IMG/VR virus record: IMGVR_UViG_3300042545_001484
Span: 1-64,000 of that record
DNA: 64,000 nt
Direction: 5' to 3' (one strand)
DNA from: a virus
In this document: positions 1 through 64,000 of the stretch, piece after piece
Position numbering within the stretch: the first letter of the stretch is position 1
Layout of the letters: each line of letters opens with the position of its first letter
The notes under the pieces: model-generated
Databases searched by the model: none
Told to the model about the DNA's origin: nothing
Seen by the model: only the letters and a program-made list of their open reading frames with translations
Program-made: the position numbers and the translations under genes

Positions 1-1651
1 TATTATGGCAGGAGTGCGGTCACCTCAACGCCAGTTTAGTTCGTGCGTACTTATCGAAACAGATGACAGTCTGGATTCCATAAATGCGACTTCTTCTGCG
101 ATTGTTAAGTACGTCTCTCAGAAAGCCGGAATTGGTATTGGCGGCGGTTCTATTAGGGCTGTTGGATCTCCTATACGCAACGGCGATGCTAGCCATACTG
201 GTGTTATTCCTTTTTGGAAGCATTTTCAATCTGCTGTTAAATCTTGTTCACAAGGTGGCGTTCGTGGTGGAGCAGCGACTGTCTATTACCCGATCTGGCA
301 TTATGAGGTGGAAGATCTTCTTGTTTTGAAGAACAACAAGGGAACGGAAGATAACCGCATCCGCCATCTTGATTATGGTGTCCAGTTTAACAAGGTGATG
401 TATGAGAGACTTCTGTCTGGAGGTAATATCACCCTGTTCTCGCCTCATGATTGCCCAGATCTCTACGCAGAGTTCTTTTCAGACGTTGATAAGTTCCGAG
501 AACTCTACGAAAAGTATGAGCGTTCAACCAAAATCAGAAAGAAAACCATCCCTGCGATTGATCTCTTCTCATCTTTTATGCAAGAGCGAAAAGACACTGG
601 ACGAATCTATCTGATGAATGTTGATCATGTCAATGACCATGGTTCGTTTACACAGGCTGCTCCGATTAAGATGAGCAATCTCTGCTGTGAGATCACGCTA
701 CCGACTACACCGCTAAAGGATATTCACGATGAATCAGGCGAAATTAGCCTTTGCACACTTGCTGCAATCAATTGGGGAAAGATTAAAAAGCCAGCAGATT
801 TCGAAAAGCCATGCACCCTTGCAGTACGTGCTTTGGATGCCTTACTGGATTATCAGGACTATCCTGTTAGAGCCGCTGCTATTGGTACTCGGAATCGTCG
901 CCCTCTTGGTATTGGCATCATTAATTTTGCTTATTGGCTGGCTCGTAATGACAGTAATTATTCTAATCCAAACCTTGAGTTGGTACATGAGTATGCTGAA
1001 GCATGGAGTTACTATCTCATTAAAGCCTCCGTCGACTTGGCTGAAGAAGTAGGGGCATGCCCCCTCGATCATGAAACCAAGTATGGTCACGGGTATATGC
1101 CAATCGATACATACAAGAAAGAGGTGGACGAGCTAGTTGCACCAGACTACAAGATGCCTTGGAGCATATTATCAAGTCGGGCGTTGGCATCTGGTATCCG
1201 TAACTCAACTCTGATGGCGTTGATGCCAGCCGAAACTTCAGCTCAGATCTCTAACTCGACCAATGGTATTGAGCCTCCTCGTGCTCTGGTTTCGATCAAG
1301 CAGTCTAAGGATGGTGTTCTCAAGCAGGTTGTTCCTGGTATTCGTACTCTGAAAAACAAGTATGAATTGCTTTGGGATCAGAAATCGCCAGAAGGATATC
1401 TGAAGATTATGGCTGTATTGCAGAAGTTTATTGATCAGGCTATCTCTGTCAACACTTCCTACAATCCTGCTCACTATGAAGATGGTAAGATCCCAATGTC
1501 AGAAATGATTGGCCACCTTTTGATGCACTATAAGTATGGCGGGAAAACTCTATACTATTTGAACACCAATGATGGTGCTGGTGAGATTGAAGATAAGTCA
1601 CTTGCTGCTGGCGATATGGATGATGAAGATTGTGAAAGTTGTAAAATATGA
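1..1651 (+). CDS. nrdA: Ribonucleotide reductase class Ia alpha subunit, C-terminal part (5' end outside window)
   Basis: Long ORF entering from the window edge. Catalytic NxCxE motif (SNLCCEITL) and C-terminal Cys pair (CESCKI). nrdB follows directly. Confidence 0.9.
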   Translation, partial: IMAGVRSPQRQFSSCVLIETDDSLDSINATSSAIVKYVSQKAGIGIGGGSIRAVGSPIRNGDASHTGVIPFWKHFQSAVKSCSQGGVRGGAATVYYPIWHYEVEDLLVLKNNKGTEDNRIRHLDYGVQFNKVMYERLLSGGNITLFSPHDCPDLYAEFFSDVDKFRELYEKYERSTKIRKKTIPAIDLFSSFMQERKDTGRIYLMNVDHVNDHGSFTQAAPIKMSNLCCEITLPTTPLKDIHDESGEISLCTLAAINWGKIKKPADFEKPCTLAVRALDALLDYQDYPVRAAAIGTRNRRPLGIGIINFAYWLARNDSNYSNPNLELVHEYAEAWSYYLIKASVDLAEEVGACPLDHETKYGHGYMPIDTYKKEVDELVAPDYKMPWSILSSRALASGIRNSTLMALMPAETSAQISNSTNGIEPPRALVSIKQSKDGVLKQVVPGIRTLKNKYELLWDQKSPEGYLKIMAVLQKFIDQAISVNTSYNPAHYEDGKIPMSEMIGHLLMHYKYGGKTLYYLNTNDGAGEIEDKSLAAGDMDDEDCESCKI

Positions 1652-1845
1652 GTATGAGATACATAAAAATCAATAATGATAGCTGGGATGATCTAAATAA
1701 GGTTTGGGCTGTTGTTGAATATTCCAGACCAAACCCAAAAAGTTCCGCTACGCATTTGGTCCTCGAAGACACCTCTACTGGTGAAACTTTGAGACGTGTT
1801 GTTGCGTTCCACGAAATAGAATGGCTCGAAGCTAAGGATTGGTAA
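1648..1845 (+). CDS. small hypothetical protein between nrdA and nrdB (65 aa)
   Basis: ATGA overlap with the nrdA stop; compact same-strand spacing. Confidence 0.45.
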   Translation: MSMRYIKINNDSWDDLNKVWAVVEYSRPNPKSSATHLVLEDTSTGETLRRVVAFHEIEWLEAKDW

Positions 1846-2922
1846 ATGCCAGTATTTAAAAAAGATAAAGTTGATGCAATGGAACAGAATTGCTTTTTTG
1901 GCAGTCCTGTCAATATTGCTCGGTACGACAAACAAAAGTATCCTATATTCGAGAAACTGACTGACAAGCAGCTTGGGTTTTTCTGGAGACCAGAGGAAGT
2001 TGATTTGTCGCGTGACGGCAAAGACTTCAAGGGATTGAGCGAACAAGAAAAGCATATCTTCACTTCAAATCTGAAGAGACAAATTCTTTTGGATTCGGTT
2101 CAAGGCAGAGCACCATCGATCGCCTTTCTTCCTATCTGTTCTTTGCCTGAATTAGAAACTTGGATTCAAACTTGGGCATTTTCGGAAACAATTCACTCTC
2201 GTTCGTATACTCACATTATTCGTAACGTCTACAGCGATCCGTCAAGTGTGTTTGATCAGATGCTTGACATTAAAGAAATCGGAGAGTGTGCCGATGACAT
2301 CAGCAAATATTATGACGACTTGATCAGTTATAATGTTCGCTGGAATGGAGATGGCGGTGCGCATTATGATCACAAGAAAGCATTATGGTTGTGTCTCAAT
2401 GCTGTTAATGCATTAGAAGGAGTGAGATTTTATGTATCCTTTGCCTGTTCGTGGGCGTTTGCTGAAGTCAAGAAGATGGAAGGCAATGCGAAAATCATCA
2501 AACTCATTGCGAGGGATGAGAACGTTCACCTTGCCTCTACTCAGCAGCTCCTCAAAATTCTCCCGAAAGAGGATGAAGACTTTGCTCGCATACAAGAGGA
2601 GACACGATCTGAGTGTATTGACATGTTTCACAGCGTGGTCGAACAAGAGAAAAGCTGGGCACATTACCTATTTCAGAACGGATCCATGATCGGACTAAAT
2701 GAGCAACTACTCTGTGACTATGTTGATCACATTGCTGCGAAGCGTATGGGCGCGATTGGTCTCAATGGTAAGCCAGGAGCAAATCCTCTGCCATGGACAC
2801 AGAAATGGATCAGCGGAAGCGATGTGCAGGTTGCTCCTCAGGAAACTGAGATCACCAGCTATATCAGCGGTGGAGTCAAGAAGGATGTTGATTCTGATAC
2901 ATTCAAGGGATTTACGTTATGA
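1846..2922 (+). CDS. nrdB: Ribonucleotide reductase class Ia beta subunit
   Basis: 358 aa with the R2 di-iron ligand pattern (FSETIHSRSYTHI, ARDENVHL). Adjacent to nrdA. Confidence 0.9.
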   Translation: MPVFKKDKVDAMEQNCFFGSPVNIARYDKQKYPIFEKLTDKQLGFFWRPEEVDLSRDGKDFKGLSEQEKHIFTSNLKRQILLDSVQGRAPSIAFLPICSLPELETWIQTWAFSETIHSRSYTHIIRNVYSDPSSVFDQMLDIKEIGECADDISKYYDDLISYNVRWNGDGGAHYDHKKALWLCLNAVNALEGVRFYVSFACSWAFAEVKKMEGNAKIIKLIARDENVHLASTQQLLKILPKEDEDFARIQEETRSECIDMFHSVVEQEKSWAHYLFQNGSMIGLNEQLLCDYVDHIAAKRMGAIGLNGKPGANPLPWTQKWISGSDVQVAPQETEITSYISGGVKKDVDSDTFKGFTL

Positions 2923-3095
2923 GAACCAGACAAGAAGAGATTCTGGACAGCATAGGCTATCGTGAGATGATCTGTTGGGATATGGCTGAAGTATTTTTAC
3001 AGAACAGAGATGCCCACGGCATCCATGACATGGGCGTAGAAATTCAGGCTCTACAGAGAGCCAAGCTAGAACTGGAAAAGTTGGGTGAACAATAG
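2919..3095 (+). CDS. small hypothetical protein (58 aa), below the ORF-track cutoff
   Basis: ATG overlapping the nrdB stop (ATGA); uninterrupted frame up to the dCMP deaminase start. Confidence 0.3.
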   Translation: MRTRQEEILDSIGYREMICWDMAEVFLQNRDAHGIHDMGVEIQALQRAKLELEKLGEQ

Positions 3096-3519
3096 ATTCA
3101 TTGATTATTTTATGAGAGTGGCAGAAGAAACAGCTGCCCTCTCGTATGCGAAACGTCTACAAGTTGGTTGTGTCATAGTCAAGGATCGTCGCATTCTTTC
3201 GATTGGATACAACGGAACACCCTCTGGTTGGGACAACTGTTGTGAGCATGACAACAAAACCAAACCAGAAGTTATTCACGCCGAATCAAATGCCATTACC
3301 AAACTAGCAGCATCTACCGAATCTTCAAAGGATGCCACTGCCTTTGTCACGCATGCTCCATGCATGGACTGCGCAAAACTGCTCTACCAAGCAGGAATTG
3401 CAGAAGTCATATATAAGGAAGAATACCGAGATAAAATCGGTATTGAATTCTTAGAAAAATGTGGAGTTAAAGTATGGCGAAAAAAGAAGATTGGACAACC
3501 TGTGGAAATTGTACCTTAG
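3085..3519 (+). CDS. cd: dCMP (deoxycytidylate) deaminase
   Basis: Zinc-binding HAE and PCxxC motifs (HAESNAI, PCMDCA). 144 aa, downstream of nrdAB as in T4-like genomes. Confidence 0.85.
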   Translation: MNNRFIDYFMRVAEETAALSYAKRLQVGCVIVKDRRILSIGYNGTPSGWDNCCEHDNKTKPEVIHAESNAITKLAASTESSKDATAFVTHAPCMDCAKLLYQAGIAEVIYKEEYRDKIGIEFLEKCGVKVWRKKKIGQPVEIVP

Positions 3520-3626
3520 AATTCAGAGTAATCTCGGACAATCATGAGAGCATTGGCTTCTGTCCGTTTTGTGGTTATGAATTAGAGGAAGAAGAAGAGC
3601 TGCTTGAAGATGAAGAGTGGGATTGA
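3474..3626 (+). CDS. small zinc-ribbon protein (about 50 aa), overlaps the cd 3' end in another frame
   Basis: Own translation: MAKKEDWTTCGNCTLEF...CPFCGYELEEEEELLEDEEWD, two CxxC pairs. Stop overlaps the ATG of the next gene (TGATG). Confidence 0.3.
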   Translation: MAKKEDWTTCGNCTLEFRVISDNHESIGFCPFCGYELEEEEELLEDEEWD

Positions 3627-4039
3627 TGCCTTGGATTTTCCAAGGTCAGGCTCTTGAAGAAATCCCTGAAAATGCGTATGGGTTCGTTTACATAATCACT
3701 CAGATATCCACTGGTAAAAGATACATCGGAAGAAAGTTCTTTACCAAAGCTGGATACAAAACTGTCAACAAGAAACGCAAGAAGATCCGTCTTGAGTCTG
3801 ATTGGAAAGACTACTACGGATCATCCCCCTCAATGTCACGAGCATTAGAAGAATTCGGAAAAGAAGATTTCTCCCGAGAGATCGTGCGTATATGCTACAA
3901 CCGATCCGAGTGCAGCTACTACGAATCAAAGCTGATTTTCCAGCACGATGCCATCCTATCGGAAGATTTCTATAACGATTGGGTAAGCGTCAAGATTTCC
4001 TCGGTCCATGTGAATGCTGTAAAGAATCCTAAAAAATAA
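3626..4039 (+). CDS. GIY-YIG homing endonuclease (Seg-like); ORF track starts at GTG 3617
   Basis: GIY-YIG motif GFVYIITQIS...GKRYIGRKF. Free-standing small endonuclease inserted next to cd/nrd genes, as T4 seg genes are. Confidence 0.7.
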   Translation: MPWIFQGQALEEIPENAYGFVYIITQISTGKRYIGRKFFTKAGYKTVNKKRKKIRLESDWKDYYGSSPSMSRALEEFGKEDFSREIVRICYNRSECSYYESKLIFQHDAILSEDFYNDWVSVKISSVHVNAVKNPKK

Positions 4040-4042
4040 TTC

Positions 4043-4080
4043 TTGCTTTATTTTTAAAAATAAGGTAGAGTGAATAATAG
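4043..4080 (+). promoter_or_regulatory. conserved phage promoter cassette: TTGCTT, 17-bp spacer, TAGAGT, GAATAATAGGA
   Basis: One of at least 18 near-identical copies in this window. The sigma70-like -35 and -10 are 17 bp apart and sit just upstream of gene 4092. Confidence 0.6.
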
Positions 4081-4091
4081 GAGAACGAAAC

Positions 4092-4379
4092 ATGACCGAC
4101 GTTTACACACTTTTCCAAGAGTTAGAATCGTACGAAATTTTCGAGATGCGCGAGGAGTATCAAAACCTCAGAGCGCAAATAGAAAAATTAGGAAAGTTCG
4201 AACAGCGGCAACGCAAATTCAAAAAGGATCAAGACCGAGTTTGTTGGCTTAGACGAGCCAACGAGACCACGATCACGATAGAAGAACTAGACGGCACCGA
4301 AACAATTCAGAACCGACTAGAGTACGAAATTCAAAAAGGAAACGTCAAGGCGACCGACCCACTTCTAAAATATATTTAA
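4092..4379 (+). CDS. hypothetical protein (95 aa)
   Basis: Follows the conserved promoter and an RBS; K/E-rich. Confidence 0.55.
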   Translation: MTDVYTLFQELESYEIFEMREEYQNLRAQIEKLGKFEQRQRKFKKDQDRVCWLRRANETTITIEELDGTETIQNRLEYEIQKGNVKATDPLLKYI

Positions 4380-4394
4380 GAGAAAGTTTAAACT

Positions 4395-4901
4395 ATGTGG
4401 ATTGTTGATGATTTTTTGCCTGACTCTTTATACAACGACTTAAAAAATGTTGTGTTGGGTGATCAGATCAACTGGAACTATATGCCTGGAGGTACTTCCG
4501 TCGATATAAAAGATGAATTTTATTTCGTCCACAAAGTCATAGCCAAAGAGCACACTTCTCCTATATTCAATGACATCAAACCAGTGCTGTATTTTATGGA
4601 TGACAAGCTTGGCTTTGTGATCGATAATCTGATGAGGATCAACTGTACGCTGTGCACAAACCAAGGCAAAATAAAGCCACAAACAATGCATGTGGATTTT
4701 GATGAACCTCACTATACAGGCATATACTACATCAATACCAACAATGGACCTACGATAGTAGAAGACACCAAGGTTGATAGTGTCGCCAATCGCTTTGTGT
4801 TGTTTGATGGACTCAAGAAACATGCTGCGACAATACAGGATGATACGTTTGTTCGGGCCAATATCGTGTTCAATATGAAAGGTCACTTTAGACAAAAATA
4901 A
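4395..4901 (+). CDS. hypothetical protein, possible 2OG-Fe(II) oxygenase fold
   Basis: HxD (MHVDFD), a distal His (KKHAATIQ) and an R-x-N-I-V-F segment resemble the 2OG-oxygenase facial triad. Weak call. Confidence 0.4.
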   Translation: MWIVDDFLPDSLYNDLKNVVLGDQINWNYMPGGTSVDIKDEFYFVHKVIAKEHTSPIFNDIKPVLYFMDDKLGFVIDNLMRINCTLCTNQGKIKPQTMHVDFDEPHYTGIYYINTNNGPTIVEDTKVDSVANRFVLFDGLKKHAATIQDDTFVRANIVFNMKGHFRQK

Positions 4902-4925
4902 AAATGTCTGGACCAAAAATAGTCC

Positions 4926-4963
4926 TTGACTTTTTTTAAAAAATAGGTTAGAGTGAAATATAA
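4926..4963 (+). promoter_or_regulatory. conserved promoter cassette (TTGACT, 17 bp, TAGAGT)
   Basis: Same cassette as at 4043; precedes gene 4987. Confidence 0.6.
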
Positions 4964-4986
4964 GGTTGATTGAAAGGGAATTGATT

Positions 4987-5391
4987 ATGTTGACTCTTCG
5001 CGATATTGATGCCGCCACTGGTTCGAAAGATGCAAGCATCTACTCGGATCTCTACAAGGAAGTGTATGGATGTCGTCCATATAATCCTACGTTTGAGTCG
5101 GTCGAAGCATTCGATGCTGACTTCGAGTATCTCTCGTTGAAACTCGATAAGCAGATCGCTTACGAACAGGATCGGCAGGAGAAGGCATTCCTGGAGTTTA
5201 CTGCTCGTGTTGCAGCCACGATGTACCTTGTCGAAGGCACCACTCGCGAGCGTGCGATCGAGATCATTGCCGAAGCCGAAGGCATCAGTGAACGAGAGTT
5301 CGATTTCTATGGTCTCGAGATTCTTGAGAACGAATTGAACCTCAAGTACGGTTCAATCGCCAAGTGGGTGTCGGAGGCTGCTGATGCCTGA
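4987..5391 (+). CDS. hypothetical protein (ORF track start 4966; ATG 4987 sits behind an AAGGGA RBS)
   Basis: 4966 would lie at the predicted transcription start of the upstream promoter. 4987 has proper RBS spacing. Confidence 0.55.
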   Translation: MLTLRDIDAATGSKDASIYSDLYKEVYGCRPYNPTFESVEAFDADFEYLSLKLDKQIAYEQDRQEKAFLEFTARVAATMYLVEGTTRERAIEIIAEAEGISEREFDFYGLEILENELNLKYGSIAKWVSEAADA

Positions 5392-5535
5392 GTATATGGA
5401 TATCAATGGAGTCTTGCTCGAGCGCTACGAATGGGCAGGTGGAATGAGTATGAGACACAAACAAGTGTCCAAGAGTCAGGCTGCTCGCAAGAAGGAAGTT
5501 GAAAAAGGTTTGGCAAAAATCGTGATTTTCTCCTA
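5384..5535 (+). CDS. small basic hypothetical protein (about 49 aa)
   Basis: Own translation MPEYMDINGVLLERYEWAGGMSMRHKQVSKSQAARKKEVEKGLAKIVIFS; overlaps the previous stop. Confidence 0.25.
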
Positions 5536-5544
5536 AATAAAACC

Positions 5545-5580
5545 TTGACTTATTTAATTAGATAGGTTATATTGAATTAT
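5545..5580 (+). promoter_or_regulatory. conserved promoter cassette variant (TTGACT, 17 bp, TATATT) driving the first tRNA cluster
   Basis: Same architecture as the others; ends about 10 nt before tRNA-Asn. Confidence 0.55.
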
Positions 5581-5589
5581 AAAGTTTAT

Positions 5590-5664
5590 TCCCTGATGGC
5601 GCAGCGGTAGCGCAGTTGACTGTTAATCAATTGGTCGGAGGTTCGAATCCTTCTCAGGGAGCCA
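5590..5664 (+). tRNA. tRNA-Asn (GTT)
   Basis: Acceptor tccctga/tcaggga; anticodon loop cuGUUaa; T-loop GGTTCGAATCC; CCA encoded. Confidence 0.85.
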
Positions 5665-5691
5665 ACTATTGTGCGAAAAGGAAAAAAGATT

Positions 5692-5865
5692 ATGACTGAA
5701 GTATTAGTGTTTAAATTTCCTGCTCTTAATGACGGTTCTCGTACTGCAATCGAGCGCACATTTTGCGAACTCATCAATGATTATCGCAATGGTGTTAAGC
5801 TGGATCCTGAGGCTCTTGACTGGATGGATACGGCAAACAACTTTTTGATGACATCGGAGAGTTAA
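5692..5865 (+). CDS. small hypothetical protein (57 aa, start moved to the ATG behind an AAAAGGAAAAAAGATT RBS)
   Basis: ORF between tRNA-Asn and tRNA-Arg; MTEVLVFKFPALNDGS... Confidence 0.35.
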   Translation: MTEVLVFKFPALNDGSRTAIERTFCELINDYRNGVKLDPEALDWMDTANNFLMTSES

Positions 5866-5873
5866 AGTTTATT

Positions 5874-5950
5874 GCGCTGTTAGCTCATCTGGATAGAGCG
5901 CGAGACTTCTAATCTTGAGGCAGCAGGTTCGAGTCCTGCACAGCGCACCA
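5874..5950 (+). tRNA. tRNA-Arg (TCT)
   Basis: Acceptor gcgctgt/acagcgc; anticodon loop cuUCUaa; GGTTCGAGTCC T-loop; CCA encoded. Confidence 0.85.
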
Positions 5951-5951
5951 T

Positions 5952-6026
5952 ACTCCTGTAGCTCAACGGTAGAGCCGACCGCTCATAACGGTTTGGTTAG
6001 GGGTTCGAATCCCTTCGGGAGTACCA
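5952..6026 (+). tRNA. tRNA with CAT anticodon (elongator Met or Ile-lysidine type)
   Basis: Acceptor actcctg/cgggagt with a G-U pair; loop cuCAUaa. No three G-C pairs in the anticodon stem, so not an initiator. Confidence 0.75.
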
Positions 6027-6029
6027 ATT

Positions 6030-6107
6030 GTGTCGATGGCAGAGTGGTCAAATGCAAAGGACTGCAAATCCTTCCAGTCGTGGGTTCGAATCCCACTCGG
6101 CACTCCA
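6030..6107 (+). tRNA. tRNA-Cys (GCA)
   Basis: Acceptor gtgtcga/tcggcac; anticodon stem aagga/tcctt with loop cuGCAaa; GGTTCGAATCC; CCA encoded. Confidence 0.75.
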
Positions 6108-6129
6108 TTTTTAATTTGAGGATTTAAAT

Positions 6130-6708
6130 ATGACAGAAAAAATTAAGATTAAGCGTTCTTGGGATGAAGAAGGCGAAAACTTACCTCAGGTAGTTCCTAG
6201 CGTAGTCTTCAAGACTCGTGTTCGCGATAACTCGATTGAAGGTGACAATCCCTATCGTTGGGAAGATGTGACATCCTTTGATCTGTTCGCTGGCAAACGT
6301 GTTGTTCTGTTCTCGCTTCCAGGTGCATTTACTCCGACTTGTTCGACAATGCAGCTTCCTGGGTTTGAAAACAGCTTCGCCGAGTTTAAGGCTCTGGGTA
6401 TCAAGGATATCTACTGCATCTCAGTCAATGATGCATTCGTAATGAACTGCTGGGCTAAGGCTCAAAAGATTAAGAAGGTCAAGGTAATTCCTGACGGATC
6501 GTGCGAGTTTACTAGCAAGATGCATATGCGGGTTCAGAAAGACAATCTTGGTTTTGGCGAGCGTTCTTGGCGTTATGCTTGTGTTGTGAACAACGGCAAG
6601 ATTGAGAAATGGTTCATCGAACCTGATCCTCGCGATAATGCTGACACTGATCCATACGGCGAAACGTCACCAGAAAACATTCTGGCTTGGTTAAAAACAA
6701 GCGCATAG
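6130..6708 (+). CDS. peroxiredoxin (Prx5-like, AhpC/TSA family)
   Basis: Peroxidatic-Cys motif LPGAFTPTCS; 192 aa. Confidence 0.8.
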   Translation: MTEKIKIKRSWDEEGENLPQVVPSVVFKTRVRDNSIEGDNPYRWEDVTSFDLFAGKRVVLFSLPGAFTPTCSTMQLPGFENSFAEFKALGIKDIYCISVNDAFVMNCWAKAQKIKKVKVIPDGSCEFTSKMHMRVQKDNLGFGERSWRYACVVNNGKIEKWFIEPDPRDNADTDPYGETSPENILAWLKTSA

Positions 6709-6715
6709 AATTTCT

Positions 6716-7150
6716 ATGGAGAAAGTCAGACAATGCGGTGATTGCACTGCATGCTGCGAAGGTTGGCATATGGGGAGCGTTCTGGGATATGATATGTTCC
6801 CAGGACGACCCTGTCAATTTTTATGCAATGGATGCACTATCTACGAAGATAGACCAAAGGATCCTTGCATTGACTATTCTTGTGATTGGCTACGGCAAGA
6901 TGTATTCCCAGAATGGATGCGTCCTGACATCTCAAAGGTTATTATTACTACTAGAGAATGGCAGGATGGATTATATTATGAATTCAGAGAAACTGATGCA
7001 ATAATCAGTTCTCAGATTCTTGCTTGGATCTATGAATTTGGCGCAAAACAAAACCACAATATGAGAGTTATGATCAATAATTACTGGCACAATTATGGTT
7101 CTGTTGAATTTTGTAATGCAGTATCAAACACCTCTGTAGCTCAACGGTAG
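6716..7150 (+). CDS. Cys-rich hypothetical protein (about 12 Cys in the first 60 aa); 3' end overlaps tRNA 7130
   Basis: CGDCTACCEGW...CQFLCNGC...CIDYSC pattern suggests metal binding. The stop lies inside the following tRNA. Confidence 0.45.
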   Translation: MEKVRQCGDCTACCEGWHMGSVLGYDMFPGRPCQFLCNGCTIYEDRPKDPCIDYSCDWLRQDVFPEWMRPDISKVIITTREWQDGLYYEFRETDAIISSQILAWIYEFGAKQNHNMRVMINNYWHNYGSVEFCNAVSNTSVAQR

Positions 7151-7204
7151 AGCATTCGCTTCATACGCGAAAGGTTGTTGGCTCGAGTCCAACCAGAGGT
7201 ACCA
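7130..7204 (+). tRNA. second tRNA with CAT anticodon (Met/Ile2)
   Basis: Acceptor acctctg/cagaggt; anticodon stem ttcgc/gcgaa with loop uuCAUac; CCA encoded. Confidence 0.75.
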
Positions 7205-7205
7205 T

Positions 7206-7282
7206 GTCCCGTTCGTCTAGCGGTCTAGGACACTGCCCTTTCACGGCAGAGATCAGGGGTTCGAATCCCCTACGGGATACCA
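7206..7282 (+). tRNA. tRNA-Glu (TTC)
   Basis: Close to the E. coli tRNA-Glu sequence pattern (GTCCC.TTCGTCTAG...CCCTTTCACGG...); CCA encoded. Confidence 0.9.
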
Positions 7283-7283
7283 T

Positions 7284-7359
7284 ACGGGTATAGCTCAGCT
7301 GGTAGAGCAAACGACCGATAATCGTTAGGTCACAGGTTCGAACCCTGTTACCCGTACCA
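7284..7359 (+). tRNA. tRNA-Ile (GAT)
   Basis: Acceptor acgggta/tacccgt; loop ccGAUaa; CCA encoded. Confidence 0.85.
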
Positions 7360-7387
7360 ATTTGTTTATTAGGTTTTGTAAAAACAA

Positions 7388-7888
7388 ATGTTAAAAAATC
7401 AAAGAAACCTACTCCTTGGAGTGCCTAAGTGTGGGTCCACAACTGCCAGAGAATTTCTAGTTGGTGAGCGAGTAAGCATATTAGAACCTCATATACTATA
7501 CCAAGATATACAAGGGGAGTTCGATAATGTGTATGCATTTTGGAGAGACCCTGTAGATCGGTTTAAGTCTGCTGTGAAGTTCTTTAATGAGACTGACGAG
7601 GATGGAACAGTATGGGATGCTAGAGAGATTATTACAGGCTTAATGTCTGGCGACCCTCCTTTAATGCTCTTTAAACCTCAGTGTGAGTGGTATAAGAATG
7701 TGCCGAATTTAACGATTCTTCCCTTCTCTGAGTACGAAACTAGTATTAGATTTCTAGAGACCATATTTGGGTCTACAGGCGCTGATATACCTAGACTACA
7801 TAAAACAGTAACATTCTTAGAACTTGACGATGATCTGGAAGAAATGGTAAGAAATTACTATAAAGAGGATTATGAGTACGTGTGCTAA
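7388..7888 (+). CDS. sulfotransferase-like protein (166 aa)
   Basis: 5'-PSB-like motif GVPKCGSTT and 3'-PB-like motif RDPVDRFKS, which are the PAPS-binding signatures of sulfotransferases. Short for the family. Confidence 0.45.
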   Translation: MLKNQRNLLLGVPKCGSTTAREFLVGERVSILEPHILYQDIQGEFDNVYAFWRDPVDRFKSAVKFFNETDEDGTVWDAREIITGLMSGDPPLMLFKPQCEWYKNVPNLTILPFSEYETSIRFLETIFGSTGADIPRLHKTVTFLELDDDLEEMVRNYYKEDYEYVC

Positions 7889-7916
7889 GTTTGATGGACG
7901 ATTTTTGAAAATACTT

Positions 7917-7955
7917 CTTGCTTTATTTTTAATTCTAGGTTAGAGTGAATAATAG
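7917..7955 (+). promoter_or_regulatory. conserved promoter cassette (TTGCTT, 17 bp, TAGAGT, GAATAATAGGA)
   Basis: Precedes gene 7959. Confidence 0.6.
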
Positions 7956-7958
7956 GAA

Positions 7959-8174
7959 ATGAAGGAATTCGAAATGGAAGTTTTTGCATTGTTAGGTGAG
8001 TTTGATCACCACGGTTCGCTGTTGTTGGGCGTGTATGCATCTGAAGAAGAAGCACGGACTGCCTACGGTGTGTATACTCGTGACGGCGATCAATTCATCG
8101 ATTTTTACTACATCGAGCATCGTGTAGTCGGCGCTCCTGTAGATTCCGAACGTCATCGGATCTACATCGGTTAA
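7959..8174 (+). CDS. hypothetical protein (71 aa)
   Basis: Promoter plus ATG; acidic. Confidence 0.5.
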   Translation: MKEFEMEVFALLGEFDHHGSLLLGVYASEEEARTAYGVYTRDGDQFIDFYYIEHRVVGAPVDSERHRIYIG

Positions 8175-8182
8175 AGTTTAAT

Positions 8183-8258
8183 GGACCCTTAGCTCAGTCG
8201 GTAGAGCATCGGACTCTTAATCCGCAGGTCGTTGGTTCGAATCCAACAGGGTCTACCA
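8183..8258 (+). tRNA. tRNA-Lys (CTT)
   Basis: Acceptor ggaccct/agggtct; loop cuCUUaa (one mismatch at the top of the anticodon stem); CCA encoded. Confidence 0.8.
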
Positions 8259-8262
8259 ATTC

Positions 8263-8338
8263 GGACGGTTAGCTCAGTAGGTAGAGCAACGGGCTTTTAA
8301 CCTGTGTGTCCTGGGTTCAAACCCCAGACCGTCCACCA
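8263..8338 (+). tRNA. tRNA-Lys (TTT)
   Basis: Acceptor ggacggt/accgtcc; loop cuUUUaa; CCA encoded. Confidence 0.85.
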
Positions 8339-8352
8339 TTTTTGGAGATTGT

Positions 8353-8530
8353 TATGGGTAAAATGATTTTTGCTTTCTTGTCAATGTGTATAATTTTATA
8401 TACAAGCATTGATATTTTCCGTCGGCTGACCGGAAAAGAAAAGATGGAGTTTGTTAAGTTGGCCAGTTACTCGTTGGGCATTGCGACAATCGCGTCGCTA
8501 TTTGCTCTTGCTATTATCGTTTTGTTTTAA
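8353..8530 (+). CDS. small hydrophobic membrane protein (59 aa), possible NfeD-like partner of the SPFH protein
   Basis: MGKMIFAFLSMCIILY...IATIASLFALAIIVLF, two predicted TM helices. Immediately upstream of the SPFH gene. Confidence 0.45.
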
Positions 8531-8542
8531 GGAAGATATATT

Positions 8543-9340
8543 ATGAATCGTATTGCTAAGATTGCTGTGCTCGCTGGTCTCATGGCTACGACTGCTGCTT
8601 GTACTCGAATTGAAACAGGTGAAGTAGGTGTTCGTCGTGCTATCGACAAGACCATTGAAACCACAGAGTTGATGCCAGGATCAATCAACCAGACACTGTT
8701 TGGCGATGTTATGACGTTTCCTACCAAGGACGTTTCTGTTGACGTTGCTGACTTGACTCCACTCGCGTCAGATAACTCGACCGTTGCTGACTTCGACATG
8801 GCAGTCATCTACTCGATCAATCCAGGTTCGGTTGCCGAACTCTACATCGAGAAGAATCGTGGCTTCCACGCTGACACCGAAGAAGGTGATACGCTGTTGA
8901 TGTATAACTACATTCGTCAGTTGGGTCGTAATGCTGCATACAAGGTTGCTCGTCGCTACGAGTCACTGAAGATGGCAGACAATCGTGCTGAAATCGAACA
9001 GCTTGTTCGTCAGGAAATTATTGCAAGCCTCGCATCTGAAAAGCTAGATAACTCAATTTCTATCTCACAGGTTCTGGTTCGTCAGGTCAAGCCTGCAGCC
9101 AATATCGTGCAGTCTGCTAACCTTTTGGTCCAAGCGCAAAATGAAAACAAGCGTAAGGAAGTAGAAGTTTCTACTGCAAAACTTGAAGCACAGCGTATCT
9201 CTGCATTGAATGCTAACGCTGGCGCAACTAAGTATATGGAAGCTACTGCTATCGTGACGATTGCTGAAGCGATTAAGGACGGCAAGGTTAACACCATCGT
9301 TGTTCCTTATGACTTCAAGGGTATTGTCAACGTAAAGTAA
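8543..9340 (+). CDS. SPFH/band-7 (stomatin/prohibitin-like) domain lipoprotein
   Basis: Signal peptide with a lipobox (TTAAC). Band-7 pattern KDVSVDVADLTPLASDNSTVADFDMAVIYSINP followed by a coiled-coil region. Confidence 0.55.
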   Translation: MNRIAKIAVLAGLMATTAACTRIETGEVGVRRAIDKTIETTELMPGSINQTLFGDVMTFPTKDVSVDVADLTPLASDNSTVADFDMAVIYSINPGSVAELYIEKNRGFHADTEEGDTLLMYNYIRQLGRNAAYKVARRYESLKMADNRAEIEQLVRQEIIASLASEKLDNSISISQVLVRQVKPAANIVQSANLLVQAQNENKRKEVEVSTAKLEAQRISALNANAGATKYMEATAIVTIAEAIKDGKVNTIVVPYDFKGIVNVK

Positions 9341-9346
9341 GACATA

Positions 9347-9435
9347 GGAACGTGGGCAGGACGGTAATGCAGCAGACTGCTAATCTGTACTACCTGTAAA
9401 GGGTAGACTGGGTTCGACTCCCAGACGTTCCGCCA
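9347..9435 (+). tRNA. tRNA-Ser (GCT), type II
   Basis: Acceptor ggaacgt/acgttcc; loop cuGCUaa; long variable arm; CCA encoded. Confidence 0.85.
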
Positions 9436-9542
9436 AGTTTGCGTGGTTTGTTTGCATAGAAAAGAGATGAGGTCGACCTTATGTAACCCCATTGAGCAAA
9501 CAGTAATACAGAGCAGCGGGGACTGTTCCACACAGAGTTTAT

Positions 9543-9618
9543 GGTGGTCGAGGTGTTAATGGATACATGCTGGATTGTGAATCCGGAGTTGCGGGATCGT
9601 TACCCGTCGATCACCCCA
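9543..9618 (+). tRNA. tRNA-His (GTG) with encoded G(-1)
   Basis: 8-bp acceptor stem including G-1:C73 (ggtggtcg/cgatcacc), the His identity feature. Loop uuGUGaa. Variant T-loop ATCGTTA. CCA encoded. Confidence 0.75.
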
Positions 9619-9619
9619 T

Positions 9620-9697
9620 GGGGGTATAGGCCAATTGGTTAGAGTCAGGGGACTTAAAATCCCCACAGTGTGGGTTCGAGTCCCACTACCCCTACCA
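9620..9697 (+). tRNA. atypical tRNA, anticodon TAA (Leu, UUA) but class-I architecture
   Basis: Acceptor gggggta/tacccct; anticodon stem gggga/tcccc with loop cuUAAaa; canonical GGTTCGAGTCC T-arm. Only a 3-bp D-stem can be drawn and the variable arm is 5 nt; bacterial tRNA-Leu is normally type II. Confidence 0.5.
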
Positions 9698-9708
9698 TAA
9701 AATAGTGC

Positions 9709-9745
9709 TTGACATATTATTTATTTCGAGTTATAGTGAATTATA
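9709..9745 (+). promoter_or_regulatory. conserved promoter cassette variant (TTGACA, 17 bp, TATAGT) ahead of the structured RNA and tRNA-Thr/Ala
   Basis: Consensus-like sigma70 hexamers at 17-bp spacing. Confidence 0.55.
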
Positions 9746-9794
9746 GTGAGAAAATCACTAAATACGTTGCTCTTTGAAATTGTTAGACCTTTTA

Positions 9795-9912
9795 GATGAC
9801 CACACTGGAAGTTCCTGTGGCGACCAAGCGCTCGGGGGAAGATAGGAACGTAAAGAGCGAAATTACTGCCAGTGTGCGTGGCAACATCTCAGTAGCCAGT
9901 GTGGTCATTTAA
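9795..9912 (+). ncRNA. candidate small structured RNA 1 in the tRNA cluster
   Basis: A 13-bp perfect long-range stem (ATGACCACACTGG...CCAGTGTGGTCAT) encloses about 90 nt with internal hairpins. No ORF. Lies between a promoter and tRNA-Thr. Reminiscent of the T4 stable RNAs C and D. Confidence 0.3.
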
Positions 9913-9922
9913 GAAGTTTACT

Positions 9923-9998
9923 GCCCTTATAGCTCAGTTGGTAGAGCACCTGCCTTGTAAGCAGGGGGTCTGGGGTTCGAGTCCTCATGAGGGCACCA
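9923..9998 (+). tRNA. tRNA-Thr (TGT)
   Basis: Acceptor gccctta/tgagggc; loop cuUGUaa; CCA encoded. Confidence 0.85.
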
Positions 9999-10147
9999 TT
10001 ATTCTAGGATATGAATATGAGAAGCGAATCTGCAGAATGTGTGATGTATGTGCCCGATACACCTTTGAATCGTGCGGCATTTACAGATGAAACGGTTTTA
10101 GCAGAGATATATAAAGTTTCGAATATTAAAATTGTGTTTAAAGAATT

Positions 10148-10223
10148 GGGGGATTAGCTCAGCTGGGAGAGCGTCTGCCTTGCACGCAGAAGGTCAACGG
10201 TTCGATCCCGTTATCCTCCACCA
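10148..10223 (+). tRNA. tRNA-Ala (TGC)
   Basis: G3-U70 identity pair; very close to E. coli tRNA-Ala (GCTCAGCTGGGAGAGC...TTGCACGCAG...). CCA encoded. Confidence 0.9.
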
Positions 10224-10227
10224 TTAT

Positions 10228-10360
10228 AGACCACCTCTGCTGAACCTCGTGGGAAACCACATAGAGAAAAGGGTAGCGCTTGCTGTTGCAACAGTAAAGA
10301 CTATCTAGGAAGATCAAGCGTCCGGAAGTAATTGATCAAGGCACACTGTGGGTGGTCGCT
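10228..10360 (+). ncRNA. candidate small structured RNA 2 in the tRNA cluster
   Basis: Terminal stem AGACCACC...GGTGGTCG with the same GACCAC motif as RNA 1; internal palindrome ctgttgcaacag. No ORF. Between tRNA-Ala and the radical SAM gene. Confidence 0.3.
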
Positions 10361-10377
10361 CATAAAAAGGAATTAAA

Positions 10378-11394
10378 ATGTTATCTTCTAGCGACAGTAA
10401 TATGACTTATGTGCAATCTAGACTCGCCAAGGCGAAGATCAAAATGCTTCAGCTTGATGTGTTTGGATTCTGTAATGCCAAATGTTGGTATTGCCCTGTA
10501 AGATATATTCCTCAGCCAGAAGAAGGCATGGTTCAAATGCCTTTGGAAACTGTCGAGAAAATCTTCAAGCAATTTGTAGAAGAACGAGACAAAGAAGAAG
10601 GTGTTGTTGATCGCAGCTTTAGTTTGTTTATGACAACTCATTATAGCGAGATTCTTTTGTATAAGGATTTTGCTGGGCTGTTGGAACTTGCCAGAAAATA
10701 TAAGCTGCAGACTTTTATTCTCAGTAATGGTATGAACCTGAACAAAGAAAAAGTCGATCTGATCAAAGAGTATAAAGATGTTGTTCCTCATATTGGGCTG
10801 AACATTCCTGCTTTTGAGAAGGAACTGTGGGCAAAGCGTGCTGGGTTTCCTGAAAGACGGTTCGACGAATTGATGGAGAATCTGGATTATGCAGGAGAAA
10901 CTCTGCATGGGCTTATAGAACTCAATATCCATGTCAACGGTGTTAACACTGAAGATTTCAATGGTCGAACAACCAAAGGTCCAAAGTTTGACGAACTTGA
11001 TATTAACTTAGACAGAGAACATGGCGAGTGGGAACGACAGTGGGTGATCGCTGATCGAAGGTTCCCCAAGTTTAATGTCGGCAAAGGTTCGTTGATGGAT
11101 CGCACTGGTTTGCTTTCTGATTATATTTCTAACAAAGAGATGCAGGAACGCAGACTCGAGACTCGCACCGTTGTCGGTTGTGGAAATTGGGGCGACAGAA
11201 CCACCGAATGGCTGCATATCAATGCAGCAGGTGACGTGATTCTTTGTTGTAACGATTATAATTTCGACTATAAGTTTGGAAACATTAACACCCAAACTAT
11301 TCGAGAAATTTGGGGCAGCGATGCCCATGCCGCTACAGTTGAACGAGCATATCGTGAGATATGTGCAAATTGTACGGCAGCAATAATTATCTAA
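10378..11394 (+). CDS. radical SAM enzyme with a C-terminal SPASM/twitch-like Cys-rich domain
   Basis: CxxxCxxC (CNAKCWYC) near the N-terminus. C-terminal cluster VVGCGNWGD...LCCND...ICANC. 338 aa. Confidence 0.7.
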   Translation: MLSSSDSNMTYVQSRLAKAKIKMLQLDVFGFCNAKCWYCPVRYIPQPEEGMVQMPLETVEKIFKQFVEERDKEEGVVDRSFSLFMTTHYSEILLYKDFAGLLELARKYKLQTFILSNGMNLNKEKVDLIKEYKDVVPHIGLNIPAFEKELWAKRAGFPERRFDELMENLDYAGETLHGLIELNIHVNGVNTEDFNGRTTKGPKFDELDINLDREHGEWERQWVIADRRFPKFNVGKGSLMDRTGLLSDYISNKEMQERRLETRTVVGCGNWGDRTTEWLHINAAGDVILCCNDYNFDYKFGNINTQTIREIWGSDAHAATVERAYREICANCTAAIII

Positions 11395-11486
11395 TTGACT
11401 CCGACCTCTGGTTTAAGTTCCGACCTGAACTGACAGGCGGTAACATTTGTGTCCTAGGAAACGCATTTGTTAAGGAGTTTTTATTT

Positions 11487-11562
11487 GCCTTTGTAGCTCA
11501 GTTGGTAGAGCAGTGGATTGAAGATCCACGTGTCGGGGGTTCGACTCCCTCCGAAGGCACCA
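11487..11562 (+). tRNA. tRNA-Phe (GAA)
   Basis: Acceptor gcctttg/cgaaggc; loop uuGAAga; CCA encoded. Confidence 0.85.
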
Positions 11563-11651
11563 GTTAATAGCTAAACTACTCGCATACCGTATGGTGTATG
11601 GAGTCTGTCGTGAATGTTTAGCACGTGTATCGAGACGTGAGATACTCCTAT

Positions 11652-11734
11652 GCGGGTATGGTGGAATTGGCAGACACACTAGTTTTAGGTACTAGCGCTT
11701 CGGCGTGGGGGTTCAAGTCCCTCTACCCGTACCA
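11652..11734 (+). tRNA. tRNA-Leu (TAG), type II
   Basis: Acceptor gcgggta/tacccgt; loop uuUAGgu; long variable arm; CCA encoded. Confidence 0.85.
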
Positions 11735-11740
11735 TTTTAA

Positions 11741-11825
11741 GGGTCGGTAAAGCCAGTGGCTCTGGCAGTCGGACTGTAAATCCGATCCGTCTTCGGGGGA
11801 GGATCGATACCTCACTGACCCACCA
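11741..11825 (+). tRNA. tRNA-Tyr (GTA), type II
   Basis: Acceptor gggtcgg/ctgaccc with a G-U pair; loop cuGUAaa; long variable arm; variant T-loop ATCGATA; CCA encoded. Confidence 0.75.
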
Positions 11826-11827
11826 TT

Positions 11828-11903
11828 GGGGGCGTAGCTCAATCGGGAGAGCACCAGCTTGTCACGCTGGAGGTAGTGGGATCGAAACCCATCGTCCTCG
11901 CCA
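11828..11903 (+). tRNA. tRNA-Asp (GTC)
   Basis: Acceptor gggggcg/cgtcctc with two G-U pairs; loop uuGUCac; CCA encoded. Confidence 0.8.
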
Positions 11904-11918
11904 CTAAATAAGTTTAAT

Positions 11919-11993
11919 GCGGATGTAACTCAGTGGTAGAGTGTCAGCCTTCCAAGCTGTTCGTCGTCGGTTCGATCCCGATCATCCGCTCCA
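11919..11993 (+). tRNA. tRNA-Gly (TCC)
   Basis: Acceptor gcggatg/catccgc; loop cuUCCaa; resembles E. coli tRNA-Gly2; CCA encoded. Confidence 0.85.
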
Positions 11994-11999
11994 CTTTTG

Positions 12000-12080
12000 C
12001 CCAAGTATCCCTCTCCGCTACGAACGGAGCCAAAGGTAACTGGAAGTAAGATGCAGGTTCGAATCCTGTCGAGGGCTCCA
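12000..12080 (+). pseudogene. degenerate tRNA-like element: intact T-arm, 3' acceptor strand and CCA, an Arg(ACG)-type anticodon hairpin, but no canonical 5' acceptor or D-arm
   Basis: GCAGGTTCGAATCCTGT, then CGAGGGC-T-CCA, but no complementary 5' strand. Hairpin ctccg-CUACGAA-cggag. Could not be folded into a cloverleaf. Confidence 0.3.
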
Positions 12081-12085
12081 TATAT

Positions 12086-12162
<77 letters not shown>

Positions 12163-12168
12163 GTTTTT

Positions 12169-12243
12169 GTCGGTGTGGTGAAATGGCTATCATTACGGTC
12201 TCCAAAACCGTCGTTCCGAGTTCGAGTCTCGGCACCTTCGCCA
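12169..12243 (+). tRNA. tRNA-Trp (CCA) with two mismatches in the acceptor stem
   Basis: D-arm, anticodon stem acggt/accgt with loop cuCCAaa, and T-arm are canonical. Acceptor gtcggtg/caccttc has C3-U70 and U2-U71 mismatches. Confidence 0.55.
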
Positions 12244-12258
12244 GTTTTTAGGTGATTT

Positions 12259-12696
12259 ATGTTTGATGAAGCAAAGAAGGCAATTATAGAATCAAGCGAC
12301 ACTTCTACAATTTATGTTGGTGCCGATAGCATTCGATATAAAAAGAACAAGGAGTGGTGGGCAAAGTATTCGACCGTGATCATCCTGCACAAGGATTCGA
12401 AGCATGGTTGTCAGCTTTGGCACAATTCGGTTGACATGCGCGACTACGGAAACCTTCGTCAAAGAATGATCACCGAAGCTGGATTTGCGATCCAAGCAGC
12501 AACAGAAATTATTGATGTTGTTGGCGATCGCAAACTAGAAATTCACCTTGACATCAATCCTGATCCTAAGCACAAATCTAGTATTGCGATAAAAGAAGCA
12601 TTGGGATATGTCAAAGGAACTACTGGTCTTGATGCAAAAGTTAAACCTGAGGCATTTGCTGCAACGCATGCAGCTGACCATATGGTAAGAAGTTAA
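12259..12696 (+). CDS. hypothetical protein inside the tRNA cluster (145 aa), possible RNase-H-like nuclease fold
   Basis: IYVGADS, VIILH and EIHLDINPDP segments loosely resemble the acidic catalytic segments of RNase-H-like nucleases. Ends 2 nt before tRNA-Val. Weak call. Confidence 0.5.
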   Translation: MFDEAKKAIIESSDTSTIYVGADSIRYKKNKEWWAKYSTVIILHKDSKHGCQLWHNSVDMRDYGNLRQRMITEAGFAIQAATEIIDVVGDRKLEIHLDINPDPKHKSSIAIKEALGYVKGTTGLDAKVKPEAFAATHAADHMVRS

Positions 12697-12697
12697 T

Positions 12698-12773
12698 GCG
12701 GGATTAGCTCAGTTGGTAGAGCGTCTGCTTTACACGCAGAATGTCGGCAGTTCGAGCCTGTCATCCCGTACCA
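12698..12773 (+). tRNA. tRNA-Val (TAC)
   Basis: Acceptor gcgggat/atcccgt (G1-U72); loop uuUACac; CCA encoded. Confidence 0.85.
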
Positions 12774-12966
12774 AATATCTGGACCGACGGGTCTAGTAAG
12801 AAGTGTGACTGAATAATCCCCTCGTCAGTGGGGATAAAGTAGACTCGGGGATTGGTCTCCTGCTTAACCAGCTAACGAGTCGTGGGTCGAGATTACAGAT
12901 AGTAATTGACTGGACCTTGGAGGTATACCTAAATCCTCCCACTTCGCTTTTATTATAAATAGATGC

Positions 12967-13254
12967 ATGCAATATGATGTTATCTTTCAACTGATCGCCG
13001 ATGTCGGCTTCCCCATCGCAGCTTGTTTGCTCGGTGGGGTTTTCGTGTATTTTGTGATCAACTATATTCTTGAGAGTGTTTTGAAAGCAATCAAAGGAAT
13101 GCAAGGTATCATTATGGGGTTGGACAACCGAGTGAAAACTATGAACCACGACATTATTCGTGTTGATGCTGTAGTTAGTTCTGCTCTTGGTCTTCGACCT
13201 GATTTGGATAGAATCGCCCGAGCAGATGGAAAGAATGATGCTCGGAGGGACTGA
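12967..13254 (+). CDS. small membrane protein, paralog A (95 aa): N-terminal TM helix plus C-terminal helix
   Basis: Tandem paralog of 13254..13520: GFPIAACLLGGVFVYFVINYI versus GFPIVASVGMGYFVFFIYKFV, and a conserved NRV/DRI...MxxDIIR segment. Confidence 0.5.
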   Translation: MQYDVIFQLIADVGFPIAACLLGGVFVYFVINYILESVLKAIKGMQGIIMGLDNRVKTMNHDIIRVDAVVSSALGLRPDLDRIARADGKNDARRD

Positions 13255-13520
13255 TGGATCCACAAGTTGTTGCGGAGTTAATAAAACAATATGGTTTCCC
13301 GATCGTAGCGTCTGTGGGAATGGGTTACTTTGTATTCTTTATCTATAAGTTTGTTACTGACAGATTAATGCCTCTGATTGGTGAAACAAATGTAATTTTG
13401 ATCGCACTGATTGATCGTATTAGAATGTTGGACAATGATCTAATTAGGTTACAACAAAAGGTTAACGTTGTGCTGCAGGTTCACGAGGAGCATAAAAATG
13501 CAAGTAAATCTAAAGATTGA
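13254..13520 (+). CDS. small membrane protein, paralog B (88 aa)
   Basis: See paralog A; start overlaps the stop of A. Confidence 0.5.
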   Translation: MDPQVVAELIKQYGFPIVASVGMGYFVFFIYKFVTDRLMPLIGETNVILIALIDRIRMLDNDLIRLQQKVNVVLQVHEEHKNASKSKD

Positions 13521-13576
13521 AATCCTCAAAGTCTTCGAGCTCAACTTTTCTTTTTGTTCAAACAAAAAAATAAAGG

Positions 13577-14029
13577 ATGGGAAAGATGCTAAAACGAGTG
13601 ACGGCACTAATGCTGCTCCTGACAAGCAGCCACCTGCAAGCAAGTGAACTGGTCCATCAATTTAAAAATCCTTCATTCTCTGGCGTCAATGCTGGAGCGC
13701 AATGGCTGACGATTGAAAATCAAGAGACTCTGCGTAAAAAAACTATACAGGACAAGATAGAAGCTGATTTGAAAGCAAAGGCTCTCGAAGAAAAAAACTC
13801 TATTTTGAATCGTTTCTTGAATAACTTGCAGTCTCGTATCTATTCTCAGCTGGCACAACAGCTTACCAATAATTTGTTTGGCGAAGATGGCGGAGAGGCT
13901 GGAGAATTCATACTCGAAGGCAACACTATCAAGTATGAAAAAACTGAAACAGAAATTAAACTTGTGATCATTGATGCAGCTGGCAATCAAACTGAGATTA
14001 TAGTTCCAACAAGTGGATTCAAGTGGTAA
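13577..14029 (+). CDS. csgF: CsgF-like curli assembly protein
   Basis: Signal peptide. The mature N-terminus ELVHQFKNPSFSGVNAGAQWLTIENQ matches the E. coli CsgF N-terminus ([28 protein letters not shown]). Stop overlaps the csgG start (TAATG). Confidence 0.6.
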   Translation: MGKMLKRVTALMLLLTSSHLQASELVHQFKNPSFSGVNAGAQWLTIENQETLRKKTIQDKIEADLKAKALEEKNSILNRFLNNLQSRIYSQLAQQLTNNLFGEDGGEAGEFILEGNTIKYEKTETEIKLVIIDAAGNQTEIIVPTSGFKW

Positions 14030-14841
14030 TGTGGAAGATTCTATTATTACCTTTTCTTCTGTGTGGTTGCGTGGCATCTGGACCTGTTGGTCTTCAATTA
14101 AAAGAAGATGCAAAGATTGTAAAGACACAAGTCAAAGAATTATACAACCTTCCTGCGCCTGACAGACAAGCAGTAGTAGCGGTTTATGACTTTCCTGATA
14201 TGACAGGTCAACGCAGAGATAAAGATGGTATTGCCAGCATATCAACTGCAGTCACACAAGGCGGAACACCACTATTAATTTCTGCTTTGAGGGATGCAGG
14301 TGGAGGAACATGGTTTAGAGTTGTAGAACGAAATCGTGTCGAGGATCTTGCCAAAGAACGTCAGATTGTTAGACAGACTCGTGAAGAATATCTTGGTGAG
14401 GGTGCAAATAAACTCGAACCAATGCTGTTCGCTGGGCTCATCATCCAAGGTGGTATTATCGGGTATGATAGTAACATACAGACAGGCGGAGCAGGAGCAA
14501 GATATCTTGGTGTAGGAGGCTCTGTCGTCTACCGAAAAGATCAGGTTGTTGTTTCTCTGCGAGGAGTCAACACTAATACTGGAGAAGTTGTTCTTAATGT
14601 GCAAGTTTCTAAAACAGTATTATCTGTCGGTAAAGATCTGTCACTGTTTAAATTTGTCGATGTTGGCACAAAATTGGTGGAAGCCGAAGCAGGCATGACC
14701 GAAAATGAAGCCAACACCATGGCAGTCAAAATGGCGATTGAAGAAGCAGTTTTACAATTGATAAAACAGGGTATCGAGAAAGGATATTTTAAGTTCGCAC
14801 CGAAGATCGATATCGATCGATCGGTATCATTAAAGGAATAA
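14029..14841 (+). CDS. csgG: CsgG curli secretion channel lipoprotein
   Basis: Lipobox LLCGC. Long collinear similarity to E. coli CsgG: LPAP...VAVYDFPDMTGQ, LISALRDAGGGTWFRVVERNRVEDLAKERQI, GGIIGYDSNIQTGGAGARYLGVGG, VNTNTGEVVLNV. Confidence 0.85.
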   Translation: MWKILLLPFLLCGCVASGPVGLQLKEDAKIVKTQVKELYNLPAPDRQAVVAVYDFPDMTGQRRDKDGIASISTAVTQGGTPLLISALRDAGGGTWFRVVERNRVEDLAKERQIVRQTREEYLGEGANKLEPMLFAGLIIQGGIIGYDSNIQTGGAGARYLGVGGSVVYRKDQVVVSLRGVNTNTGEVVLNVQVSKTVLSVGKDLSLFKFVDVGTKLVEAEAGMTENEANTMAVKMAIEEAVLQLIKQGIEKGYFKFAPKIDIDRSVSLKE

Positions 14842-14846
14842 GGGTA

Positions 14847-15542
14847 ATGAAAAATAAAATAGCTCTTTTCATTATGTTTCTGATGACGAGTTCGGTGAGT
14901 TTTGCACAAACAACAACCAACTCGATTTTTATTGATCAGGTCGGTGATAGTAGCACTATTACTATTACCCAAAAAGGTCAAACCAACAGCATCGGTTCTG
15001 AGCAGAATCGAGTAGTAATTGAAGGTAATAACCAAACAGTTACAGTCAAACAAGAAGGTAATGGAAACATTATCCAAGGCTCTATTGTTCAAGCAGATAA
15101 TGTCGATAAGGATGTTACTGTTACTGGCGACAACAATAAGTTGACGTATGACGAAGGCGATAGCGGTAGTGTGGCTGGATCCACCAAAACACTTACAGTG
15201 ACTGGGGATTCAAACGACTTGACCTTTAATCAGGGTACAGCGGCATCAGCCACTAATGCTACACAAACTATCGCAATCACTGGTGACACCAACACAATGA
15301 CATCCACCATAAATGCGGATGATGTGGTGAACACTAAGACTATTGTTGGTGATGGTAATACTATTACTACGCTGCAGAATGGCAATGCTGGGAAGAATAT
15401 TGAATTGGTTCTTACAGGCAGTACAAATACATTAACAATAAATCAGCAGAGCACAACAAATGTTGACACACTTAAAGTTGATAGCACGAGCAACGGCAGC
15501 ACTATTACTATTAATCAGTGCAACGCAGGTGGTCCATGCTAA
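14847..15542 (+). CDS. secreted curlin-repeat-like (CsgA/CsgB-type) beta-solenoid protein
   Basis: Signal peptide. About 8 imperfect ~22-aa repeats of the form x-I-x-I-x-Q-x-G-x-x-N-x-I (IDQVGDSSTITITQKGQTNSIGSEQ...) reminiscent of curlin repeats. C-terminal Cys pair. Confidence 0.5.
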   Translation: MKNKIALFIMFLMTSSVSFAQTTTNSIFIDQVGDSSTITITQKGQTNSIGSEQNRVVIEGNNQTVTVKQEGNGNIIQGSIVQADNVDKDVTVTGDNNKLTYDEGDSGSVAGSTKTLTVTGDSNDLTFNQGTAASATNATQTIAITGDTNTMTSTINADDVVNTKTIVGDGNTITTLQNGNAGKNIELVLTGSTNTLTINQQSTTNVDTLKVDSTSNGSTITINQCNAGGPC

Positions 15543-16551
15543 TATTGGTAAGGTAACTCAAACTCGAGGTTCGAGCGAAGTTGTGAAGAAAACTGCAAAG
15601 GTTCCTTCACGACTTCAGTTACCTATTGCCAAGATGGACAAAGTGCAGACTGGAAACGGTAGAGTCGAGATAACTTTTTTAGACGACTCTACCGTCAAAG
15701 TCACTGAAAATTCTAGGCTTGTTGTTGATGATTTTGTTTACAGCGGCAATCCATCAACATCAAAAATGGTTCTCAAATTTGCTTCGGGGACTGCCAGATT
15801 TGCGACAGGTAAATCCGGAAAAATCAACAAAGGCAATATTAATCTGAGAACACCAACAGCCACGATTGCTGTTCGTGGAACAGACTTTGCGACCACAGTC
15901 GATGATTTTGGAAAGAGTTTGGTCATCCTTCTGCCAGAGGAAGATGGATCAGTTGGTGAGATTACTGTTTCAAATGCTGCTGGCTCAGTCATTTTGACCA
16001 GAGCGTTTCAAGCGACCATAGTATCAACCACAGACAGCAGACCTACTCGTCCAGTCATTCTGAATATGTCACTTGATCAAATTGATAATATGCTCATCGT
16101 AGCACCTGCCGAAGAATTCAAGACTGAGGAGGAATTGAGAGATATCAGGACTAACATGCTGGATCTCTCTGAACTTGATGTAGATTTCCTTGCCAAAGAT
16201 GATCTACAAGAAAATGCACTTGCAAGTTCGGATCTTGATATTAATGCAATCGATGCAAATTACCTCGGCGAAGACTTTTTAGACAATGCTTTAGGAGCAG
16301 ATAATTGTGTCACCAGAGAAGACACCAAGTTGTGCGGAACAACATTTGGGCTAGATAATACTACACAGATAACTACAATTCTTTCTGGAGATTATCTACG
16401 GCTCGTTCGGACACTAAGTAGTACTGTTGACATTGTTGTCAAAAAAGATTCAAACAAAACATTATACATAGATAGTAATGGAAAGTCATTTCTAATCGAA
16501 GTAAATCAACCATCGGGCGGGACTATTATAAATGTCAAACAAAGCGATTAA
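15460..16551 (+). CDS. FecR-domain protein with signal peptide; overlaps the curlin-like gene by 83 nt in another frame
   Basis: Signal peptide ...LLLLISATQVVHA. FecR-like segment GTARFATGKSGKINKGNINLRTPTATIAVRGTDF. FecR-domain proteins commonly partner CHASE2 sensors. Confidence 0.6.
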   Translation: MLTHLKLIARATAALLLLISATQVVHANIGKVTQTRGSSEVVKKTAKVPSRLQLPIAKMDKVQTGNGRVEITFLDDSTVKVTENSRLVVDDFVYSGNPSTSKMVLKFASGTARFATGKSGKINKGNINLRTPTATIAVRGTDFATTVDDFGKSLVILLPEEDGSVGEITVSNAAGSVILTRAFQATIVSTTDSRPTRPVILNMSLDQIDNMLIVAPAEEFKTEEELRDIRTNMLDLSELDVDFLAKDDLQENALASSDLDINAIDANYLGEDFLDNALGADNCVTREDTKLCGTTFGLDNTTQITTILSGDYLRLVRTLSSTVDIVVKKDSNKTLYIDSNGKSFLIEVNQPSGGTIINVKQSD

Positions 16552-18613
16552 AATTTTATTGTCTCCGTGGTTGGTACTGATCACATTTGCGCTACTGCTT
16601 GTAGTAAAGCTACAAGATCCATTTTTGGTTGAAGCGTCTCGCCTTAAATTTTATGACTACATCATGCTGGATACACCAAAGCAATCTGAGCAGATTGTAG
16701 TCGCTAATTTAGGGGAGAAATCAATTGAAAAATATGGTCAGTGGCCTTTCCCGAGGGAAGTCCATGCTAAAATCATTGGCGATATATACAGCAGAGGGGC
16801 TGGCGCTGTTGGCAGCACTATACTTATGCCTGAGCCTGACCGCTTGGGGACTGATAGAGTTCTTGCGAATGCTCTAAGCGAATATCCAGTTGTACTCAGT
16901 CAGACTGTTTCCGCTGACTGTATTGCTGGATCGACCACTGGCCGAGGTTCACCTCAGGCAAGTGCGACAATTCGGAAGACAGGCGTTGCCGTAATCGGCG
17001 ATGGAGAACCAACTGAATTTCTTCCTCAATATCCATGCGTTCTAAGTAATATTGCACCTCTGCAAGAAGCCGCTGTCGGTGTTGGGATAACATCAACATT
17101 ACCTGAGGCAGACGGGGTCGTACGGCGAGTTCCTCTTCTAGCACAATCATCTGGCGAATACTATCCCGCATTTGCTCTAGAGATGCTGCGTGTAGCTGCT
17201 GGAGATCCGTCATATCAAGCGAAGATAAATCAGACGGGAGTTGAGGCATTACGAATTCCTTCCTTCGAAACAATTAAAACTGATGAATATGGTCGAGTGT
17301 TCGTCAATCCGAACTATAAATTTGCGTCATTCGAAATTGGTGACAAGGCTTTGCCTGATCTGACAGGTAAAATTGTGATACTTGGCGTAACTGCCGCTGG
17401 TATCGCGAATCCTGTAGCGACTCCACAAGGTGCGCAGTATCCCCATCAGTTGCAAGCGTCAATTCTTCAGACTCTGATAAATGGTGATTCGGTTGCGATT
17501 CCTCTGTGGGGGCAACTTGCTGATCTTGGTGCATTTGTTTTTGTTTGCCTGTCATTGATTGTTGTTTCTCGTTTCCGCTATTCAATTATATATATCGCCG
17601 TGATCATGGGCGGATATCTGTATCTACCATTCTATTTATTTACCAAAGAACACATCCTTTTTGATGTGTCGTTCAATATTGCTGCTGCACTGTTTGTATA
17701 TATACATCTATATACTGCCAAGTTTATCAGCGAATTCCTACAAAAGCAACAGATTAAGAAACAGTTTGGCACGTATCTGTCGCCAGACTTGGTTGCTCAG
17801 CTGCAGAAACAGCCAGAGTTACTCAAGCTAGGTGGAACAAAACAACAGTTGTCGATTATGTTTACTGATGTTCGTGGCTTCACTACTATTTCCGAACACT
17901 ATGGCGAAGACGTTGAAGGTCTTACTTCCATAATGAATAGATATATGACTGTGATGACAAGAGCTATTCTGGAAAACAAAGGAACACTTGATAAGTATAT
18001 TGGTGACGCACAGATGGCTTTCTGGAATGCACCAGTAGATAACCCTCAACATGCTTTGGATTCGGTGCGCACTGCTTTCCAGATGCTAAAAGACCTGGAG
18101 ATATTTAATGGCGAAATTAAAGGGGAAGGCATTCCAGCTTTCGGTATGGGTCTTGGTATTAACACTGCCACTGTGGTTGTTGGTAATATGGGCAGCGACC
18201 AGCGTTTTGATTACACTTGCTTGGGTGATGGGGTTAATTTGGCTGCTCGCCTCGAAGGTCAAACCAAACCTTATGGGGTCAAACTCATCGTCGGACCACA
18301 AACTGCCGAACTGGTTAGGGATGTATACCAAGTAATTGAACTTGATTTGATTGCTGTTAAAGGCAAAACTGAACCAGCTCGAATCTATACAGTTCTTGAA
18401 GAAAAGAACGAAAAGGCTGAAATTGCTCACAACAGATTCCTGGATGCATATCGCTCAGGTGATTGGGGCAGAGCCATGGCCATGGCATATGAAATGGGTC
18501 CATTGTGGAATGGAGAACTCAAAGGCTACTACGAAGCCATGCTCGATCGTATGAACGAAGCCAAAGCTGCTCCTAAAAATTGGGATGGTGTTTATCGCGC
18601 AACCTCAAAATAA
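16532..18613 (+). CDS. CHASE2 sensor, transmembrane region, class III adenylate/guanylate cyclase
   Basis: N-terminal TM then CHASE2 pattern (KYGQWPFPREVHAKII). 4-5 TM helices mid-protein. Cyclase motifs FTDVRGFTTISE, YIGDAQMAFW, GLGINTATVVVGNMGS, GDGVNLAARLEG. Confidence 0.8.
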   Translation: MSNKAIKILLSPWLVLITFALLLVVKLQDPFLVEASRLKFYDYIMLDTPKQSEQIVVANLGEKSIEKYGQWPFPREVHAKIIGDIYSRGAGAVGSTILMPEPDRLGTDRVLANALSEYPVVLSQTVSADCIAGSTTGRGSPQASATIRKTGVAVIGDGEPTEFLPQYPCVLSNIAPLQEAAVGVGITSTLPEADGVVRRVPLLAQSSGEYYPAFALEMLRVAAGDPSYQAKINQTGVEALRIPSFETIKTDEYGRVFVNPNYKFASFEIGDKALPDLTGKIVILGVTAAGIANPVATPQGAQYPHQLQASILQTLINGDSVAIPLWGQLADLGAFVFVCLSLIVVSRFRYSIIYIAVIMGGYLYLPFYLFTKEHILFDVSFNIAAALFVYIHLYTAKFISEFLQKQQIKKQFGTYLSPDLVAQLQKQPELLKLGGTKQQLSIMFTDVRGFTTISEHYGEDVEGLTSIMNRYMTVMTRAILENKGTLDKYIGDAQMAFWNAPVDNPQHALDSVRTAFQMLKDLEIFNGEIKGEGIPAFGMGLGINTATVVVGNMGSDQRFDYTCLGDGVNLAARLEGQTKPYGVKLIVGPQTAELVRDVYQVIELDLIAVKGKTEPARIYTVLEEKNEKAEIAHNRFLDAYRSGDWGRAMAMAYEMGPLWNGELKGYYEAMLDRMNEAKAAPKNWDGVYRATSK

Positions 18614-18616
18614 TCC

Positions 18617-18655
18617 TTGCTTTATTTTAAAAAATGGGGTATAGTGAATTATTGA
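18617..18655 (+). promoter_or_regulatory. conserved promoter cassette (TTGCTT, 17 bp, TATAGT)
   Basis: Immediately after the cyclase stop; precedes gene 18668. Confidence 0.6.
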
Positions 18656-18667
18656 TTGAGAGGTTAT

Positions 18668-18898
18668 ATGATGCAAGTTTCTGGAGTAAGTCCTTATCGA
18701 ACTCCTGTTGCTCTTCCTGGAATAAATTTCAGCGAAGAACACCATCTGGTCGGTTTCACTTGGCCCTATATAAATTCAAAAGGTAAACAATACAACACAA
18801 CCATGGTTGCAACTGGTTGGGTGTGTGATTGTATGGGATTCAACTTCCACGGTAAATGTAAGCATATTACCTTGGTTCATCAAAAGGTTTCGTCATGA
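18668..18898 (+). CDS. small SWIM-type zinc-finger protein
   Basis: CxCx9CxH (WVCDCMGFNFHGKCKHI). Confidence 0.45.
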   Translation: MMQVSGVSPYRTPVALPGINFSEEHHLVGFTWPYINSKGKQYNTTMVATGWVCDCMGFNFHGKCKHITLVHQKVSS

Positions 18899-19308
18899 TT
18901 ATTCAGAATGCTGTAACGTGTCTAGGCTGCGGAGACTTCATCGTCTCTAAGCACCGTCACGATTTTGTAACTTGCACCTGTGGCTCTATCTCGGTGGATG
19001 GTGGGCAAGCATACCTTCGTCGGGTCGGTGACTTTGCAAACGCTGTCGATCATTCGTGGGAACTTCCTGATGAATTGTATCGTCAATGTGCTGATGCGGT
19101 AGAAGAAGCTATTGAAACCAATCGTAATAAGTTTGGTATTGCCAATGCTGTATTGCGTAGGCTTCGATCAGCTGCTCGTATTGTAGCAGAAGGTGAACAG
19201 CGTGTTATAGCATGTAATACTGAGCTTGATGAGATCATGATCGAAGAGGCTGATGGAACTTACAATCGTTACAAGAAGGTAGTAGACAATGAAACATCCA
19301 GATCCTAA
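18895..19308 (+). CDS. hypothetical zinc-ribbon protein (137 aa)
   Basis: CLGCGD...CTCGS Cys pairs; start overlaps the previous stop. Confidence 0.5.
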   Translation: MIIQNAVTCLGCGDFIVSKHRHDFVTCTCGSISVDGGQAYLRRVGDFANAVDHSWELPDELYRQCADAVEEAIETNRNKFGIANAVLRRLRSAARIVAEGEQRVIACNTELDEIMIEEADGTYNRYKKVVDNETSRS

Positions 19309-19465
19309 GAAACACCAGTTAATCTCTTTTGTAAAGAGTGGTATAAGAATTGCTGCGAGCTGCGTTGCTTGCTTGATGATGAGCAATCCATCTGTTGCCG
19401 TATTCATTCTTGGATTGGGTTACGGTCTCGCAGAGATCGTTGGTGTGTATGAGGAGTTAGTATAA
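19289..19465 (+). CDS. small membrane protein (58 aa), below the ORF-track cutoff
   Basis: Own translation MKHPDPKKHQLISFVKSGIRIAASCVACLMMSNPSVAVFILGLGYGLAEIVGVYEELV; overlaps neighbouring stops and starts. Confidence 0.35.
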   Translation: MKHPDPKKHQLISFVKSGIRIAASCVACLMMSNPSVAVFILGLGYGLAEIVGVYEELV

Positions 19466-19553
19466 TGACTGAATGGTATATCCTCGGTTGGACCTTTGTC
19501 GCTATGCTAGTAGTACTACTAGCGATTTTTATTGTATTGGATAGGAAAGTATA

Positions 19554-19757
19554 ATGGTTAGTATAGAATTACAGTACGAACAGGTCGATAGGATCGTTTG
19601 GAAACAACTTGAAGAAACTCGCGATAGTCTTACCAAAGACCTTGGCGCAAACAGTAATGTATTTGTCTGGGGCGACCCAGAAGCAGATGACATCGAAATT
19701 CAGAAGCACATTGATGCTCTGAACCTTATAATTGAATGGTATAGGATCCCTGAATAA
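19554..19757 (+). CDS. hypothetical protein (67 aa)
   Basis: Compact operon spacing. Confidence 0.45.
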   Translation: MVSIELQYEQVDRIVWKQLEETRDSLTKDLGANSNVFVWGDPEADDIEIQKHIDALNLIIEWYRIPE

Positions 19758-20038
19758 TGGCTGTTAAAGAAAATGATATTGTAACAATGAAGCTGGTCTC
19801 TGGTGACGAGGTAGTTGCCAAGCTGGTTGAAGTCTGGGAAGGTCGGGCATATGTTGTTACCAAACCACATGGTGTGATGCTCGATAAGGGAGGATTCGGG
19901 TTGATTCCTTGGGTTCTCACAGCAGATCCGAATGCTCAGTTTGAGATTGCTCAGACTGCGGTCGCAGCAATTACCAAGACCTTTGATGCAGTTAAGGCTG
20001 AATACATCAAGCAAACCACAGGACTGATTGTTCGGTGA
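19757..20038 (+). CDS. hypothetical protein (93 aa)
   Basis: ATG overlaps the upstream stop. Confidence 0.5.
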   Translation: MAVKENDIVTMKLVSGDEVVAKLVEVWEGRAYVVTKPHGVMLDKGGFGLIPWVLTADPNAQFEIAQTAVAAITKTFDAVKAEYIKQTTGLIVR

Positions 20039-20155
20039 CCAAAAATGAAAGATTCGAGATTTTGATCAAGGCTCTTGAGAAAATCAAAGAATTTGGTCAT
20101 TCGCATGGACATGGGCGTGGATACACCTGCGCCAATATTGCAGAGAAAGCTCTAA

Positions 20156-20392
20156 ATGAATCTAGAATTAGAAGCATATGAAGGCGAACTAGCGATGCTT
20201 CGGCATTGCTACAAGCTAGTGAAACATACTGGTCTAGCAGAAAAAATGGGTGGAATTTACTTCATCTGTGGTGAAGGTGGCGAGAAGGATCAAAACAACC
20301 TTCCCGAACGAATCCATATCTGCCCTGCATATGGTGTCGACTGGTTTCAAATTTATGAAAAGACGGAGAAATCTAGTGGACCTGAATGGTGA
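20156..20392 (+). CDS. hypothetical protein (78 aa)
   Basis: ORF in a same-strand run. Confidence 0.45.
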   Translation: MNLELEAYEGELAMLRHCYKLVKHTGLAEKMGGIYFICGEGGEKDQNNLPERIHICPAYGVDWFQIYEKTEKSSGPEW

Positions 20393-20399
20393 ATTTAAA

Positions 20400-20588
20400 A
20401 TGGAAAACATGAGAATCAATTTGGAGCCAGAATATTCTGACTGGTCTTGCTGGTTAATGGGTGATTATGGCAAGAGTCAATATGGCGCTGTCGTATACCG
20501 AGCTCGAAAAGGAATGGAACCTAACTGGTTTCATCGTAAAATGCAAGAACTTTGTTTTGGGTTTCAATGGCGCAAAACTACTAAATAA
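20400..20588 (+). CDS. hypothetical protein (63 aa; internal ATG of track ORF 20250..20588 chosen to avoid overlap)
   Basis: MENMRINLEPEYSDWSCWLMGDYGKSQ... Confidence 0.35.
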   Translation: MENMRINLEPEYSDWSCWLMGDYGKSQYGAVVYRARKGMEPNWFHRKMQELCFGFQWRKTTK

Positions 20589-20605
20589 AAGATGATGGAG
20601 GACTA

Positions 20606-20920
20606 ATGCCGCTCTACGAATTTTACAATACAGAAACTGAAGAACAGTGGACCAATCTCATGTCCTATGATGACATGAAGAAATTTCTTGCCGACAATCC
20701 TCACATTAATCCCGTATTTTCAATAAACGTCATTGGCGGAACAGGCGACCGAGTTAAGGTCGAGTCTGGCATGAACGACATGCTCGGACGGATTGCTCGC
20801 GCAAATCCTGGATCACCTCTGGCTGATAAGTACGGCGACAAGGGTATCAAAGCAAGCAAAACACGCGATGCTGTCAAGGCAGCACAAAAGCGTCACGGAA
20901 TAAACACTACTACAATGTAA
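20606..20920 (+). CDS. hypothetical protein (104 aa)
   Basis: RBS GGAGGA. Confidence 0.5.
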   Translation: MPLYEFYNTETEEQWTNLMSYDDMKKFLADNPHINPVFSINVIGGTGDRVKVESGMNDMLGRIARANPGSPLADKYGDKGIKASKTRDAVKAAQKRHGINTTTM

Positions 20921-20948
20921 AGAGATTTTAGCATTTTGTTATGGGTAT

Positions 20949-21770
20949 TTGATCGTATCAACCGTTCCTAACATGGAGCTTATCCCTATGTCTCAAACTG
21001 CTTTTGATATTACAGAAGAAAACAATTATAGACCGACTCGTAAAGAGAGAAAGATGTCTAGAAAATCTCAAAGAGGTAAACCTAATAACGTTGTCCAATT
21101 ACATCAACCGAATCCTCTTCAGCTAGAAAACATTAAACCGAAAACTGAAAATCAACGAAAGACATTTAGAGAATACTCGACAGGTAAAAATCTATTGCTT
21201 CATGGAGTCCCAGGAAGCGGAAAGACCTTTATCAGCCTTTACCTTGCTCTAGATGAATTGGCCAACAATAATTCAAAACTTCAAAAAGTTGTAATCATCC
21301 GAAGCGCACAATCTTCCAAAGGCATCGGTTTCTTACCAGGAACTGCAAAACAAAAGATGGAAGTCTATGAAACACCCTACTCCTCGATCTGTTCTAAGTT
21401 GTTTGATCGAGGCGACGCATACCAAGTTCTAAAGAATAAGGGAATTGTTGAATTTGAATCAACATCGTTCCTTCGCGGTACCACGATTGATGATGCAATC
21501 ATTATCATCGATGAAGCGCAAAACCTTTCCTACCAAGAATTAAAAACTGTATTGACTCGTGTCGGAGATAACTCTAAGATCGTTATCTGCGGAGATGTCA
21601 ATCAGGACGATCTAACCAGCTCCAGATACAGCGAAGAATCTGGTCTTAAATCAATCATGAAAATTATGGATAGAATTCCATCGGTTTCCAAGATTGAGTT
21701 TGAGATCCAGGATATCGTTCGTTCTGGATTCGTCAAAGAATTTATCATCGCAGAGTTAAATATCGCTTGA
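20949..21770 (+). CDS. phoH: PhoH-like ATPase
   Basis: Walker A (LLHGVPGSGKTF) and Walker B (IIIDEAQN); common T4-like auxiliary gene. Confidence 0.85.
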   Translation: MIVSTVPNMELIPMSQTAFDITEENNYRPTRKERKMSRKSQRGKPNNVVQLHQPNPLQLENIKPKTENQRKTFREYSTGKNLLLHGVPGSGKTFISLYLALDELANNNSKLQKVVIIRSAQSSKGIGFLPGTAKQKMEVYETPYSSICSKLFDRGDAYQVLKNKGIVEFESTSFLRGTTIDDAIIIIDEAQNLSYQELKTVLTRVGDNSKIVICGDVNQDDLTSSRYSEESGLKSIMKIMDRIPSVSKIEFEIQDIVRSGFVKEFIIAELNIA

Positions 21771-21800
21771 CTTTTTTCTCTAACTAGGTTATAGTAACAT
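21767..21800 (+). promoter_or_regulatory. conserved promoter cassette variant (TTGACT, 17 bp, TATAGT)
   Basis: Between phoH and gene 21805. Confidence 0.55.
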
Positions 21801-21804
21801 TGTT

Positions 21805-22470
21805 ATGTTTGAATTGAATCTTATAGACTTTACTGAACTTGAATCTGAAACACGTGAAGACGGAAGGTTCTACACTACTCCTGAGGGAATTGTGTATCCT
21901 TCCGTCACCACTGTTCTAGGTGCAACAAAAGACCAATCTCATCTCCAGAAATGGAAAGAAAGATTAGGCGAAGAGGCTGCTGCTCGAGAGAGCAAGAGAA
22001 CAGCTGATCGAGGAACTGCTCTCCACCTATTGTGCGAGAAGCTAGTCCTTAACCAACCCTATGATCTTCGAAAAGAAATGCCTGTTCCTGTGCAGTTGTT
22101 CAGTCAGCTGCGACCAGTCATACAGGAAAATGTCAACAATATCAGAGGTGTTGAATCTCCTCTATATTCAAACTTCCTTGGTATCGCAGGTCGAGTCGAT
22201 CTCGTTGCTGATTGGCAAGGAAAGACCTCAATCATTGACTATAAGTCCAGTAACAAGGTCAAGAAGCGTGAATGGATTGAGGACTACTTTCTGCAGACAT
22301 CTATATATGCAGTGATGTTCGAGGAACTTACAGGAATTCCTGTTCCTCAGCTGGTCATTCTGATCGGCACCGAAGAGTCAACCAAACCTTCTGTCTTTGT
22401 CGAAAAGCGAAACGATTGGATCTACAAAGCCATGGATCGCATCAATCTCTATAAAAAGTCCTTGCTTTAA
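21805..22470 (+). CDS. PD-(D/E)xK family nuclease (exonuclease-like)
   Basis: GRVDLVADW...IIDYKS gives the D-x-(D/E)-x-K motif; 221 aa. Confidence 0.55.
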   Translation: MFELNLIDFTELESETREDGRFYTTPEGIVYPSVTTVLGATKDQSHLQKWKERLGEEAAARESKRTADRGTALHLLCEKLVLNQPYDLRKEMPVPVQLFSQLRPVIQENVNNIRGVESPLYSNFLGIAGRVDLVADWQGKTSIIDYKSSNKVKKREWIEDYFLQTSIYAVMFEELTGIPVPQLVILIGTEESTKPSVFVEKRNDWIYKAMDRINLYKKSLL

Positions 22471-22500
22471 TTTCCGAAATAGGTTAGAGTGAATAATAGG
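22462..22500 (+). promoter_or_regulatory. conserved promoter cassette
   Basis: TTGCTT, 17 bp, TAGAGT, GAATAATAGGA. Confidence 0.6.
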
Positions 22501-22508
22501 AGATTGAT

Positions 22509-22688
22509 ATGACTAACTTTATGGTTGACTTTTATGAGAACAAGAATGGCATCAGCAATCGGCGGATGCTTCAAGGTTCTCCCACAATCCACCTCAACAA
22601 CGCGAAGTCAGATTTTGCTGTTCAGGCATATCTGAAGCGCACTTACCCCAACTCCGAAATTATTATTAACAATGTAGAATGGAAATGA
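22509..22688 (+). CDS. small hypothetical protein (59 aa)
   Basis: Follows promoter and RBS; MTNFMVDFYENKNG... Confidence 0.4.
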   Translation: MTNFMVDFYENKNGISNRRMLQGSPTIHLNNAKSDFAVQAYLKRTYPNSEIIINNVEWK

Positions 22689-22690
22689 TT

Positions 22691-23206
22691 ATGGAAAATA
22701 TTTATGTGATTTACGGCAAAGATGATTGCCCTTTCTGTGAACAGGCTAAGGCACTTCTGACCTCCAAAGGTATGAAGTTTGACTATCTTACACTGAACGT
22801 AGATTATGACCGTGAAGATTTGTTTGCTATGGCCCCAGAAGCTCGGTCTGTTCCACAGATTTGGCTGATCCAAGATACTAACAAACTCAAAGAAAATTGG
22901 ACTCACATTGGTGGTTTCCAGGAACTGAAGGCATCGTTCGAGAAGAGTGAAATTGAACAGGCTCTCGATGAAGGTGCAACTCTCAGTGTTGTGTTCACCA
23001 AGGCTGATGGCACCGAGCGCACCATGCTCTGCACCAAGAACTCTCAGGTTATCTCTGAGCAATACACTGCTCCTGAAAAGAAAACTGAACGGACTCGTAA
23101 GGATACCGATGGTCTGGTTGTTGTCTTCGATCTAGAGAAGAACGAATGGCGCAGCTTCCGTCTCAATTCGGTGAAGAGCTATATGGTCTTTGAGGATGTA
23201 GAATAA
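22691..23206 (+). CDS. glutaredoxin-like protein with a C-terminal extension (NrdC-like role plausible)
   Basis: CPFC active site in a glutaredoxin-fold N-terminal 80 aa, plus about 90 extra residues. Confidence 0.6.
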   Translation: MENIYVIYGKDDCPFCEQAKALLTSKGMKFDYLTLNVDYDREDLFAMAPEARSVPQIWLIQDTNKLKENWTHIGGFQELKASFEKSEIEQALDEGATLSVVFTKADGTERTMLCTKNSQVISEQYTAPEKKTERTRKDTDGLVVVFDLEKNEWRSFRLNSVKSYMVFEDVE

Positions 23207-23353
23207 TGCAGCCGCTTACTCGTTGGGAATATATCCGAGCAGTTGTAGCAAAGTGGATTGTAGTCAACGTCGCCAGTCGCATCAGTGCGCTGGCGGTGTT
23301 GGCACTCTGCTTAGAAATTTCAGAAAAATATATGGAACAGATTGAGGCAATCG

Positions 23354-23563
23354 ATGAGTAAGTTTATTTGGGTAAGAGATCGCGACAAGTTTGAACACTA
23401 TATTAATGTAAATCATATCATCGATGTGAAAAAGATTCCGGCACATGGCGTTTATAGCGCCGCCGCATATATCATATTAGCAAAAGAAGGCGAAATTCCC
23501 TTATCTCTGGATCAGTTCGATACATATGAGGATGTGATCACCAAAATTCAGGCTGCAGCATGA
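23354..23563 (+). CDS. hypothetical protein (about 70 aa)
   Basis: Short ORF whose stop overlaps the start of the epimerase gene. Confidence 0.4.
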   Translation: MSKFIWVRDRDKFEHYINVNHIIDVKKIPAHGVYSAAAYIILAKEGEIPLSLDQFDTYEDVITKIQAAA

Positions 23564-24555
23564 AGAAGGCGATTGTTACTGGAGCATCAGGGTTCATCGG
23601 GCGTGTTCTCCAGCTAAAGCTGAAAGAAGCTGGTTATTATGTCATTGGCGTAGACGTAAAGTGTGACAATTACGACTGGAACACTGATGAGTTTTTTATT
23701 GATAATTATGCAACAATTGCCTCTGACGGCGATCTGGATGGCGTTGATGCAATCTTCCATCTTGGCGCTAACAGTTTGCTTGGGCCATCGGTATCCAAAC
23801 CACTATACTACTATGATAATAACGTTAGTAGTATGTGCGATATGCTGTCCAATTTAGCTAGAGAAAACTGGAAGGGTGCATTTATCTTTGCATCCTCTGC
23901 TGCAACATATGGTGATATGCGCAGCCCTGATCCTTTGCCTGAAGTTGTGGCTGGAAGTCCAATCAATCCCTATGGCTCAACCAAGTGGGTTGGTGAGATG
24001 ATGTTGAAAGAATCATGCGAAGCGTATGGCCTCAAGGCATACTCAATGCGCTTCTTCAATGTTGCTGGTGCATACAAAGGTATCGGCCAAGCTGCTAATC
24101 AACCACATATCCTTACCAAAATGTCAAAGGCATCTTTGACTGATGACACATTCTACATCAACGGTAATGAATACGACACCTTTGATGGAACATGCGTAAG
24201 AGATTATATCCACGTAGCTGATGTGTGTGATGCTCTGGTTGCTGCAGCAGAACAACTATATAATAAGCCTGAACGTGAATACGACACCTTCAATGTTTGC
24301 AGTGGCAAACCTGTGTCGAATCTGCAACTTGCTCTTACATTCGCAAAACTATATCCTCTGGAATATGATATTGCGGAAGTTCGTCCAGGCGATCCTGGAT
24401 TCCTGATTGGCGATCCATATAAATTGTCGTTGATGTGGCCAGAAGGTCCAAAGTATGATCTCGCCGACATCATCACTTCACACTTTGAATCTATTAGTAG
24501 CCAGATGCTTGTTGGGCAACCATGGCTCCGAACTTACGATGGGAAATTACAATGA
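23560..24555 (+). CDS. hldD: NAD-dependent sugar-nucleotide epimerase, HldD-like (ADP-L-glycero-D-manno-heptose 6-epimerase)
   Basis: GASGFIGRV Rossmann motif. Collinear with HldD: VDAIFHLGANS, FIFASSAATYGD, NPYGSTK (YxxxK), YSMRFFNVAG. Confidence 0.65.
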   Translation: MKKAIVTGASGFIGRVLQLKLKEAGYYVIGVDVKCDNYDWNTDEFFIDNYATIASDGDLDGVDAIFHLGANSLLGPSVSKPLYYYDNNVSSMCDMLSNLARENWKGAFIFASSAATYGDMRSPDPLPEVVAGSPINPYGSTKWVGEMMLKESCEAYGLKAYSMRFFNVAGAYKGIGQAANQPHILTKMSKASLTDDTFYINGNEYDTFDGTCVRDYIHVADVCDALVAAAEQLYNKPEREYDTFNVCSGKPVSNLQLALTFAKLYPLEYDIAEVRPGDPGFLIGDPYKLSLMWPEGPKYDLADIITSHFESISSQMLVGQPWLRTYDGKLQ

Positions 24556-25550
24556 GTAGTATTTGGGAACGTAATGAATTGAACGCAAAGTCTCAAGGTG
24601 GGACAGAGCGAATGATGGAAGGTGTTCTGGCTCGATTGAAGCCAGAGTACCACGAAAAGTTTCAGATTATCCCCTCGCGTGTGCGCGAGCTGCATGATGA
24701 TCGCATCCGTATCTATTGGTTGCACGATTTGCCTTGGGATCCCGAGACCAAGCATTTGACCGCCGAGAACAGTCGCAACCGTTTCCACAAGATTGTCTAC
24801 TGTGGCCAGTGGCAGATGAACATGTACCAAAATCATTTGGGAATTCCGCACACTCAGCAAAGCTGTGTCATTGATACTGCGACAACTCCTTTTGGCCCAA
24901 TCAACAAGAGTGATCCGAAAGAAGAAATTCGTTTGGTTTACACCAGCACTCCTCAACGTGGTCTGAACATTCTTGTTCCTGTGTTCGAGAAGCTATGCGA
25001 AAAGTATGACAATATCGTGCTTGACGTTTTCTCAAGCTATAAGATCTACGGTTGGGAAAATGCTGATCAACAGTTCGAGGATCTGTTTGACAAGTGTCGT
25101 AATCATCCTAAGATTAACTACCATGGCTTTGCTCCGAACGAAACAGTTCGTGAGACTGTCGCAAAGGCACATATCTTTGCCTATCCTTCGATCTGGCCAG
25201 AATGCAACAGCCAGTCGTTGATCGAGGCAATGTCATCTGGTGCTGTCTGTGTTCACCCGAACTATGCTGGTCTTACCGATACCTCGGGTAGCATTACCAT
25301 TCAGTACCATTGGGATCAGGATGTCAATGTTCATGCGAATATGTTCTATGCTGTTCTGGATGACACAATCCAAAAGATGCGCGACAATGATATGATGCCG
25401 TATCTACAGTTCCAAAAGACTTATGCCGACTATCGCTACAACTGGGATAAGATTGGTAGTCAATGGAATGCGCTCTGCGAATCGTTGTTGAATGAATACG
25501 AAGGTAAGGATCTGTCTGTTCCTGCTCCCAAGTTTATCTACAAGTCGTAA
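24552..25550 (+). CDS. glycosyltransferase (GT-B, family 1/4-like)
   Basis: C-terminal ESQSLIEAMSSGAVCV...GLTD motif typical of GT4. Start overlaps the epimerase stop. Confidence 0.55.
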   Translation: MSSIWERNELNAKSQGGTERMMEGVLARLKPEYHEKFQIIPSRVRELHDDRIRIYWLHDLPWDPETKHLTAENSRNRFHKIVYCGQWQMNMYQNHLGIPHTQQSCVIDTATTPFGPINKSDPKEEIRLVYTSTPQRGLNILVPVFEKLCEKYDNIVLDVFSSYKIYGWENADQQFEDLFDKCRNHPKINYHGFAPNETVRETVAKAHIFAYPSIWPECNSQSLIEAMSSGAVCVHPNYAGLTDTSGSITIQYHWDQDVNVHANMFYAVLDDTIQKMRDNDMMPYLQFQKTYADYRYNWDKIGSQWNALCESLLNEYEGKDLSVPAPKFIYKS

Positions 25551-25552
25551 TT

Positions 25553-26497
25553 ATGATTCTTGCTAAGGCACCTCTTCGAGTTTCCTTCTTTGGTGGTGGG
25601 TCGGATATTCCTGCCCACTACCTTCGTTGGGGCGGATCAACAATCTCTACTGCGATTGACAAGTATGTCTACGTTGCAGTAGGAAGAACTCCTCAGAATC
25701 ACATCAAGATCAACTATTCTAAACAAGAATTGGTGACTGCTGTTGATGACATTCAAAATGAAATTGTCAAGAATGCCTTAAAATATTTCGGTATCAAATC
25801 TAATATCGAGATCACCACGTTCGCTGATATTCCTACAGTTGGCACAGGGTTGGCAGGTTCTTCTGCTTTCGCCTGTGCACTGGTGGCTGCTCTTGCTGAA
25901 TATTTCCCTAACGGTAAACGGTATAGCGAATATGAGTTAGCGGAAGCTGCATGTAACATTGAGATCGATATGTGCGGCTGGGCAATCGGGAAGCAAGATC
26001 AGTATGCCTCTGCCTTCGGTGGCATGAATTATATTGAATATCTTGCCAGCGATCGGGTGTTGGTCCAGAGAATCGACCCTAAAGGCATCGATAGCTCCAT
26101 GGTTTTGATTCCGACAAACATTCAGCGCCATGCTGCAGAGATTCTCAATAAAATTGATTTTGATCAAAAGACATACCTCATTCGTGAAATGTCACACATG
26201 GCGGATATGCATGCCGACCTTTCTCCGACCTACGATCTCTACGGTCCACTGCTCAACGAAGCATGGAAGTTTAAGAAACAGCTGGAAGGTGGAATCAGCA
26301 GCCCAGAGATTGATTCTCTTTATGACCGATGCCTGAAGGCTGGTGCGTCAGGGGCAAAGCTGCTTGGCGCAGGAGGAGGTGGATATATGCTGGCTCTGAC
26401 TGACAACAAAAACAAATTGAAGCATGAGTTTTCTGATCGAGTCTGTCTTGATGTGGCTGTCGCATTAGACGGGGCAAGAGTAGTATACAAGGATTAA
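25553..26497 (+). CDS. GHMP-family sugar kinase, HddA-like (D-glycero-D-manno-heptose-7-phosphate kinase)
   Basis: N-terminal APLRVSFFGGGSDIP; GHMP motif II PTVGTGLAGSSAFACA; motif III GAGGGGYM. Confidence 0.7.
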   Translation: MILAKAPLRVSFFGGGSDIPAHYLRWGGSTISTAIDKYVYVAVGRTPQNHIKINYSKQELVTAVDDIQNEIVKNALKYFGIKSNIEITTFADIPTVGTGLAGSSAFACALVAALAEYFPNGKRYSEYELAEAACNIEIDMCGWAIGKQDQYASAFGGMNYIEYLASDRVLVQRIDPKGIDSSMVLIPTNIQRHAAEILNKIDFDQKTYLIREMSHMADMHADLSPTYDLYGPLLNEAWKFKKQLEGGISSPEIDSLYDRCLKAGASGAKLLGAGGGGYMLALTDNKNKLKHEFSDRVCLDVAVALDGARVVYKD

Positions 26498-26499
26498 AC

Positions 26500-27099
26500 A
26501 TGACAACACCATATTATACTCTAGATTCATACGCAGCAGAACTGTCACGTGCATTGAGCACTGTTGATCTGAAAGAACTTGACCTAGCAACCAGAAAGAT
26601 TTACGCTACCAAAGGAAACATTTATGTCTGTGGTAATGGCGGTTCGGCAGCTATCGCGGAACATCTGACCTGTGACTGTATGAAGGGTGTTGCTATGGAA
26701 TCAGATCTAGGGCAGTGGTTGAACATCACATCTCTAGCGTCCAACTTCCCTCTCATCTCTGCCATTGCCAACGACATTGGATATAATGAAATCTTTTCAA
26801 AACAAATTGAATGGCAGGTCAAAGATGGTGCTGCCGATGTTCTGATCGCTATCAGTTCCAGCGGTAATTCCCCGAACATTCTTAATGCGATTTCTAAGGC
26901 AGAAGAAAAGGGAATGGAAACTATTGCCATTGTTGGATTTGATGGTGGCGATGCGAAACAACTTGCTAACATTGTCATTCATATCGATTCTGACAATTAT
27001 GGTATCATTGAAGATGCCAGCCAAGCCATTATGCATTTCATGGCTCAACTGATGAGACGTTGGGCTTCTAACAAAGATCCAAGGGATATTAAATACTGA
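26500..27099 (+). CDS. gmhA: sedoheptulose-7-phosphate isomerase (GmhA, SIS domain)
   Basis: VCGNGGSAAIAEHLTCD and ISSSGNSPNIL, characteristic GmhA/SIS signatures. Confidence 0.8.
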   Translation: MTTPYYTLDSYAAELSRALSTVDLKELDLATRKIYATKGNIYVCGNGGSAAIAEHLTCDCMKGVAMESDLGQWLNITSLASNFPLISAIANDIGYNEIFSKQIEWQVKDGAADVLIAISSSGNSPNILNAISKAEEKGMETIAIVGFDGGDAKQLANIVIHIDSDNYGIIEDASQAIMHFMAQLMRRWASNKDPRDIKY

Positions 27100-27599
27100 T
27101 GAAACAGATTGATTTTGTCTTTCTAGATCTTGATGGAGTTGTCTTTGATTTTCATAGTGTGGTCGGCGACCAGCTAAATGACAAAGAAAAATGGTGGAAC
27201 GAAGGATTTCCTGCATTTATCGACGTTGGTGGGTTCGCGGATCTGCCTCTTCTACCATATGCTTATGAATTGATAGAGTTTCTTTGTGAAAATGTAAACG
27301 TCAATTTTCTATCATCAGCTGGTGGTGCATCCAGATTTGAAGAAATTGTTGACCAGAAGCTTGAAGCTCTGCGCAAGAACGGAATTGACCTGCCGACCAT
27401 CATCGTTCCCTCTAAAGGCATCAAGAAACAATTTGCTCGAGAGAATTATCTTTTGATTGATGATCAAGCAAACAATTGTCAAGATTTCATTGAAGCTGGC
27501 GGTGAAGCGATTGTCCATGTTGACGTGAAGACAACGATAGCCTATATAAAAGAACACTATTTTCTAAAAGGTAAAAGCCATGACCAAACAAACATTTGA
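27099..27599 (+). CDS. HAD-superfamily phosphatase, GmhB-like candidate
   Basis: HAD motif I FLDLDGVVFDF; 166 aa; directly downstream of gmhA. Confidence 0.5.
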   Translation: MKQIDFVFLDLDGVVFDFHSVVGDQLNDKEKWWNEGFPAFIDVGGFADLPLLPYAYELIEFLCENVNVNFLSSAGGASRFEEIVDQKLEALRKNGIDLPTIIVPSKGIKKQFARENYLLIDDQANNCQDFIEAGGEAIVHVDVKTTIAYIKEHYFLKGKSHDQTNI

Positions 27600-27864
27600 G
27601 TATGACGACGAGTCGTTCGACTTTGGATTCACCACTGTCTCCGAGCAAGACTTCAAGATCAAAGAAACGACTGTTGTCCAGCAGGTCACCAAAGAGGTAA
27701 CTGAAGCATCAAATGTAAAGGTCGAAAAGATCTACAAAATGATCATGCCTCTGCTGCTAAATCTTAAGAAAGATGCAGACAAAAATGAGTATATCTATTG
27801 GCCACATCGAGGAAAAAAGATCGATGAGTTTATTGCCATTCTAGAAAATGTTGTGAATAATTAA
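27580..27864 (+). CDS. hypothetical protein (94 aa)
   Basis: ORF followed by a strong terminator. Confidence 0.45.
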   Translation: MTKQTFEYDDESFDFGFTTVSEQDFKIKETTVVQQVTKEVTEASNVKVEKIYKMIMPLLLNLKKDADKNEYIYWPHRGKKIDEFIAILENVVNN

Positions 27865-27887
27865 GGAGGCTTCGAGCCTCCTTTTTT
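27865..27887. terminator. rho-independent terminator between convergent genes
   Basis: GGAGGC-ttcga-GCCTCC hairpin followed by TTTTTT. Confidence 0.7.
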
Positions 27888-28035
27888 ATGGGCGACCCTG
27901 ACCGCGATATTTCTTGAAGTTGCTTCTTTTGCGCTTGTTCATCGAACTCAACTTAGGATACCGAATGTCCTGAGCTGTTTTCTTGGGTCTGCGGACATGT
28001 ATCTCTTTTCCGACAGCAGTAGATTTTTTAGCCAT
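27887..28035 (-). CDS. small, very basic protein (about 49 aa) on the minus strand
   Basis: Own translation MAKKSTAVGKEIHVRRPKKTAQDIRYPKLSSMNKRKRSNFKKYRGQGRP behind a GGGAGA RBS; ends at the terminator. Confidence 0.4.
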
Positions 28036-28073
28036 AATTTTTTCTCCCAATCATATTTTTTAGAAAATAACTC

Positions 28074-28110
28074 TTGCTTTATTTTAAAAAACAGGTTATG
28101 GTGTATTTAT
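28074..28110 (+). promoter_or_regulatory. conserved promoter cassette (TTGCTT, 17 bp, TATGGT)
   Basis: Precedes gene 28134. Confidence 0.55.
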
Positions 28111-28133
28111 AAGATGAGAAAAGGAAATGAATT

Positions 28134-28334
28134 ATGACTTATGATGAATTTGATAACATGTACGATAACTCCTATGATCTCCAGGATCAGCATATGGTGT
28201 ATATCATGGAAAATTGCCATGGTGAACGTTCCATCTGTAATGGTGATGGTTTGATCGTTGCCCAAGAAGAGGGCTACCTCTACGAAGATTTTCGTGACCA
28301 TTACATCGAAAAGCATATGTTGGTGGAAGCATAA
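28134..28334 (+). CDS. small acidic hypothetical protein
   Basis: Follows the promoter; 66 aa. Confidence 0.45.
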   Translation: MTYDEFDNMYDNSYDLQDQHMVYIMENCHGERSICNGDGLIVAQEEGYLYEDFRDHYIEKHMLVEA

Positions 28335-28336
28335 CC

Positions 28337-28918
28337 ATGCTTGAGCAGGACAAACTGGCAATCGAAGCTATCTTAGGAAAATATTCTCCTGAAGAAAAAT
28401 TCGCCTTTTATAGCTCTGGTTCGCAAAAAGTCTGCCGACAAAATAAATGGGGTAATCCCTTTGTTCCAGGTCGAAGTCAAGAGATCGTCGTCTGCAATAT
28501 TCTTGGATTTACAATCAGCAACTCTGTGAGTGGAGCAGATGCTTACGACGCCGATGGACCTGCCGAGATTAAATCTTGCTCTCCTGGCGAAGATGCAGTG
28601 TATAAAGGAAAGTTTGATGCAGTGTATGGCGGAATTTCGTTCTTCCCTACATGGGAAGAGCAACTGGAATATCTTGACCAAAAGATTTTGGCATACAAAA
28701 ATCACTACCATTCTCGATGGGAAAATGGAGAATGCATGGAGATCTGGCAGATGGATTGTCAGACTGTATATGATCTCCTGCTCCCGAAACTCAAAAAGCG
28801 TTACGAAACCTTAAAGGCTAACGACCGAATCAAGGATCCACGCATGCAGGGTGTGCTGACCAAAAAGCAAATTTATAAGCACGGAAAAAAAGTTTATGAT
28901 TCTGAAAATAATGCTTGA
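28337..28918 (+). CDS. hypothetical protein (193 aa)
   Basis: ORF in operon context; no recognisable motif. Confidence 0.55.
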   Translation: MLEQDKLAIEAILGKYSPEEKFAFYSSGSQKVCRQNKWGNPFVPGRSQEIVVCNILGFTISNSVSGADAYDADGPAEIKSCSPGEDAVYKGKFDAVYGGISFFPTWEEQLEYLDQKILAYKNHYHSRWENGECMEIWQMDCQTVYDLLLPKLKKRYETLKANDRIKDPRMQGVLTKKQIYKHGKKVYDSENNA

Positions 28919-28953
28919 TTTATTTTTAAAATTAGGTTAGAGTGAATAATAGG
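28915..28953 (+). promoter_or_regulatory. conserved promoter cassette (TTGATT, 17 bp, TAGAGT)
   Basis: Precedes gene 28975. Confidence 0.6.
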
Positions 28954-28974
28954 AAATGAAGAAAGGAAGTTTTT

Positions 28975-29328
28975 ATGACCAAGTTTACCTCTTTTGACCG
29001 TGCCTCGCTGAAGGCTCTTCGTGATGATCTCCAGACTGTTCTGGATGCCTACGCTGCAAAGTCTGGTCTTGATTTTGATATTGGTGGTATTCGTTTTAGC
29101 GAAGCTGAAGCTACGATTAAGCTGACCACCAAAATCAAGGGTGCTGTTACTCGCACCGACCTGAACCTGCAGCGTATGATTGAAGCATACAATCTGGTTA
29201 TGGAAAAGAACGGTCGCAAGCTGGTTCGCTACGATACTCGCAAGCCGAAGTTCCCGTTCATCTATGAAGAAAACGGTAAGATGTTCAAGACGACAGCTGA
29301 TCGTGCGAAATATCTTTTTGCTGCTTAA
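28975..29328 (+). CDS. hypothetical protein (117 aa)
   Basis: Follows promoter and RBS. Confidence 0.55.
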   Translation: MTKFTSFDRASLKALRDDLQTVLDAYAAKSGLDFDIGGIRFSEAEATIKLTTKIKGAVTRTDLNLQRMIEAYNLVMEKNGRKLVRYDTRKPKFPFIYEENGKMFKTTADRAKYLFAA

Positions 29329-29344
29329 TTTTTAAAAATAATGC

Positions 29345-29380
29345 TTGCTTTATTTTAAAAACTAGGTTATATTGAGAATA
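29345..29380 (+). promoter_or_regulatory. conserved promoter cassette (TTGCTT, 17 bp, TATATT)
   Basis: Precedes gene 29429. Confidence 0.55.
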
Positions 29381-29428
29381 TGAGGAGAGGGGAATGGTTC
29401 CCTCTCCGTTTGAAAAGGAAATTATATT

Positions 29429-30391
29429 ATGGCTCATGAACTTGAAATGATCGGCGATGCTGCTTCGATGGCTTACGCTGGCGACCTGCCTTGGCACGGT
29501 CTTGGTACCAAGGTTCCTTCGGATCTCTCGCCCGAGCAGATGATGAAGGCTGCTGGTCTCGACTGGGAAGTCGAGAAGTTCCCTGCTTTTGCCGAAGTTA
29601 ATGGCAAGCGCATTGACACTGGTCGTTCCGCTTTGGTTCGCACCTCTGACAATAAGTTCTTCGACATGGTTGGCGATGACTGGAATCCTGTCCAGAATCG
29701 TGAGGCATTCGAATTCTTCAATGACTTTATCGCTGCTGGCGATATGGAAATGCATACGGCTGGCTCGCTCAAGGGTGGTCGTAATATCTGGGCTCTCGCA
29801 AAGGTTAACGAATCCTTCGAGATCAACGGTGACGACAAGGTTGAAGGATACCTTCTCTTCTCGAATCCTCACCAGTACGGCAAGACCGTTGACGTTCGTT
29901 TCACTCCCATCCGTGTTGTCTGCAACAACACTCTGACTATGTCGCTGAACGGCACAGCTGAGCGTATGTTCAAGATGAACCACCGTCAGGTGTTTGACGG
30001 CGATATGGTCAAGGAAGTCCTCGGCGTCTCTAAGGATAAGCTGGCTCGTTACAAGGAAATGGCTGAGTATCTCTCGACCAAGCGTTATAACAACGAGTCG
30101 ATCGTTGAATATTTCAATCGTGTATTCCCGATGACCACTCGCAAGGAAGTCGATCCGTTGGAACTGCAGTCGCGTGCTGCCAAGCTGGCTTACGAAGTTC
30201 TCGAGACTCAGCCTGGAGCCGAATATGCTGCTGGCTCTTGGTGGCAGGCATTTAATGCTGTTACCTACTCAACCGATCACCTTCTTGGTCGTTCGGCTGA
30301 CACTCGCCTGACTTCGGCTTGGTTTGGTTATAACCAGCGTCGCAAGCTTGAGGCTGGTAACCTCGCGCTCGAGATGGCTGAAGCTGCGTGA
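29429..30391 (+). CDS. phage/plasmid-related protein of unknown function (DUF932 / TIGR03299-like by recollection)
   Basis: N-terminus MAHELEMIGDAASMAYAGDLPWHGLG resembles the conserved start of that family; 320 aa. From memory, not searched. Confidence 0.45.
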   Translation: MAHELEMIGDAASMAYAGDLPWHGLGTKVPSDLSPEQMMKAAGLDWEVEKFPAFAEVNGKRIDTGRSALVRTSDNKFFDMVGDDWNPVQNREAFEFFNDFIAAGDMEMHTAGSLKGGRNIWALAKVNESFEINGDDKVEGYLLFSNPHQYGKTVDVRFTPIRVVCNNTLTMSLNGTAERMFKMNHRQVFDGDMVKEVLGVSKDKLARYKEMAEYLSTKRYNNESIVEYFNRVFPMTTRKEVDPLELQSRAAKLAYEVLETQPGAEYAAGSWWQAFNAVTYSTDHLLGRSADTRLTSAWFGYNQRRKLEAGNLALEMAEAA

Positions 30392-30618
30392 TTGTAACGT
30401 ATCTACCATGGTTGATGTCATGCCTTACTATCTGGATGACATTACTCGCTGGCAATAATCATCCTCGTGCATGGGCGGTCGGTCTTGCCAACCAAGTCCT
30501 CTGGGTGACATGGATTATTGCCAGCGAAGCATGGGGATTGATTCCGATGAGCATCGCTCTTGCGATTGTATATACTCGGAATCATTTTAAATGGAATATA
30601 GATAAGAAGGAAGTTTAA
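30388..30618 (+). CDS. small membrane protein (76 aa)
   Basis: Two hydrophobic helices; start overlaps the previous stop. Confidence 0.4.
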   Translation: MIVTYLPWLMSCLTIWMTLLAGNNHPRAWAVGLANQVLWVTWIIASEAWGLIPMSIALAIVYTRNHFKWNIDKKEV

Positions 30619-30619
30619 T

Positions 30620-30850
30620 ATGTTTTGGTTGTGGTTAATTGTTGCTATTTTGTTTATTGCAGTAGGTTCGTACGTAGTCGGCACGCTTGATACAGATATT
30701 GATAGTAAGTTTGGTATATTTTGGGTCACCTTTATTGGATCTCTGACGTGGCCAGTTGTACTTGCTGCCGTAATTATCATCGGACCGTTCTTTGGTCTCT
30801 TCTGGCTCGGTGATCGTAAGCGTGAGAAGCTCAAGAATCAAGAAAAATAG
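30620..30850 (+). CDS. small membrane protein (76 aa)
   Basis: Two hydrophobic helices (MFWLWLIVAILFIAVG..., TWPVVLAAVIIIGPFFGLFWL). Confidence 0.4.
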   Translation: MFWLWLIVAILFIAVGSYVVGTLDTDIDSKFGIFWVTFIGSLTWPVVLAAVIIIGPFFGLFWLGDRKREKLKNQEK

Positions 30851-30853
30851 TGC

Positions 30854-30892
30854 TTGCTTTATTTTTAAAAATAGGTTAGAGTGAATAATAGG
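30854..30892 (+). promoter_or_regulatory. conserved promoter cassette
   Basis: TTGCTT, 17 bp, TAGAGT, GAATAATAGGA. Confidence 0.6.
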
Positions 30893-30910
30893 AATTGAAA
30901 AGGAAATTTT

Positions 30911-31354
30911 ATGCCTAATTGGTGCTCAAATAATGTGACTCTTACCCACAATGATCCAGAGATGATTGTTCGTGCAAAAACTGCCATTGAACAGGACACA
31001 CTGCTCAATGAGTTCGTTGCCTGTCCAACAGGCTGGGATTATGACTGGTGTGTGCAAAATTGGGGCACCAAATGGGACATCAACGAAGGTCAAGTCTTTG
31101 AGTCTGATGAGACCAGCCTTGACTGCATGTTCGAAACTGCTTGGGCTCCTCCAATCAAGTTCTATGAGGCTCTAGAGCGTCTTGGGTTTGAGGTCGAGGC
31201 TCAGTATTTCGAACCAGGAGCAGGATATGTTGGTGAATTCAGCAATGGTGTGGATGAAGATTTCGAGATTGATCCAGACGATTTCAGCAACATCCCTGAC
31301 TATCTCATGGAGATGTATGACATCCCCGAGCATTATAATTTTGAAGAAGAATGA
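30911..31354 (+). CDS. acidic hypothetical protein (147 aa)
   Basis: Follows the promoter; Asp/Glu-rich C-terminus. Confidence 0.5.
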   Translation: MPNWCSNNVTLTHNDPEMIVRAKTAIEQDTLLNEFVACPTGWDYDWCVQNWGTKWDINEGQVFESDETSLDCMFETAWAPPIKFYEALERLGFEVEAQYFEPGAGYVGEFSNGVDEDFEIDPDDFSNIPDYLMEMYDIPEHYNFEEE

Positions 31355-31363
31355 AAATAGTGC

Positions 31364-31400
31364 TTGCTATTATTTCCGATTCGGGTTATAGTGAATAATA
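31364..31400 (+). promoter_or_regulatory. conserved promoter cassette variant (TTGCTA, 17 bp, TATAGT)
   Basis: Precedes gene 31421. Confidence 0.55.
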
Positions 31401-31420
31401 GGATGATGAAAGGGAAGCTT

Positions 31421-31630
31421 ATGAAGATCGTGAATTTGTTGCTCGTCGGAGTTGGTTTTTTTGCTGTTCTCGGCACGGTCGGTGCTAGTGACTTCTATGA
31501 AGAATGTCGTGCTGCTGCTGACTGTGTTGCTGGTCCACCGATCAGCCTTTCTGAAATCCTTATTCGTTGCTCCATCGGGGTTGCTCTGATTTGTTTGGGT
31601 GTTCTGAACGAATTGAAAGTTAAGATATAA
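31421..31630 (+). CDS. small membrane/secreted protein (ATG 31421 inside track ORF 31364..31630)
   Basis: MKIVNLLLVGVGFFAVLGTVGAS..., N-terminal hydrophobic helix; 4 Cys. Confidence 0.4.
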   Translation: MKIVNLLLVGVGFFAVLGTVGASDFYEECRAAADCVAGPPISLSEILIRCSIGVALICLGVLNELKVKI

Positions 31631-31953
31631 TGAGCCTAGATTCGTTTTTCGAGGCGGATCTGGTGAATGAAGTCCAGACGCTGGATGAGAAAATCAAACA
31701 GCGTCGGACACAAATGCTGGTACATTCGTATCGGTATTATGTGCTTGATGATCCAGTTATCACTGACGAAAAGTGGCAACAGTGGGCTGACGAGTTGACC
31801 GAACTGCAGGTGAAAAAGTCCAAGATTGGCTTTTATGATGATGCATTCGCCGACTGGAATGGTTCCACTGGTATGCACCTTCCGTTTGATAACTGGATCA
31901 AAGAGAAGGTAAAATACCTAAATAAAATATCAGTTGCTGACAGGCAACAGTAA
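31630..31953 (+). CDS. stand-alone protein resembling the N-terminal domain Ia of NAD-dependent DNA ligase (LigA)
   Basis: KIKQRRTQMLVHSYRYYVLDDPVITDEKWQQWADELTELQ parallels LigA [32 protein letters not shown]. Only 107 aa; no ligase catalytic domains follow. Confidence 0.45.
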   Translation: MSLDSFFEADLVNEVQTLDEKIKQRRTQMLVHSYRYYVLDDPVITDEKWQQWADELTELQVKKSKIGFYDDAFADWNGSTGMHLPFDNWIKEKVKYLNKISVADRQQ

Positions 31954-32335
31954 AAGCGGAAAGACAGGGGTTCGACTCCCCTCACCTCCACCATAGATAA
32001 AGCAACAGGGACTATACAGCGTACGTAATATAGGAACTGGCCGACCGCATGGCTTGCCTCAAGGGAGATAATGTTTGGGGACGAGTAACTGGATAGGAGT
32101 CATGACCTTGGATGTTACTTCAAGTTGGTGCTTTGTCTATGATGGGGGTGACCTGGATATCGATTTTCGTGTAATAGGGCGTCCGAGACTGATTGACTGG
32201 CAAAGTGCCACAAACTGTAAATGCAAACGACAATGACGTTGCCTTTGCTCTAGCTGCCTAACAGCTAGCATTGGGTATGAGTTCCACCTCGAAACAGAAC
32301 GGGCTCAAATACACACTACACACATAAGGAAAATA
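31935..32335 (+). ncRNA. ssrA: two-piece (circularly permuted) tmRNA (ssrA): acceptor piece ends CCA at 31993, coding piece starts GGGGGTGA at 32147, tag ANDNDVAFALAA encoded at 32223..32261
   Basis: T-arm AGGGG-TTCGACT-CCCCT, then CACCTCC-A-CCA, pairs with the downstream 5' GGGGGTG including a G3-U70 pair (Ala identity). The 5' consensus GGGGGTGACCTGGATATCGATTTTCG matches tmRNA 5' ends. Reading frame GCA AAC GAC AAT GAC GTT GCC TTT GCT CTA GCT GCC TAA. CCA-before-GGGG order is the alpha-proteobacterial two-piece arrangement. Outer boundaries are approximate. Confidence 0.6.
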
Positions 32336-32338
32336 ACT

Positions 32339-32545
32339 ATGTCTAATGATACACCTTTCTTGCTCCGTATGGACATGATCAAACTAGCTCAACAAAGAGC
32401 CTCAGAAAAATTCCATGCGAGTATGAATGCTGCCTATGAGAATTCTAGGTTGCACAATACGCCTCTTCCAGAAGTTGCTTATCCTGCCACAGATGACATT
32501 ATTGCTGAAGCACAACTTCTCAAATCTTTCGTTGATGGCAATTAA
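32339..32545 (+). CDS. hypothetical protein (68 aa)
   Basis: AAGGAAAATAACT RBS immediately after the tmRNA coding piece. Confidence 0.45.
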   Translation: MSNDTPFLLRMDMIKLAQQRASEKFHASMNAAYENSRLHNTPLPEVAYPATDDIIAEAQLLKSFVDGN

Positions 32546-32977
32546 TTAAATTGGGGTCTGGCGGGAACCTTGCAACAGAATCCCGCCACTTAGATGGACA
32601 CACAGTCTTTCAACCACATTGCACAGGATGTAATGTCACGACAGATCGACTGAGTTGCGCAACGTGTGTCCATCTAAGTCTAACCGAAGGTTTATAGCGG
32701 CAGACCGAAGGTTTTGGGGTAAACTCGAGACCTAAATAAAATGTTACCTCTGGGGGTCTTCCTCCATTGACTCTTACACAGCTTCAGTCTTTAGGGCACA
32801 GAAAGCAGTAGGCTCGCCTACTACCGACCAAACCATAATGATTCGCATTTCCAGTAAGAGGGAAATGGATTAGAAGATACCTCGACTTTCTTTATTATTG
32901 TATCTTCTCGTAGCGGTATTGTTCTTGTATGTTATACACGGAACAGTCGCCGACTCATTAAACTAAAGAGGATACAA

Positions 32978-33610
32978 ATGAAGAATTTCTTCAAAAATCT
33001 CACATCAAAATTTAATATTGATAAATTATTCGAACAGAGAATTGATTACCCAAATCTAACATATGGCTCAGGTTTTTGCATGGGAATGGTTGCCATTCTA
33101 ACTATATCTGCACTAGCTCCTGCCAAAGCAATTACTGTAGAAGTTCCGGTGATCCAAAAGGTTCCCGTGATCAAGATTGTTGAAAAGCCAACAATCGTGA
33201 AAGTTCCTGTAAAACTGGATCATAATGATCAAAAACAGATCCAGTGCCTCGCCGAAAACACATATTTCGAGGCTGGTAACCAATCAACCAAAGGCAAGAT
33301 TGCCGTCAACAATGTAGTTATGAATAGAGTAAATGATCCTAAAGGTCGTTTCGGAAAGACAGCATGTGCAGTTGTTTCACAAAGAAACAAAAGAACATGT
33401 CAATTTTCTTGGAAATGTGAAGGTCAGAAGAAAATTCGTAGCCGTGAGCAATTTGTCGAATCAAAGAAAATTGCTGAACAAGTATATCTTGGCAATTACG
33501 GGGACATTACAGGGGGAGCTAAATTCTATCATGCGAACTATGTAAATCCACGTTGGAATCTAGAAAGAGTCACACGAATTGGTGCACATATTTTTTATAG
33601 AGAAGGCTAA
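32978..33610 (+). CDS. SleB-type cell-wall hydrolase (Hydrolase_2 domain) with N-terminal signal-anchor; likely SAR-type endolysin
   Basis: TM segment GFCMGMVAILTISALAPAKA. Hydrolase_2 pattern QIQCLAENTYFEAGNQSTKGKIAVNNVVMNRVNDP...QFSW. Confidence 0.65.
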   Translation: MKNFFKNLTSKFNIDKLFEQRIDYPNLTYGSGFCMGMVAILTISALAPAKAITVEVPVIQKVPVIKIVEKPTIVKVPVKLDHNDQKQIQCLAENTYFEAGNQSTKGKIAVNNVVMNRVNDPKGRFGKTACAVVSQRNKRTCQFSWKCEGQKKIRSREQFVESKKIAEQVYLGNYGDITGGAKFYHANYVNPRWNLERVTRIGAHIFYREG

Positions 33611-33613
33611 ATT

Positions 33614-33841
33614 ATGAACTCAATGACTCGAATGAAAGTAATTTGCGAAACAATTGAAGAACTCGTGTGGAAACACGATCTCTCGTATATGGATGCAATC
33701 ATCTATTACTGCGAAGAGAATAATGTGGAGGTGGAAATATTTGCCAAGGCAATTAAAACCAACGATATGCTTAAAGCAAAACTTCAACTCGAAGCAGAGA
33801 GTCTACACTATCTTCCTAAAAGTGCAATGCTACCAATTTAA
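33614..33841 (+). CDS. hypothetical protein (75 aa)
   Basis: Directly after the endolysin. Confidence 0.4.
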   Translation: MNSMTRMKVICETIEELVWKHDLSYMDAIIYYCEENNVEVEIFAKAIKTNDMLKAKLQLEAESLHYLPKSAMLPI

Positions 33842-33844
33842 TGC

Positions 33845-33880
33845 TTGACTTTTTAAACTATCTATAGTATAGTGGAAATA
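33845..33880 (+). promoter_or_regulatory. conserved promoter cassette variant (TTGACT, 17 bp, TATAGT)
   Basis: Precedes gene 33900. Confidence 0.55.
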
Positions 33881-33899
33881 TGATGAGAAAGGATATTGA

Positions 33900-34472
33900 A
33901 TGAAAATTACATTTACTGACAATGGTCTGCCCATGCACTTGGGCGGTCATGAAGGCGAGACCCATCTTGATGACGGTGCTCTTGATTATATCATCGAGAA
34001 ACTCGGTGTCAAGAGCATGGTCGATATTGGTTGTGGTCCTGCGGGCATGGTTGAACTTGCTCGCGAAAAGGGTCTCGAGGTGTTAGGCGTGGATGGCGAC
34101 TTCGTCGTTGATCGCAAGGTTGATGACATCGTCATCCATGACTACCAGAAAGCTCCATATGTTCCGGAGAAAAGCTACGACCTAGCATGGACGGTCGAGT
34201 TTGTTGAGCATATTGAAGAGCAATACATCCGCAACTTTGTTGCTACGATGGATAAGTGCAAGTATGTGCTTATGACTCATGCATTCCCTGGACAGCCTGG
34301 ACATCACCACGTGAATTGCCAGACCACGGAATATTGGGCACATATCATGAATGCGTTTGGATACTCCATCCTTCTCGAAGAGACTAATGCTATCCGCAAA
34401 GCGTCAACGATGAGAGAACGCTATATAAGAGAGCAGAGTATCTTTCTTCTGAACAGAAACTTTGTTGATTAA
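33900..34472 (+). CDS. class I SAM-dependent methyltransferase
   Basis: Motif I VDIGCGPAGM and an acidic motif II (VLGVDGD). Confidence 0.55.
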   Translation: MKITFTDNGLPMHLGGHEGETHLDDGALDYIIEKLGVKSMVDIGCGPAGMVELAREKGLEVLGVDGDFVVDRKVDDIVIHDYQKAPYVPEKSYDLAWTVEFVEHIEEQYIRNFVATMDKCKYVLMTHAFPGQPGHHHVNCQTTEYWAHIMNAFGYSILLEETNAIRKASTMRERYIREQSIFLLNRNFVD

Positions 34473-34515
34473 TAAACTGTATAAACTGTCATACACTGTA
34501 TAAGGAAATAAACAT

Positions 34516-35475
34516 ATGTCAAATTTTGCATCTCTGAAGAATTCGAGTCAGGATTCTCTCCGTAAGTTAACCGAACAGGTTAGCAAGATGTCCGCTGGTG
34601 GCGGCGAAAATTCCGATAAAAACAACGAACAATTCTGGAAGCCAACAGTCGATAAGGCTGGTAATGGTTCGGCGATTATTCGCTTTCTTCCTGCTCCCGA
34701 GGGCGAGGATGTTCCGTTTGTTCGTTACTGGGATCATGGTTTCCAAGGTCCAAGTGGAAAGTGGTATATCGAGAAGTCGTTGACCAGCCTCGGCGAAAAG
34801 GATCCTGTTGCTGAATATAACAGCAAGCTCTGGAAGGAATCAGATAATGATGACTCTCCTCAGCGCAAGCAGGCTCGTAAGCAGAAGCGTCGCCTTCACT
34901 ATGCCGCAAATATCTATGTTGTCAAGGATCCTGCTAATCCTGATAACAACGGTAAGGTTTTCCTCTATGACTTCGGCAAGAAGATCTTTGAAAAGCTGAA
35001 CGAACTTATGCATCCAATGGATGATGGTATTGAAGAAATCAAGCCAGTCAATCCATTCGATATGTGGTCTGGTGCTGACTTCTATCTTCGTATCCGTCAG
35101 GTTGATGGCTATCGTAACTACGACAAGTCTTCCTTCGGTGATTCTAAGCCACTTCTTGAGGATGATGATGCGCTCGAAGCAATCTGGCAGAAGGAACATA
35201 AGCTACAGCCGTTCCTTGATGCTGCTAACTTCAAGTCGTTTGCCGACCTCGAAAAGCGTCTGAACGAAGTTCTTGATCTGAACACTCACATCAATCGTGA
35301 CGACAATCGTCATTATGGTCGCGAGGAAGCTCCAGTAGGTAAGACTGCAAAGCCAGCCTTCGAGACTAAGGTCGAGGAAGATGAAGACCTGCCTTGGACT
35401 GCTCCAGCTGCCGAAACCTCTACTGATGAGGATGACGATATGGCCTTCTTCAAGCGTTTGGCCGAAGAAGACTAA
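34516..35475 (+). CDS. gp32: T4 gp32-type single-stranded DNA-binding protein
   Basis: Collinear with T4 gp32: AGNGSAIIRFLP, HGFQGPSGKWYIE, VVKDPANPDNNGKVFLYDFGKKIFEK; acidic C-terminal tail. Confidence 0.85.
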   Translation: MSNFASLKNSSQDSLRKLTEQVSKMSAGGGENSDKNNEQFWKPTVDKAGNGSAIIRFLPAPEGEDVPFVRYWDHGFQGPSGKWYIEKSLTSLGEKDPVAEYNSKLWKESDNDDSPQRKQARKQKRRLHYAANIYVVKDPANPDNNGKVFLYDFGKKIFEKLNELMHPMDDGIEEIKPVNPFDMWSGADFYLRIRQVDGYRNYDKSSFGDSKPLLEDDDALEAIWQKEHKLQPFLDAANFKSFADLEKRLNEVLDLNTHINRDDNRHYGREEAPVGKTAKPAFETKVEEDEDLPWTAPAAETSTDEDDDMAFFKRLAEED

Positions 35476-35531
35476 ATATCAGTTCGTTGGGGGTGGAAAG
35501 TTTCTTCCTTTCATTCCATCCCCAATGTTAC

Positions 35532-35622
35532 GGAAGCGTGGGCGAGTGGTTGATGCCTGCAGTCTTGAAAACTGCCGTACGTGATGAGCGTACCGTGGGT
35601 TCGAATCCCACCGCTTCCTCCA
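35532..35622 (+). tRNA. tRNA-Ser (TGA), type II
   Basis: Acceptor ggaagcg/cgcttcc; loop cuUGAaa; long variable arm; GGTTCGAATCC; CCA encoded. Confidence 0.85.
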
Positions 35623-35650
35623 GTTTCAATTTTATTCTAAGGATTAACAC

Positions 35651-35851
35651 ATGAATATCAAAACTTTTATCGCCGCTGCTGTTGTTGCTCTTACTTCTGC
35701 ATGTGCTCAGGAAGCACCAGAAGCTGCTACTGAAGCTGCTACTGAAGCCAATACAGCTGTTACTGAAGCTGCCCCAGCCGATGTAGCTGTTAACCCAGCC
35801 GACCGCGATCACAGCGAAGCTCGTGCAGCTCATGCACCTGACAGCAAGTAA
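35651..35851 (+). CDS. small secreted lipoprotein with EAATEA repeats
   Basis: Signal peptide plus lipobox (LTSAC); low-complexity Ala/Glu/Thr mature region. Confidence 0.45.
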   Translation: MNIKTFIAAAVVALTSACAQEAPEAATEAATEANTAVTEAAPADVAVNPADRDHSEARAAHAPDSK

Positions 35852-35860
35852 TTGACTAGC

Positions 35861-35934
35861 TGCTCCTTCCTCTAAAGGTAAGAGATCGGACTTTGAATCC
35901 GTCAATTTAGGTTCGAGTCCTAAAGGAGCATCCA
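35861..35934 (+). tRNA. tRNA-Gln (TTG)
   Basis: Acceptor tgctcct/aggagca; D-stem ctct/agag; loop cuUUGaa; T-arm ttagg-TTCGAGT-cctaa; CCA encoded. Confidence 0.75.
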
Positions 35935-35957
35935 ACTTTCAATATGGAGATTTTATA

Positions 35958-36197
35958 ATGAGTGGTAATGTTTCAGCAGACGAACTTCGTTTGCTTATTG
36001 AGCGAATTGAACGTCTTGAAGAAGAAGAAAAGAGCATTCGCGATGACAAGAAAGATGTCTACAGCGAAGCCAAATCTCGTGGTTACGATGGCAAAATCAT
36101 GAGGCAGATTGTTCGTCTGCGCAAGATGGAATCTCATGATCGCGCTGAGATGGAAGCAATCCTTGATACATACAAAGCAGCACTAGGAATCGACTAA
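35958..36197 (+). CDS. gapR: GapR-like (DUF2312) nucleoid-associated DNA-binding protein
   Basis: [49 protein letters not shown]...[11 protein letters not shown] parallels Caulobacter GapR, as recalled. Confidence 0.65.
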
Positions 36198-36198
36198 T

Positions 36199-36369
36199 AT
36201 GGCAAGAAATGCATCTTACGAGTTTAACTCGAATTTTATGGCTTGGACTGTGAAACGATTTGAAAATGGACAGAAGGTTCATGAGAGTCGTGTCGAGTCT
36301 AAGGAAATTGCCGAAGCTGCGGTTCAGGAATGGACCGAAGGCGGAGGACCTGAGTTGATCGTCGAATAA
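36199..36369 (+). CDS. small hypothetical protein (56 aa)
   Basis: Own translation MARNASYEFNSNFMAWTVKRFENGQKVHESRVESKEIAEAAVQEWTEGGGPELIVE. Confidence 0.35.
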   Translation: MARNASYEFNSNFMAWTVKRFENGQKVHESRVESKEIAEAAVQEWTEGGGPELIVE

Positions 36370-36370
36370 C

Positions 36371-36405
36371 AAAAAAGGGGAGAGGCCAAAAACCTCTCCC
36401 CAAGT
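36371..36405. terminator. bidirectional rho-independent terminator
   Basis: 9-bp stem GGGGAGAGG/CCTCTCCCC flanked by AAAAAA (a T-run for the minus-strand gene). Confidence 0.7.
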
Positions 36406-36454
36406 TGTATGCGGCTTATGTTTTATTGTTTGCCACATCTTCCAATCGTTTTAT

Positions 36455-36700
36455 TTATTCACTGTCTGTTGGTGACTTTTTCGGAGCGAATTTTTCAGCT
36501 CCAGTGATACCAAGACCAGCAATAACAATATACATCATTGACTCGAACATAAATTGCTCTACAGTGTAATCCCAAAACAAATTAGCAACATAGCCCACAG
36601 CGACCAAAAGTACAGCAAGAATAGTAACCCAACGTTTTGACGACGGAGAACCTTGGCTATCCTGCATCATACCTTTTAGATAATCGAGAATCTTTTTCAT
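36455..36700 (-). CDS. small membrane protein (81 aa, two TM helices)
   Basis: Hydrophobic segments VTILAVLLVAVGYVANLFW and MMYIVIAGLGITG; charged C-terminus; ends at the terminator. Confidence 0.5.
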   Translation of the reverse strand: MKKILDYLKGMMQDSQGSPSSKRWVTILAVLLVAVGYVANLFWDYTVEQFMFESMMYIVIAGLGITGAEKFAPKKSPTDSE

Positions 36701-36711
36701 TTATTTTCTCC

Positions 36712-38775
36712 TTATTGAGCATAATAATTGAGATCCAGAGAATTCCTTGGACCAGCAGTAGGGACTGAACCGCCACCACTGCCACCACTTTGGTTGTTAT
36801 TGGTAGTACTATTATTTATAATTGTAGGACTTGCTCCAGGAGTTTGTTCCTTCTTCTGCTCGGCCAGTTTTCTCTGTTCTTCTGCTTGTTCAAGAGCATT
36901 AGTCTGAGGAGTAATACTATTTTTAGGAACAGGATCAGCTTGCATCTTAACGCCCAGCTTCCCATCTGCACCTTTCTGTAGAGGCATGATAGCTTCTGGT
37001 CCAGCTTCTCCCATAATCCCTGTTCCGCCTTCATGCGAGAATGCTGTAGGAGAATCTACAACACCACCATCTGCGAACAATGTAAGTGGCTTCGGATTAT
37101 TGACGATGCCACCATCAGCATATTCTCTTGGCTCTTTTTCTGCATCCTTAGACTTGTAGATATCTCTTGCGGCCAAGCCAGAATCAATAGCAACACTTGC
37201 TGCCGTGCCAACTCCAGGAACTGTCGAAGCCAATCCGCTGCCGACTTCGCCGACTGCACCCAGCAGGTCGCCTTTCATCAAACGACCAGCACCAAACGCC
37301 AGACCAGCAAGAAGTCCAACTCCAGGAATTTTCTTTAGAAGACTTCTGCCTGCAGTTTTGGCGATGCCTTTGGCTCCAACTTTTTCTGCAGCCTTGACAC
37401 CTTCTTTTTCAACTGCTTGTGTTACAAATCTTCCAGTTGCTTTATCTCTGAATCTTTTGGTTCCTGTAGAGGCTATCTCTTCAGCAATCTTAGGTTCTTT
37501 GGCAGCTACTTCTGCTACTTCTGCAGCAGCACCAAACCCTAGCTTGCTTTTAATGCCAGAGAATAATCTCTTTCCTCTGCTTCTCAATCCACCTTTGATT
37601 TTTTTGGCAGCATATTGCTTTATTTGCTGACCAAACCCTTCATCAGAATCAGGCTCTTCATATGCATCATCTGTCTGCAGAGGTTGCGGTTCCGGAGCCT
37701 TAAACATAGTCTCTGGTCTATCGGCGAATCCTCTTTGCTCTAGATTGTCGACAGCCTGTTCTCTTTTGGCAGATTCAGATTGAAGTTCTTGTTTCTGCTC
37801 TTCGGTCGTTTCTCTTGTTTGGTCTTGTTTCTGCTCTTTTTTGTTCTCTTTGAACAGACCAAGAATTTCTTTTATAGAATTGTCGATGGATTTGAGAGCA
37901 TCAATTGCTTCTTTGCTGAATCCACCAATGCCTTTAGCAGCTGGTGTATCGGCTGGTGTTGACTCTTTCTTAGCAACACTCTTAGGGTCTTCCAACCTGT
38001 CAGTGAATAGCCTTGCCAGAGGCATGCGCTTCTTTATTCTCTCAGCAAACCTTTCGGTGTATTCATCCTTGAGTCTACCGAATCTTCTCTCGAATGGAGT
38101 TTGCTCTCTTGCTGGCTCTGCTTCTGCTTGAGGAGCAGCTTGATCAGTTTGCTCGGCAGTAGGTTTCAGCTGATCAGCTTCAAGAGGTTTTGGTTTGACT
38201 TGCTCAGCAGCTCGAGTAGCCTGTGGTGCCTTTTTAGGATCTTCTAGCTTGTCAGTAAACAACCTCAACAGAGACATACGCTTGGCTAGTCGTTCTCTAA
38301 GTCTCTCAGTATACTCATCCTTGAGTGTCCCAGCTCTTCTCTCGAGAGGAGTTGGCTCTGGTGCAGCAGGAGTCGGCTCTGGTGTCGGAACTTCTGGCTC
38401 AGGCTCAGGCGGCTTCAGCGATGTGGGTTCTAATGGTGGTGGCTTGAGCTGCTCGGCTTCTGCTTCTGCTGGAGGAGGCGAATCCTCCATATCTTCTTGG
38501 GCTTCTTGCTTTCTTTCGTGAGCTTCTTCTTTGTCACGTATTGCTTCTGGCGATTCTTCGTCAGGAGTATCTTGTGGGGTGATGTTGGCTGTTCCTACGA
38601 ACGATTCAACTTCTTCGTCCGAGTCTGGGCTCAGTTGTTCAAGAACCATGTCCAGCATCGCAGCTGTTGCAGGTGTGGCTTCCTTCTTTCCTGACATCCA
38701 TTTGTTTTTGTCAGGATCATAGGTGTACTTATCACCATGAATGCTTACTGTTCTGCTTGGATCTCTTCTGGCCAC
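36712..38775 (-). CDS. large repeat-containing protein (687 aa), possibly structural (tape-measure-like); function unknown
   Basis: Uninterrupted 2-kb ORF. Two ~80-aa tandem repeats (ERRxGxLKDEYTERxxERxxKRMxLxRLFTDxLEDPK). Pro/Glu-rich linkers, a Gly-rich hydrophobic segment and a GGSGGGS tail. Confidence 0.65.
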   Translation of the reverse strand: MARRDPSRTVSIHGDKYTYDPDKNKWMSGKKEATPATAAMLDMVLEQLSPDSDEEVESFVGTANITPQDTPDEESPEAIRDKEEAHERKQEAQEDMEDSPPPAEAEAEQLKPPPLEPTSLKPPEPEPEVPTPEPTPAAPEPTPLERRAGTLKDEYTERLRERLAKRMSLLRLFTDKLEDPKKAPQATRAAEQVKPKPLEADQLKPTAEQTDQAAPQAEAEPAREQTPFERRFGRLKDEYTERFAERIKKRMPLARLFTDRLEDPKSVAKKESTPADTPAAKGIGGFSKEAIDALKSIDNSIKEILGLFKENKKEQKQDQTRETTEEQKQELQSESAKREQAVDNLEQRGFADRPETMFKAPEPQPLQTDDAYEEPDSDEGFGQQIKQYAAKKIKGGLRSRGKRLFSGIKSKLGFGAAAEVAEVAAKEPKIAEEIASTGTKRFRDKATGRFVTQAVEKEGVKAAEKVGAKGIAKTAGRSLLKKIPGVGLLAGLAFGAGRLMKGDLLGAVGEVGSGLASTVPGVGTAASVAIDSGLAARDIYKSKDAEKEPREYADGGIVNNPKPLTLFADGGVVDSPTAFSHEGGTGIMGEAGPEAIMPLQKGADGKLGVKMQADPVPKNSITPQTNALEQAEEQRKLAEQKKEQTPGASPTIINNSTTNNNQSGGSGGGSVPTAGPRNSLDLNYYAQ

Positions 38776-38951
38776 CGTTTACCCTTTTTTGTTTTCTGCT
38801 ATTTCATCCTGTATCATCTTGTATAACAAACCAATATAAATGTCCCGTTCGAAAGGAAACATCGCTTCAATCTCTCCAATTGAATATTTATGGTGCTGAG
38901 CCAAATTAAAAATCAAATAGTAATAATTCAGCAGAGTATTATGACTCAGCC

Positions 38952-39650
38952 CTACGGAAAAAAACTTCTGTACCCTTCGAGGACGATCTCTCTGGGATTC
39001 CCTTTATTGTTTGTATACTTCAGCGTATGTGTCATCTTCGGCATGCTCTCAACAAAGGTGACGAGAACATTCTCGAAACTCTTTGTGTTCAATTGGTTGA
39101 TAAACTCAATCTTTTCCTCTAAGGTAAAGTTATCAGCAATGAACAGCTCATCTCCGTCTAAAATGGTATCAATACAAGAAGCCACCAGTTCGATTGCAGC
39201 ATCATCTGATTCCGTTTTAATCTTGGATACATCTTCAATCGTAGGATACTTGAACGTAACAGTAATATTGTCAGATAGCTTTATAGTTGTGCTATGATCA
39301 GGATCCATGTGCGGTTTGATTGTGTCAAGATCAACCTGAAATTCTCTGACTTCATTATCTTCTTTGTCGCGATAACGCAATGTGGAAATATTGCTCACAG
39401 ACTTAGAACGAAGCTGAAGGAACAGATATTCAATATCAAACAGAGGCAGCTTGTTGACATCAACCTTTGATATACAACAGTTGTTGATCACTTGTCTAAT
39501 CGCATTTAGAATGTCTTTATCATCGTTGCTCTCTTCAGCAATCAATAAGATTTTCTCTTCTTTGACTGTGAATGGGCGGAACTTGACAGGCTCCTCGAGA
39601 GAAACCAGTTTAATTTCAAAAATAGGCGAATCGATTACTGGTAGTTTCAT
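38952..39650 (-). CDS. hypothetical protein (232 aa)
   Basis: Long ORF in the minus-strand block with overlap-free spacing. Confidence 0.55.
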   Translation of the reverse strand: MKLPVIDSPIFEIKLVSLEEPVKFRPFTVKEEKILLIAEESNDDKDILNAIRQVINNCCISKVDVNKLPLFDIEYLFLQLRSKSVSNISTLRYRDKEDNEVREFQVDLDTIKPHMDPDHSTTIKLSDNITVTFKYPTIEDVSKIKTESDDAAIELVASCIDTILDGDELFIADNFTLEEKIEFINQLNTKSFENVLVTFVESMPKMTHTLKYTNNKGNPREIVLEGYRSFFP

Positions 39651-39668
39651 AGTATCCTCACTTTAATA

Positions 39669-40286
39669 TCAAGTTGGTGTGTTTCCTGTAACAGGAAGTC
39701 CATTGTTTTGAGCTGGTTGTAGCGTAGTCGAGCTGTTCTTTGTTGATCTTGGCGGCGTATCATCAATCTTATAATAGGTGTATGCAAAGGTTGCAGGAAC
39801 AATCACGAGACTGTTCTGAGCAGCCCAGCTGAAATTGACTGGACCAAAGGACTGTAGGAATGATGCATAGAACGTATAGTTCGCGATCGCGTCGCCCTTC
39901 GAGTCATATTGAATTAGCCTGATGTCAGTTACGTAGTTCTCTTTATATTGCATCGCATACATGTTGCCGATGTTTAGATCCATATATGAGTCTAACCATT
40001 TCTGAAGAGAGCGAATAGTATTAGATTCAACATCGCAATAGAACGCAACATTGAGTGGAGTATATGACAAGCCTGTGGCATATGGAGACAGCAGACCCTG
40101 ACCACCTCTTCTAATTTGCGTAATATCAGCAGTTCTATTAGGAAGGCTGGCGGATGAGCACATCAATGACAGCTGTCTTGAGTCTCCCTCAACGATTGAA
40201 GGAAGATCAATCTCCATTTCGAAATGCGCTTCTCTTGCCAGACCATCAGGCAAAGCGTGGAGAAAATTGTTGATGTTAAAAGCCAC
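39669..40286 (-). CDS. tail-tube family protein (T4 gp19/gp3/gp48/gp54-like); by synteny possibly the gp3 tail completion protein
   Basis: N-terminus FNINNFLHALPDGLAREAHFEMEI parallels the T4 tube-protein N-terminus FVDDVTRAFESGDFARPNLFQVEI. Sits between gp2-like and gp4-like neighbours. Confidence 0.5.
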   Translation of the reverse strand: MAFNINNFLHALPDGLAREAHFEMEIDLPSIVEGDSRQLSLMCSSASLPNRTADITQIRRGGQGLLSPYATGLSYTPLNVAFYCDVESNTIRSLQKWLDSYMDLNIGNMYAMQYKENYVTDIRLIQYDSKGDAIANYTFYASFLQSFGPVNFSWAAQNSLVIVPATFAYTYYKIDDTPPRSTKNSSTTLQPAQNNGLPVTGNTPT

Positions 40287-40928
40287 TTATCGTTTCCCTC
40301 TTCCAGTTTTCCATTTTTGCCAAGGCTGTTCGCCTGATGCTGAGTCTGCCCAAACTTCCTCTGCTGTTGCTCCCTGGAATCTCTGCAGTGGTAGAAACAT
40401 AGCAATGTCCCATTCTTTCGGTTCAACATAGATGAACCTAGATTTGACTTGCGAATATAAATATTTTTTGAAACATGGAGCGAACAGCTTCATTGAACCA
40501 GCGCTCTTCAATGCTTCGTATGAGATCTTGAGTTTTGTTGTGTCGTCGAATCTGTCGTTGTTCGCAATAGTATAAAGCGCATCCATCAACCTTGCTCTCA
40601 TAAGAGGCGGAAGATAGTGTAGATTCAGACCTGTAAATCCACCAGCAAATGTACTGACTGGAAAGATAACAGGGAAAGCATCCCAGTAGGGTAGCTTGTC
40701 TTTAGTCTTGGCATCGTATACGTACATATACATGCGTCCAGGCATGATGCTGCTGGTTACGATTGACTTCTCGAACAGCTTGTCTTGGCTGATTCTATTA
40801 CCATTATACCTTTGAGCTTTAGAACGAAACCACTCTCTGGCTTCTTTAGTCTTGTTCGGAATGATGCGCTCTTGTGCAGCCCTCTTAAGAAGGCGAGAAT
40901 AGATGTAATTGTCTGTTGTTACAGCCAT
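40287..40928 (-). CDS. hypothetical structural protein, gp2-like by position
   Basis: Lies between the gp3-like and gp4-like genes, in T4 order 3-2-4; motif PGRMYMYVYDAKTKDKLPYWDAFP...LNLHYLPP. Weak call. Confidence 0.4.
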   Translation of the reverse strand: MAVTTDNYIYSRLLKRAAQERIIPNKTKEAREWFRSKAQRYNGNRISQDKLFEKSIVTSSIMPGRMYMYVYDAKTKDKLPYWDAFPVIFPVSTFAGGFTGLNLHYLPPLMRARLMDALYTIANNDRFDDTTKLKISYEALKSAGSMKLFAPCFKKYLYSQVKSRFIYVEPKEWDIAMFLPLQRFQGATAEEVWADSASGEQPWQKWKTGRGKR

Positions 40929-41356
40929 TAAATTCCCAAGTCTTTTTCGGTTACAATCTGGAATTTCCAGCCTCGTTCTTCACAGAATCTTTCGGCTGCA
41001 TTCCACTTAGCACTATTTATAAGGTATGTGCTTACCTCTGTGAGATATCTCTTAGTATTCCTTGGCTTCTTGGCAGGAGCTCTGGTCTGCGCATCTGGCT
41101 TTATTTCAATAACATACTTCTGTCCATGGACATTTTCAACATACACATCAGGAAAGTATCTGTGTAACTTGTTGTCAATAGGACTTAGGTAAGGTATAGA
41201 GAATTCCTCTGATGCCCATTTGACAACTCCTGGATCTACATCCAGCCGATAGAACATACGCTGTTCCCAATTGCTTCTATAAATAATGTTGTTCGGGTCA
41301 CCCATGTATTTTTCTGGATTTTTCGGTAGATATTTACCTTTGTACGTCTTAAACAT
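40928..41356 (-). CDS. head completion protein gp4-like (PD-(D/E)xK fold)
   Basis: YRSNWE, VVKWASEE..IPY, HRYFPDVYVE...YVIEIKP (a D...ExK motif), and a C-terminal AKWNAAERFCEERGWKFQIVTE resemble the T4 gp4 family, as recalled. Confidence 0.5.
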   Translation of the reverse strand: MFKTYKGKYLPKNPEKYMGDPNNIIYRSNWEQRMFYRLDVDPGVVKWASEEFSIPYLSPIDNKLHRYFPDVYVENVHGQKYVIEIKPDAQTRAPAKKPRNTKRYLTEVSTYLINSAKWNAAERFCEERGWKFQIVTEKDLGI

Positions 41357-41404
41357 TCTGGGTCCACACTATAAATAGAAGTAACAGAAATATTTAGGTG
41401 AATA

Positions 41405-42238
41405 ATGTCAAGACCAACTAACACCAGTAATCCAGGAACAAAGAAAGCTCAGGCGTTGAGGTTATCTGGAACAGGAGGTAGTTTCCCTCCTGACATCGCA
41501 CAACAGCCAAATTACTTTGCCATCACAATGCGACCATACTCAGTGGGCGCAAACATCAATCCTGGTGGTGGCGGTGGTGTTGCTGGTCCAGGTGGCAAAC
41601 ACTTCTTTCTTCCTATGCCTGTCGCTGGACTAAAGGATAATTTTGACATTCAAATAGAATCTCAAAAAATGGGTGCTGTTGGTGGCGTAGGTTCTTCCGT
41701 TGTTGATGCAATCAACAACCCTTCTAGCATCGTAGGAAACGTTCTGTCTGGTCTTGGTGCGTTAGGCAGAACTCTCGGCGAAGAAGCCATGGGCGCTGCT
41801 TTGGGTGATGCTGGTGTTAATGCTGTGCAGTTGGCTACAGGTGCAATTAACAACCCTAACCTTGCTGCTTTATTTAAAGGTGTTAATCTAAGGAAGCATA
41901 CATTCACATGGAGAATGATTGCATATAACCAAAGCGAATCAAACAAACTGGAAAATATGGTGACACAGTTTAAACAAGCTGCTCTACCATCAAGAACCAG
42001 CGGTGGCAACTTTGGTCTGAATTATCCTGATATTGCATACCTGCAAGTTGTAGGTCCAAAGGAAAATGGACTGATCACGTTCAGCAACAAAGGTGCATTC
42101 ATTGAAAGCGTAAGCGTTGACTATATGGGACAAACGCACCCTGCTTTCTTCACAGGAAGCAATAGTCCTGTAGAAGTCACTCTATCTATGTCTTTCCTTG
42201 AAAGAAGTATCGTCACATCTGAAGATATCCGAGGCTAA
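41405..42238 (+). CDS. baseplate/tail structural protein (Gly-rich, possibly tube-family)
   Basis: First gene of the plus-strand structural block divergent from gp4; Gly-rich N-terminal region. Confidence 0.5.
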   Translation: MSRPTNTSNPGTKKAQALRLSGTGGSFPPDIAQQPNYFAITMRPYSVGANINPGGGGGVAGPGGKHFFLPMPVAGLKDNFDIQIESQKMGAVGGVGSSVVDAINNPSSIVGNVLSGLGALGRTLGEEAMGAALGDAGVNAVQLATGAINNPNLAALFKGVNLRKHTFTWRMIAYNQSESNKLENMVTQFKQAALPSRTSGGNFGLNYPDIAYLQVVGPKENGLITFSNKGAFIESVSVDYMGQTHPAFFTGSNSPVEVTLSMSFLERSIVTSEDIRG

Positions 42239-42240
42239 CA

Positions 42241-42834
42241 ATGTCAATCCGCTATTTCGAAAACTTCCCAAGAATCAACTACTTCAACGTAGTAGCACCA
42301 AACATTACACTCAGAGCAGCTTTCTTAGAAAGATTAAAATTAGAGTCGTTGGTATACTTCCCTTATACTATTGAGGATGGAGAAACAGCCGATGCTATTG
42401 CTTCTTGGTATTACGATAAGCCTGAATATGACTGGTTAATCTATCTCGCAAACAACATCATTGATCCACATACACAATGGCCAAAGTCCACCCAACAGTT
42501 CGAAGCATATATCGCAAAGAAGTATGGGTCTGTTGTGGCTGCAAGATCGGAGATCCTATTCTACAGAAGAAACCCAGATGTCAGCTATGTTTCTGTTGAT
42601 GGATCCACCTTCTCGCCAACAGCAAATTCTAATATGAATATCGTATTAAGCAATACCGATCTAAGGATTACTGTTGACAGTTTTGCTGATGTTGAAGATC
42701 CTTTGAATTACTCTGCTGTTTATGCATATGATCATGAATTAGAATTGAACGAAGAAAAAAGAAACATCAACCTCATCGACAACAAGCTGAAGGCATTGGT
42801 TGCAACTGAATTGGGTAACCTTTTGAATGACTGA
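42241..42834 (+). CDS. structural protein (197 aa)
   Basis: Tight operon spacing inside the baseplate block. Confidence 0.5.
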   Translation: MSIRYFENFPRINYFNVVAPNITLRAAFLERLKLESLVYFPYTIEDGETADAIASWYYDKPEYDWLIYLANNIIDPHTQWPKSTQQFEAYIAKKYGSVVAARSEILFYRRNPDVSYVSVDGSTFSPTANSNMNIVLSNTDLRITVDSFADVEDPLNYSAVYAYDHELELNEEKRNINLIDNKLKALVATELGNLLND

Positions 42835-44401
42835 GACATATATTCCTGGTGGTTTAAAGAAATTTAAAGTCATCCTCAAGAATGCGGATGGCACCAGAGA
42901 GCGTAACATTTCAAATCTAGTGTTAAATATCTCCATCACTGAGGATATATTCAAGAACACACTTTATGGTGCATTACGAATCAAAGACGCTGTAGACCTA
43001 TTGGGTGGTCTCGCGAATATTTCCAATGCAAAGGACACGAGCTTTCCTATTATCGGCGAAGAGTTTCTTGAGATTGATTATGCTACAGAAACAGCAGATG
43101 GTAATCTGGCTGAAGTTAGTCTGCGTTTTGCTGTATATGCTATCGAGAATATCAATTACGCACAGAACAACACACTGAAAGAATACACTCTTAACTTCTG
43201 TAGCGAAGAGCATTTAATCGACGCAACAAGTGTTGTTATGAAAAGCTATAACAGAGCACATAGCGATAACATCGATGATCTAACAAAAGATTATCTGTTA
43301 ATCGACAAAGCAAACAATCCATTCAAGGGCAAAAGAGTTAAAACTCTCAACAAAAAGCAAGAAACCAAAGGTCTACAAAACGTAGTTATTCCTAGACTCA
43401 CACCCCTTCAAGCGTGTCAGTTTCTTGCCAGAAGATCTATCTCCAGCTCTGATGAGTTTGTGTCAGCAACATATCTGTTCTTCGAGAACTTCAAAGGATT
43501 CAATTTCTGCGATGTTGAGTATCTGATCAAGAAGGGAATGGAAAAGATTAAATCAGCAGGAGGTCTTCCTTCTACTGACAACAAGCCACACCCATTCAAA
43601 TATGTGTTTGAGAATCCTCTTATTGGCACTCAGAAAGAAGCAATTAATCCAAGAGAAACTAACACTATTCTGAAGATGCAACAAAAGAGCTTTTTTGATA
43701 CTGTTGCGAAACTAAAGCGTGGTATGTTTGAATCTGATGTTATTGTTTACGATTATATCAATCAGAAGGCTATACCATCAAGATTCCGTTTTCTGGATAA
43801 TGGTGACAAAACAAACAACAAGTCACTGACTCTGGGCAACGAGAAAGAGCAATCTTATCCTGAAAACAGCATCACGTTCATGAACAGTGTTACTTCTAAG
43901 GATGATAAAGAAGTCAAATACAGTCGATTCTTCTTCATTCCCAAGGATCTATCATCGACTAACCAAGATTCGTTTATGGATCAAATCTATCCAGCCAGAG
44001 CATCATACTTCACTCGATTAGCTCAGAATATGTTTACGCTTGATGTATACGGCAACCCAAAGATTAATGCTGGGGATGTTGTTTTCATTACTATGCCAGC
44101 TGGTAATCCACAAGACCCTAGCGCACTGAATCCATATCTTACTGGGTATTATCTGGTTGCCACAATTAACCACATTCTGACACAGACTACATATCAGGCG
44201 AAATGGGATGTGTATAAGAATTCGTTTGGCAAGAAGGTTGAGTCTACTCCTGAAGCTGCTTCAACCAAGACCAAGCCGACAGACAATAAGTCTAAGCAAG
44301 ATAATTATCAAGAAGAAAATGATCCAGGAAGCTTGTTCCCCAATGTCCCTGATAATGGGGTAGTAGGAACTGTTTCAAATGTATTAAGAGGATTGCTATG
44401 A
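42827..44401 (+). CDS. baseplate hub-like structural protein (524 aa)
   Basis: Immediately upstream of the gp5-like gene, with overlapping stop and start. Confidence 0.5.
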   Translation: MTETYIPGGLKKFKVILKNADGTRERNISNLVLNISITEDIFKNTLYGALRIKDAVDLLGGLANISNAKDTSFPIIGEEFLEIDYATETADGNLAEVSLRFAVYAIENINYAQNNTLKEYTLNFCSEEHLIDATSVVMKSYNRAHSDNIDDLTKDYLLIDKANNPFKGKRVKTLNKKQETKGLQNVVIPRLTPLQACQFLARRSISSSDEFVSATYLFFENFKGFNFCDVEYLIKKGMEKIKSAGGLPSTDNKPHPFKYVFENPLIGTQKEAINPRETNTILKMQQKSFFDTVAKLKRGMFESDVIVYDYINQKAIPSRFRFLDNGDKTNNKSLTLGNEKEQSYPENSITFMNSVTSKDDKEVKYSRFFFIPKDLSSTNQDSFMDQIYPARASYFTRLAQNMFTLDVYGNPKINAGDVVFITMPAGNPQDPSALNPYLTGYYLVATINHILTQTTYQAKWDVYKNSFGKKVESTPEAASTKTKPTDNKSKQDNYQEENDPGSLFPNVPDNGVVGTVSNVLRGLL

Positions 44402-45444
44402 ACCCGCACGAAAATAACCCAGAGAACCCACACTTTTTTGGATTAGATCGATTCCTTCCTTTCTTCGGGATCGTAGAAGATCGTAGTGATCCATTGTATC
44501 TCGGTAGATGTAAAGTCCGTATTTTCGGAGTGCATCCTGATGACAAAGAGCTTGTATCTACAGAACAGCTTCCTTGGGCATTTCCTGTTATGCCTATCCT
44601 CGGTAACTCTGCTCTTGGTGGAGCTGGTCACTCTGCAGTTGGACCTGTTGTTGGAACCAATGTCGTAGGTTTCTTTGCTGATGGTTATGATCGTCAGCAG
44701 CCGTTCTTCTTTGGTGTTATCGCTGGCGCTGGTGGACATTTCAATTATGGAACTGAGCAAGGCACACCAGCAACAGGAAGCGACGGAAACTCTGCTTATG
44801 GACCACAAGGCGATGGTCAGGTTTCTGCTCCTCCTGGTAATCTAGATCCAAAGAAACCTGTATACCAGAAGGGAGCAGACATTGCTTCTCGTATGATGCA
44901 GAGGTTCCCAGGAATATCTGCAGCCCAAGCATGCGCAGCTGTTGGTAATTTGATTTATGAGTCTGGCGGTGCGCTCGGCATTGTTCGCGAAGGTGGTAAG
45001 AAAACTCCGCCGCCACAGTCTGGTCACGGTGTTGGTAATGGCTGGGGACTTGCTCAATGGACCAACAATCGACCAAACGCAGGACGCTATACTAATTTCT
45101 GCAACTGGGCAGCAAAGAATGGCAGACAGATAACTGACTACAATGCTAACGTAGACTTCTTCTTGTATGAGCTACAGACAGACTTCAAAAATATTATAGC
45201 CAAATTCAGAAAAGGTGGCGAACACAAAGCACCTTGGCATCCCAAAGGTCCACACAATGTCAACACCATTGAGGGTGCCACAAGATATTTTATTGGCGAT
45301 TATGAACGACCTGCAGAGAAGTATGCGTATAGTTCTGCGGATACTCGTATCAAGCATGCGAAAACCACACTTGCTGCTCTGAATAAAGCAGGTGCACCTG
45401 TCAGGTCTACGGGCAAACCAACAGCCAATACGCCAAGCAAATAA
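44398..45444 (+). CDS. gp5-like baseplate hub N-terminal OB-fold domain fused to a lytic-transglycosylase (SLT-like) domain
   Basis: FFGIVEDRSDPLYLGRCKVRIFGVHP...LPWAFPV is the gp5/gpV N-terminal signature. C-terminal NLIYESGGALG...GNGWGLAQWT resembles the SLT ES...GLMQ catalytic motif. Confidence 0.65.
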   Translation: MNPHENNPENPHFFGLDRFLPFFGIVEDRSDPLYLGRCKVRIFGVHPDDKELVSTEQLPWAFPVMPILGNSALGGAGHSAVGPVVGTNVVGFFADGYDRQQPFFFGVIAGAGGHFNYGTEQGTPATGSDGNSAYGPQGDGQVSAPPGNLDPKKPVYQKGADIASRMMQRFPGISAAQACAAVGNLIYESGGALGIVREGGKKTPPPQSGHGVGNGWGLAQWTNNRPNAGRYTNFCNWAAKNGRQITDYNANVDFFLYELQTDFKNIIAKFRKGGEHKAPWHPKGPHNVNTIEGATRYFIGDYERPAEKYAYSSADTRIKHAKTTLAALNKAGAPVRSTGKPTANTPSK

Positions 45445-45453
45445 GGATATAAT

Positions 45454-47601
45454 ATGGCAACGTTAATAACACTTAATGTGAAGACTACTTTCGGTCAATT
45501 CGAGATTGGCGAGACAGTAACATCAGGAATTGTTTCTTCTACAGTAAAAGCTGTTAACCCTACTGATAATACAATTTCTGTTGATCCTCCACTCATCGGC
45601 GAGTTTAAGGTCAACACACTAATTATAGGATCCAACTCTCTTGCTGTTGGAACAATCATCAATGCGTCAGAATCAAGTGCATTAGATTTGGTCACTCTGT
45701 TTGGTAATCTATTGCCTGACGATTTCTCCTTTACTGATTATATTCTAAACATTGACACGCCTGATATCGAAACTCTTTTAATATCAACTGCAGAGGCTAT
45801 TGGCACAACGGGAGACTCAAAATCAGCTACGGTCGATGAAGCTACTGATGTCATATTGGCAAATCCTTCAGTTGCAGTTGATCCTTCTCTGACAGAAACA
45901 AGACAGAATCCTCTAGATCCTACGGCAAATCCTGGAAGCGCAAGACCTAACGACAGACAGGTGACACCCGTTGCCAATGAGCCTGTTGATGAGTTTAAGG
46001 GTGAATATCCTTACAACAAAGTTTACGTATCTGAAGGTGGACACCTTATAGAGATCGACGACACGCCTGATCATCAGAGATTGTTAGAGCAGCACGTTAG
46101 CGGCACATATAGAGAAATGAAACCTAACGGGAATTATGTCCATAAGGTTGTTAACGACAATTATACCATCGTTTGTGGTGATGATTTTATCAGTGTCGAG
46201 GGCGCTGCTCAGATCGTAGTAAAGGGCAACTGCCAGCTAAGAGTTGGTGGATATCTGACAGTGTCAGCTGATCAGGGTGTGAATGTGTCAACCAAGGGCG
46301 ATTTCCGTGTCAAAGCAAGATCCATCAACATGGAATCAACTAGCGGAAATATTACCACCAAGTCGGCCAAGGATACTATTATCACATCAGCAGAAAAACT
46401 CGACATCAAGTCTAAAGCTAATCATATTGATAGCACTCAGATGACCTCGATGACTGTTGGCGAACAGTTTATTGTTGATGCCAAAAAGATATCACAGCAC
46501 GCCACTACTGATATTTCTCTTGCCTCTGATGCAAAAACATCTATCCAATCTACTGCAGAAACAAATATCAAATCAGGCGCTGCTGTTAATGTCGAAGGTG
46601 CGGGCAATATCAACCTCAAGGCACCTCTTGTTGCATCTTCGCCAATTGATACGGCAACATTAGATGTAACAACTGCAAACATCACCACACTGAATGCAGG
46701 GACAACGAACCTCAAGGGAACTCATAATTCACCCGACGATACAACTAACATCAAGGGTTCTACTACTGCTTCCGTCACTGCACCCATCGCAGCTGAAGCT
46801 GCTGTTCTTGATGCTCCTGTTGCTGCTGAGGAGTCAAAAGGTTCGGGGATTAGCTTTATTACTAATGTCGAAGACTTCGGTATGGCAACAGACGATGATC
46901 CTGATGCTGCAGCTGCAGCGATTAAACACGCTATAGATACAGGAATTGTCACAAGAGAAGAAATGGATGCTCCACCCGAAGGTGGTGGCGAGTCAGATAA
47001 CACACCTCCAACTGATGGTAGCGGAGAGACTTATGATGAGCCAAACAGTGGAAGCACTGGTGGAGCTGCTAAAGGAGCAAGAGCTATCGTAATGAGCAAG
47101 CCAACAATTAGAAATGTTGGAACTCGACCACCAGATAACATTAGACTTTCTACTCGCATTCAGCTGTCATTTGTTTCTACGCACGCTGCAGCAACACCCT
47201 GTGCTGTCAGCGGTCCAAACTCTGAGAGAATTGTTCAGAATCTACAGCTGCTGGCTCAGAACTGCCTTGAAAAAATCAAGGTCAAATTCCCTGATATGAA
47301 AGTTACATCGGGCTATAGAAACTTTGTTCCTAAAGGCGGCGCAACAAAGTCACAGCATTTACAGGGGCAGGCAGCAGATATGCAGTTTAACTGTTCGCGC
47401 AGACAATATTATGAAATTGCCAAATGGATCAAAAACAATGTTCCGTATGATCAATTGCTCTTAGAATATAAGAGCACAGGAAGCAAAAATCCTTGGATTC
47501 ATATTTCATTCAAGGCTTCAGGGAACAGAAACCAAGTCATGACGTTCTTCAACCACAAAAAGAATTGTGATGGATTGAAAAACTTAAATCCGAATGGATA
47601 A
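45454..47601 (+). CDS. cell-puncturing spike-like protein: beta-helical repeats plus a C-terminal peptidase M15 (VanY-like) domain
   Basis: Long run of short V/T/G-rich beta-strand repeats (DNYTIVCGDDFISVEGAAQIVVKGNCQLRVGG...). C-terminal SGYRN, SQHLQGQAADM and WIHIS give the M15 zinc-ligand pattern. Confidence 0.6.
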   Translation: MATLITLNVKTTFGQFEIGETVTSGIVSSTVKAVNPTDNTISVDPPLIGEFKVNTLIIGSNSLAVGTIINASESSALDLVTLFGNLLPDDFSFTDYILNIDTPDIETLLISTAEAIGTTGDSKSATVDEATDVILANPSVAVDPSLTETRQNPLDPTANPGSARPNDRQVTPVANEPVDEFKGEYPYNKVYVSEGGHLIEIDDTPDHQRLLEQHVSGTYREMKPNGNYVHKVVNDNYTIVCGDDFISVEGAAQIVVKGNCQLRVGGYLTVSADQGVNVSTKGDFRVKARSINMESTSGNITTKSAKDTIITSAEKLDIKSKANHIDSTQMTSMTVGEQFIVDAKKISQHATTDISLASDAKTSIQSTAETNIKSGAAVNVEGAGNINLKAPLVASSPIDTATLDVTTANITTLNAGTTNLKGTHNSPDDTTNIKGSTTASVTAPIAAEAAVLDAPVAAEESKGSGISFITNVEDFGMATDDDPDAAAAAIKHAIDTGIVTREEMDAPPEGGGESDNTPPTDGSGETYDEPNSGSTGGAAKGARAIVMSKPTIRNVGTRPPDNIRLSTRIQLSFVSTHAAATPCAVSGPNSERIVQNLQLLAQNCLEKIKVKFPDMKVTSGYRNFVPKGGATKSQHLQGQAADMQFNCSRRQYYEIAKWIKNNVPYDQLLLEYKSTGSKNPWIHISFKASGNRNQVMTFFNHKKNCDGLKNLNPNG

Positions 47602-47635
47602 AAAAAGAGGGGACATTCCTGCCCCCTCTTTCTCC
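47601..47635. terminator. bidirectional rho-independent terminator
   Basis: AGAGGGG...CCCCTCT stem preceded by AAAAAA (a T-run for the minus-strand OMP gene). Confidence 0.6.
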
Positions 47636-47655
47636 ACTTACGGAAGTAGTGCTTA

Positions 47656-48135
47656 TTAGAAGCGTAGACCGATGCCTACTAGACCACCATGCTGGCCAAC
47701 GTTGCCGTTGAAGTCAGTGTAGCGATATTCAACCTTACCATAGACAGGTCCCAAGAGCTTTGCTTCAAGACCACCGCCGAGACGGAGACCTTCGAGCTCT
47801 GCAGTTGTAGTCTGCTTCCAGTTAGAGTAACCGACTTTACCGTAAACGAGAACGGTATCAGCGACTGCATAACCAAGGCGAGCAGAAGCACCAACGTTAC
47901 GGCGATCTAGAACATTGTCGACGTTGGCTTCAACACCAACAACAATATTCTTGTAAAGCTCAGCGTCGAATCCTGCGCCAACGCCGTATGCTACATCGGT
48001 AGTATCGATACCACCAGTAACATTATCAGCACCTGCAGTCACTTCAGCACGAACGCCTGTGAATGGATTAGCCATCGCAGGAGTAGAAACAACAGCAACA
48101 GTGGCTGCGGCAAGAGCAAAAATAGTCTTCTTCAT
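47656..48135 (-). CDS. small outer-membrane beta-barrel protein (OmpX/Ail/Omp25-like, 8-strand type)
   Basis: Signal peptide ...TPAMA; alternating amphipathic beta-strands rich in Gly and aromatics; C-terminal ...GIGLRF with a terminal Phe. Confidence 0.65.
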   Translation of the reverse strand: MKKTIFALAAATVAVVSTPAMANPFTGVRAEVTAGADNVTGGIDTTDVAYGVGAGFDAELYKNIVVGVEANVDNVLDRRNVGASARLGYAVADTVLVYGKVGYSNWKQTTTAELEGLRLGGGLEAKLLGPVYGKVEYRYTDFNGNVGQHGGLVGIGLRF

Positions 48136-48268
48136 ATATTATTACTTTCTTTAATTAAGTTTCTTTTTGAGTTCGGAAACAACACCATACCAGTATTCTT
48201 TCGCCCATTCAGATTGAGAATTATTCAATGCACGATATGCGTTGCCAATTCTCTTTAGAGTCAGCATT

Positions 48269-48670
48269 TCACTTTGCATCTTTAATCCTCTTACGCAACT
48301 CACTAGTACTTAGACTGTGCTTGCGTCTATTATAGTAAACAGGGATAGGAAGTTCTTTTCCTGTAAAATCCTTGTCTACATAATCTTCCCCGATGATCCT
48401 AATGTCAATCTTATGTGTGCTGAGCAATGTCAGCAGATCTTCTTCGGTGTCATAGGGGATGATCTCGTCGACAACACTCAGTGCCTTTAGCTGAACGTAG
48501 CGTTCAAAGACACTTTGTATTGGCTTATTCTTTGCATCTGGTCGATCAATGGTCGGGTCTGTATGCAGCCCAACAATCAGATAATCACACGCATCGGCAG
48601 CTTCTTGTAGCATCAACACATGACCAGCATGTAGAAGATCGAAAGCACCAGCAGTAAAACCAATTTCCAT
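48269..48670 (-). CDS. cytidylyltransferase-fold nucleotidyltransferase, HldE domain-II-like (heptose-1-phosphate adenylyltransferase candidate)
   Basis: GFTAGAFDLLHAGHVLMLQEAA...LIVGLHTD (HxGH-type motif). 133 aa, the size of HldE/RfaE domain II. Confidence 0.65.
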   Translation of the reverse strand: MEIGFTAGAFDLLHAGHVLMLQEAADACDYLIVGLHTDPTIDRPDAKNKPIQSVFERYVQLKALSVVDEIIPYDTEEDLLTLLSTHKIDIRIIGEDYVDKDFTGKELPIPVYYNRRKHSLSTSELRKRIKDAK

Positions 48671-48780
48671 TATAATATCACTCCCATAATAGTTGCAACT
48701 GCAATTAATACTAAAATCATAAGACAGCCAGATCTATCTAGACCCTCCCACATTTCACGTTGTCGAGGATGTTTCATAGT

Positions 48781-49161
48781 TTACTTATCAGCCTGTCTTG
48801 TCAGATACATTTGACGAATAGTTTTTGGGTTGAAAAACTTGATCACATTGGCAAGAGCATCTTCAACTTCGAATGGCTTGCAACTGAAGATGTCGATATA
48901 ACCTTCTTGAGTGTGATCATTAAAATGGGCAACGATGTTTGAAGTCTCAATAAACTGTAGAACAGTCCATCCTTCGAGGTGCTCAACACCGTGACCAAAG
49001 TGAATAATTTGGGGTTCGCCATAAGGCACCATGTCTATATCGACAACCAGTTCCTTTACCCACTGTTCTAGGGTCTCAGGGCTGGTAATTGCTTCTTTAT
49101 CACATTGAGCGCAATCGAGAAGCAAGTGATAGCCCCAATAGCCGCTAGTAGTCCTGATCAT
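48781..49161 (-). CDS. speD: S-adenosylmethionine decarboxylase proenzyme, small bacterial type (SpeD/SpeH-like)
   Basis: 126 aa. HLLLDCAQCD and the processing-site-like IETSNIVAHF resemble the LSESHIS segment of SpeH, as recalled. Confidence 0.55.
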   Translation of the reverse strand: MIRTTSGYWGYHLLLDCAQCDKEAITSPETLEQWVKELVVDIDMVPYGEPQIIHFGHGVEHLEGWTVLQFIETSNIVAHFNDHTQEGYIDIFSCKPFEVEDALANVIKFFNPKTIRQMYLTRQADK

Positions 49162-49323
49162 CGTCGTATAGTTCCTCTATGTTCTTTTTACGTAGAGCAT
49201 TATTTATCTTCTTCTCATAGCGGTGACTATACTTTTCTTTGATCGCTTTAAACTGCCCATTGGCTTCATCGTCATACTTCATAGAATTATTTCGACGATA
49301 ATCGTTACGACTGTTTGCCATAA

Positions 49324-49941
49324 TTAGTCTTCAGAGTCCTCGTCATCGGATGAGCCATGCACTCTCTTGATGTGCTGGGCTAGAGGTCCTGGTAAAAACA
49401 GCTTGTCCTCGTTTGAAGATTCGCAACCAAAAGGGCACGGGATTGCTCGGTCGCGACCTGACCGACCGTCCTTTTTTGGCTCTCCATCCTCCGTAACAAC
49501 GACCTGACCATTTTCGGGCAGAAGTCCAGGGAAGGTGCTGGCAACAAGATCATAGGTGATACCCTTGTATGGCATCTTCTTGTCTTTTACTGCAAGCAGA
49601 AGATCAGCATCATCTGGGTCTAGAGCTTCGAGTAGCTGAACGAATAGAGTTTCGCGGCGAAGCTGATGCATTTCAGGAGCAAGTCCGTCAATGAACAGAT
49701 ATAGCTTCTTTGCTTCGCGATACAAAGTTCCCTGAGCGTCAACAGCTTTATCGAGCTTGGTGTAATTAGGTGCGCCATCAGGGAGAACAAACTTAACTTC
49801 GGGGTGGAAGCAAGCGTGTAGAATTTGGATCAATGCTTTGTTATTTGCACATGTGGCTAAAGCATTCTGCCTTTCCGCCACATTCTTGATCTTTGAGATC
49901 TGAGAAAGAATCTCAGAAATACCCAGAGTATTATTTGCCAT
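49324..49941 (-). CDS. hypothetical protein with C-terminal C2H2-like zinc finger
   Basis: IPCPFGCESSNEDKLFLPGPLAQHIKRVH gives C-x4-C-x12-H-x4-H; acidic tail. Confidence 0.55.
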   Translation of the reverse strand: MANNTLGISEILSQISKIKNVAERQNALATCANNKALIQILHACFHPEVKFVLPDGAPNYTKLDKAVDAQGTLYREAKKLYLFIDGLAPEMHQLRRETLFVQLLEALDPDDADLLLAVKDKKMPYKGITYDLVASTFPGLLPENGQVVVTEDGEPKKDGRSGRDRAIPCPFGCESSNEDKLFLPGPLAQHIKRVHGSSDDEDSED

Positions 49942-50088
49942 TATTATTTGCCTTTAGAAATTGTTTCAATTCGCTGACAACACCAACAAATCTCTGAAGA
50001 GTATCTGCAGGTTTGCTGTAAATGTTGTCACCTCTATATAGCAAGGCATATAACTTGGCTGCTTCAGCCTGTTCTTGACGAGTCGCCA

Positions 50089-50925
50089 TTAAAAATCTCC
50101 AATAGAATCGTGAAGGTTCTTCAACTTGTATTCAATAAAGTAGGTGAATAGATTGCGCTTGTCACCATATTCCTGACTGTCGAACTGCTCGAGCACCTGA
50201 GCCTCGATGTGTTCAGGGATGCAGTCAAAGTCAATCAACTGCTTATTGCGATAGAAGTTGCGCTTGGTGTTTTCGTCAATCTCGTTCGGATCGTATGAGA
50301 TCTGTTCGATACGCTTGGCCGTAACAGGCTTCTGGCGTAGACCCATGACGAAGGTATTATCAGGGGAAAGGCAGTTGGGGATACCGTCGCCAGCGTCACC
50401 CTTGATAATATGCTCCATCAGATATCGCTCGGGATAAGAGCAATGTATTTCCTTCTTGGTCAGAGGGCTATACTGTGTGACGCGAGGATACTTCTGAAGC
50501 TGTTGATAATCCTTATCGCTCGATGCGATCATGATACCTTCAGCATGGTGGTGCTTAGTAAGAACTGCGACGATGTCATCAGCCTCAGCATGCGGCACCT
50601 GAATAACCTTATACGGGAAGTTCTCGCGCAACTCAACCTTAAACTTGTCGAGAGCCTTGAAGATTGCATTCCAGTCAATGTCAGACTCTTCCCGAGCCTT
50701 CTTGCGATGAGCCTTGTAGTAAGGGAAGATATCTTTACGCCAGTAGTTCTTGTCGTCACAAGCAATGACCACGTTACCGTGACCCTTGTACTTTACAAGA
50801 ATGGTGCGAATGCTGTTTAAAAGGATATGACGAAGAAGATCCTCGTCAATATCAATTTTCTTCTGACTACCAACCTGTGCGAACACAGATGAGATCAGGA
50901 ATTGGGACAGGTCAATAATTATCAT
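50089..50925 (-). CDS. rnh: T4-type RNase H / 5'-3' flap endonuclease
   Basis: PIN/FEN-like N-terminus MIIIDLSQFLISS with conserved acidic clusters; 278 aa. Confidence 0.75.
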   Translation of the reverse strand: MIIIDLSQFLISSVFAQVGSQKKIDIDEDLLRHILLNSIRTILVKYKGHGNVVIACDDKNYWRKDIFPYYKAHRKKAREESDIDWNAIFKALDKFKVELRENFPYKVIQVPHAEADDIVAVLTKHHHAEGIMIASSDKDYQQLQKYPRVTQYSPLTKKEIHCSYPERYLMEHIIKGDAGDGIPNCLSPDNTFVMGLRQKPVTAKRIEQISYDPNEIDENTKRNFYRNKQLIDFDCIPEHIEAQVLEQFDSQEYGDKRNLFTYFIEYKLKNLHDSIGDF

Positions 50926-50931
50926 ATTACC

Positions 50932-50960
50932 ACTCTACTTCGTTTTGTAAAAAAAGTCAA
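50932..50960 (-). promoter_or_regulatory. conserved promoter cassette on the minus strand (TTGACT, 17 bp, TAGAGT) driving rnh
   Basis: The reverse complement matches the plus-strand cassette. Confidence 0.55.
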
Positions 50961-50965
50961 GCACT

Positions 50966-51331
50966 TTATTCATCGTTGGCTGGTTCTGGTTCTTCGTCGG
51001 GCAGCAACACAAAACGGTAGCCACCTTCATATTCCTCAATGACAATGCCTTGGTCTTCCATAAACTGCGCAGCCATGTCTTGAAACGGATGCCATTGGTC
51101 AACACACTTCATGACCAACCCCTTGTATGCCTCAAAGAAAAATATCATCTCAGGGCTGTACTCGACAGTGCTGATGTTAATGTCATAATCATTATATAGA
51201 TTATTGATCAACTCGTTTGCAGTGTTGGTGCATATTTCATGAAGATCGTCATAATCTTCTATGTCTGGAAGATTATGTTGTACTTCCTTCTGCTTACGAC
51301 GAGCAATCATATCAATCACTTCACCTGTCAC
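50966..51331 (-). CDS. acidic hypothetical protein (121 aa)
   Basis: Minus-strand operon; overlapping stop and start. Confidence 0.5.
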   Translation of the reverse strand: MTGEVIDMIARRKQKEVQHNLPDIEDYDDLHEICTNTANELINNLYNDYDINISTVEYSPEMIFFFEAYKGLVMKCVDQWHPFQDMAAQFMEDQGIVIEEYEGGYRFVLLPDEEPEPANDE

Positions 51332-51570
51332 TGCAGGGTGATCTTATCTTCTGCTGCACCAAGAGCAGCCATGAGCTCATCAGCTTCGTCTTCGTCGAGA
51401 TCTTCAATGCTAATGGGTTCTGCGTCTGTAAACAAAGAACCATCCTTGAGTTTCTCTACGAATACAGCAAGCAGTTCTTCCATTTGTTCAGGAGGTCCAT
51501 CGAATCCGTCGAAGAAGTCATCGGCAAACTTAACAGTGATCTCTTCGCCAGAGTCAGTCTTAATCTTCAT
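51328..51570 (-). CDS. acidic hypothetical protein (80 aa)
   Basis: Minus-strand operon; overlapping stop and start. Confidence 0.5.
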   Translation of the reverse strand: MKIKTDSGEEITVKFADDFFDGFDGPPEQMEELLAVFVEKLKDGSLFTDAEPISIEDLDEDEADELMAALGAAEDKITLQ

Positions 51571-52664
51571 TATACCACCTTCAATAAAATTGTATCACCA
51601 TTGATACGCCCATTCAATTTAGTGTCTGCAGTTTTAATAGCTGGTAGGAATCCACGAAGAGCAACCTTACCTTGCTGGAAGAAACTCTGAAGCTGTTCCT
51701 CTGGCTTGCGTAGCTTCTTGCTCACAGACAGGTCAGGGTCAAATCCAGTCAGAGTAGTTCCCTTGAACGAGAATCCCTTTGGTGCGTTTGAGTTGTAGAC
51801 ACCCAGAGTTCGGTACTTGGTGTTATACACCCACAGCTGTGTGGCACCGACAACCTTCTGAGGATCAACCGAAGCCAGCTTCAGCGCAGCGTCGCCGACC
51901 TGATACTTGACGTTCTTGACCACATCGGCTGAGGTCTTCAGCTTGATGGCTCGAGGCTTGCGAACCTTGACAGCTTTCTTGTTGTTTAGGTAACGGTCGC
52001 AGTCAGAGATAATTCCAGAGAACACCTTCTGCCAGAACTTCAGCTTCTTGCCGTAGCTTTCCTTGACCTGCTCATCATCGAGGAGCGTTTCCTCCATCAT
52101 CGGCAGATAGAAGGCTCGAACAGCAGCTGCACCCTGAGCAGTGGCCAGCTTCTTGGTAAGAAAATCATACATACCAAACTCAGGATTCAGGTCAAGCTGT
52201 TCTTCAGCGTCTGAGATGAGGTTGTTGATTACTCGCTTGGTGCGATCCTGAATGCTGACAACATTGCTGTTGGTCTTTGGAGCTTCATGCTTGATACCAT
52301 ACAGAGCATTTTCTGTCAGCCGTTCATTGAAGCGCTCCATCATGGTGTCGGGAATGGTTGTGCCATTCAACATCATGCGAGCAATCCAGCACTGGGTGCC
52401 GCTAGTCCGCCAATCAGGTGCGTTGCGAATCTCGCGAATCATCTGGGGCGAACGACCGTCTTTCTTGAGATACTCTAGCAACCACTGCTTGCCTTTGCTG
52501 ACATCATACATGTAGTTATACCAGTTGAATGCATCAGCAAACTGAGAATTGGTCGGCGTCCCCTTGTAAATAGGTTCGTCGCCATAATGCTTCTGATCAA
52601 AACTCTTCGCTTGCGAGCGAGTCTTGGTTTTCATTTTCTTAGCAATTGCCATCATAATCTCCAA
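51570..52664 (-). CDS. hypothetical protein (364 aa)
   Basis: Long minus-strand ORF downstream of a minus-strand promoter cassette. Confidence 0.6.
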   Translation of the reverse strand: MEIMMAIAKKMKTKTRSQAKSFDQKHYGDEPIYKGTPTNSQFADAFNWYNYMYDVSKGKQWLLEYLKKDGRSPQMIREIRNAPDWRTSGTQCWIARMMLNGTTIPDTMMERFNERLTENALYGIKHEAPKTNSNVVSIQDRTKRVINNLISDAEEQLDLNPEFGMYDFLTKKLATAQGAAAVRAFYLPMMEETLLDDEQVKESYGKKLKFWQKVFSGIISDCDRYLNNKKAVKVRKPRAIKLKTSADVVKNVKYQVGDAALKLASVDPQKVVGATQLWVYNTKYRTLGVYNSNAPKGFSFKGTTLTGFDPDLSVSKKLRKPEEQLQSFFQQGKVALRGFLPAIKTADTKLNGRINGDTILLKVV

Positions 52665-52766
52665 AAAATAAAAGGAAGAGAAGTCAGTCCACTTAGGGAA
52701 TTTACAGAGCGAGGCTCAACCCAATATACGAAAGACCATTCGGGACTTCTCTTCAAGTTATAATTC

Positions 52767-52795
52767 ACCATAGCCTATATTTTAAAAAATAGCAA
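52767..52795 (-). promoter_or_regulatory. conserved promoter cassette on the minus strand (TTGCTA, 17 bp, TATGGT)
   Basis: Reverse complement AGTGCTTGCTATTTTTTAAAATATAGGCTATGGTGAAT. Confidence 0.55.
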
Positions 52796-52818
52796 GCACT
52801 ATTTTAGGCTATGAAATA

Positions 52819-53502
52819 TTAATTTGGACCACTTCCGTTACCCCAAGCCTTCACAGGTCCTGTGTATTCTGCATTCTCCCAACGTTGTTGGATTCTTTTT
52901 TCAACCTCGTCAAAGTGAATAGGCGTGTAATCAGTTTGCTCGACACATACACAAAGGTAGCGAGGATCTGGTTCAGGAGAATAATCTGCCCGAAATACAT
53001 CTGTCTCATATTCAATAGTGCCAAGTGTCTTAGTCTGTTTTTCGATCCACTGCTTCATACCTGGACGCATAACCTGATTTGCATGCAGATGGCCATGCAC
53101 GTTCACACGGAAACGTTCTGTCACACAGTCAGGATGCAGAGGGATATGGCTCAGGATAAACTTATCCACGAACACACGAACACCATGAATTTGCTCGAAA
53201 CCAACGCTGTAGTAATCATCGTCTCCGAAGATGTCATGGTTGCCACGAACAAGGATCTTACGACCGTTCATACGCTTCACTAGCTCGAGATACCTCTTGT
53301 TAATGACAACATCACCAAGGAAGTAGACAGTGTCCTGCTCCTTGACCTTAGCGTTGTGGCGCTCGATCATAGTCTCGTTCATTTCCTCGGTAGAGGTGAA
53401 CGGTCGCAGCGGACTGCCATCAGCCAGCTTGAATTTTTCCCACGAGTTCGTATGACCAAGGTGATGGTCAGAGATAACGAACCTGTTTACGAATCTAGTC
53501 AT
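52819..53502 (-). CDS. calcineurin-like metallophosphoesterase
   Basis: DHHLGH, GDVV and GNHD motifs; 227 aa. Confidence 0.7.
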   Translation of the reverse strand: MTRFVNRFVISDHHLGHTNSWEKFKLADGSPLRPFTSTEEMNETMIERHNAKVKEQDTVYFLGDVVINKRYLELVKRMNGRKILVRGNHDIFGDDDYYSVGFEQIHGVRVFVDKFILSHIPLHPDCVTERFRVNVHGHLHANQVMRPGMKQWIEKQTKTLGTIEYETDVFRADYSPEPDPRYLCVCVEQTDYTPIHFDEVEKRIQQRWENAEYTGPVKAWGNGSGPN

Positions 53503-53674
53503 TACTTTGAAACCTTAACTACAACATTTGCTTTACTCAGAGCTTTTATATAGCGAGCATTGCAGCCATTGTTACGAATAACTGCCACCGCATCTTCACC
53601 CGTGGTCGCATCAACAAGCACATATTTGTTATCCGTTTGACTCCACTCGATATACACAATCCAGTATTCAGTCA
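53502..53674 (-). CDS. small hypothetical protein (internal ATG of track ORF 53502..53714)
   Basis: ATGACTGA overlap with the upstream stop. Confidence 0.35.
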
Positions 53675-53877
53675 TCTTCTTCACGAGTCCCATCAGCAAA
53701 TTCAAATAGAGCATGAGCTAGCTCGATAGCCTGTTCTTTAGTCAGAGACAGATAAGGAGTGCGAGTCCCACCAGGAGGAGTTACCTGCAGACATGCACCA
53801 TGTGCATCGCCGCCATAGTAGCGAGTCAGCATGACTTCGCCATTAATAGAGTCTGTACCCATTAGTTGGGTGCTCAT
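53668..53877 (-). CDS. hypothetical protein (69 aa)
   Basis: Minus-strand operon. Confidence 0.45.
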   Translation of the reverse strand: MSTQLMGTDSINGEVMLTRYYGGDAHGACLQVTPPGGTRTPYLSLTKEQAIELAHALFEFADGTREEDD

Positions 53878-54092
53878 ACTGTTTCTCCAAACGACAATGC
53901 ACGATCCTCAACAGAGGTCTCGCCATCGTAGGACTTCATCCACATCGCAACGAGCGAGCGAGCAGTTGCCTTGTCGTGACCAAGATCTTGGGCGACATAG
54001 CTTGAAGCGCCAAACATATTGACCAGACCAGTCTCACGAAGACGATCAAGGTATGTAAAAGTTTCTACGAGTTGTTCAAAATCATAATCCAT
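53874..54092 (-). CDS. hypothetical protein (start moved to ATG 54092 because the track start 54119 lies inside the promoter -10)
   Basis: AAGGAA RBS ahead of MDYDFEQ... Confidence 0.45.
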   Translation of the reverse strand: MDYDFEQLVETFTYLDRLRETGLVNMFGASSYVAQDLGHDKATARSLVAMWMKSYDGETSVEDRALSFGETV

Positions 54093-54117
54093 AATCAATT
54101 CCTTTATCCTATTATTC

Positions 54118-54146
54118 ACTCTAACTTATTTTCTAAAATAAGTCAA
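54118..54146 (-). promoter_or_regulatory. conserved promoter cassette on the minus strand (TTGACT, 17 bp, TAGAGT, GAATAATAGG)
   Basis: Reverse complement CTGCTTGACTTATTTTAGAAAATAAGTTAGAGTGAATAAT. Confidence 0.6.
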
Positions 54147-54607
54147 GCAGTTTTATATGCGCACCACTTGTGGAACAGACCGACTTCGCGACCGTATGCC
54201 TCGATCTCCCAAGGAGCATCAAAGTAGTGGTCTTCTTTGCCTTTTGGCTTCCAGATTTTGCCCATCCACTTGCTGTAGATTTTGAGGCCACCACGAGCAG
54301 CGACCGCATGACCAGTCTGAAGTTCGTTCTTGGCATGCTGCTTGACGTGGACCATCTCGTGACCAAGAACCTTGATCATCTCATTGAGATCTTGCTTTTT
54401 GAGACCGATGGTGAACCAGCGAGGATTCTTAAAACCATCTTCATCGACGCACTCGCCCTCGATATCCAGATTTGCCCAGATTTCTAGGTCAAGGGTCAGA
54501 TTGCGAACCATCCGAGGATCCATCAGCTGGGCAGCGAAAAACTCGGCTGCTTCTGAAAGCTGAGCTTTCATCTTTTTGTTGGTGGTTCCTGTGATATTTA
54601 TCTGCAT
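54143..54607 (-). CDS. putative zinc metallopeptidase (HExxH, SprT/Wss1-like)
   Basis: LGHEMVHVKQH. Confidence 0.5.
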   Translation of the reverse strand: MQINITGTTNKKMKAQLSEAAEFFAAQLMDPRMVRNLTLDLEIWANLDIEGECVDEDGFKNPRWFTIGLKKQDLNEMIKVLGHEMVHVKQHAKNELQTGHAVAARGGLKIYSKWMGKIWKPKGKEDHYFDAPWEIEAYGREVGLFHKWCAYKTA

Positions 54608-54627
54608 GGTTATATCTCCTTATTATT

Positions 54628-54656
54628 CACTCTAACCTATTTTCTAAAATAAAGCA
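54628..54656 (-). promoter_or_regulatory. conserved promoter cassette on the minus strand (TTGCTT, 17 bp, TAGAGT, GAATAATAAGGAG)
   Basis: Reverse complement ACGCTTGCTTTATTTTAGAAAATAGGTTAGAGTGAATAATAAGGAG. Confidence 0.6.
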
Positions 54657-54735
54657 AGCGTTTTGTTTTTGTTTAAAATCAGTGGGTTAGCAGTTTGGCA
54701 GATTTATATAAATAGAATAAACTCTGGAGGATACA

Positions 54736-55142
54736 TGGCGCAACCATCACCGAAGCAGAAAGAGATCTTTTTTTCAGATTTTCTGTTCGATTTTAAGAAA
54801 AATCCGCACACTCATGACCTTGTTCGTGTCACGAATGAGCAGTCTGTTATCAACTCGCTGAAGAAGATTATCAAGACCAATCACTATGAAGTGCCATATG
54901 CTCCATTCTTTGGTGCCAACCTCAGTCGTTATCTGTTTGAGCCATTTATGTCTACAACAGAATATGAAATGAAAACAGATATTAAGTTCGCCATTGAGCA
55001 ATACGAGCCAAGAGTTGAAATTATTGATTTAGTCGTAAACGGAAGACCTGATGATAATGCTATTGACATCACCCTTACTTTTTCTATTATAAATAATCCA
55101 GCGCCAATAACAATAACAACAACACTCATCAGGATTCGATAA
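54736..55142 (+). CDS. baseplate wedge protein gp25/GPW-like
   Basis: About 135 aa with the gp25 family pattern (SVINSLKKIIKTNHYEVPYAPFFGANLSRYLFEP). ATG 54736 lies inside track ORF 54663..55142. Confidence 0.7.
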
Positions 55143-56902
55143 TGGCAAACAATACACTTGCTGTAACCAATTTGGATTATACTGGGCTCAAGCAAAGTCT
55201 AGTCGCGTTCATGCGCAACTATCCGCAGTTTAAGGACTATGACTTTGAGGGATCGAATCTTAGCACTCTGATTGATCTGCTGTCTTATAACTCATATATC
55301 AATACATTCTACACTAATATGGCTATCAACGAAATGTTTCTTGATACAGCTGTGTTGAGAGATTCTGTTGTCAGTCATGCCAAAGATCTAAATTATCTGC
55401 CTCGCTCGGCACGTTCTTCGGTCGGCTATATTGATATTCAAATGGCACCTAATGACAATCCACCATATATCGATATTCCATCAGGAACAAAGTTCCAAGG
55501 CACAGATGGCACTGGTGTTTACACGTTTACAACAGTTTCTAATACCATTATCACTCCAGTCAGTAACACTTATATCTCTACGAATGTTGCTATTCAAGAA
55601 GGTGTTTCTCTCTCAGAAACATTCATTGTTAATACCGCAATTCAAGACCAGCGATTTATAATCTCAAATCCTAATGTAGATACAACTACGCTCGCAGTGA
55701 CTGTAACGAACGATCTTGGTAACCCAGAGACATGGGACTTCTATCCTACTCTGTTTGATGTAAAGACAACTACCAAGGCATATTTCCTACAGGCTACATC
55801 TGACAAATATGAAATCGTATTCGGCAATGGCATAACAGGTGCTTCACCGATTAATGGCGCCAGAGTCGTGGCCAGATATGTTGCTGGCAATCTCGACAAG
55901 CCAAATGGAATCACCTCATACAAGCCAGCAGGAACACTTGCTGGCTACACAAATGCTACTATCACCCCAACATATTACGCCAATGGTTCGCCAAAGGCAG
56001 CTGCTGGTGGGTTGGCTCCAGAAACAACGAAGTCTATTCGCTTCAATGCACCAAGAGCATATCAGACTCTAGAGCGTGCTGTAACTGCTGAAGATTACCG
56101 TAACATTCTGTTTGGCCAGTTTACTGAGATCCGCGATATCTTTGTTTATGGTGGTGACCAAATCGATCCGCCACAATATGGTCGTGTTTATATCGCTGTT
56201 GACTTGACAGATGCCGTTGGTCTTTCTGATCTAGAAAAGAATAAGATTCAGTCATTCATCTCAACAAGAGCACCAATGACAATCACACCAGTTGTGATCG
56301 AGGCAGATTATACTCTTATCAGCATCAATACAGCAGTGAAGTATGACCTCAACCGTTCGAGTCTTGCTGCGAGCGATGTGCAGTCTATGATTATAGCAGC
56401 CATGAACACATATAACACCGATAGCCTGCATAAATTCAACGCAAGATTCCGCTACAGTCAGCTGCTTGCTGCCATTGATGGCGCAGACTCTTCAATCGTT
56501 GATAACCAAACTGAGACAACGCTGATCAAGCGTTTGATTCCTTCTATCAACGAAAACTACTCGTTGGCTCTGAGGTTCCAGAATCAGCTCAATCCAGGAA
56601 GCATCTCATCAACTGCCTTCACATATGGCAATCTGCAGTGTTCTATTATCGACGACAGCAACGGTAACCTAAAGATTATCTCTACTGTTGATGGCATTCA
56701 AACACCTCTGATTATTATCGGTACAGTCAATTACGCCACAGGTATCGTCAATGTGATCAACCTAAATGTATCTGAGTATGTTGGTAATTATATCTCTATA
56801 TTCGCAGCGCCAACTAATTATGACGTTAACTCTTCTCAAAATGTTATCATGGAAATTGACTTTGATAACGTAGCAGTTAGCGTCGAAGGAATCAGAATCT
56901 AA
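55142..56902 (+). CDS. baseplate wedge protein gp6 / baseplate-J-like
   Basis: N-terminus YTGLKQSLVAFMRNYPQFKDYDFEGSNLSTLIDLLSYNSYINTFYTNMAINE matches the Baseplate_J N-terminal pattern. Directly follows the gp25-like gene. Confidence 0.7.
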   Translation: MANNTLAVTNLDYTGLKQSLVAFMRNYPQFKDYDFEGSNLSTLIDLLSYNSYINTFYTNMAINEMFLDTAVLRDSVVSHAKDLNYLPRSARSSVGYIDIQMAPNDNPPYIDIPSGTKFQGTDGTGVYTFTTVSNTIITPVSNTYISTNVAIQEGVSLSETFIVNTAIQDQRFIISNPNVDTTTLAVTVTNDLGNPETWDFYPTLFDVKTTTKAYFLQATSDKYEIVFGNGITGASPINGARVVARYVAGNLDKPNGITSYKPAGTLAGYTNATITPTYYANGSPKAAAGGLAPETTKSIRFNAPRAYQTLERAVTAEDYRNILFGQFTEIRDIFVYGGDQIDPPQYGRVYIAVDLTDAVGLSDLEKNKIQSFISTRAPMTITPVVIEADYTLISINTAVKYDLNRSSLAASDVQSMIIAAMNTYNTDSLHKFNARFRYSQLLAAIDGADSSIVDNQTETTLIKRLIPSINENYSLALRFQNQLNPGSISSTAFTYGNLQCSIIDDSNGNLKIISTVDGIQTPLIIIGTVNYATGIVNVINLNVSEYVGNYISIFAAPTNYDVNSSQNVIMEIDFDNVAVSVEGIRI

Positions 56903-59706
56903 TGGAAATCGACAAGTATATCTCTAATCTTGTTGCTCAACAGTTCCCCTCTTTCTATCAGTCAGAGGGGGATAACTTCATTGCATTCGTTAAAGCATAT
57001 TACGAGTGGATGGAACAAGAGGGATATACACTAAACGCAAGCAAAAGCTTGATGAATTATAAAGATATCGATAACACAATCGACGATTTTCTTGATAACT
57101 TCAAATTCGAATTCCTAAACAACTTCCCGTCTATTACTGCTGCAAACAAGCGGTTCATGATCAAGCACATCAAGGATTTCTACCAGTCAAAGGGTAGTGA
57201 TCGCGGTATGAAACTGCTGTTTCGTCTGCTCTTTGATGATGACATTGAAATCTATGATCCAGGAACAGATATTATTCGCGCATCCGATGGCGTATGGAGA
57301 GTTCCTCGCTATATCGAAGTTGAGCACAATGCAAGATCTAGAACATATATCAACCAACAGGTAACAGGCTCTAGGTCTGGCGCTACTGCATTCGTTGAGT
57401 CTGTTCACACCAAGGTAATCAATCAGAGAATGATTGATGTTATGACCATCAGTAGTCTCCAAGGTAACTTTCTTTATAACGAATTAATTACCAACGATGG
57501 TAATCTATTCAATGCGCCCAAGGTTATTGGTTCGCTTACCACAATCAACATCACAGATGGTGGCGCAAACAATAGAATTGGTGATTTATTCGAAGTATTT
57601 GCATCGACCAATGGTAAAAGCGGTAAGGCACGTGTTGTTGCTGTTGAAGATGGTACAGGAAGAGTCAATTTCAATCTGGTGGATGGTGGCTCTGGTTACA
57701 CATCTGCATCTGGTCAGGTTAATGTTTCAAACACCATTCTCTTTACATCGAATCGAACAAATTCATCAGGAACACCTGATTATACTATATACGAGACGAT
57801 AAGTCAACCCCTAAATTCAATTTATTTTAGTGTATCTACTCCTACAGTAACAAATACTGCAACTCTGTATCATTCTCAGGTTGTTGGTTGGGCAAGTGGT
57901 AGTGTTGTGGCCAATGGTTTCATTGTTGCTACTCCTTCCACAGCCAATACAGTAATCATCAACGTCACAAATGGTGATTTTGCTACTGCTACAACTATCG
58001 GCACTCCTGCTAATGCTGTGCTGTTTACTGGATACACCTCGACCAACGTAACTGCCTATGGTACAGTAACAGGTTCGAACTCTACAGCTGTTGGTCTGCA
58101 TGACATCAACAATACATTCTATTCAAATGGTGCTATGTTCTTCAGTAGCGCCAATGTGTATGCGAATGCGACTAGTATCTCTACAGGTGTGGGTGCTAAT
58201 TTTGACATTGGTTCTATTACAGACACCGAAGTCGTATATCTATTTACTGACTTCATTGGTGGTAACAATGTCAATGACGTTCCATATCTGAATATGATTG
58301 TTTCTGGGGGCAATTCTAATACTGGATTGCTTTTGGGAACTCAGAGCATCACATGCAACAGCGCGACCAATCTTGTTACTGGTATTGGCGGAACACAGTT
58401 TACTACAGAAATTGTTCCTGGATCTGGACTATACAAATTTCCTGGAAACACATATATCGGCACAGTTAACAACGTGATCAGCGCCACAAGCCTTAGACTC
58501 GCGAACGTTGCCAAAGCAAACTGCGTTACATCTACATTCTATTATAACATCAATCAATATGGGTTCCCGAAGAACTCTGCGGCTGGATATAACAGCATTA
58601 TCCTTGATGCGCTGACATCTGCTCCATTTACAATCGGCACAATCGCTTCTCTCGCTGCAGTTAACCCAGGATCTGGCTATAATGCTAATCCGTTTGTTCT
58701 CGTCAGAAATGATTATATTGCTGGATTTGGCAGAAGAAATGTCATTCTTGAGGTTCAGGATATGGCAGGTGTGTTCAACGTCGGGGATACGCTGTCCCAG
58801 ACAGTTCCGATAACACAGACTCTCGTCACGTTTAATGCTAACACTGGTGCATTCTCTAATGGCGAAGGTGTCACACAGATTCGCAGCGGAACGAATGCTT
58901 ACGCTACTATTCTTACTGCCAATGCCACCGCACTTCTATTGACTTCAGACCGAGGAACATTCTACGGTAATACAGCTGGTGGCGGTGCTCTGGTTGGATT
59001 GACTTCAGGTGCAACTGCAAACGCTACAGGTGTCAGCACTGCAACGTCAACAATACTATCAAAGGGAACTATCCTTAATGTTCCTAACACAAGCATCATC
59101 GAGGTCAAGAGAACTTCGTTTAACACTGCATATCAAACAGGAAGCGTTGTTACAGCAACAAGTGGTGGTACTGCTACAGTTCTGAATACATATCAAAACA
59201 CTGCATCTCAGGCAATGGGTAATAACGCTATTGTTACTGATGTTGTTACAACTGCTAGAGGTATTGCCACAGAGCTAGAGATTATCAGTTCTGGTTACGG
59301 TCACCAACCAAATGATGTTATTGAGTTGATCAGTAACAATAATATCTTTGCCATTAGTGGTACTGCGAATGTAACAAACCAAGGTATTGGCGAAGGTTAT
59401 TGGGAAAATACTCGTGGTATGCTTAACTCAAACAAGTATATCGCGGACGGAGATTATTATCAGTCGTTCTCATACGAAATCCAGTCACGACTGTCGATGG
59501 ATAAATATGCTGATATATTAAAACAATTGGCGCATGTTGTCGGTACAAAAATGTATGGTAAAGTGTTCATTGGATCAGCAAAGGTAAAACCAATTACAGT
59601 GCATACCACTTCAATTGAAGTTGTTACCAATCCAATATATGCTAGAGATAATACACTACTTGTTGATCGACTTGGCGGTGCGCTACTAGAAAGAGGAACG
59701 ATTTAA
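56902..59706 (+). CDS. large baseplate/tail-fibre structural protein (934 aa; gp7-like by position)
   Basis: Follows the gp6-like gene; Thr/Ser/Gly/Asn-rich beta-rich composition. Confidence 0.6.
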   Translation: MEIDKYISNLVAQQFPSFYQSEGDNFIAFVKAYYEWMEQEGYTLNASKSLMNYKDIDNTIDDFLDNFKFEFLNNFPSITAANKRFMIKHIKDFYQSKGSDRGMKLLFRLLFDDDIEIYDPGTDIIRASDGVWRVPRYIEVEHNARSRTYINQQVTGSRSGATAFVESVHTKVINQRMIDVMTISSLQGNFLYNELITNDGNLFNAPKVIGSLTTINITDGGANNRIGDLFEVFASTNGKSGKARVVAVEDGTGRVNFNLVDGGSGYTSASGQVNVSNTILFTSNRTNSSGTPDYTIYETISQPLNSIYFSVSTPTVTNTATLYHSQVVGWASGSVVANGFIVATPSTANTVIINVTNGDFATATTIGTPANAVLFTGYTSTNVTAYGTVTGSNSTAVGLHDINNTFYSNGAMFFSSANVYANATSISTGVGANFDIGSITDTEVVYLFTDFIGGNNVNDVPYLNMIVSGGNSNTGLLLGTQSITCNSATNLVTGIGGTQFTTEIVPGSGLYKFPGNTYIGTVNNVISATSLRLANVAKANCVTSTFYYNINQYGFPKNSAAGYNSIILDALTSAPFTIGTIASLAAVNPGSGYNANPFVLVRNDYIAGFGRRNVILEVQDMAGVFNVGDTLSQTVPITQTLVTFNANTGAFSNGEGVTQIRSGTNAYATILTANATALLLTSDRGTFYGNTAGGGALVGLTSGATANATGVSTATSTILSKGTILNVPNTSIIEVKRTSFNTAYQTGSVVTATSGGTATVLNTYQNTASQAMGNNAIVTDVVTTARGIATELEIISSGYGHQPNDVIELISNNNIFAISGTANVTNQGIGEGYWENTRGMLNSNKYIADGDYYQSFSYEIQSRLSMDKYADILKQLAHVVGTKMYGKVFIGSAKVKPITVHTTSIEVVTNPIYARDNTLLVDRLGGALLERGTI

Positions 59707-60851
59707 TGGCTAATACTTTCATTTACCAGATGACAGACACTTGGGCTAATGCTACCCAAACTTTCGTCGCCATCAACATGAATGTTACTGATACTGCATC
59801 CACCGCAAACTCTGCTCTGCTTAATCTTGCTGTTGGTGGTGCCAATCAGTTTACAGTATTGAAGTCAGGCGATCTTTTCGCTGCTGGTGGTATTGGCGCA
59901 AATACAACACATACAAATCTGCTTGGCGATGGTATCGTATTCGACTACAACCCAGCAGCATTTATGGGTCGTATTATGGTTGGCGCTGGGGATGGATTTA
60001 CTTTCTATTCGGGCAATTCTACTGCTGTTGGCGCCAATAGTGTGATGCTGACAATCAGCAACACTGGTGTAACCTCAATGGGCAACACAACTGCGAACGT
60101 GCAGCTCGGTGGTATTACTACTCTCGGAACTCCAGCTGTTGTTACTGGTGCAGGTAACTCGAACTCGTCTATCTCAATTATCGTTTCAAATGCTAACACA
60201 GGCGGTAATACTTCAGCCGACTTTGCTGCGTATGATGGTAGTGGTCTAACAGGCGTAAACTTCATTGATATGGGTATTACCAGCAACACATGGTCAAATA
60301 CAGCATGGACTATTGGTGGTGCATCTGACGGATATCTCTACACAGGTAATACTAACCTTTCTATTGGTACTGCTGGCGGAGCAGGGTCGAATGGCTTTAT
60401 CAACTTCTTCACCAGAGGTACATTAATTGCAAATGAAAGAATGCGTATCGCTCCAGGTGGTAACGTTGGTATCGCAAACACTGCACCTGATGCGACGCTC
60501 GCAGTAACAGGAACAGCCAACGTCTCTGGCGCTGTTCGACTAGGCAGCACTCTTACTGTTGCCAGCAACACCCTGACACTAGGCACTTCTACAGCCACAG
60601 CTGCCAATGGATATTCATTCCTGCCTAATGGTCTAAAGGTTAACTGGGGCTGGGTTGCTGCTAATAACACAGGCGGCAACGTTACGTTTACCAGTGCGTT
60701 TGGCACAGCATGTCTTTCAGTTATGTTGACTTCTGCTAATGCTACTGCCAATGGTCCATATCTGATACAACCAGCCAATACAACAGTGGCTCCGATTAGA
60801 ACCGCATCTGCTACGGCAGGTAACGTAGCTTACTTCGCAATAGGATATTAA
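59706..60851 (+). CDS. tail-fibre-like protein (381 aa)
   Basis: Gly/Thr/Asn/Ala-rich beta-helix-like repeats. Confidence 0.6.
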   Translation: MANTFIYQMTDTWANATQTFVAINMNVTDTASTANSALLNLAVGGANQFTVLKSGDLFAAGGIGANTTHTNLLGDGIVFDYNPAAFMGRIMVGAGDGFTFYSGNSTAVGANSVMLTISNTGVTSMGNTTANVQLGGITTLGTPAVVTGAGNSNSSISIIVSNANTGGNTSADFAAYDGSGLTGVNFIDMGITSNTWSNTAWTIGGASDGYLYTGNTNLSIGTAGGAGSNGFINFFTRGTLIANERMRIAPGGNVGIANTAPDATLAVTGTANVSGAVRLGSTLTVASNTLTLGTSTATAANGYSFLPNGLKVNWGWVAANNTGGNVTFTSAFGTACLSVMLTSANATANGPYLIQPANTTVAPIRTASATAGNVAYFAIGY

Positions 60852-60854
60852 TAA

Positions 60855-62894
60855 ATGAGTCTGTCAAGCAACGCCAATTTTACTTTGCGCAGAAATCTGT
60901 GGATTATGCAAGACCAGAATGCGAATTCGTATTATACGTTCGCAGCTAAAGCCACACCTTGGCCAAATGACATCAATCCACCTGACATCGACAACTCAGT
61001 TGCGACTCTAGAATCTACTATTCCTAACGAAATCCTTTTCGGTAAACTTGTTCCTGAAGGATTTTCCAGCCCGATGACGGATCGTTATAACTGGGAATCA
61101 GGAACAGTGTATGATTCATATGACGACCAAGACCCATATCTCTATTCAAAACAATTCTTTGTTCTTACTCAAGAAGCTGGTGCATACCATGTGTTTAAGT
61201 GTCTGAACAATAACAACAACGCCGATTCAACACAGCAACCACTGTTGTCAGAAACAGCAGCCGATGACGTTTACTATTCTACATCCGATGGCTATCAGTG
61301 GAAATACATGTATAGCTTTGATACAGTCTCGTTCTCAAGATTTACTACTGATGATTATATTCCAGTAGTAGCAAATAGTGCTGTTGTTGGTAATGCCGTG
61401 TCTGGTGCTATTGAGACGTATAAGATTGCATCTCCTGGCGGCAACTATAACTCATACACAAATGGTTACTTCACTGAGATCGCTGTTGGAGGTAACACTC
61501 AATACTTCGGTATCCAAGGCACAGATACAACTGTTTTGACGATTAGCTCGAACACCTTTAGTCTGGGCGAAACAGTCACTCAGGTTTACGGTGGTGTTAC
61601 TGCTAATGGTGTGGTTGTGAGCGAATCGACCGCAAATGGTTCTGCAAGTGTTCTTACTCTGAGAAACACAAACAATATCTTTGCTCCTAGTCTCAATACA
61701 ATTACAGGTTCGCTCAGCGGAAAGGTCGCTACAGTAATTGATGTTACTTCACCTGATGTGTCATCAAACAATAACTTCTACAATGGCTGCTCTCTGTATA
61801 TTGCATCAGGAACAGGCGCTGGGCAGGTTGAGACCATCGAACAATATCTAGTTATCGGTAATGCTCGTAGAGTTCTTCTGGCTAATTCGTTTGCATCACT
61901 ACCCGATCTAACATCGAAATATGTGATTGCTCCAAGAGTTTCTATTACTGGAGACGGCACAGGCGCATCTGCTCTTTCGGTAATTGATCCTAATACAAAA
62001 CAACTTGTTGATGTTCGAGTGATCAGTCGTGGCACAGGTTACACTTATGCTAACGTAGCTGTTTTTGGTAATACAGGATCCACTGCTATTGCTTCAAATA
62101 ATGCTGTTGTTCGTGCCATTATGTCTCCACGTGGCGGTCATGGCTACGATGTTGCTTCTGAGCTAAACTCAACATATCTCTGCTACAGTGCGACCTTTGC
62201 CAATAATGAAGGCGGTAATATCCCAGGAACAGGCTCGACATATCGTCGTGTTGGGTTGCTTGTCAATCCACAGTATGCCAATGTTCTTGTTTCTTATACC
62301 TATACCAGCCTTCCTTCGTTCAGCGTTGGAACTATTGTTACTGGTTCTGTTTCAGGAGCACAAGGCAAGATCTCTGTAAATTACACAGCAAATACAACTC
62401 TAAAGCTGGCTAATACTACAGGTATCTTCGAGTCAGGCGACCTGCTTACGACCTCAACTGTTACTGCATCAAGCAATGTTCTAGCAACAACAGTTACAGG
62501 TGCATCTCCTGTGTTTGACGCCAGAACAATGTTGGTTTGCCCAAATTCTACTTTAAGTGGAGGAACTTTTTCTGTTGGACAGAAGATTGTTCAAATTGAT
62601 GGTGGTGTTGATATTGGATATGCTTATATTCAGAGCATGGATGTCATAGGAGCTAACACAAATATTTACTTGACAGAGGTAAAAGGTTACTTTGATTCAT
62701 CCGATATTCCCACAAGTTCATATAAATACATTTATGATGACAGTACAAGACAAGTAAGAATTCAAGTGGATGATATCATTCGTCCTGATATGGTGCCATA
62801 TAGTGGCAACATTCTTTATGTTGAGAATATAGAACCTGTGGTAAGAAATACTGCGCAATCTGAAACAGTTAAGCTAATTTACGGCTTTAATTAA
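60855..62894 (+). CDS. tail-fibre/baseplate structural protein (679 aa)
   Basis: Same composition and operon. Confidence 0.6.
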   Translation: MSLSSNANFTLRRNLWIMQDQNANSYYTFAAKATPWPNDINPPDIDNSVATLESTIPNEILFGKLVPEGFSSPMTDRYNWESGTVYDSYDDQDPYLYSKQFFVLTQEAGAYHVFKCLNNNNNADSTQQPLLSETAADDVYYSTSDGYQWKYMYSFDTVSFSRFTTDDYIPVVANSAVVGNAVSGAIETYKIASPGGNYNSYTNGYFTEIAVGGNTQYFGIQGTDTTVLTISSNTFSLGETVTQVYGGVTANGVVVSESTANGSASVLTLRNTNNIFAPSLNTITGSLSGKVATVIDVTSPDVSSNNNFYNGCSLYIASGTGAGQVETIEQYLVIGNARRVLLANSFASLPDLTSKYVIAPRVSITGDGTGASALSVIDPNTKQLVDVRVISRGTGYTYANVAVFGNTGSTAIASNNAVVRAIMSPRGGHGYDVASELNSTYLCYSATFANNEGGNIPGTGSTYRRVGLLVNPQYANVLVSYTYTSLPSFSVGTIVTGSVSGAQGKISVNYTANTTLKLANTTGIFESGDLLTTSTVTASSNVLATTVTGASPVFDARTMLVCPNSTLSGGTFSVGQKIVQIDGGVDIGYAYIQSMDVIGANTNIYLTEVKGYFDSSDIPTSSYKYIYDDSTRQVRIQVDDIIRPDMVPYSGNILYVENIEPVVRNTAQSETVKLIYGFN

Positions 62895-62903
62895 GAGGTA
62901 ACA

Positions 62904-64000
62904 ATGGGAATCGAAACCGATCTAAATGTATCGCCATACTACGACGATGCCAATAATGCTATTAACGATAACTATCATCGTATTTTGTTTCGTCCTGCTG
63001 TCCCTATTCAGGCTCGCGAACTTACGCAGCTCCAGGATATTCTGCAGAATCAAGTTGAGCGTTTCGGCGACAATATCTTTACTTCAGGCACAATCATCAA
63101 GGGTTGTACGTTTAGCTACGATCTAAAGTATAACTACGTTAAAGTTCTAGACATTCGTCCAAACGACAGTCAGCCAGTACAGCCATCCAGCTATCCTGGA
63201 TTTATTGGCCACGAGCCAACCTCAAATCTATATGCTATCTGCGTAAACTATCAGGATGGTTACGAGTCGCAGGATCCAGACCTCAAGACCCTATACTTCA
63301 AGTATGTTAACAGCGGTGTCAATGGAGAAACTGAGTTTGCTCCTGGATCGCAGATTACTTTCTACGAAACAACTGATGTCGCCACAGCCATGGCTAACAA
63401 TGGCATCAATGCTGCTCAGTTTACTGATGGTGATGTCACCGTAGCTTCCGTTGCTGATGCAGTCGGTAGAGGCTACGCAATGACTGTTTCTTCTGGTGTT
63501 ATTTTCCAGAAAGGTCACTTTGTTCAGGTTCCTTCTTCTGAAACAGTAATCATATCCAAATATTCGACAACTCCAAGCAATGTTGTTGCTGGCTTCCTGA
63601 TCAGTGAGAATATCGTCACTGAATATCAAGACACCAATCTGCTTGATGGCGCTACTGGCTATAGCAATCTAAATGCTCCTGGAGCTCACCGTCTACAATT
63701 GATGCCTCAGCTGGTTGCATATGATATAGCAGACGCTCCGACAAATGGCTTCTTCTCGCTAGTTGAGTGGGAAAATGGCAATATCACTCGTTCTTTCCAA
63801 GAAACGCAATACAGTGTTATCGGGAACGAGATGGCTCGTCGTGAGTATGAGACCAACGGTAACTTCGTTGTTCGTCCATTCAATGTCACAATGCAAGATG
63901 CCAACACCACTCACAATATTGCTGTTGTTTCTGCTGGGCTTGCCTATATTGATGGTCACAGAGTTGAGACTCTAAACAACATCAATGTCCCTGTTCGTAA
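62904..64000 (+). CDS. virion structural protein, N-terminal 365 aa (3' end outside window; not in the ORF track because it has no stop)
   Basis: AAGAGGTAACA RBS then ATG 62904. Frame stays open to the window end. N-terminal YHRILFRPAVPIQARELTQLQDILQNQVERFGDNIF is a motif recalled from phage structural proteins. Confidence 0.6.
   Translation, partial: MGIETDLNVSPYYDDANNAINDNYHRILFRPAVPIQARELTQLQDILQNQVERFGDNIFTSGTIIKGCTFSYDLKYNYVKVLDIRPNDSQPVQPSSYPGFIGHEPTSNLYAICVNYQDGYESQDPDLKTLYFKYVNSGVNGETEFAPGSQITFYETTDVATAMANNGINAAQFTDGDVTVASVADAVGRGYAMTVSSGVIFQKGHFVQVPSSETVIISKYSTTPSNVVAGFLISENIVTEYQDTNLLDGATGYSNLNAPGAHRLQLMPQLVAYDIADAPTNGFFSLVEWENGNITRSFQETQYSVIGNEMARREYETNGNFVVRPFNVTMQDANTTHNIAVVSAGLAYIDGHRVETLNNINVPVR

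What the first reader, a model, noticed from the sequence alone, without database searches (positions are those of the whole stretch)
10378..11394. Radical SAM / SPASM-domain enzyme sitting between tRNA genes
CNAKCWYC (CxxxCxxC) near the N-terminus plus a C-terminal 7-Cys SPASM/twitch-like region indicates a radical-SAM enzyme with auxiliary Fe-S clusters. Such enzymes mature peptides (RiPPs, anSME) or modify nucleic acids. Its position inside the tRNA and ncRNA cluster suggests a role in tRNA or RNA modification, or in hypermodification of phage DNA. It is not part of the T4 core.
Basis: partly seen in the sequence, partly recalled or inferred. Interest (0 to 1): 0.6.

Follow-up and report, generated by a model that had tools for sequence, protein, structure and literature searches.

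The report
Phage radical-SAM enzyme partnered with glycosyltransferases
The gene is a real radical-SAM enzyme from an unstudied, mostly phage-borne family, but its position among tRNA genes looks incidental: across the family it is repeatedly fused or adjacent to sugar-transferring enzymes, so it probably tailors a sugar or glycoconjugate rather than tRNA.

Summary
The ORF at 10378-11394 (+, 338 aa) is real. It carries CNAKCWYC and scores above Pfam thresholds for Radical_SAM and SPASM. The "7-Cys SPASM" is wrong in detail: there are only 5 C-terminal Cys (268, 290, 291, 329, 332), all invariant. Their arrangement matches a one-cluster Twitch domain, and the closest solved relative by sequence is BtrN.

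The family has more than 250 metagenomic clusters and 203 viral contigs. It has no functional name and no hit in cultured-phage GenBank records.

The tRNA neighbourhood is specific to one clade. Homologues at 39-47% identity have no tRNA within about 6 kb (one exception, 2.5 kb away). In this window the rSAM is one of about eight unrelated genes interleaved with 21 tRNAs. No precursor peptide or RRE domain is conserved.

The family-wide signal is glycosyltransferases. Members are fused to GT60-type, GT2-type and an unannotated "c4" domain, in phages and in bacteria. In 36 of 61 dereplicated lineages such a partner is fused or directly adjacent. The window lacks an adjacent partner but has a nucleotide-sugar/GT1 island 12 kb downstream.

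Best reading (about 0.5): a Twitch radical-SAM enzyme acting on a sugar in a glycosylation pathway. The substrate is unknown.

The parts
10378..11394 (+). Radical-SAM/Twitch enzyme gene (338 aa plus stop)
   Evidence: ORF. Pfam Radical_SAM covers residues 28-178 and SPASM covers 276-333, both above gathering scores. There are 252 homologues. AF2 pLDDT is 90.9.
10471..10494 (+). CX3CX2C motif (C32-N-A-K-C36-W-Y-C39), the predicted ligands of the SAM-cleaving [4Fe-4S] cluster
   Evidence: Found. Invariant in 62 sequences and in all GT-fused members. It aligns to BtrN's CNRTCWYC. Cluster binding itself is inferred.
11179..11373 (+). Twitch-type auxiliary-cluster region: C268-X16-G285-X4-C290-C291 ... 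C329-X2-C332. It includes the family hallmark C-C-(N/Q)-D-(Y/F).
   Evidence: Cys positions come and all are invariant. Residues 275-328 of the profile align to BtrN's Twitch region, with C290 on BtrN's post-hairpin Cys and C329/C332 on its CX2C. The model has a beta-hairpin at 278-288 and a helix at 315-326 before the CX2C. This matches the Twitch layout described in PMC6231123.
10148..10223 (+). tRNA-Ala(UGC), upstream neighbour. Context only; judged not functionally linked.
   Evidence: tRNA proximity is not conserved across the family.
11487..11562 (+). tRNA-Phe(GAA), downstream neighbour. Context only; judged not functionally linked.
6716..7150 (+). 144-aa protein with a CxxCxxCC motif (QCGDCTACCEGW). 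Tentative partner only.
   Evidence: Homologues lie 0.8-3.2 kb upstream of the rSAM in 11 close-clade loci. One family member (P0285) has a PF03692 CxxCxxCC domain fused N-terminally to the rSAM. Similarity to that domain is limited to the motif (E=0.002). Pfam did not call the window protein.
23560..27099 (+). Nucleotide-sugar and glycosylation island: NAD-dependent epimerase/dehydratase (23560-24555), GT1-family glycosyltransferase (24522-25550), GHMP sugar kinase (25553-26497) and SIS-domain sugar-phosphate isomerase (26500-27099). It is a candidate partner pathway acting in trans. The link is not shown.
   Evidence: Pfam hits. The proposal rests only on the family-wide link between this rSAM and glycosyltransferases.

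Best explanation
The gene encodes a Twitch-type radical-SAM enzyme. It has one SAM-cleaving [4Fe-4S] cluster on C32/C36/C39 and, by prediction, one auxiliary [4Fe-4S] cluster on C268, C290, C329 and C332. It belongs to an uncharacterised family found mostly in phages, and the recurrent partner of that family is a glycosyltransferase.

Most likely mechanism:
1. The 5'-deoxyadenosyl radical abstracts a hydrogen from a sugar carbon. The sugar is either the nucleotide-sugar donor or the sugar already transferred by the partner glycosyltransferase.
2. The substrate radical then follows one of two routes. It may be oxidised through the auxiliary cluster, a BtrN-like dehydrogenation giving a keto-sugar that can go on to dehydration or decarboxylation. 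Or it may be quenched from the opposite face by the extra invariant Cys291, giving epimerisation.
3. The product would be a tailored glycan on a macromolecule. Context points most often to large fibrous, virion or surface proteins.

In this phage the enzyme stands alone. It would work in trans, possibly with the heptose-type nucleotide-sugar/GT1 island 12 kb downstream. Its position between tRNA genes reflects a hyperplastic accessory region and not a function.

Shown: domain identity, the Cys pattern and its conservation, fusion and adjacency to glycosyltransferases, and non-conservation of the tRNA context. Inferred: cluster stoichiometry, a sugar as substrate, the chemistry, and the acceptor.
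For: Domain and fold:
- Radical_SAM and SPASM are both above Pfam cutoffs.
- Only 5 C-terminal Cys are present, all invariant.
- BtrN is the best PDB match to the family profile (E=6.7e-8), and the alignment covers the Twitch Cys.

Rosetta-stone fusions, all keeping the family signature:
- GT60-type PF11397 with rSAM in P0248, P0273 and P0309, and in the Syntrophorhabdaceae ORF L097:5083-6951, where the GT domain scores 208 bits.
- GT2 PF00535 with rSAM in both domain orders: P0251, P0319 and P0327.
- The c4 domain with rSAM in P0241 and at least 9 viral loci.

Adjacency:
- GT60 or c4 lies on the same strand with a gap of about 0-60 nt in most of the 58 of 109 loci that carry one.
- After dereplication, 36 of 61 lineages (90% identity) and 12 of 29 (70% identity) have a GT60, c4 or GT2 partner fused or within 150 nt.

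Wider context:
- In L114 the order is Peptidase_S74 tail-fibre-type protein, c4, rSAM, GT1+methyltransferase, GT9-like, cytidylyltransferase-like, PfkB kinase.
- UDP-glucose/GDP-mannose dehydrogenase lies within about 2 kb in 11 close-clade loci.
- A cytidylyltransferase-like giant ORF follows the rSAM in L040.
- The GT2-rSAM fusions follow giant repeat or fibrous proteins.
- The window itself has a nucleotide-sugar/GT1 island.
Against: - In this window, and in most of the clade at 48% identity or more, no glycosyltransferase is adjacent. The sugar island is 12 kb away and is not shown to be linked.
- tblastn of GT60 and c4 against the 64-kb window is negative.
- c4, the commonest partner, has no demonstrated glycosyltransferase identity. 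There is no Pfam hit, no profile similarity to GT60, and no significant PDB hit (best is protein O-glucosyltransferase 2 at E=0.39).
- The fold does not discriminate sugar-acting from peptide-acting relatives. ChlB, anSME, SuiB and SkfB score as high as BtrN.
- Betaproteobacterial homologues have uninformative contexts, one of them beside a C39-peptidase ABC exporter.
- Fusion shows functional coupling but does not say whether the rSAM acts on the sugar, the acceptor or the donor.
- There is no biochemical evidence for any family member.
Confidence: 0.5

Rival explanations
1. The enzyme modifies a protein side chain, not a sugar. It would act on the acceptor protein of the partner glycosyltransferase, creating or processing the glycosylation site by C-H oxidation, epimerisation or cross-linking, as anSME, EpeE and ChlB do on polypeptides. 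The targets would be large fibrous, virion or surface proteins.
For: - PF11397/GT60 is described in Pfam as a protein (hydroxyproline) GlcNAc transferase family.
- Protein-hydroxylase-type 2OG-Fe(II)/JmjC genes lie in the flanks of 23 of 113 loci.
- GT-rSAM genes follow giant repeat or fibre proteins and pentapeptide-repeat/PAAR-like genes.
Against: - There is no RRE or other peptide-binding N-terminal domain. The rSAM core starts near residue 20.
- anSME model TIGR03942 scores 22 bits against a cutoff of 349.
- By sequence the nearest solved relative is the small-molecule enzyme BtrN.
- Nucleotide-sugar enzymes co-occur as often as hydroxylases do.
Confidence: 0.2
2. In this phage clade the enzyme serves the adjacent curli-like (type VIII secretion) operon. 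It would modify the two small membrane proteins, the curlin-repeat protein or another exported substrate.
For: - In 13-14 close-clade loci the order rSAM, 95 aa, 87 aa, CsgF, CsgG is conserved, with a 14-nt gap after the rSAM.
- The window keeps the same operon at 12967-15542, including a Curlin_rpt protein.
Against: - In the window the rSAM is separated from that operon by about 1.5 kb holding 7 tRNAs, an RNaseH-like gene and a manA RNA motif.
- L004, L111 and L113, which are also close relatives, and all distant members lack the curli genes.
- Pelagimyophages carry the curli genes widely, while radical-SAM cassettes are described as variable (PMC7029224).
Confidence: 0.08
3. The enzyme contributes to hypermodification of phage DNA. 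It would tailor a sugar or side chain that a partner glycosyltransferase attaches to a modified base.
For: - T4-like phages are known to glycosylate DNA (established knowledge).
- The enzyme is coupled to glycosyltransferases.
- The gene lies in a region with nucleotide-metabolism genes: NrdA/B, dCMP deaminase, glutaredoxin.
Against: - The partner GTs are GT-A-type GT60 and GT2 families, together with heptose and cytidylyltransferase genes next to fibre-like proteins. They are not the known DNA glucosyltransferase families.
- No hydroxymethylase-type gene was seen in the window ORFs that were annotated.
- Bacterial chromosomal homologues exist in non-phage contexts.
Confidence: 0.08
4. The enzyme is a RiPP maturase acting on a small precursor peptide.
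For: - The rSAM-SPASM/Twitch class is rich in RiPP maturases (PMC9012708).
- A conserved 42-aa ORF lies about 40 nt upstream in 13 close relatives.
- A Cys-rich DUF6171 ORF lies upstream in 18 loci.
- The Duganella homologue is beside a C39-peptidase ABC exporter.
Against: - Neither small ORF is present in the window, and no other small ORF flanks the gene.
- The 42-aa product has no Cys and is not conserved beyond one clade.
- There is no RRE domain.
- All RiPP-maturase NCBIfam models score far below their cutoffs.
Confidence: 0.06
5. The enzyme modifies tRNA or another RNA, as the first reader suggested from its position.
For: - The gene is flanked by tRNA genes in the window.
- It lies within 1 kb of tRNAs in 11 of 90 loci.
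- There are weak profile hits to TYW1 (E about 0.01).
Against: - tRNA proximity is confined to one clade and is absent in about 60 loci.
- TYW1 scores 14.5 bits against a cutoff of 318.
- At least eight unrelated genes share the same interleaving with tRNAs.
- The GT fusions have no RNA-related domains.
Confidence: 0.04

Closest known systems
BtrN (butirosin 2-deoxy-scyllo-inosamine dehydrogenase), the founding Twitch-domain radical-SAM enzyme (PDB 4M7T/4M7S)
   Same: - It is the best solved-structure match to the family profile (E=6.7e-8).
- The cluster motif is nearly identical (CNRTCWYCP against CNAKCWYCP).
- The C-terminal region aligns so that C290, C329 and C332 fall on BtrN's auxiliary-cluster Cys.
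- Both have a truncated SPASM domain, which implies one auxiliary cluster.
- BtrN acts on a carbohydrate-like small molecule in a pathway that contains glycosyltransferases.
   Different: - Identity is only about 20% and the score 35 bits.
- The window protein is about 90 residues longer, with an insertion at roughly 180-265 between the barrel and the Twitch domain.
- It has an extra invariant Cys (C291) and the C-C-(N/Q)-D-(Y/F) hallmark.
- There is no aminoglycoside cluster context.
- It occurs in phages and is fused to GT60, GT2 or c4 domains.
DesII and BlsE, radical-SAM enzymes acting on TDP-sugar and on cytosylglucuronic acid
   Same: - Both work on a sugar immediately before or after a glycosyltransferase step (established knowledge). 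This is the logic proposed here.
- A UDP-glucose/GDP-mannose dehydrogenase gene recurs near close-clade members.
   Different: TM-scores are only about 0.5 and identity 12-14%. There is no sequence-level family match. The substrate here is unknown.
anSME, ChlB, SuiB and SkfB (SPASM/Twitch enzymes that modify polypeptides)
   Different: - The full seven-Cys SPASM motif and second auxiliary cluster are absent, with only 5 Cys.
- There is no RRE or peptide-binding N-domain.
- NCBIfam equivalog models are all far below cutoff.
- No conserved precursor peptide was found.
Radical-SAM gene cassettes noted in pelagimyophage host-recognition clusters (Zaragoza-Solas et al. 2020, PMC7029224)
   Same: Both concern marine T4-like myophages with curli-like CsgF/CsgG genes, with radical-SAM genes as variable accessory content. 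The window has the same curli cluster.
   Different: The paper assigns no function and does not describe the family, the Twitch pattern or the glycosyltransferase fusions. The window phage (43% GC, 23 tRNAs and a tmRNA) is not one of the pelagiphages, which have about 33% GC. Whether the paper's cassettes belong to this same family was not tested.

Membership tests
Radical SAM superfamily (PF04055) | CX3CX2C motif near the N-terminus, and a profile match above the curated threshold | tested here: met
   C32-X3-C36-X2-C39 is present. PF04055 scores 55.8 bits against a cutoff of 29.5. The motif is invariant in 62 homologues.
Radical SAM superfamily (PF04055) | Partial TIM-barrel fold of the AdoMet radical core | tested here: met
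   [not shown]
Radical SAM superfamily (PF04055) | Binds a [4Fe-4S] cluster and reductively cleaves SAM | not testable with these tools
   This needs anaerobic reconstitution and a 5'-deoxyadenosine assay.
SPASM domain (two auxiliary clusters) | Seven-Cys motif CX9-15GX4C-gap-CX2CX5CX3C-gap-C (PMC6231123) | tested here: not met
   Only 5 C-terminal Cys are present, arranged as C268-X16-G-X4-C290-C291 ... C329-X2-C332, and then the protein ends. The CX2CX5CX3C block is absent. TIGR04085 scores 21.5 bits against a cutoff of 27. The shorter Pfam model PF13186 does match at 47.1 bits.
Twitch domain (truncated SPASM, one auxiliary cluster) | One Cys before and one after a beta-hairpin (GX4C), plus two Cys after the following helix | tested here: met
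   - C268 lies before the hairpin (strands 278-281 and 286-288).
- G285-X4-C290 follows the hairpin.
- Helix 315-326 is followed by C329-X2-C332.
- The region aligns to the BtrN Twitch region.
- All of these Cys are invariant.
Twitch domain (truncated SPASM, one auxiliary cluster) | Actually binds a single auxiliary Fe-S cluster | not testable with these tools
   This needs Fe/S analysis, EPR or Mossbauer spectroscopy.
BtrN family (DOIA dehydrogenase) | Orthology-level similarity and a butirosin or aminoglycoside cluster context | tested here: not met
   The score is 35 bits at about 20% identity, with an insertion of about 90 aa. The contexts are phage accessory regions and GT fusions. It may work like BtrN, but it is not a member.
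Anaerobic sulfatase-maturating enzyme (TIGR03942) | Equivalog model score at or above cutoff | tested here: not met
   22.1 bits against a cutoff of 349.
RiPP rSAM-SPASM maturases | N-terminal RRE or peptide-binding domain, and a co-located precursor peptide gene | tested here: not met
   The rSAM core starts near residue 20 and no extra N-domain is present. There is no conserved small ORF in the window. All maturase equivalogs are far below cutoff.
QueE (7-carboxy-7-deazaguanine synthase) | Family model hit or closest fold match | tested here: not met
   [not shown]
tRNA/rRNA-modifying radical-SAM enzymes (TYW1, MiaB/RimO, RlmN/Cfr) | Family model hit, RNA-binding accessory domains (TRAM etc.), and a conserved RNA-gene context | tested here: not met
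   [not shown]
Prokaryotic viperin (NF038283) | Equivalog score at or above cutoff | tested here: not met
   24.9 bits against a cutoff of 180.
The uncharacterised 'GT-partnered Twitch rSAM' family defined here | Signature C-C-(N/Q)-D-(Y/F) after the hairpin, D241-R242, N142-x-P144, H/S88-Y89-x-E/D91, and a terminal CX2C | tested here: met
   The window protein has every signature residue. The same residues are present in the GT60-, GT2- and c4-fused members.
The uncharacterised 'GT-partnered Twitch rSAM' family defined here | A glycosyltransferase (GT60, GT2 or c4) fused or adjacent | tested here: not met
   No GT60 or c4 homologue lies anywhere in the 64-kb window. The only GT found is a GT1-family gene 13 kb downstream. 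The partner may lie outside the window, which could not be tested.

The most novel reading that the evidence does not exclude
The family is the catalytic half of a previously undescribed two-enzyme module, a glycosyltransferase plus a Twitch radical-SAM enzyme, which are often fused. The module would install radical-tailored sugars on large fibrous proteins: phage tail fibres or virion proteins, and in bacteria T6SS-associated or giant surface proteins. That would make it a new route of protein or virion glycan diversification with consequences for host range and recognition. In this phage the enzyme would work in trans with the heptose-type sugar island.
Probability: 0.25. Interest if true: 0.7.

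Novelty: new variant of a known kind. Interest (0 to 1): 0.5.

Why it matters
Radical-SAM enzymes with SPASM or Twitch domains are usually read as peptide maturases. Here a sizeable family has a different, consistent partner: glycosyltransferases of three unrelated families, including natural fusions in both domain orders. The family has at least 89 clusters at 50% identity and 203 viral contigs, and it is absent from cultured phages.

This gives a directly testable hypothesis for an orphan family. The natural GT-rSAM fusions supply single-polypeptide constructs to express. It also points to radical sugar chemistry in phage glycosylation islands next to tail-fibre genes, an area where almost nothing is known.

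For annotation practice, the case shows that gene position inside a phage tRNA array is weak evidence of an RNA-related function.

Tried and rejected
- **Cultured-phage relatives.** Megablast of the region matched only tRNAs. tblastn with the window protein and with a distant member found nothing.
- **Precursor peptide.** The 42-aa and DUF6171 ORFs found upstream in relatives are absent from the window, and there is no other small ORF in the flanks.
- **Identity of c4.** Pfam gave nothing. PHROGs gave phrog_4417 with unknown function. hhalign against GT60 showed no similarity. The PDB profile search gave nothing significant. More than 3,300 homologues are all 'hypothetical'. It rests on an H-D-x-D motif, on position and on the parallel with the GT60 and GT2 fusions.
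- **GT60 alignment against PDB.** No hits.
- **Betaproteobacterial contexts.** The neighbours were a trehalase, a C39-ABC exporter, EamA and YceI, which was uninformative.
- **Promoter and terminator scan around the gene.** Counts were at or below the shuffle expectation, so nothing usable emerged.
- **Literature.** No functional study of the family or of GT-rSAM fusions was found.
- **Giant ORFs near the gene.** Many loci have them. One that was checked is a cytidylyltransferase-like multidomain protein and not a fibre, so 'next to tail fibres' is documented only for L114.
Full report
**1. The observation**

The window has an ORF at exactly 10378-11394 on the + strand. It is 338 aa and starts at ATG, preceded by AAGGA. 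CNAKCWYC is at residues 32-39.

Pfam reports Radical_SAM (residues 28-178, E=8e-15, 55.8 bits, cutoff 29.5) and SPASM (276-333, E=3e-12, 47.1 bits, cutoff 21.5). ARAGORN and Rfam place tRNA-Ala 155 nt upstream and tRNA-Phe 93 nt downstream.

The gene is not a chance ORF:
- A search of 5.8 billion proteins returns 252 relatives of about 330 aa with the same two domains.
- A 62-sequence alignment has 40 invariant columns.
- AlphaFold2 gives pLDDT 90.9 and pTM 0.88.

The protein has 8 Cys in all, 3 in the CX3CX2C motif and only 5 in the C-terminal region (268, 290, 291, 329, 332), not 7.

**2. What kind of radical-SAM enzyme it is**

The SPASM domain is defined by the seven-Cys motif CX9-15GX4C-gap-CX2CX5CX3C-gap-C, which binds two auxiliary clusters. 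[quoted passage not shown]

Here the sequence is C268-X16-G285-X4-C290-C291 ... C329-X2-C332, followed by six residues and the stop codon. The CX2CX5CX3C block is missing.

The AF2 model has a beta-hairpin (278-281 and 286-288) between C268 and C290, and a helix (315-326) before the CX2C. This is the Twitch layout.

A profile of the family finds BtrN, the founding Twitch enzyme, as the best PDB sequence (E=6.7e-8). C290 aligns with BtrN's post-hairpin Cys and C329/C332 with its CX2C.

NCBIfam gives no equivalog near its cutoff: anSME 22 against 349, viperin 25 against 180, TYW1 14.5 against 318, all RiPP maturases far below, and no QueE hit.

So the fold class is SPASM/Twitch with one predicted auxiliary cluster plus one extra invariant Cys (C291). 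The fold alone does not indicate the substrate.

**3. The genome and the tRNA context**

The window is from a T4-like myovirus. It carries NrdA/B, baseplate hub and wedge proteins and gp32. GC content is 43%. There are 23 tRNAs and a tmRNA, and a curli-like CsgF/CsgG cluster. That cluster resembles what has been described for pelagimyophages and the OM43 phage Melnitz (PMC7029224). The DNA has no close relative in GenBank phages.

Between 5590 and 12773, 21 tRNAs are interleaved with unrelated protein genes:
- a peroxiredoxin
- a CxxCxxCC-motif protein
- two unknowns
- a small membrane protein
- an SPFH protein
- the rSAM
- an RNaseH-like protein

In close relatives (L001 and L007, 55-57% identity) the same genes are contiguous: peroxiredoxin ... 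rSAM, 95 aa, 87 aa, CsgF, CsgG. There the tRNA block lies 2-3 kb upstream.

Across 90 loci, 23 have any tRNA in the fetched flanks and 11 have one within 1 kb. All but one of those 23 are homologues of 48% identity or more. The roughly 60 loci at 39-47% identity have none within the flanks fetched (up to 6 kb each side), apart from L068, which has one tRNA 2.5 kb away.

The tRNA adjacency is therefore a property of a hyperplastic accessory region in one phage clade, not of the enzyme family.

**4. No peptide substrate**

Thirteen close relatives have a 42-aa ORF about 40 nt upstream, and 18 distant loci have a Cys-rich DUF6171 ORF upstream. Neither is present in the window, and no other small ORF flanks the gene. 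The protein has no N-terminal RRE-type domain.

**5. What is conserved: glycosyltransferases**

I clustered the neighbouring ORFs across 80 viral loci and 19 loci from bacterial genomes. Two immediate, same-strand partners emerged.

*The PF11397 (GT60-type 'GlcNAc') glycosyltransferase.*
- It abuts the rSAM in about 19 viral loci, with gaps of 6-57 nt on either side.
- In Syntrophorhabdaceae it is fused to the rSAM. L097:5083-6951 is one 622-aa ORF with PF11397 (208 bits), Radical_SAM and SPASM.

*The 314-aa 'c4' protein.*
- It abuts the rSAM in about 31 loci.
- It is fused in frame in at least nine of them, giving ORFs of about 660 aa.

An exhaustive HMM search of 1.84 billion representatives found 89 family clusters at E<=1e-30. 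Its long members have these architectures:
- GT60 fused to rSAM: P0248, P0273, P0309
- GT2 (PF00535) fused to rSAM, in both orders: P0319 and P0327 with the GT N-terminal, P0251 with the GT C-terminal
- c4 fused to rSAM: P0241
- CxxCxxCC (PF03692) fused to rSAM: P0285

All the GT-fused members keep the family signature. That signature includes C268, G285, the hallmark C-C-(N/Q)-D-(Y/F), D241-R242 and the terminal CX2C, so they are genuine members at 26-45% identity to the window protein.

After dereplication, 36 of 61 lineages (90% identity) and 12 of 29 (70% identity) have such a partner fused or within 150 nt.

Independent fusions to three unrelated partner families, in both domain orders and in both phages and bacteria, are hard to explain by chance co-location. 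They argue for functional coupling.

**6. The wider setting**

- On a 299-kb phage contig (L114) the order is: 2,475-aa Peptidase_S74 tail-fibre-type protein, 316 aa, c4, rSAM, 83 aa, GT1+methyltransferase, GT9-like (heptosyltransferase-like), cytidylyltransferase-like, PfkB sugar kinase.
- In L040 the ORF after the rSAM resembles a 'cytidylyltransferase like protein' of a Microcystis phage.
- Close-clade loci carry a UDP-glucose/GDP-mannose dehydrogenase within about 2 kb, together with 2OG-Fe(II)/JmjC oxygenases.
- The GT2-rSAM fusions end clusters of giant proteins: 2,047+ aa, 800 aa and a Laminin_G_3 protein in one case, and MopE-repeat proteins in another.
- The Syntrophorhabdaceae fusion follows pentapeptide-repeat, DUF3540 and Tox-PAAR-like genes.
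- c4 homologues in cultured Firmicutes phages are unannotated. In Enterococcus phage VPE25 the homologue lies inside the morphogenesis module.
- c4 itself could not be identified.

The window has no GT60 or c4 gene. It does encode, 12 kb downstream, an epimerase/dehydratase, a GT1 glycosyltransferase, a GHMP kinase and a SIS isomerase. That is a heptose-type nucleotide-sugar island.

**7. Most likely mechanism**

The following steps are inferred, not shown.
1. SAM is cleaved at the C32/C36/C39 cluster.
2. The 5'-deoxyadenosyl radical abstracts a hydrogen from a sugar carbon of the partner GT's donor or product.
3. The substrate radical either loses an electron to the Twitch cluster, as proposed for BtrN's two-electron oxidation (PMC9012708), or is quenched by the extra invariant Cys291 to invert the centre.

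Precedents in which radical-SAM enzymes act just before or after a glycosyltransfer step are BtrN, DesII and BlsE (established knowledge). All three are among the structural matches.

I put this at about 0.5. The rivals are:
- action on the acceptor protein instead of the sugar (0.2)
- a clade-specific link to the adjacent curli-like operon (0.08)
- tailoring of glycosylated DNA (0.08)
- a RiPP maturase (0.06)
- tRNA or RNA modification (0.04)

**8. Novelty and verdict**

The domain class is well known. The family is not: it has no curated model, no name and no paper, and it has no cultured-phage member. The glycosyltransferase fusions appear to be undescribed in the library I could search.

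For this window the gene is a stand-alone member, so its partner and substrate remain inferred. The positional inference to tRNA is not supported.

Interest is moderate at 0.5. This is an orphan enzyme family with a clear, testable functional lead, not a demonstrated new system.

Noticed in passing
window 12780-12949 (+): There is an Rfam manA RNA motif (RF01745, 66.1 bits, gathering score 55.2). It lies between tRNA-Val and the 95-aa gene that heads the curli-like operon. Its regulatory target here would be that operon.
   Followed up: no
window 12967-18613 (+): This is a curli-like type VIII secretion cluster. It comprises two small membrane proteins (95 and 88 aa), CsgF (13577-14029), CsgG (14023-14841), a Curlin_rpt protein (14847-15542), a FecR-domain protein (15460-16551) and a CHASE2-adenylate/guanylate cyclase (16532-18613). 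The pelagimyophage paper reported that CsgA/B equivalents could not be recognised, whereas here a curlin-repeat protein is recognisable.
   Followed up: partly
window 23560-27599 (+): This is a nucleotide-sugar island: an NAD-dependent epimerase/dehydratase, a GT1 glycosyltransferase, a GHMP kinase and a SIS isomerase, which is a heptose-pathway-like set. Two unannotated ORFs follow (27099-27599 and 27580-27864).
   Followed up: partly
window 31898-32352 (+): ARAGORN calls a phage-encoded tmRNA (flagged 'tmRNA*') with tag peptide ANDNDVAFALAA. Two further tRNAs (Ser, Gln) lie at 35532-35934, away from the main array.
   Followed up: no
window 5590-12773 (+): Here 21 tRNA genes are interleaved with protein genes instead of forming one block. 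In related contigs (L001, L004) the tRNAs are more compact. This suggests repeated insertion or shuffling of tRNAs among accessory genes.
   Followed up: partly
window 6716-7150 (+): This is a 144-aa protein with a CxxCxxCC motif (phrog_9155). Homologues travel with the rSAM in 11 close-clade loci. A PF03692 CxxCxxCC domain is fused to the rSAM in P0285. It could be an Fe-S or electron-transfer helper.
   Followed up: partly
L092-L100, L107 (for example L097:2896-7844): In Syntrophorhabdaceae chromosomes the GT60-rSAM fusion sits directly after pentapeptide-repeat, DUF3540 and Tox-PAAR-like genes, which are a T6SS accessory set. It is followed by a conserved 258-aa unknown. This is the position where T6SS cargo or effector genes are usually found.
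   Followed up: partly
L060:5054-5995 and relatives; L109 (Enterococcus phage VPE25): The 'c4' family (phrog_4417) has more than 3,300 protein clusters, all of them unannotated. It has invariant H-D-x-D and N-A-G motifs. It occurs in marine myophage glycosylation islands and in the morphogenesis modules of Firmicutes phages. It is a large orphan family worth a structure-based look.
   Followed up: partly
window 22679-23206 (+) and 29429-30391 (+): There is a glutaredoxin domain fused to a WYL_2 (Sm-like SH3) domain, and a DUF932 protein. Neither was examined further.
   Followed up: no
L106:7694-11809 (-): In Duganella sp. 1411 the rSAM homologue lies beside a 1,371-aa C39-peptidase ABC exporter and a trehalase. 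This is the only context that hints at a peptide-export link.
   Followed up: no

Follow-up and report, generated by a model that had tools for sequence, protein, structure and literature searches.

A curli-type secretion cassette with FecR and CHASE2 cyclase genes in a T4-like myophage, and its relatives in alphaproteobacterial chromosomes

A viral T8SS (curli) module with FecR and adenylate cyclase (AC) genes was described between 2020 and 2022, with both export and repurposed-pore readings raised (PMC7029224, PMC9004378, PMC9599517). The module has been recorded at every one of the 65 GOV2 stations as well as in metatranscriptomes, and in its podophage versions CsgF, CsgG and curlin are universal, whereas AC is not always present (PMC9599517), making the secretion part the core. 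Here, we discuss a cassette of this type in a window of 64,000 nt, i.e., the whole stretch of viral DNA that was analysed. An earlier note on this DNA, which offered the same two readings (fibre export or another use of the pore), implied that the arrangement was new. However, GenBank annotation of Pelagibacter phage HTVC008M and Methylophilales phage Melnitz gives the identical gene order, and sequence comparison provides good support for the cassette being an intact member of the published module. What is new is the presence of the published cassette in another T4-like lineage, with relatives inside alphaproteobacterial chromosomes.

The pelagiphage modules (HTVC008M, pelagimyophage MAGs, HTVC023P-type podophages and Melnitz) are like that of the window in genes and order. 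All seven proteins of HTVC008M and Melnitz are homologous to the window's, at 26-49% identity; CsgE, CsgC and CsgD are missing from both groups, and the window's phage, like Melnitz, has a two-piece tmRNA. By contrast, the window has a GC content of 43%, 23 tRNAs, a single curlin gene with no further one between FecR and AC, a curlin/FecR overlap of ~80 nt that is shared by its clade, and a manA RNA and the motif TATAAATA directly upstream. The surrounding genes include T4-like myophage functions (gp6/gp7-like baseplate wedge, gp5-like hub, PhoH and NrdA), in line with the earlier view that the rest of the window is phage. Its gp6 is 41.5% identical to that of Caulobacter phage Cr30 and ~34% identical to those of pelagimyophages. 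These genes place the phage, an uncultured T4-like myophage, in a lineage separate from the pelagimyophages.

With the classical curli system of E. coli, the module has in common a CsgG that aligns end to end (E 6e-47; 5.6e-47 against E. coli CsgG structures, residues 5-263), the CsgF plug motif, and a Sec-exported repeat protein with a Q/N/G ladder. However, the window's proteins score far under the NCBIfam equivalog cut-offs for CsgG (171 against 505), CsgF (21.3 against 171 bits) and CsgA (22 against 160), and the module lacks CsgE, CsgC, CsgD and CsgH; with one curlin gene in this clade, there is also no separate CsgB-type nucleator. These differences count against the fibre-secretion reading that we favor below. 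Classical alphaproteobacterial curli loci likewise lack CsgE (PMC9599517). The E. coli CsgG constriction residues Y51/N55/F56 correspond to K/S/I in the window, although alphaproteobacterial CsgGs vary there too. Lastly, FecR, CHASE2 and sm genes are all missing within 10 kb of classical loci, whereas the window's module has all of these.

Bacterial parallels also exist for the sensory genes. In S. meliloti, an extracellular protein signal reaches the CHASE2 cyclases through the outer-membrane protein NsrA and is passed on via cAMP-Clr (PMC13001267). The NsrA-CyaD1/CyaD2/CyaK-cAMP-Clr cascade resembles the module in its CHASE2-class III cyclase fusion and its alphaproteobacterial setting, and the cyaD1 locus also encodes a periplasmic FecR-domain protein, SMc02177, and the phosphodiesterase SpdA (Metallophos), with SpdA-like neighbors found beside bacterial copies of the module. 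However, the outer-membrane partner in S. meliloti is the beta-barrel NsrA and not CsgG as in the window, the cascade includes neither a secretion system nor a fibre subunit, and its CRP-like regulator, Clr, is encoded in the locus, whereas no such regulator was found in the window. The relationship is best regarded as analogy plus shared domains. The FecR-CHASE2 pairing itself, described in the earlier note as a known association, is documented in bacteria (PMC5192318). In the Burkholderia BiofilmReg operon and PA4035/PA4036, a signal-peptide FecR gene lies directly upstream of a CHASE2 sensor gene, overlapping or abutting it, as in the window. BiofilmReg-type operons have a histidine kinase and response regulator as output and a FecR protein with LysM; by contrast, the window has an adenylate cyclase and no LysM.

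The seven-gene cassette

The cassette comprises seven ORFs, all on the + strand, between 12967 and 18613 (Table 1). The sm1 and sm2 genes share 1 nt (13254), as do the CsgF and CsgG genes (TAATG, 14029); the curlin gene starts 5 nt past the CsgG stop; the curlin and FecR genes overlap by 83 nt, and the FecR and cyclase genes by 20 nt. ORF positions and overlaps are exactly as first reported, and the proposal of one co-linear unit behind two paralogous small membrane proteins is borne out by linkage of the seven genes in all 32 of the IMG/VR viral loci with enough sequence. A Pfam profile search recovered all six domains that the earlier note had assigned, each above its curated cut-off (CsgF 25.8, CsgG 20.8, Curlin_rpt 20.7, FecR 24, CHASE2 26.3 and Guanylate_cyc 21.9 bits). 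None of the outcomes that the earlier note named as fatal to its reading (failure of the CsgG/CsgF HMMs, a repeat protein that models as a tail-fibre-like beta-helix and has no Sec signal, or loss of catalytic cyclase residues) was observed.

Table 1. Elements of the cassette and of the region directly upstream
Element	Position	Strand	Evidence or context
manA RNA (Rfam RF01745)	12780..12949	+	66.1 bits vs gathering score 55.2, E 1e-16
TATAAATA, T4 late-promoter-type motif	12954..12961	+	ends 5 nt ahead of sm1 ATG
sm1, 95 aa, single-pass membrane protein	12967..13254	+	phrog_18771, 3.6e-29
sm2, 88 aa, sm1 paralogue	13254..13520	+	phrog_18771, 2.1e-30
CsgF-like protein, signal peptide and N-terminal plug motif	13577..14029	+	Pfam CsgF 79.2 bits, 4.2e-22
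CsgG outer-membrane lipoprotein channel subunit	14029..14841	+	Pfam CsgG 162.5 bits, 1.1e-47
Secreted curlin-repeat protein, presumed fibre subunit	14847..15542	+	Pfam Curlin_rpt 34.5 bits
Periplasmic FecR-domain protein	15460..16551	+	Pfam FecR 46.8 bits, 4.1e-12
CHASE2 membrane sensor and class III (IIIb-type) adenylate cyclase	16532..18613	+	CHASE2 127.7 bits, 7.8e-37; Guanylate_cyc 61.3 bits, 1.2e-16

The secretion genes retain the features expected of their families. The N-terminal motif of CsgF, SELVHQFKNPSFSG, fits the conserved F-x-F-x-N-P-x-F-G-G plug region, confirming the likeness noticed earlier, and is retained across viral and bacterial homologues. The CsgG lipobox noted earlier has its Cys kept in 74/74 relatives covering that column. 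An alternative CsgG start exists (GTG at 14023); the JGI gene call likewise begins at ATG 14029. Module-linked CsgGs form a separate clade (159/200 bootstraps). The curlin-repeat protein ends in an invariant Q-C-x5-C, and its structure model is a curli-like beta-solenoid. A Sec-exported curlin substrate and a CsgF plug are present in every copy of the module.

The FecR protein has a signal peptide, a FecR domain (residues 60-155) and a C-terminal half without annotation; its structure model reaches a pLDDT of only 33. The 83-nt overlap is real: the signal peptide is encoded in it and is kept in 22/22 distinct viral N-termini, as well as in two bacterial copies (L036 and L037); the JGI gene call starts 23 codons downstream and would drop it. 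In the cyclase, CHASE2 lies between two hydrophobic stretches (about residues 4-34 and 321-393), and the C-terminal extension is ~80 aa. Among PDB entries, the best match is to the adenylate cyclase CyaB of P. aeruginosa (3r5g, 1.3e-32). Every class III catalytic residue is kept, as the earlier note held: D446, K488, D492, R573 and K610 are invariant among 41 homologues. The specificity position holds T562, and the Lys/Thr specificity residues predict cAMP as the product, which on sequence grounds narrows down the earlier suggestion of cAMP or cGMP production.

The sm1 and sm2 proteins are paralogues (26% identity, E 2e-12). sm1 has a single hydrophobic segment and is 49% identical to the ORFs that immediately precede CsgF in HTVC008M and Melnitz. 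In every viral locus sm2 is linked to the module, even where it has been relocated to the opposite side (L031). A published label of “HK” (histidine kinase) for sm1 (PMC9599517) is rejected here, as neither protein is a histidine kinase. No Pfam domain was found in any of 2453 metagenomic homologues of sm1, and both proteins belong to a phage-only family, phrog_18771, that is part of the module in all viral loci.

Copies in bacterial chromosomes

Contiguous CsgF-CsgG-curlin-FecR-CHASE2-AC clusters without sm1/sm2 occur in the chromosomes of two Caulobacteraceae MAGs (L036 and L037; six genes, two curlins) and one Sphingorhabdus MAG (L086; five genes, one curlin). All three have housekeeping flanks; the Sphingorhabdus cluster lies in an island adjoining tRNA-Thr, with phage-like GC. 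These clusters contradict the published claim that bacterial T8SS operons lack FecR and AC. They, and not the pelagiphages, hold the nearest relatives of the window's module, which suggests the phage's host range. A common phylogenetic history was found for 4/4 genes tested, with bootstraps of 197-200/200 for CsgG, FecR and AC. There is good support for regarding the cassette as part of a mobile gene block, present also, minus sm1/sm2, in alphaproteobacterial chromosomes. Retention of the core between housekeeping genes implies that it works outside the phage context.

The neighbors of these copies also include signaling genes. SpdA/CpdA-like cyclic-nucleotide phosphodiesterases adjoin the module in L036 and L086; in L086 another cyclase, from the subfamily to which the module's own belongs, is also adjacent. 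A homologue of the Pycsar effector PycTM lies within 5 kb in two of the three (L037 and L086; 42% identity to each other). The L037 homologue (8.8e-25) is 442 nt past AC; that of L086 comes directly after a different (GAF) cyclase.

Possible roles of the cassette

We consider the cassette to be, with a probability of roughly 0.6, a complete system for secreting fibres, linked to a cAMP generator that senses the envelope, the mechanism being deduced from the protein families. The cassette would be transcribed as a separate unit, probably late in infection. CsgG would be lipidated and form a nonameric outer-membrane channel, and the conserved N-terminus of Sec-exported CsgF would enter that channel. 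The curlin-repeat protein would be exported by Sec, pass through CsgG/CsgF and, once outside, fold and polymerise into a curli-like beta-solenoid fibre at the infected-cell surface. The periplasmic FecR protein and the periplasmic CHASE2 domain may work as a pair of sensors, like those of bacterial FecR-CHASE2 operons, reporting envelope or secretion state by analogy with NsrA-CyaD1; the cytoplasmic class IIIb domain would make cAMP, to be read by host CRP/Clr-type regulators. sm1 and sm2 are a phage-specific addition, perhaps small inner-membrane adaptors or timing proteins rather than kinases. The net effect on the infected cell would be a remodelled surface (aggregation or shielding against superinfection) together with a change in second messenger. 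Several observations count against this reading: the idea that FecR, CHASE2 and the channel touch is pure analogy, the FecR structure model is of low confidence, a weak test detected no cAMP receptor or cAMP-binding protein within the window, and Melnitz-infected cells showed no clumping (Buchholz et al. 2022).

The same genes could be weighted differently. If signaling were primary, CsgG/CsgF and the repeat protein would act as antenna or conduit for the cyclase, and cAMP would reprogram host metabolism via CRP/Clr-type regulators, as in NsrA-CyaD1-Clr. The requirement of alphaproteobacterial CHASE2 cyclases for an outer-membrane protein to sense extracellular protein (PMC13001267) fits this idea, as do the phosphodiesterases and second cyclase beside bacterial copies and the cyclase being the cassette's largest gene, with catalytic residues invariant in 41/41 homologues. 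We nevertheless regard it as unlikely, given the variable AC of podophages and the missing cAMP-binding protein. SAR11 and OM43, the hosts of related phages, are also regulator-poor. Buchholz et al. 2022, seeing no aggregation, put forward for Melnitz that CsgG/CsgF serves as a gated pore in the outer membrane, similar to a secretin or pinholin, and sets the time of lysis. The late-promoter-type motif ahead of sm1 and the small, single-pass, phage-restricted sm1/sm2 with charged C-termini would suit such a pore with holin-like partners. However, lysis needs neither a conserved curlin substrate nor a CsgF plug, lysis timing is irrelevant to the chromosomal copies, holins act on the inner membrane whereas CsgG is in the outer membrane, and sm1/sm2 have no holin-family match in Pfam, PHROGs or PADLOC; we give this proposal little credence.

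Slightly less credible again is a barrier and alarm, serving superinfection exclusion in phages and defence in bacteria, in which fibres mask receptors and the FecR-CHASE2 cyclase senses envelope attack, its cyclic nucleotide being able in bacteria to trigger PycTM-type membrane effectors. Superinfection defence was raised by Wittmers et al. too, and the PycTM neighbors and the tRNA-adjoining island point the same way, but only three bacterial loci are involved, one PycTM follows the GAF cyclase, the phage module has no PycTM or other PADLOC match, and the specificity residues point to ATP, not pyrimidines. Matches of the window cyclase to PycC are non-specific, since the true adenylate cyclases CyaB (105.6 bits) and CyaC (93.6) outscore it (82.7) with the same model. 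Uptake of nutrients or cofactors during infection through a CsgG channel left ungated without CsgE (PMC7029224, PMC9599517) is very improbable: it leaves CsgF, the secreted repeat protein and the cyclase unexplained, and the absence of CsgE, as noted above, is not special to this module.

Upstream elements

The manA RNA lies between tRNA-Val and sm1 and may form a 5′ element of the module, its membership being uncertain. It also occurs in four other viral loci (L017, L018, L021 and L022), each time behind the last tRNA but separated from the downstream sm1 by 0.5-1.7 kb that contain other ORFs; none was found at the gathering threshold in HTVC008M, Melnitz or eight further loci. The motif TATAAATA occurs 10 times in the window, against 2.0 expected (0/100 shuffles reach 10), and its copy before sm1 probably acts as a promoter. 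At only 5 nt from the ATG, it would leave sm1 with a leaderless or near-leaderless mRNA; this is unusual and counts against the fibre-secretion reading. The motif is placed alike, with its end 5-7 nt ahead of the ATG, in L015, L018, L021, L022 and L024, and in the last four of these it is immediately preceded by a GC hairpin and T-run.

Organization of the module and its encoded proteins

The module comprises seven tightly packed open reading frames (ORFs) on one strand, in agreement with the earlier note, which had described a same-strand unit at these coordinates. sm1 and sm2 overlap by 1 nt, as do the CsgF and CsgG genes, and a gap of 5 nt precedes the curlin-repeat gene; the FecR gene overlaps the curlin-repeat gene by 83 nt and the cyclase gene by 20 nt. 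For CsgG, a GTG at 14023 provides an alternative start, while the JGI gene call uses an ATG. The domain assignments that had been made from the sequence alone (CsgF, CsgG, Curlin_rpt, FecR, CHASE2, Guanylate_cyc) all pass the curated Pfam cut-offs.

Module ORFs and RNA features, with their positions in the window
Feature	Positions	Strand	Basis
manA RNA (RF01745)	12780-12949	+	66.1 bits vs gathering score 55.2, full-length model
sm1	12967-13254	+	ORF
sm2	13254-13520	+	ORF
CsgF	13577-14029	+	ORF; Pfam CsgF 4e-22
CsgG	14029-14841	+	ORF; Pfam CsgG 1e-47, 162.5 bits
Curlin-repeat protein	14847-15542	+	ORF; Pfam Curlin_rpt 2e-8
FecR-domain protein	15460-16551	+	ORF; Pfam FecR 4e-12
CHASE2 cyclase	16532-18613	+	ORF; Pfam CHASE2 8e-37, Guanylate_cyc 1e-16
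Two-piece (permuted, alpha-type) tmRNA	31894-32352	+	tag peptide ANDNDVAFALAA

Profile-HMM searches recover both CsgG and CsgF. E. coli CsgG aligns end to end with the window protein (E 6e-47, residues 5-263), and the lipobox cysteine is kept in all 74 relatives that cover that column. By full-length homology, the window protein is a CsgG-family outer-membrane lipoprotein. The CsgF homologues, viral and bacterial, share the N-terminal motif F-x-F-x-N-P-x-F-S/G-G, which we liken to the mature N-terminus of E. coli CsgF, presumably the channel-inserting part. Orthology to E. coli CsgG, CsgF, and CsgA was rejected, with scores below the NCBIfam equivalog cut-offs (170.8 vs 505, 21.3 vs 171, and 22.2 vs 160, respectively); judged by these scores, the three proteins are family members and not equivalogs. 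None of the seven module proteins has a Pfam or NCBIfam match to CsgE, CsgC, or CsgD.

The curlin-repeat protein has a cleavable signal peptide and a Q/G/N ladder that is invariant among 33 homologues. Its structural model (pLDDT 78.9, pTM 0.75) consists of 17 beta-strands in strand-turn-strand repeats. SufB/D-type helices attain an equal Z in structure comparison, and a Foldseek search of the PDB returned nothing significant (best E 0.037, generic beta-helices); the modelled fold agrees with curlin but stops short of proof. The C-terminus (window 15520-15542) reads Q-C-N-A-G-G-P-C, with the Gln and both Cys invariant in the 33 homologues. E. coli CsgA is not known to have a comparable terminal Cys pair, so the pair could serve to cap the protein by a disulfide or to anchor it.

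A signal peptide encoded from 15460 is conserved in the FecR-domain proteins of every viral locus and of the bacterial homologues. Because of this conservation, we assign the true start of the FecR gene to 15460, and the overlap with the curlin-repeat gene claimed in the earlier note holds. The JGI call begins at 15529 (340 aa), dropping the signal peptide encoded in 15460-15528, and many database FecR-family entries (340-341 aa) carry the same shortened start. The AF2 model of the protein is poor (pLDDT 33, pTM 0.15), with a shallow alignment in which all homologues are at least 76% identical.

In the cyclase, the Pfam CHASE2 domain spans residues 21-340, hydrophobic segments lie at ~4-34 and 321-393, and the cyclase domain spans residues 437-614. 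The predicted architecture is that of a CHASE2 domain preceded by an N-terminal transmembrane (TM) segment and followed by a TM bundle, beyond which the output domain lies in the cytoplasm. The best structural matches to the cyclase domain are the adenylate cyclases CyaB and CyaC, the nearest being Pseudomonas aeruginosa CyaB (3r5g, 1e-32). D446, K488, D492, T562, N569, and R573 are present, and D446, K488, D492, R573, and K610 are invariant in 41 cyclase homologues; the second specificity position is Thr (or Ser/Asp), and the transition-state position is Asn in 37 of the 41. The claim that all class III motifs are in place is thus sustained by the alignment, in which the catalytic residues are present and the D/K/D/R set never varies. 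From family knowledge, we take these residues to be the two metal-binding Asp, the substrate-binding Lys and Thr/Asp, and the transition-state Asn and Arg, and we place the enzyme in class IIIb on the same basis. Among class III cyclases, the combination of Lys and Thr marks class IIIb adenylate cyclases, and for this reason the predicted product of the window cyclase is cAMP.

A published viral module in a new phage lineage

The earlier note implied that this arrangement was new, which is not the case. The same genes occur in the same order in the Pelagibacter phage HTVC008M and the Methylophilales phage Melnitz (tblastn), where GenBank annotates them as CsgF, CsgG, curlin-associated protein, FecR-domain protein, and adenylate/guanylate cyclase. 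The seven genes are also linked in 32 IMG/VR loci retrieved with the window CsgG, the outcome of a synteny check of the kind suggested in the earlier note; in one locus (L031), the sm pair has relocated to the other side of the module and is still adjacent to it. Three papers have described the module. Zaragoza-Solas et al. (2020, PMC7029224) reported a CsgF/CsgG operon in pelagimyophages and proposed “sibling capture” or an uptake pore. Buchholz et al. (2022, PMC9004378) modelled the CsgG/CsgF complex of Melnitz, found that infected cells did not clump, and put forward a pore that times lysis. Wittmers et al. (2022, PMC9599517) found the module in myophages as well as podophages; it occurred at each of the 65 GOV2 stations and was also present in metatranscriptomes. 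They gave the full gene order as one or two “HK” genes, CsgF, CsgG, CsgA/B, FecR, an optional second CsgA/B, and adenylate cyclase (AC). Like that viral T8SS, the window has CsgF, CsgG, and curlin genes in order, FecR after curlin, AC at the 3' end, small genes of the “HK” type immediately upstream of CsgF, and, among the seven module proteins, no CsgE, CsgC, or CsgD; unlike it, the window lacks a second curlin gene. By gene content and order, the window cassette is the published viral T8SS/curli module.

The phage itself is of a different lineage. The rest of the window was said to be clearly phage, and a T4-like myophage gene set is indeed found there, including gp6/gp7-like baseplate wedge proteins, a gp5-like hub lysozyme, PhoH, and NrdA. 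Caulobacter phage Cr30 has a gp6 that shares 41.5% identity with the window protein, compared with ~34% for HTVC008M and Melnitz. Module proteins are 26-49% identical to their pelagimyophage counterparts and 63-95% identical to homologues in a large uncultured clade; against the HTVC008M and Melnitz genes, the FecR-domain protein and AC show 39-40% identity, and sm1 and sm2 show 46-49% identity to the ORFs upstream of CsgF. No near-identical DNA for the module or for 40-64 kb was found in GenBank phages. The window represents a new phage lineage carrying a known module: in itself it is an instance of a published system and no discovery, and what it adds are chromosomal relatives, a clue to the host, a corrected “HK” annotation, and upstream signals. 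The window belongs to a 160.7-kb contig from JGI metagenome 3300044716. Phages of its clade also occur on contigs of 320-357 kb, about twice that length, which points either to concatemers in the assembly or to genomes of far greater size. One of these (L089, CACUVW010000001.1, 346.7 kb) also encodes ART-PolyVal, ferritin, and Phage_DsbA, and has an OMP beta-barrel gene directly after the cyclase gene.

The two tandem small membrane proteins said to precede the module are indeed paralogues (E 2e-12), each of 88-95 aa with one TM segment, and both match phrog_18771, a family without an assigned function. The label “HK”, for histidine kinase, can be ruled out by their size, by a variable His, and by the absence of kinase domains. 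A profile search of 1.84 billion representatives with the sm family gave 591 clusters, and the best 150 of the 591 are all 61-209 aa long. Within its conserved helix, sm1 has a single His, which is replaced by Asn in Melnitz and three other loci (L027, L028, L029) and has no counterpart in sm2. HisKA, HATPase_c, and HAMP match 0 of 58 diverse family members, and the only recurrent match is YvrJ, sub-threshold, in 12 of the 58.

The T4 late-promoter consensus TATAAATA is present in 10 copies in the window vs 2.0 expected, a five-fold enrichment, with the sites concentrated in the structural-gene half (e.g., 41370, 55088, 62721). This distribution is consistent with T4-type late promoters in the window phage. 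One copy ends 5 nt 5' of the sm1 ATG, and the same spot is occupied in the closest sub-clade. In four loci of that sub-clade, a hairpin and T-run lie directly 5' of TATAAATA; the manA RNA takes the place of the hairpin in the window. This arrangement suggests that the cassette probably starts its own late transcription unit. A generic scan of 12200-19400 for sigma-70 promoters and intrinsic terminators gave counts no higher than in shuffled sequence.

The manA RNA lies between tRNA-Val and sm1, ending 17 nt 5' of the latter. The motif is known from T4-like cyanophages and marine gamma-proteobacteria as a candidate orphan riboswitch (PMC2864571), and manA RNAs self-assemble into 10-mers and 60-mer cages (2026 preprint, 10.64898/2026.07.01.735769). 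In relatives, manA is always found after the final tRNA of the block, and what lies downstream of it differs: a peroxiredoxin-like gene in some, small TM proteins in others. Because the neighboring gene varies in this way, a role for manA as a dedicated regulator of the module is unsupported. Where the window has sm1, three relatives have a peroxiredoxin-like ORF of 196-207 aa directly 3' of manA (L017 804-1427, L021 1926-2516, L022 5781-6371), an assignment based on the single motif PGAFTPTCS. The window has 23 tRNA genes (5590-12773 and 35532-35934), and a single block immediately 5' of the module accounts for 21 of these. Among the tRNAs, small ORFs encode a radical-SAM protein (10378-11394) and, between tRNA-Trp and tRNA-Val, a phrog_11311 protein (12259-12696). 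Melnitz likewise has a two-piece tmRNA, with an adjacent glutamine riboswitch (L002 1225-1273); beside the window tmRNA, none was detected at the gathering threshold.

Copies in bacterial genomes

A scan of GTDB, with one genome per species and a viral CsgG profile, yielded 50 loci. Classical curli loci, such as those of Microvirga, Methylobacterium, Phenylobacterium, Nitrospinales, and Jannaschia, consist of CsgF and CsgG and are free of FecR, CHASE2, and sm genes over a distance of 10 kb. The full seven-gene module was found on 16 MAG contigs (L038-L042, L044, L045, L047, L051, L055, L057, L060, L073, L075, L077, L082), whose taxonomic labels are mutually inconsistent (Flavobacteriales, Sphingobacteriales, Saprospirales, Legionellales, Rhodobacterales, “Candidatus Pelagibacter”). 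All eight such contigs examined have 35-42% GC, and four of the eight carry phage hallmarks (CobS/CobT, gp41-type helicase, portal). On both grounds, L039, L042, L045, and L082 were rejected as bacterial instances; the 16 contigs are probably phage sequence that was mis-binned with bacteria, with L055, L073, and L077 as possible cases.

Two Caulobacteraceae MAG contigs, L036 (82.6 kb) and L037 (32 kb), are of another kind. They carry CsgF, CsgG, two curlin genes, FecR, and CHASE2-AC, without sm1/sm2, between chromosomal flanks that encode cytochrome c554, TetR, an amidohydrolase, an acyl-CoA dehydrogenase, glycosyltransferases, and an S9 peptidase; outside the module, they have no genes in common with the window. 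Their modules have 52-53% GC, compared with 54-62% for the flanks and 42% for the phage, and are thus partly ameliorated. A third copy, found via its curlin homologue, is in a Sphingorhabdus MAG (L086), between a miaB-phoH-ybeY-corC-...-rarA housekeeping cluster and a TPP enzyme gene. It directly adjoins tRNA-Thr(TGT) (L086 8389-8464 and 8773-13731) and also lacks sm1/sm2. Since the core cassette persists in these chromosomes without a phage, it is independent of phage context.

In neighbor-joining trees, we tested the split between the window clade plus L036/L037 and all other sequences. It was recovered in 200/200 replicates for CsgG, 200/200 for FecR, 197/200 for AC, and 108/200 for CsgF, and L036/L037 are sister to the window clade. 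Module-linked CsgG proteins are set apart from classical ones in 159/200 replicates. From these trees together with the chromosomal copies, it follows that the module block moves as one piece; an alphaproteobacterial affinity had been inferred earlier gene by gene (Wittmers et al., PMC9599517). The L086 proteins are 67-80% identical to those of the window and are nested within its clade (bootstrap 83-100 of 100), and the L086 module has 44.7% GC vs 56% and 51% in its flanks. Because of this nesting and low GC, L086 looks like a recent phage-to-bacterium transfer of phage-derived DNA that left sm1/sm2 behind.

Given the gene exchange and the affinity to Cr30, the most likely hosts of the window clade are Caulobacterales and Sphingomonadales. 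Among auxiliary gene sets of aquatic phages that still lack an explanation, the viral curli module is one of the most widespread, and SAR11 and OM43, the hosts known for it, are close to intractable. Its presence in a Cr30-related T4-like lineage makes the question more approachable, and the Caulobacteraceae and Sphingorhabdus copies point to genetically tractable alphaproteobacteria for study. Beyond the “HK” annotation, these copies correct the statement in the literature that FecR and AC lie outside bacterial T8SS operons.

Signalling neighbors and possible functions

Metallophos genes flank two of the bacterial copies (L036 8200-9057 and L086 14100-14948; 40% identical to each other). Their best NCBIfam matches, below cut-off, are S. 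meliloti SpdA (116 and 152 bits) and the cAMP phosphodiesterase CpdA, making them likely in kind to SpdA/CpdA-like class III cyclic-nucleotide phosphodiesterases by homology. Homologues of PycTM, a Pycsar effector, lie 3' of the CHASE2 cyclase gene in two independent bacterial copies, at a distance of 442 nt in L037 (14809-15399) and about 4.4 kb in L086 (18156-18671), and are 42% identical to each other. In L086, the gene directly before PycTM encodes a GAF-GAF cyclase, the catalytic half of which is paralogous to that of the module cyclase. PADLOC scores the window cyclase as PycC at 82.7 bits, and true adenylate cyclases score higher (CyaB 105.6, CyaC 93.6), so the PycC matches are non-specific. 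PADLOC found no PycTM or PycTIR effector in or beside the phage module. We therefore reject a pyrimidine cyclase (Pycsar) identity for the window cyclase.

Read from sequence, the cassette encodes a complete CsgG/CsgF channel, a Sec-exported curlin-type substrate, a periplasmic FecR protein, and a CHASE2 sensor with an intact adenylate cyclase, and all of these parts are under purifying selection across hundreds of variants. A further-reaching reading, to which we give a probability of about one in five, is that CsgF-CsgG-curlin-FecR-CHASE2-AC constitutes a distinct, self-contained T8SS subtype, with an envelope sensor and a cAMP output, which is exchanged whole between alphaproteobacterial chromosomes and T4-like phages. 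On the bacterial side, it would land in cyclic-nucleotide or defence islands (SpdA-like, PycTM, tRNA-Thr); phages would add sm1/sm2 and a late promoter, and the cassette would shield or signal the infected cell (superinfection exclusion or aggregation). In the mechanism that we consider most likely, the cassette would be expressed late in infection, curli-like fibres would assemble on the infected cell, and the FecR/CHASE2 pair would sense the state of the envelope or of secretion. The cAMP made by the cyclase would be read by host regulators, which are suggested because phmmer found no cAMP receptor among the window ORFs, a weak test with an E. coli CRP query. The biological benefit could be aggregation, shielding, or metabolic reprogramming.

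The published proposals that CsgG/CsgF serves as a lysis-timing pore or as an uptake pore are disfavoured as pure pore readings, because the substrate and CsgF are kept in every copy and the core is kept in bacterial chromosomes. The module might instead act as a defence or exclusion alarm; PycTM was seen only near the bacterial copies L037 and L086. Alternatively, signalling may be the primary function of the module. In S. meliloti, the CHASE2 cyclases CyaD1, CyaD2, and CyaK make cAMP when NsrA, a protein of the outer membrane, mediates the sensing of an extracellular protein, and this cAMP is read by Clr (PMC13001267). The cyaD1 locus has genes for a FecR-domain protein and for SpdA as well, and by analogy this cascade is the closest studied counterpart of the signalling half of the module. 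In Burkholderia and Pseudomonas, FecR-CHASE2 pairs that signal through kinases have been described (PMC5192318).
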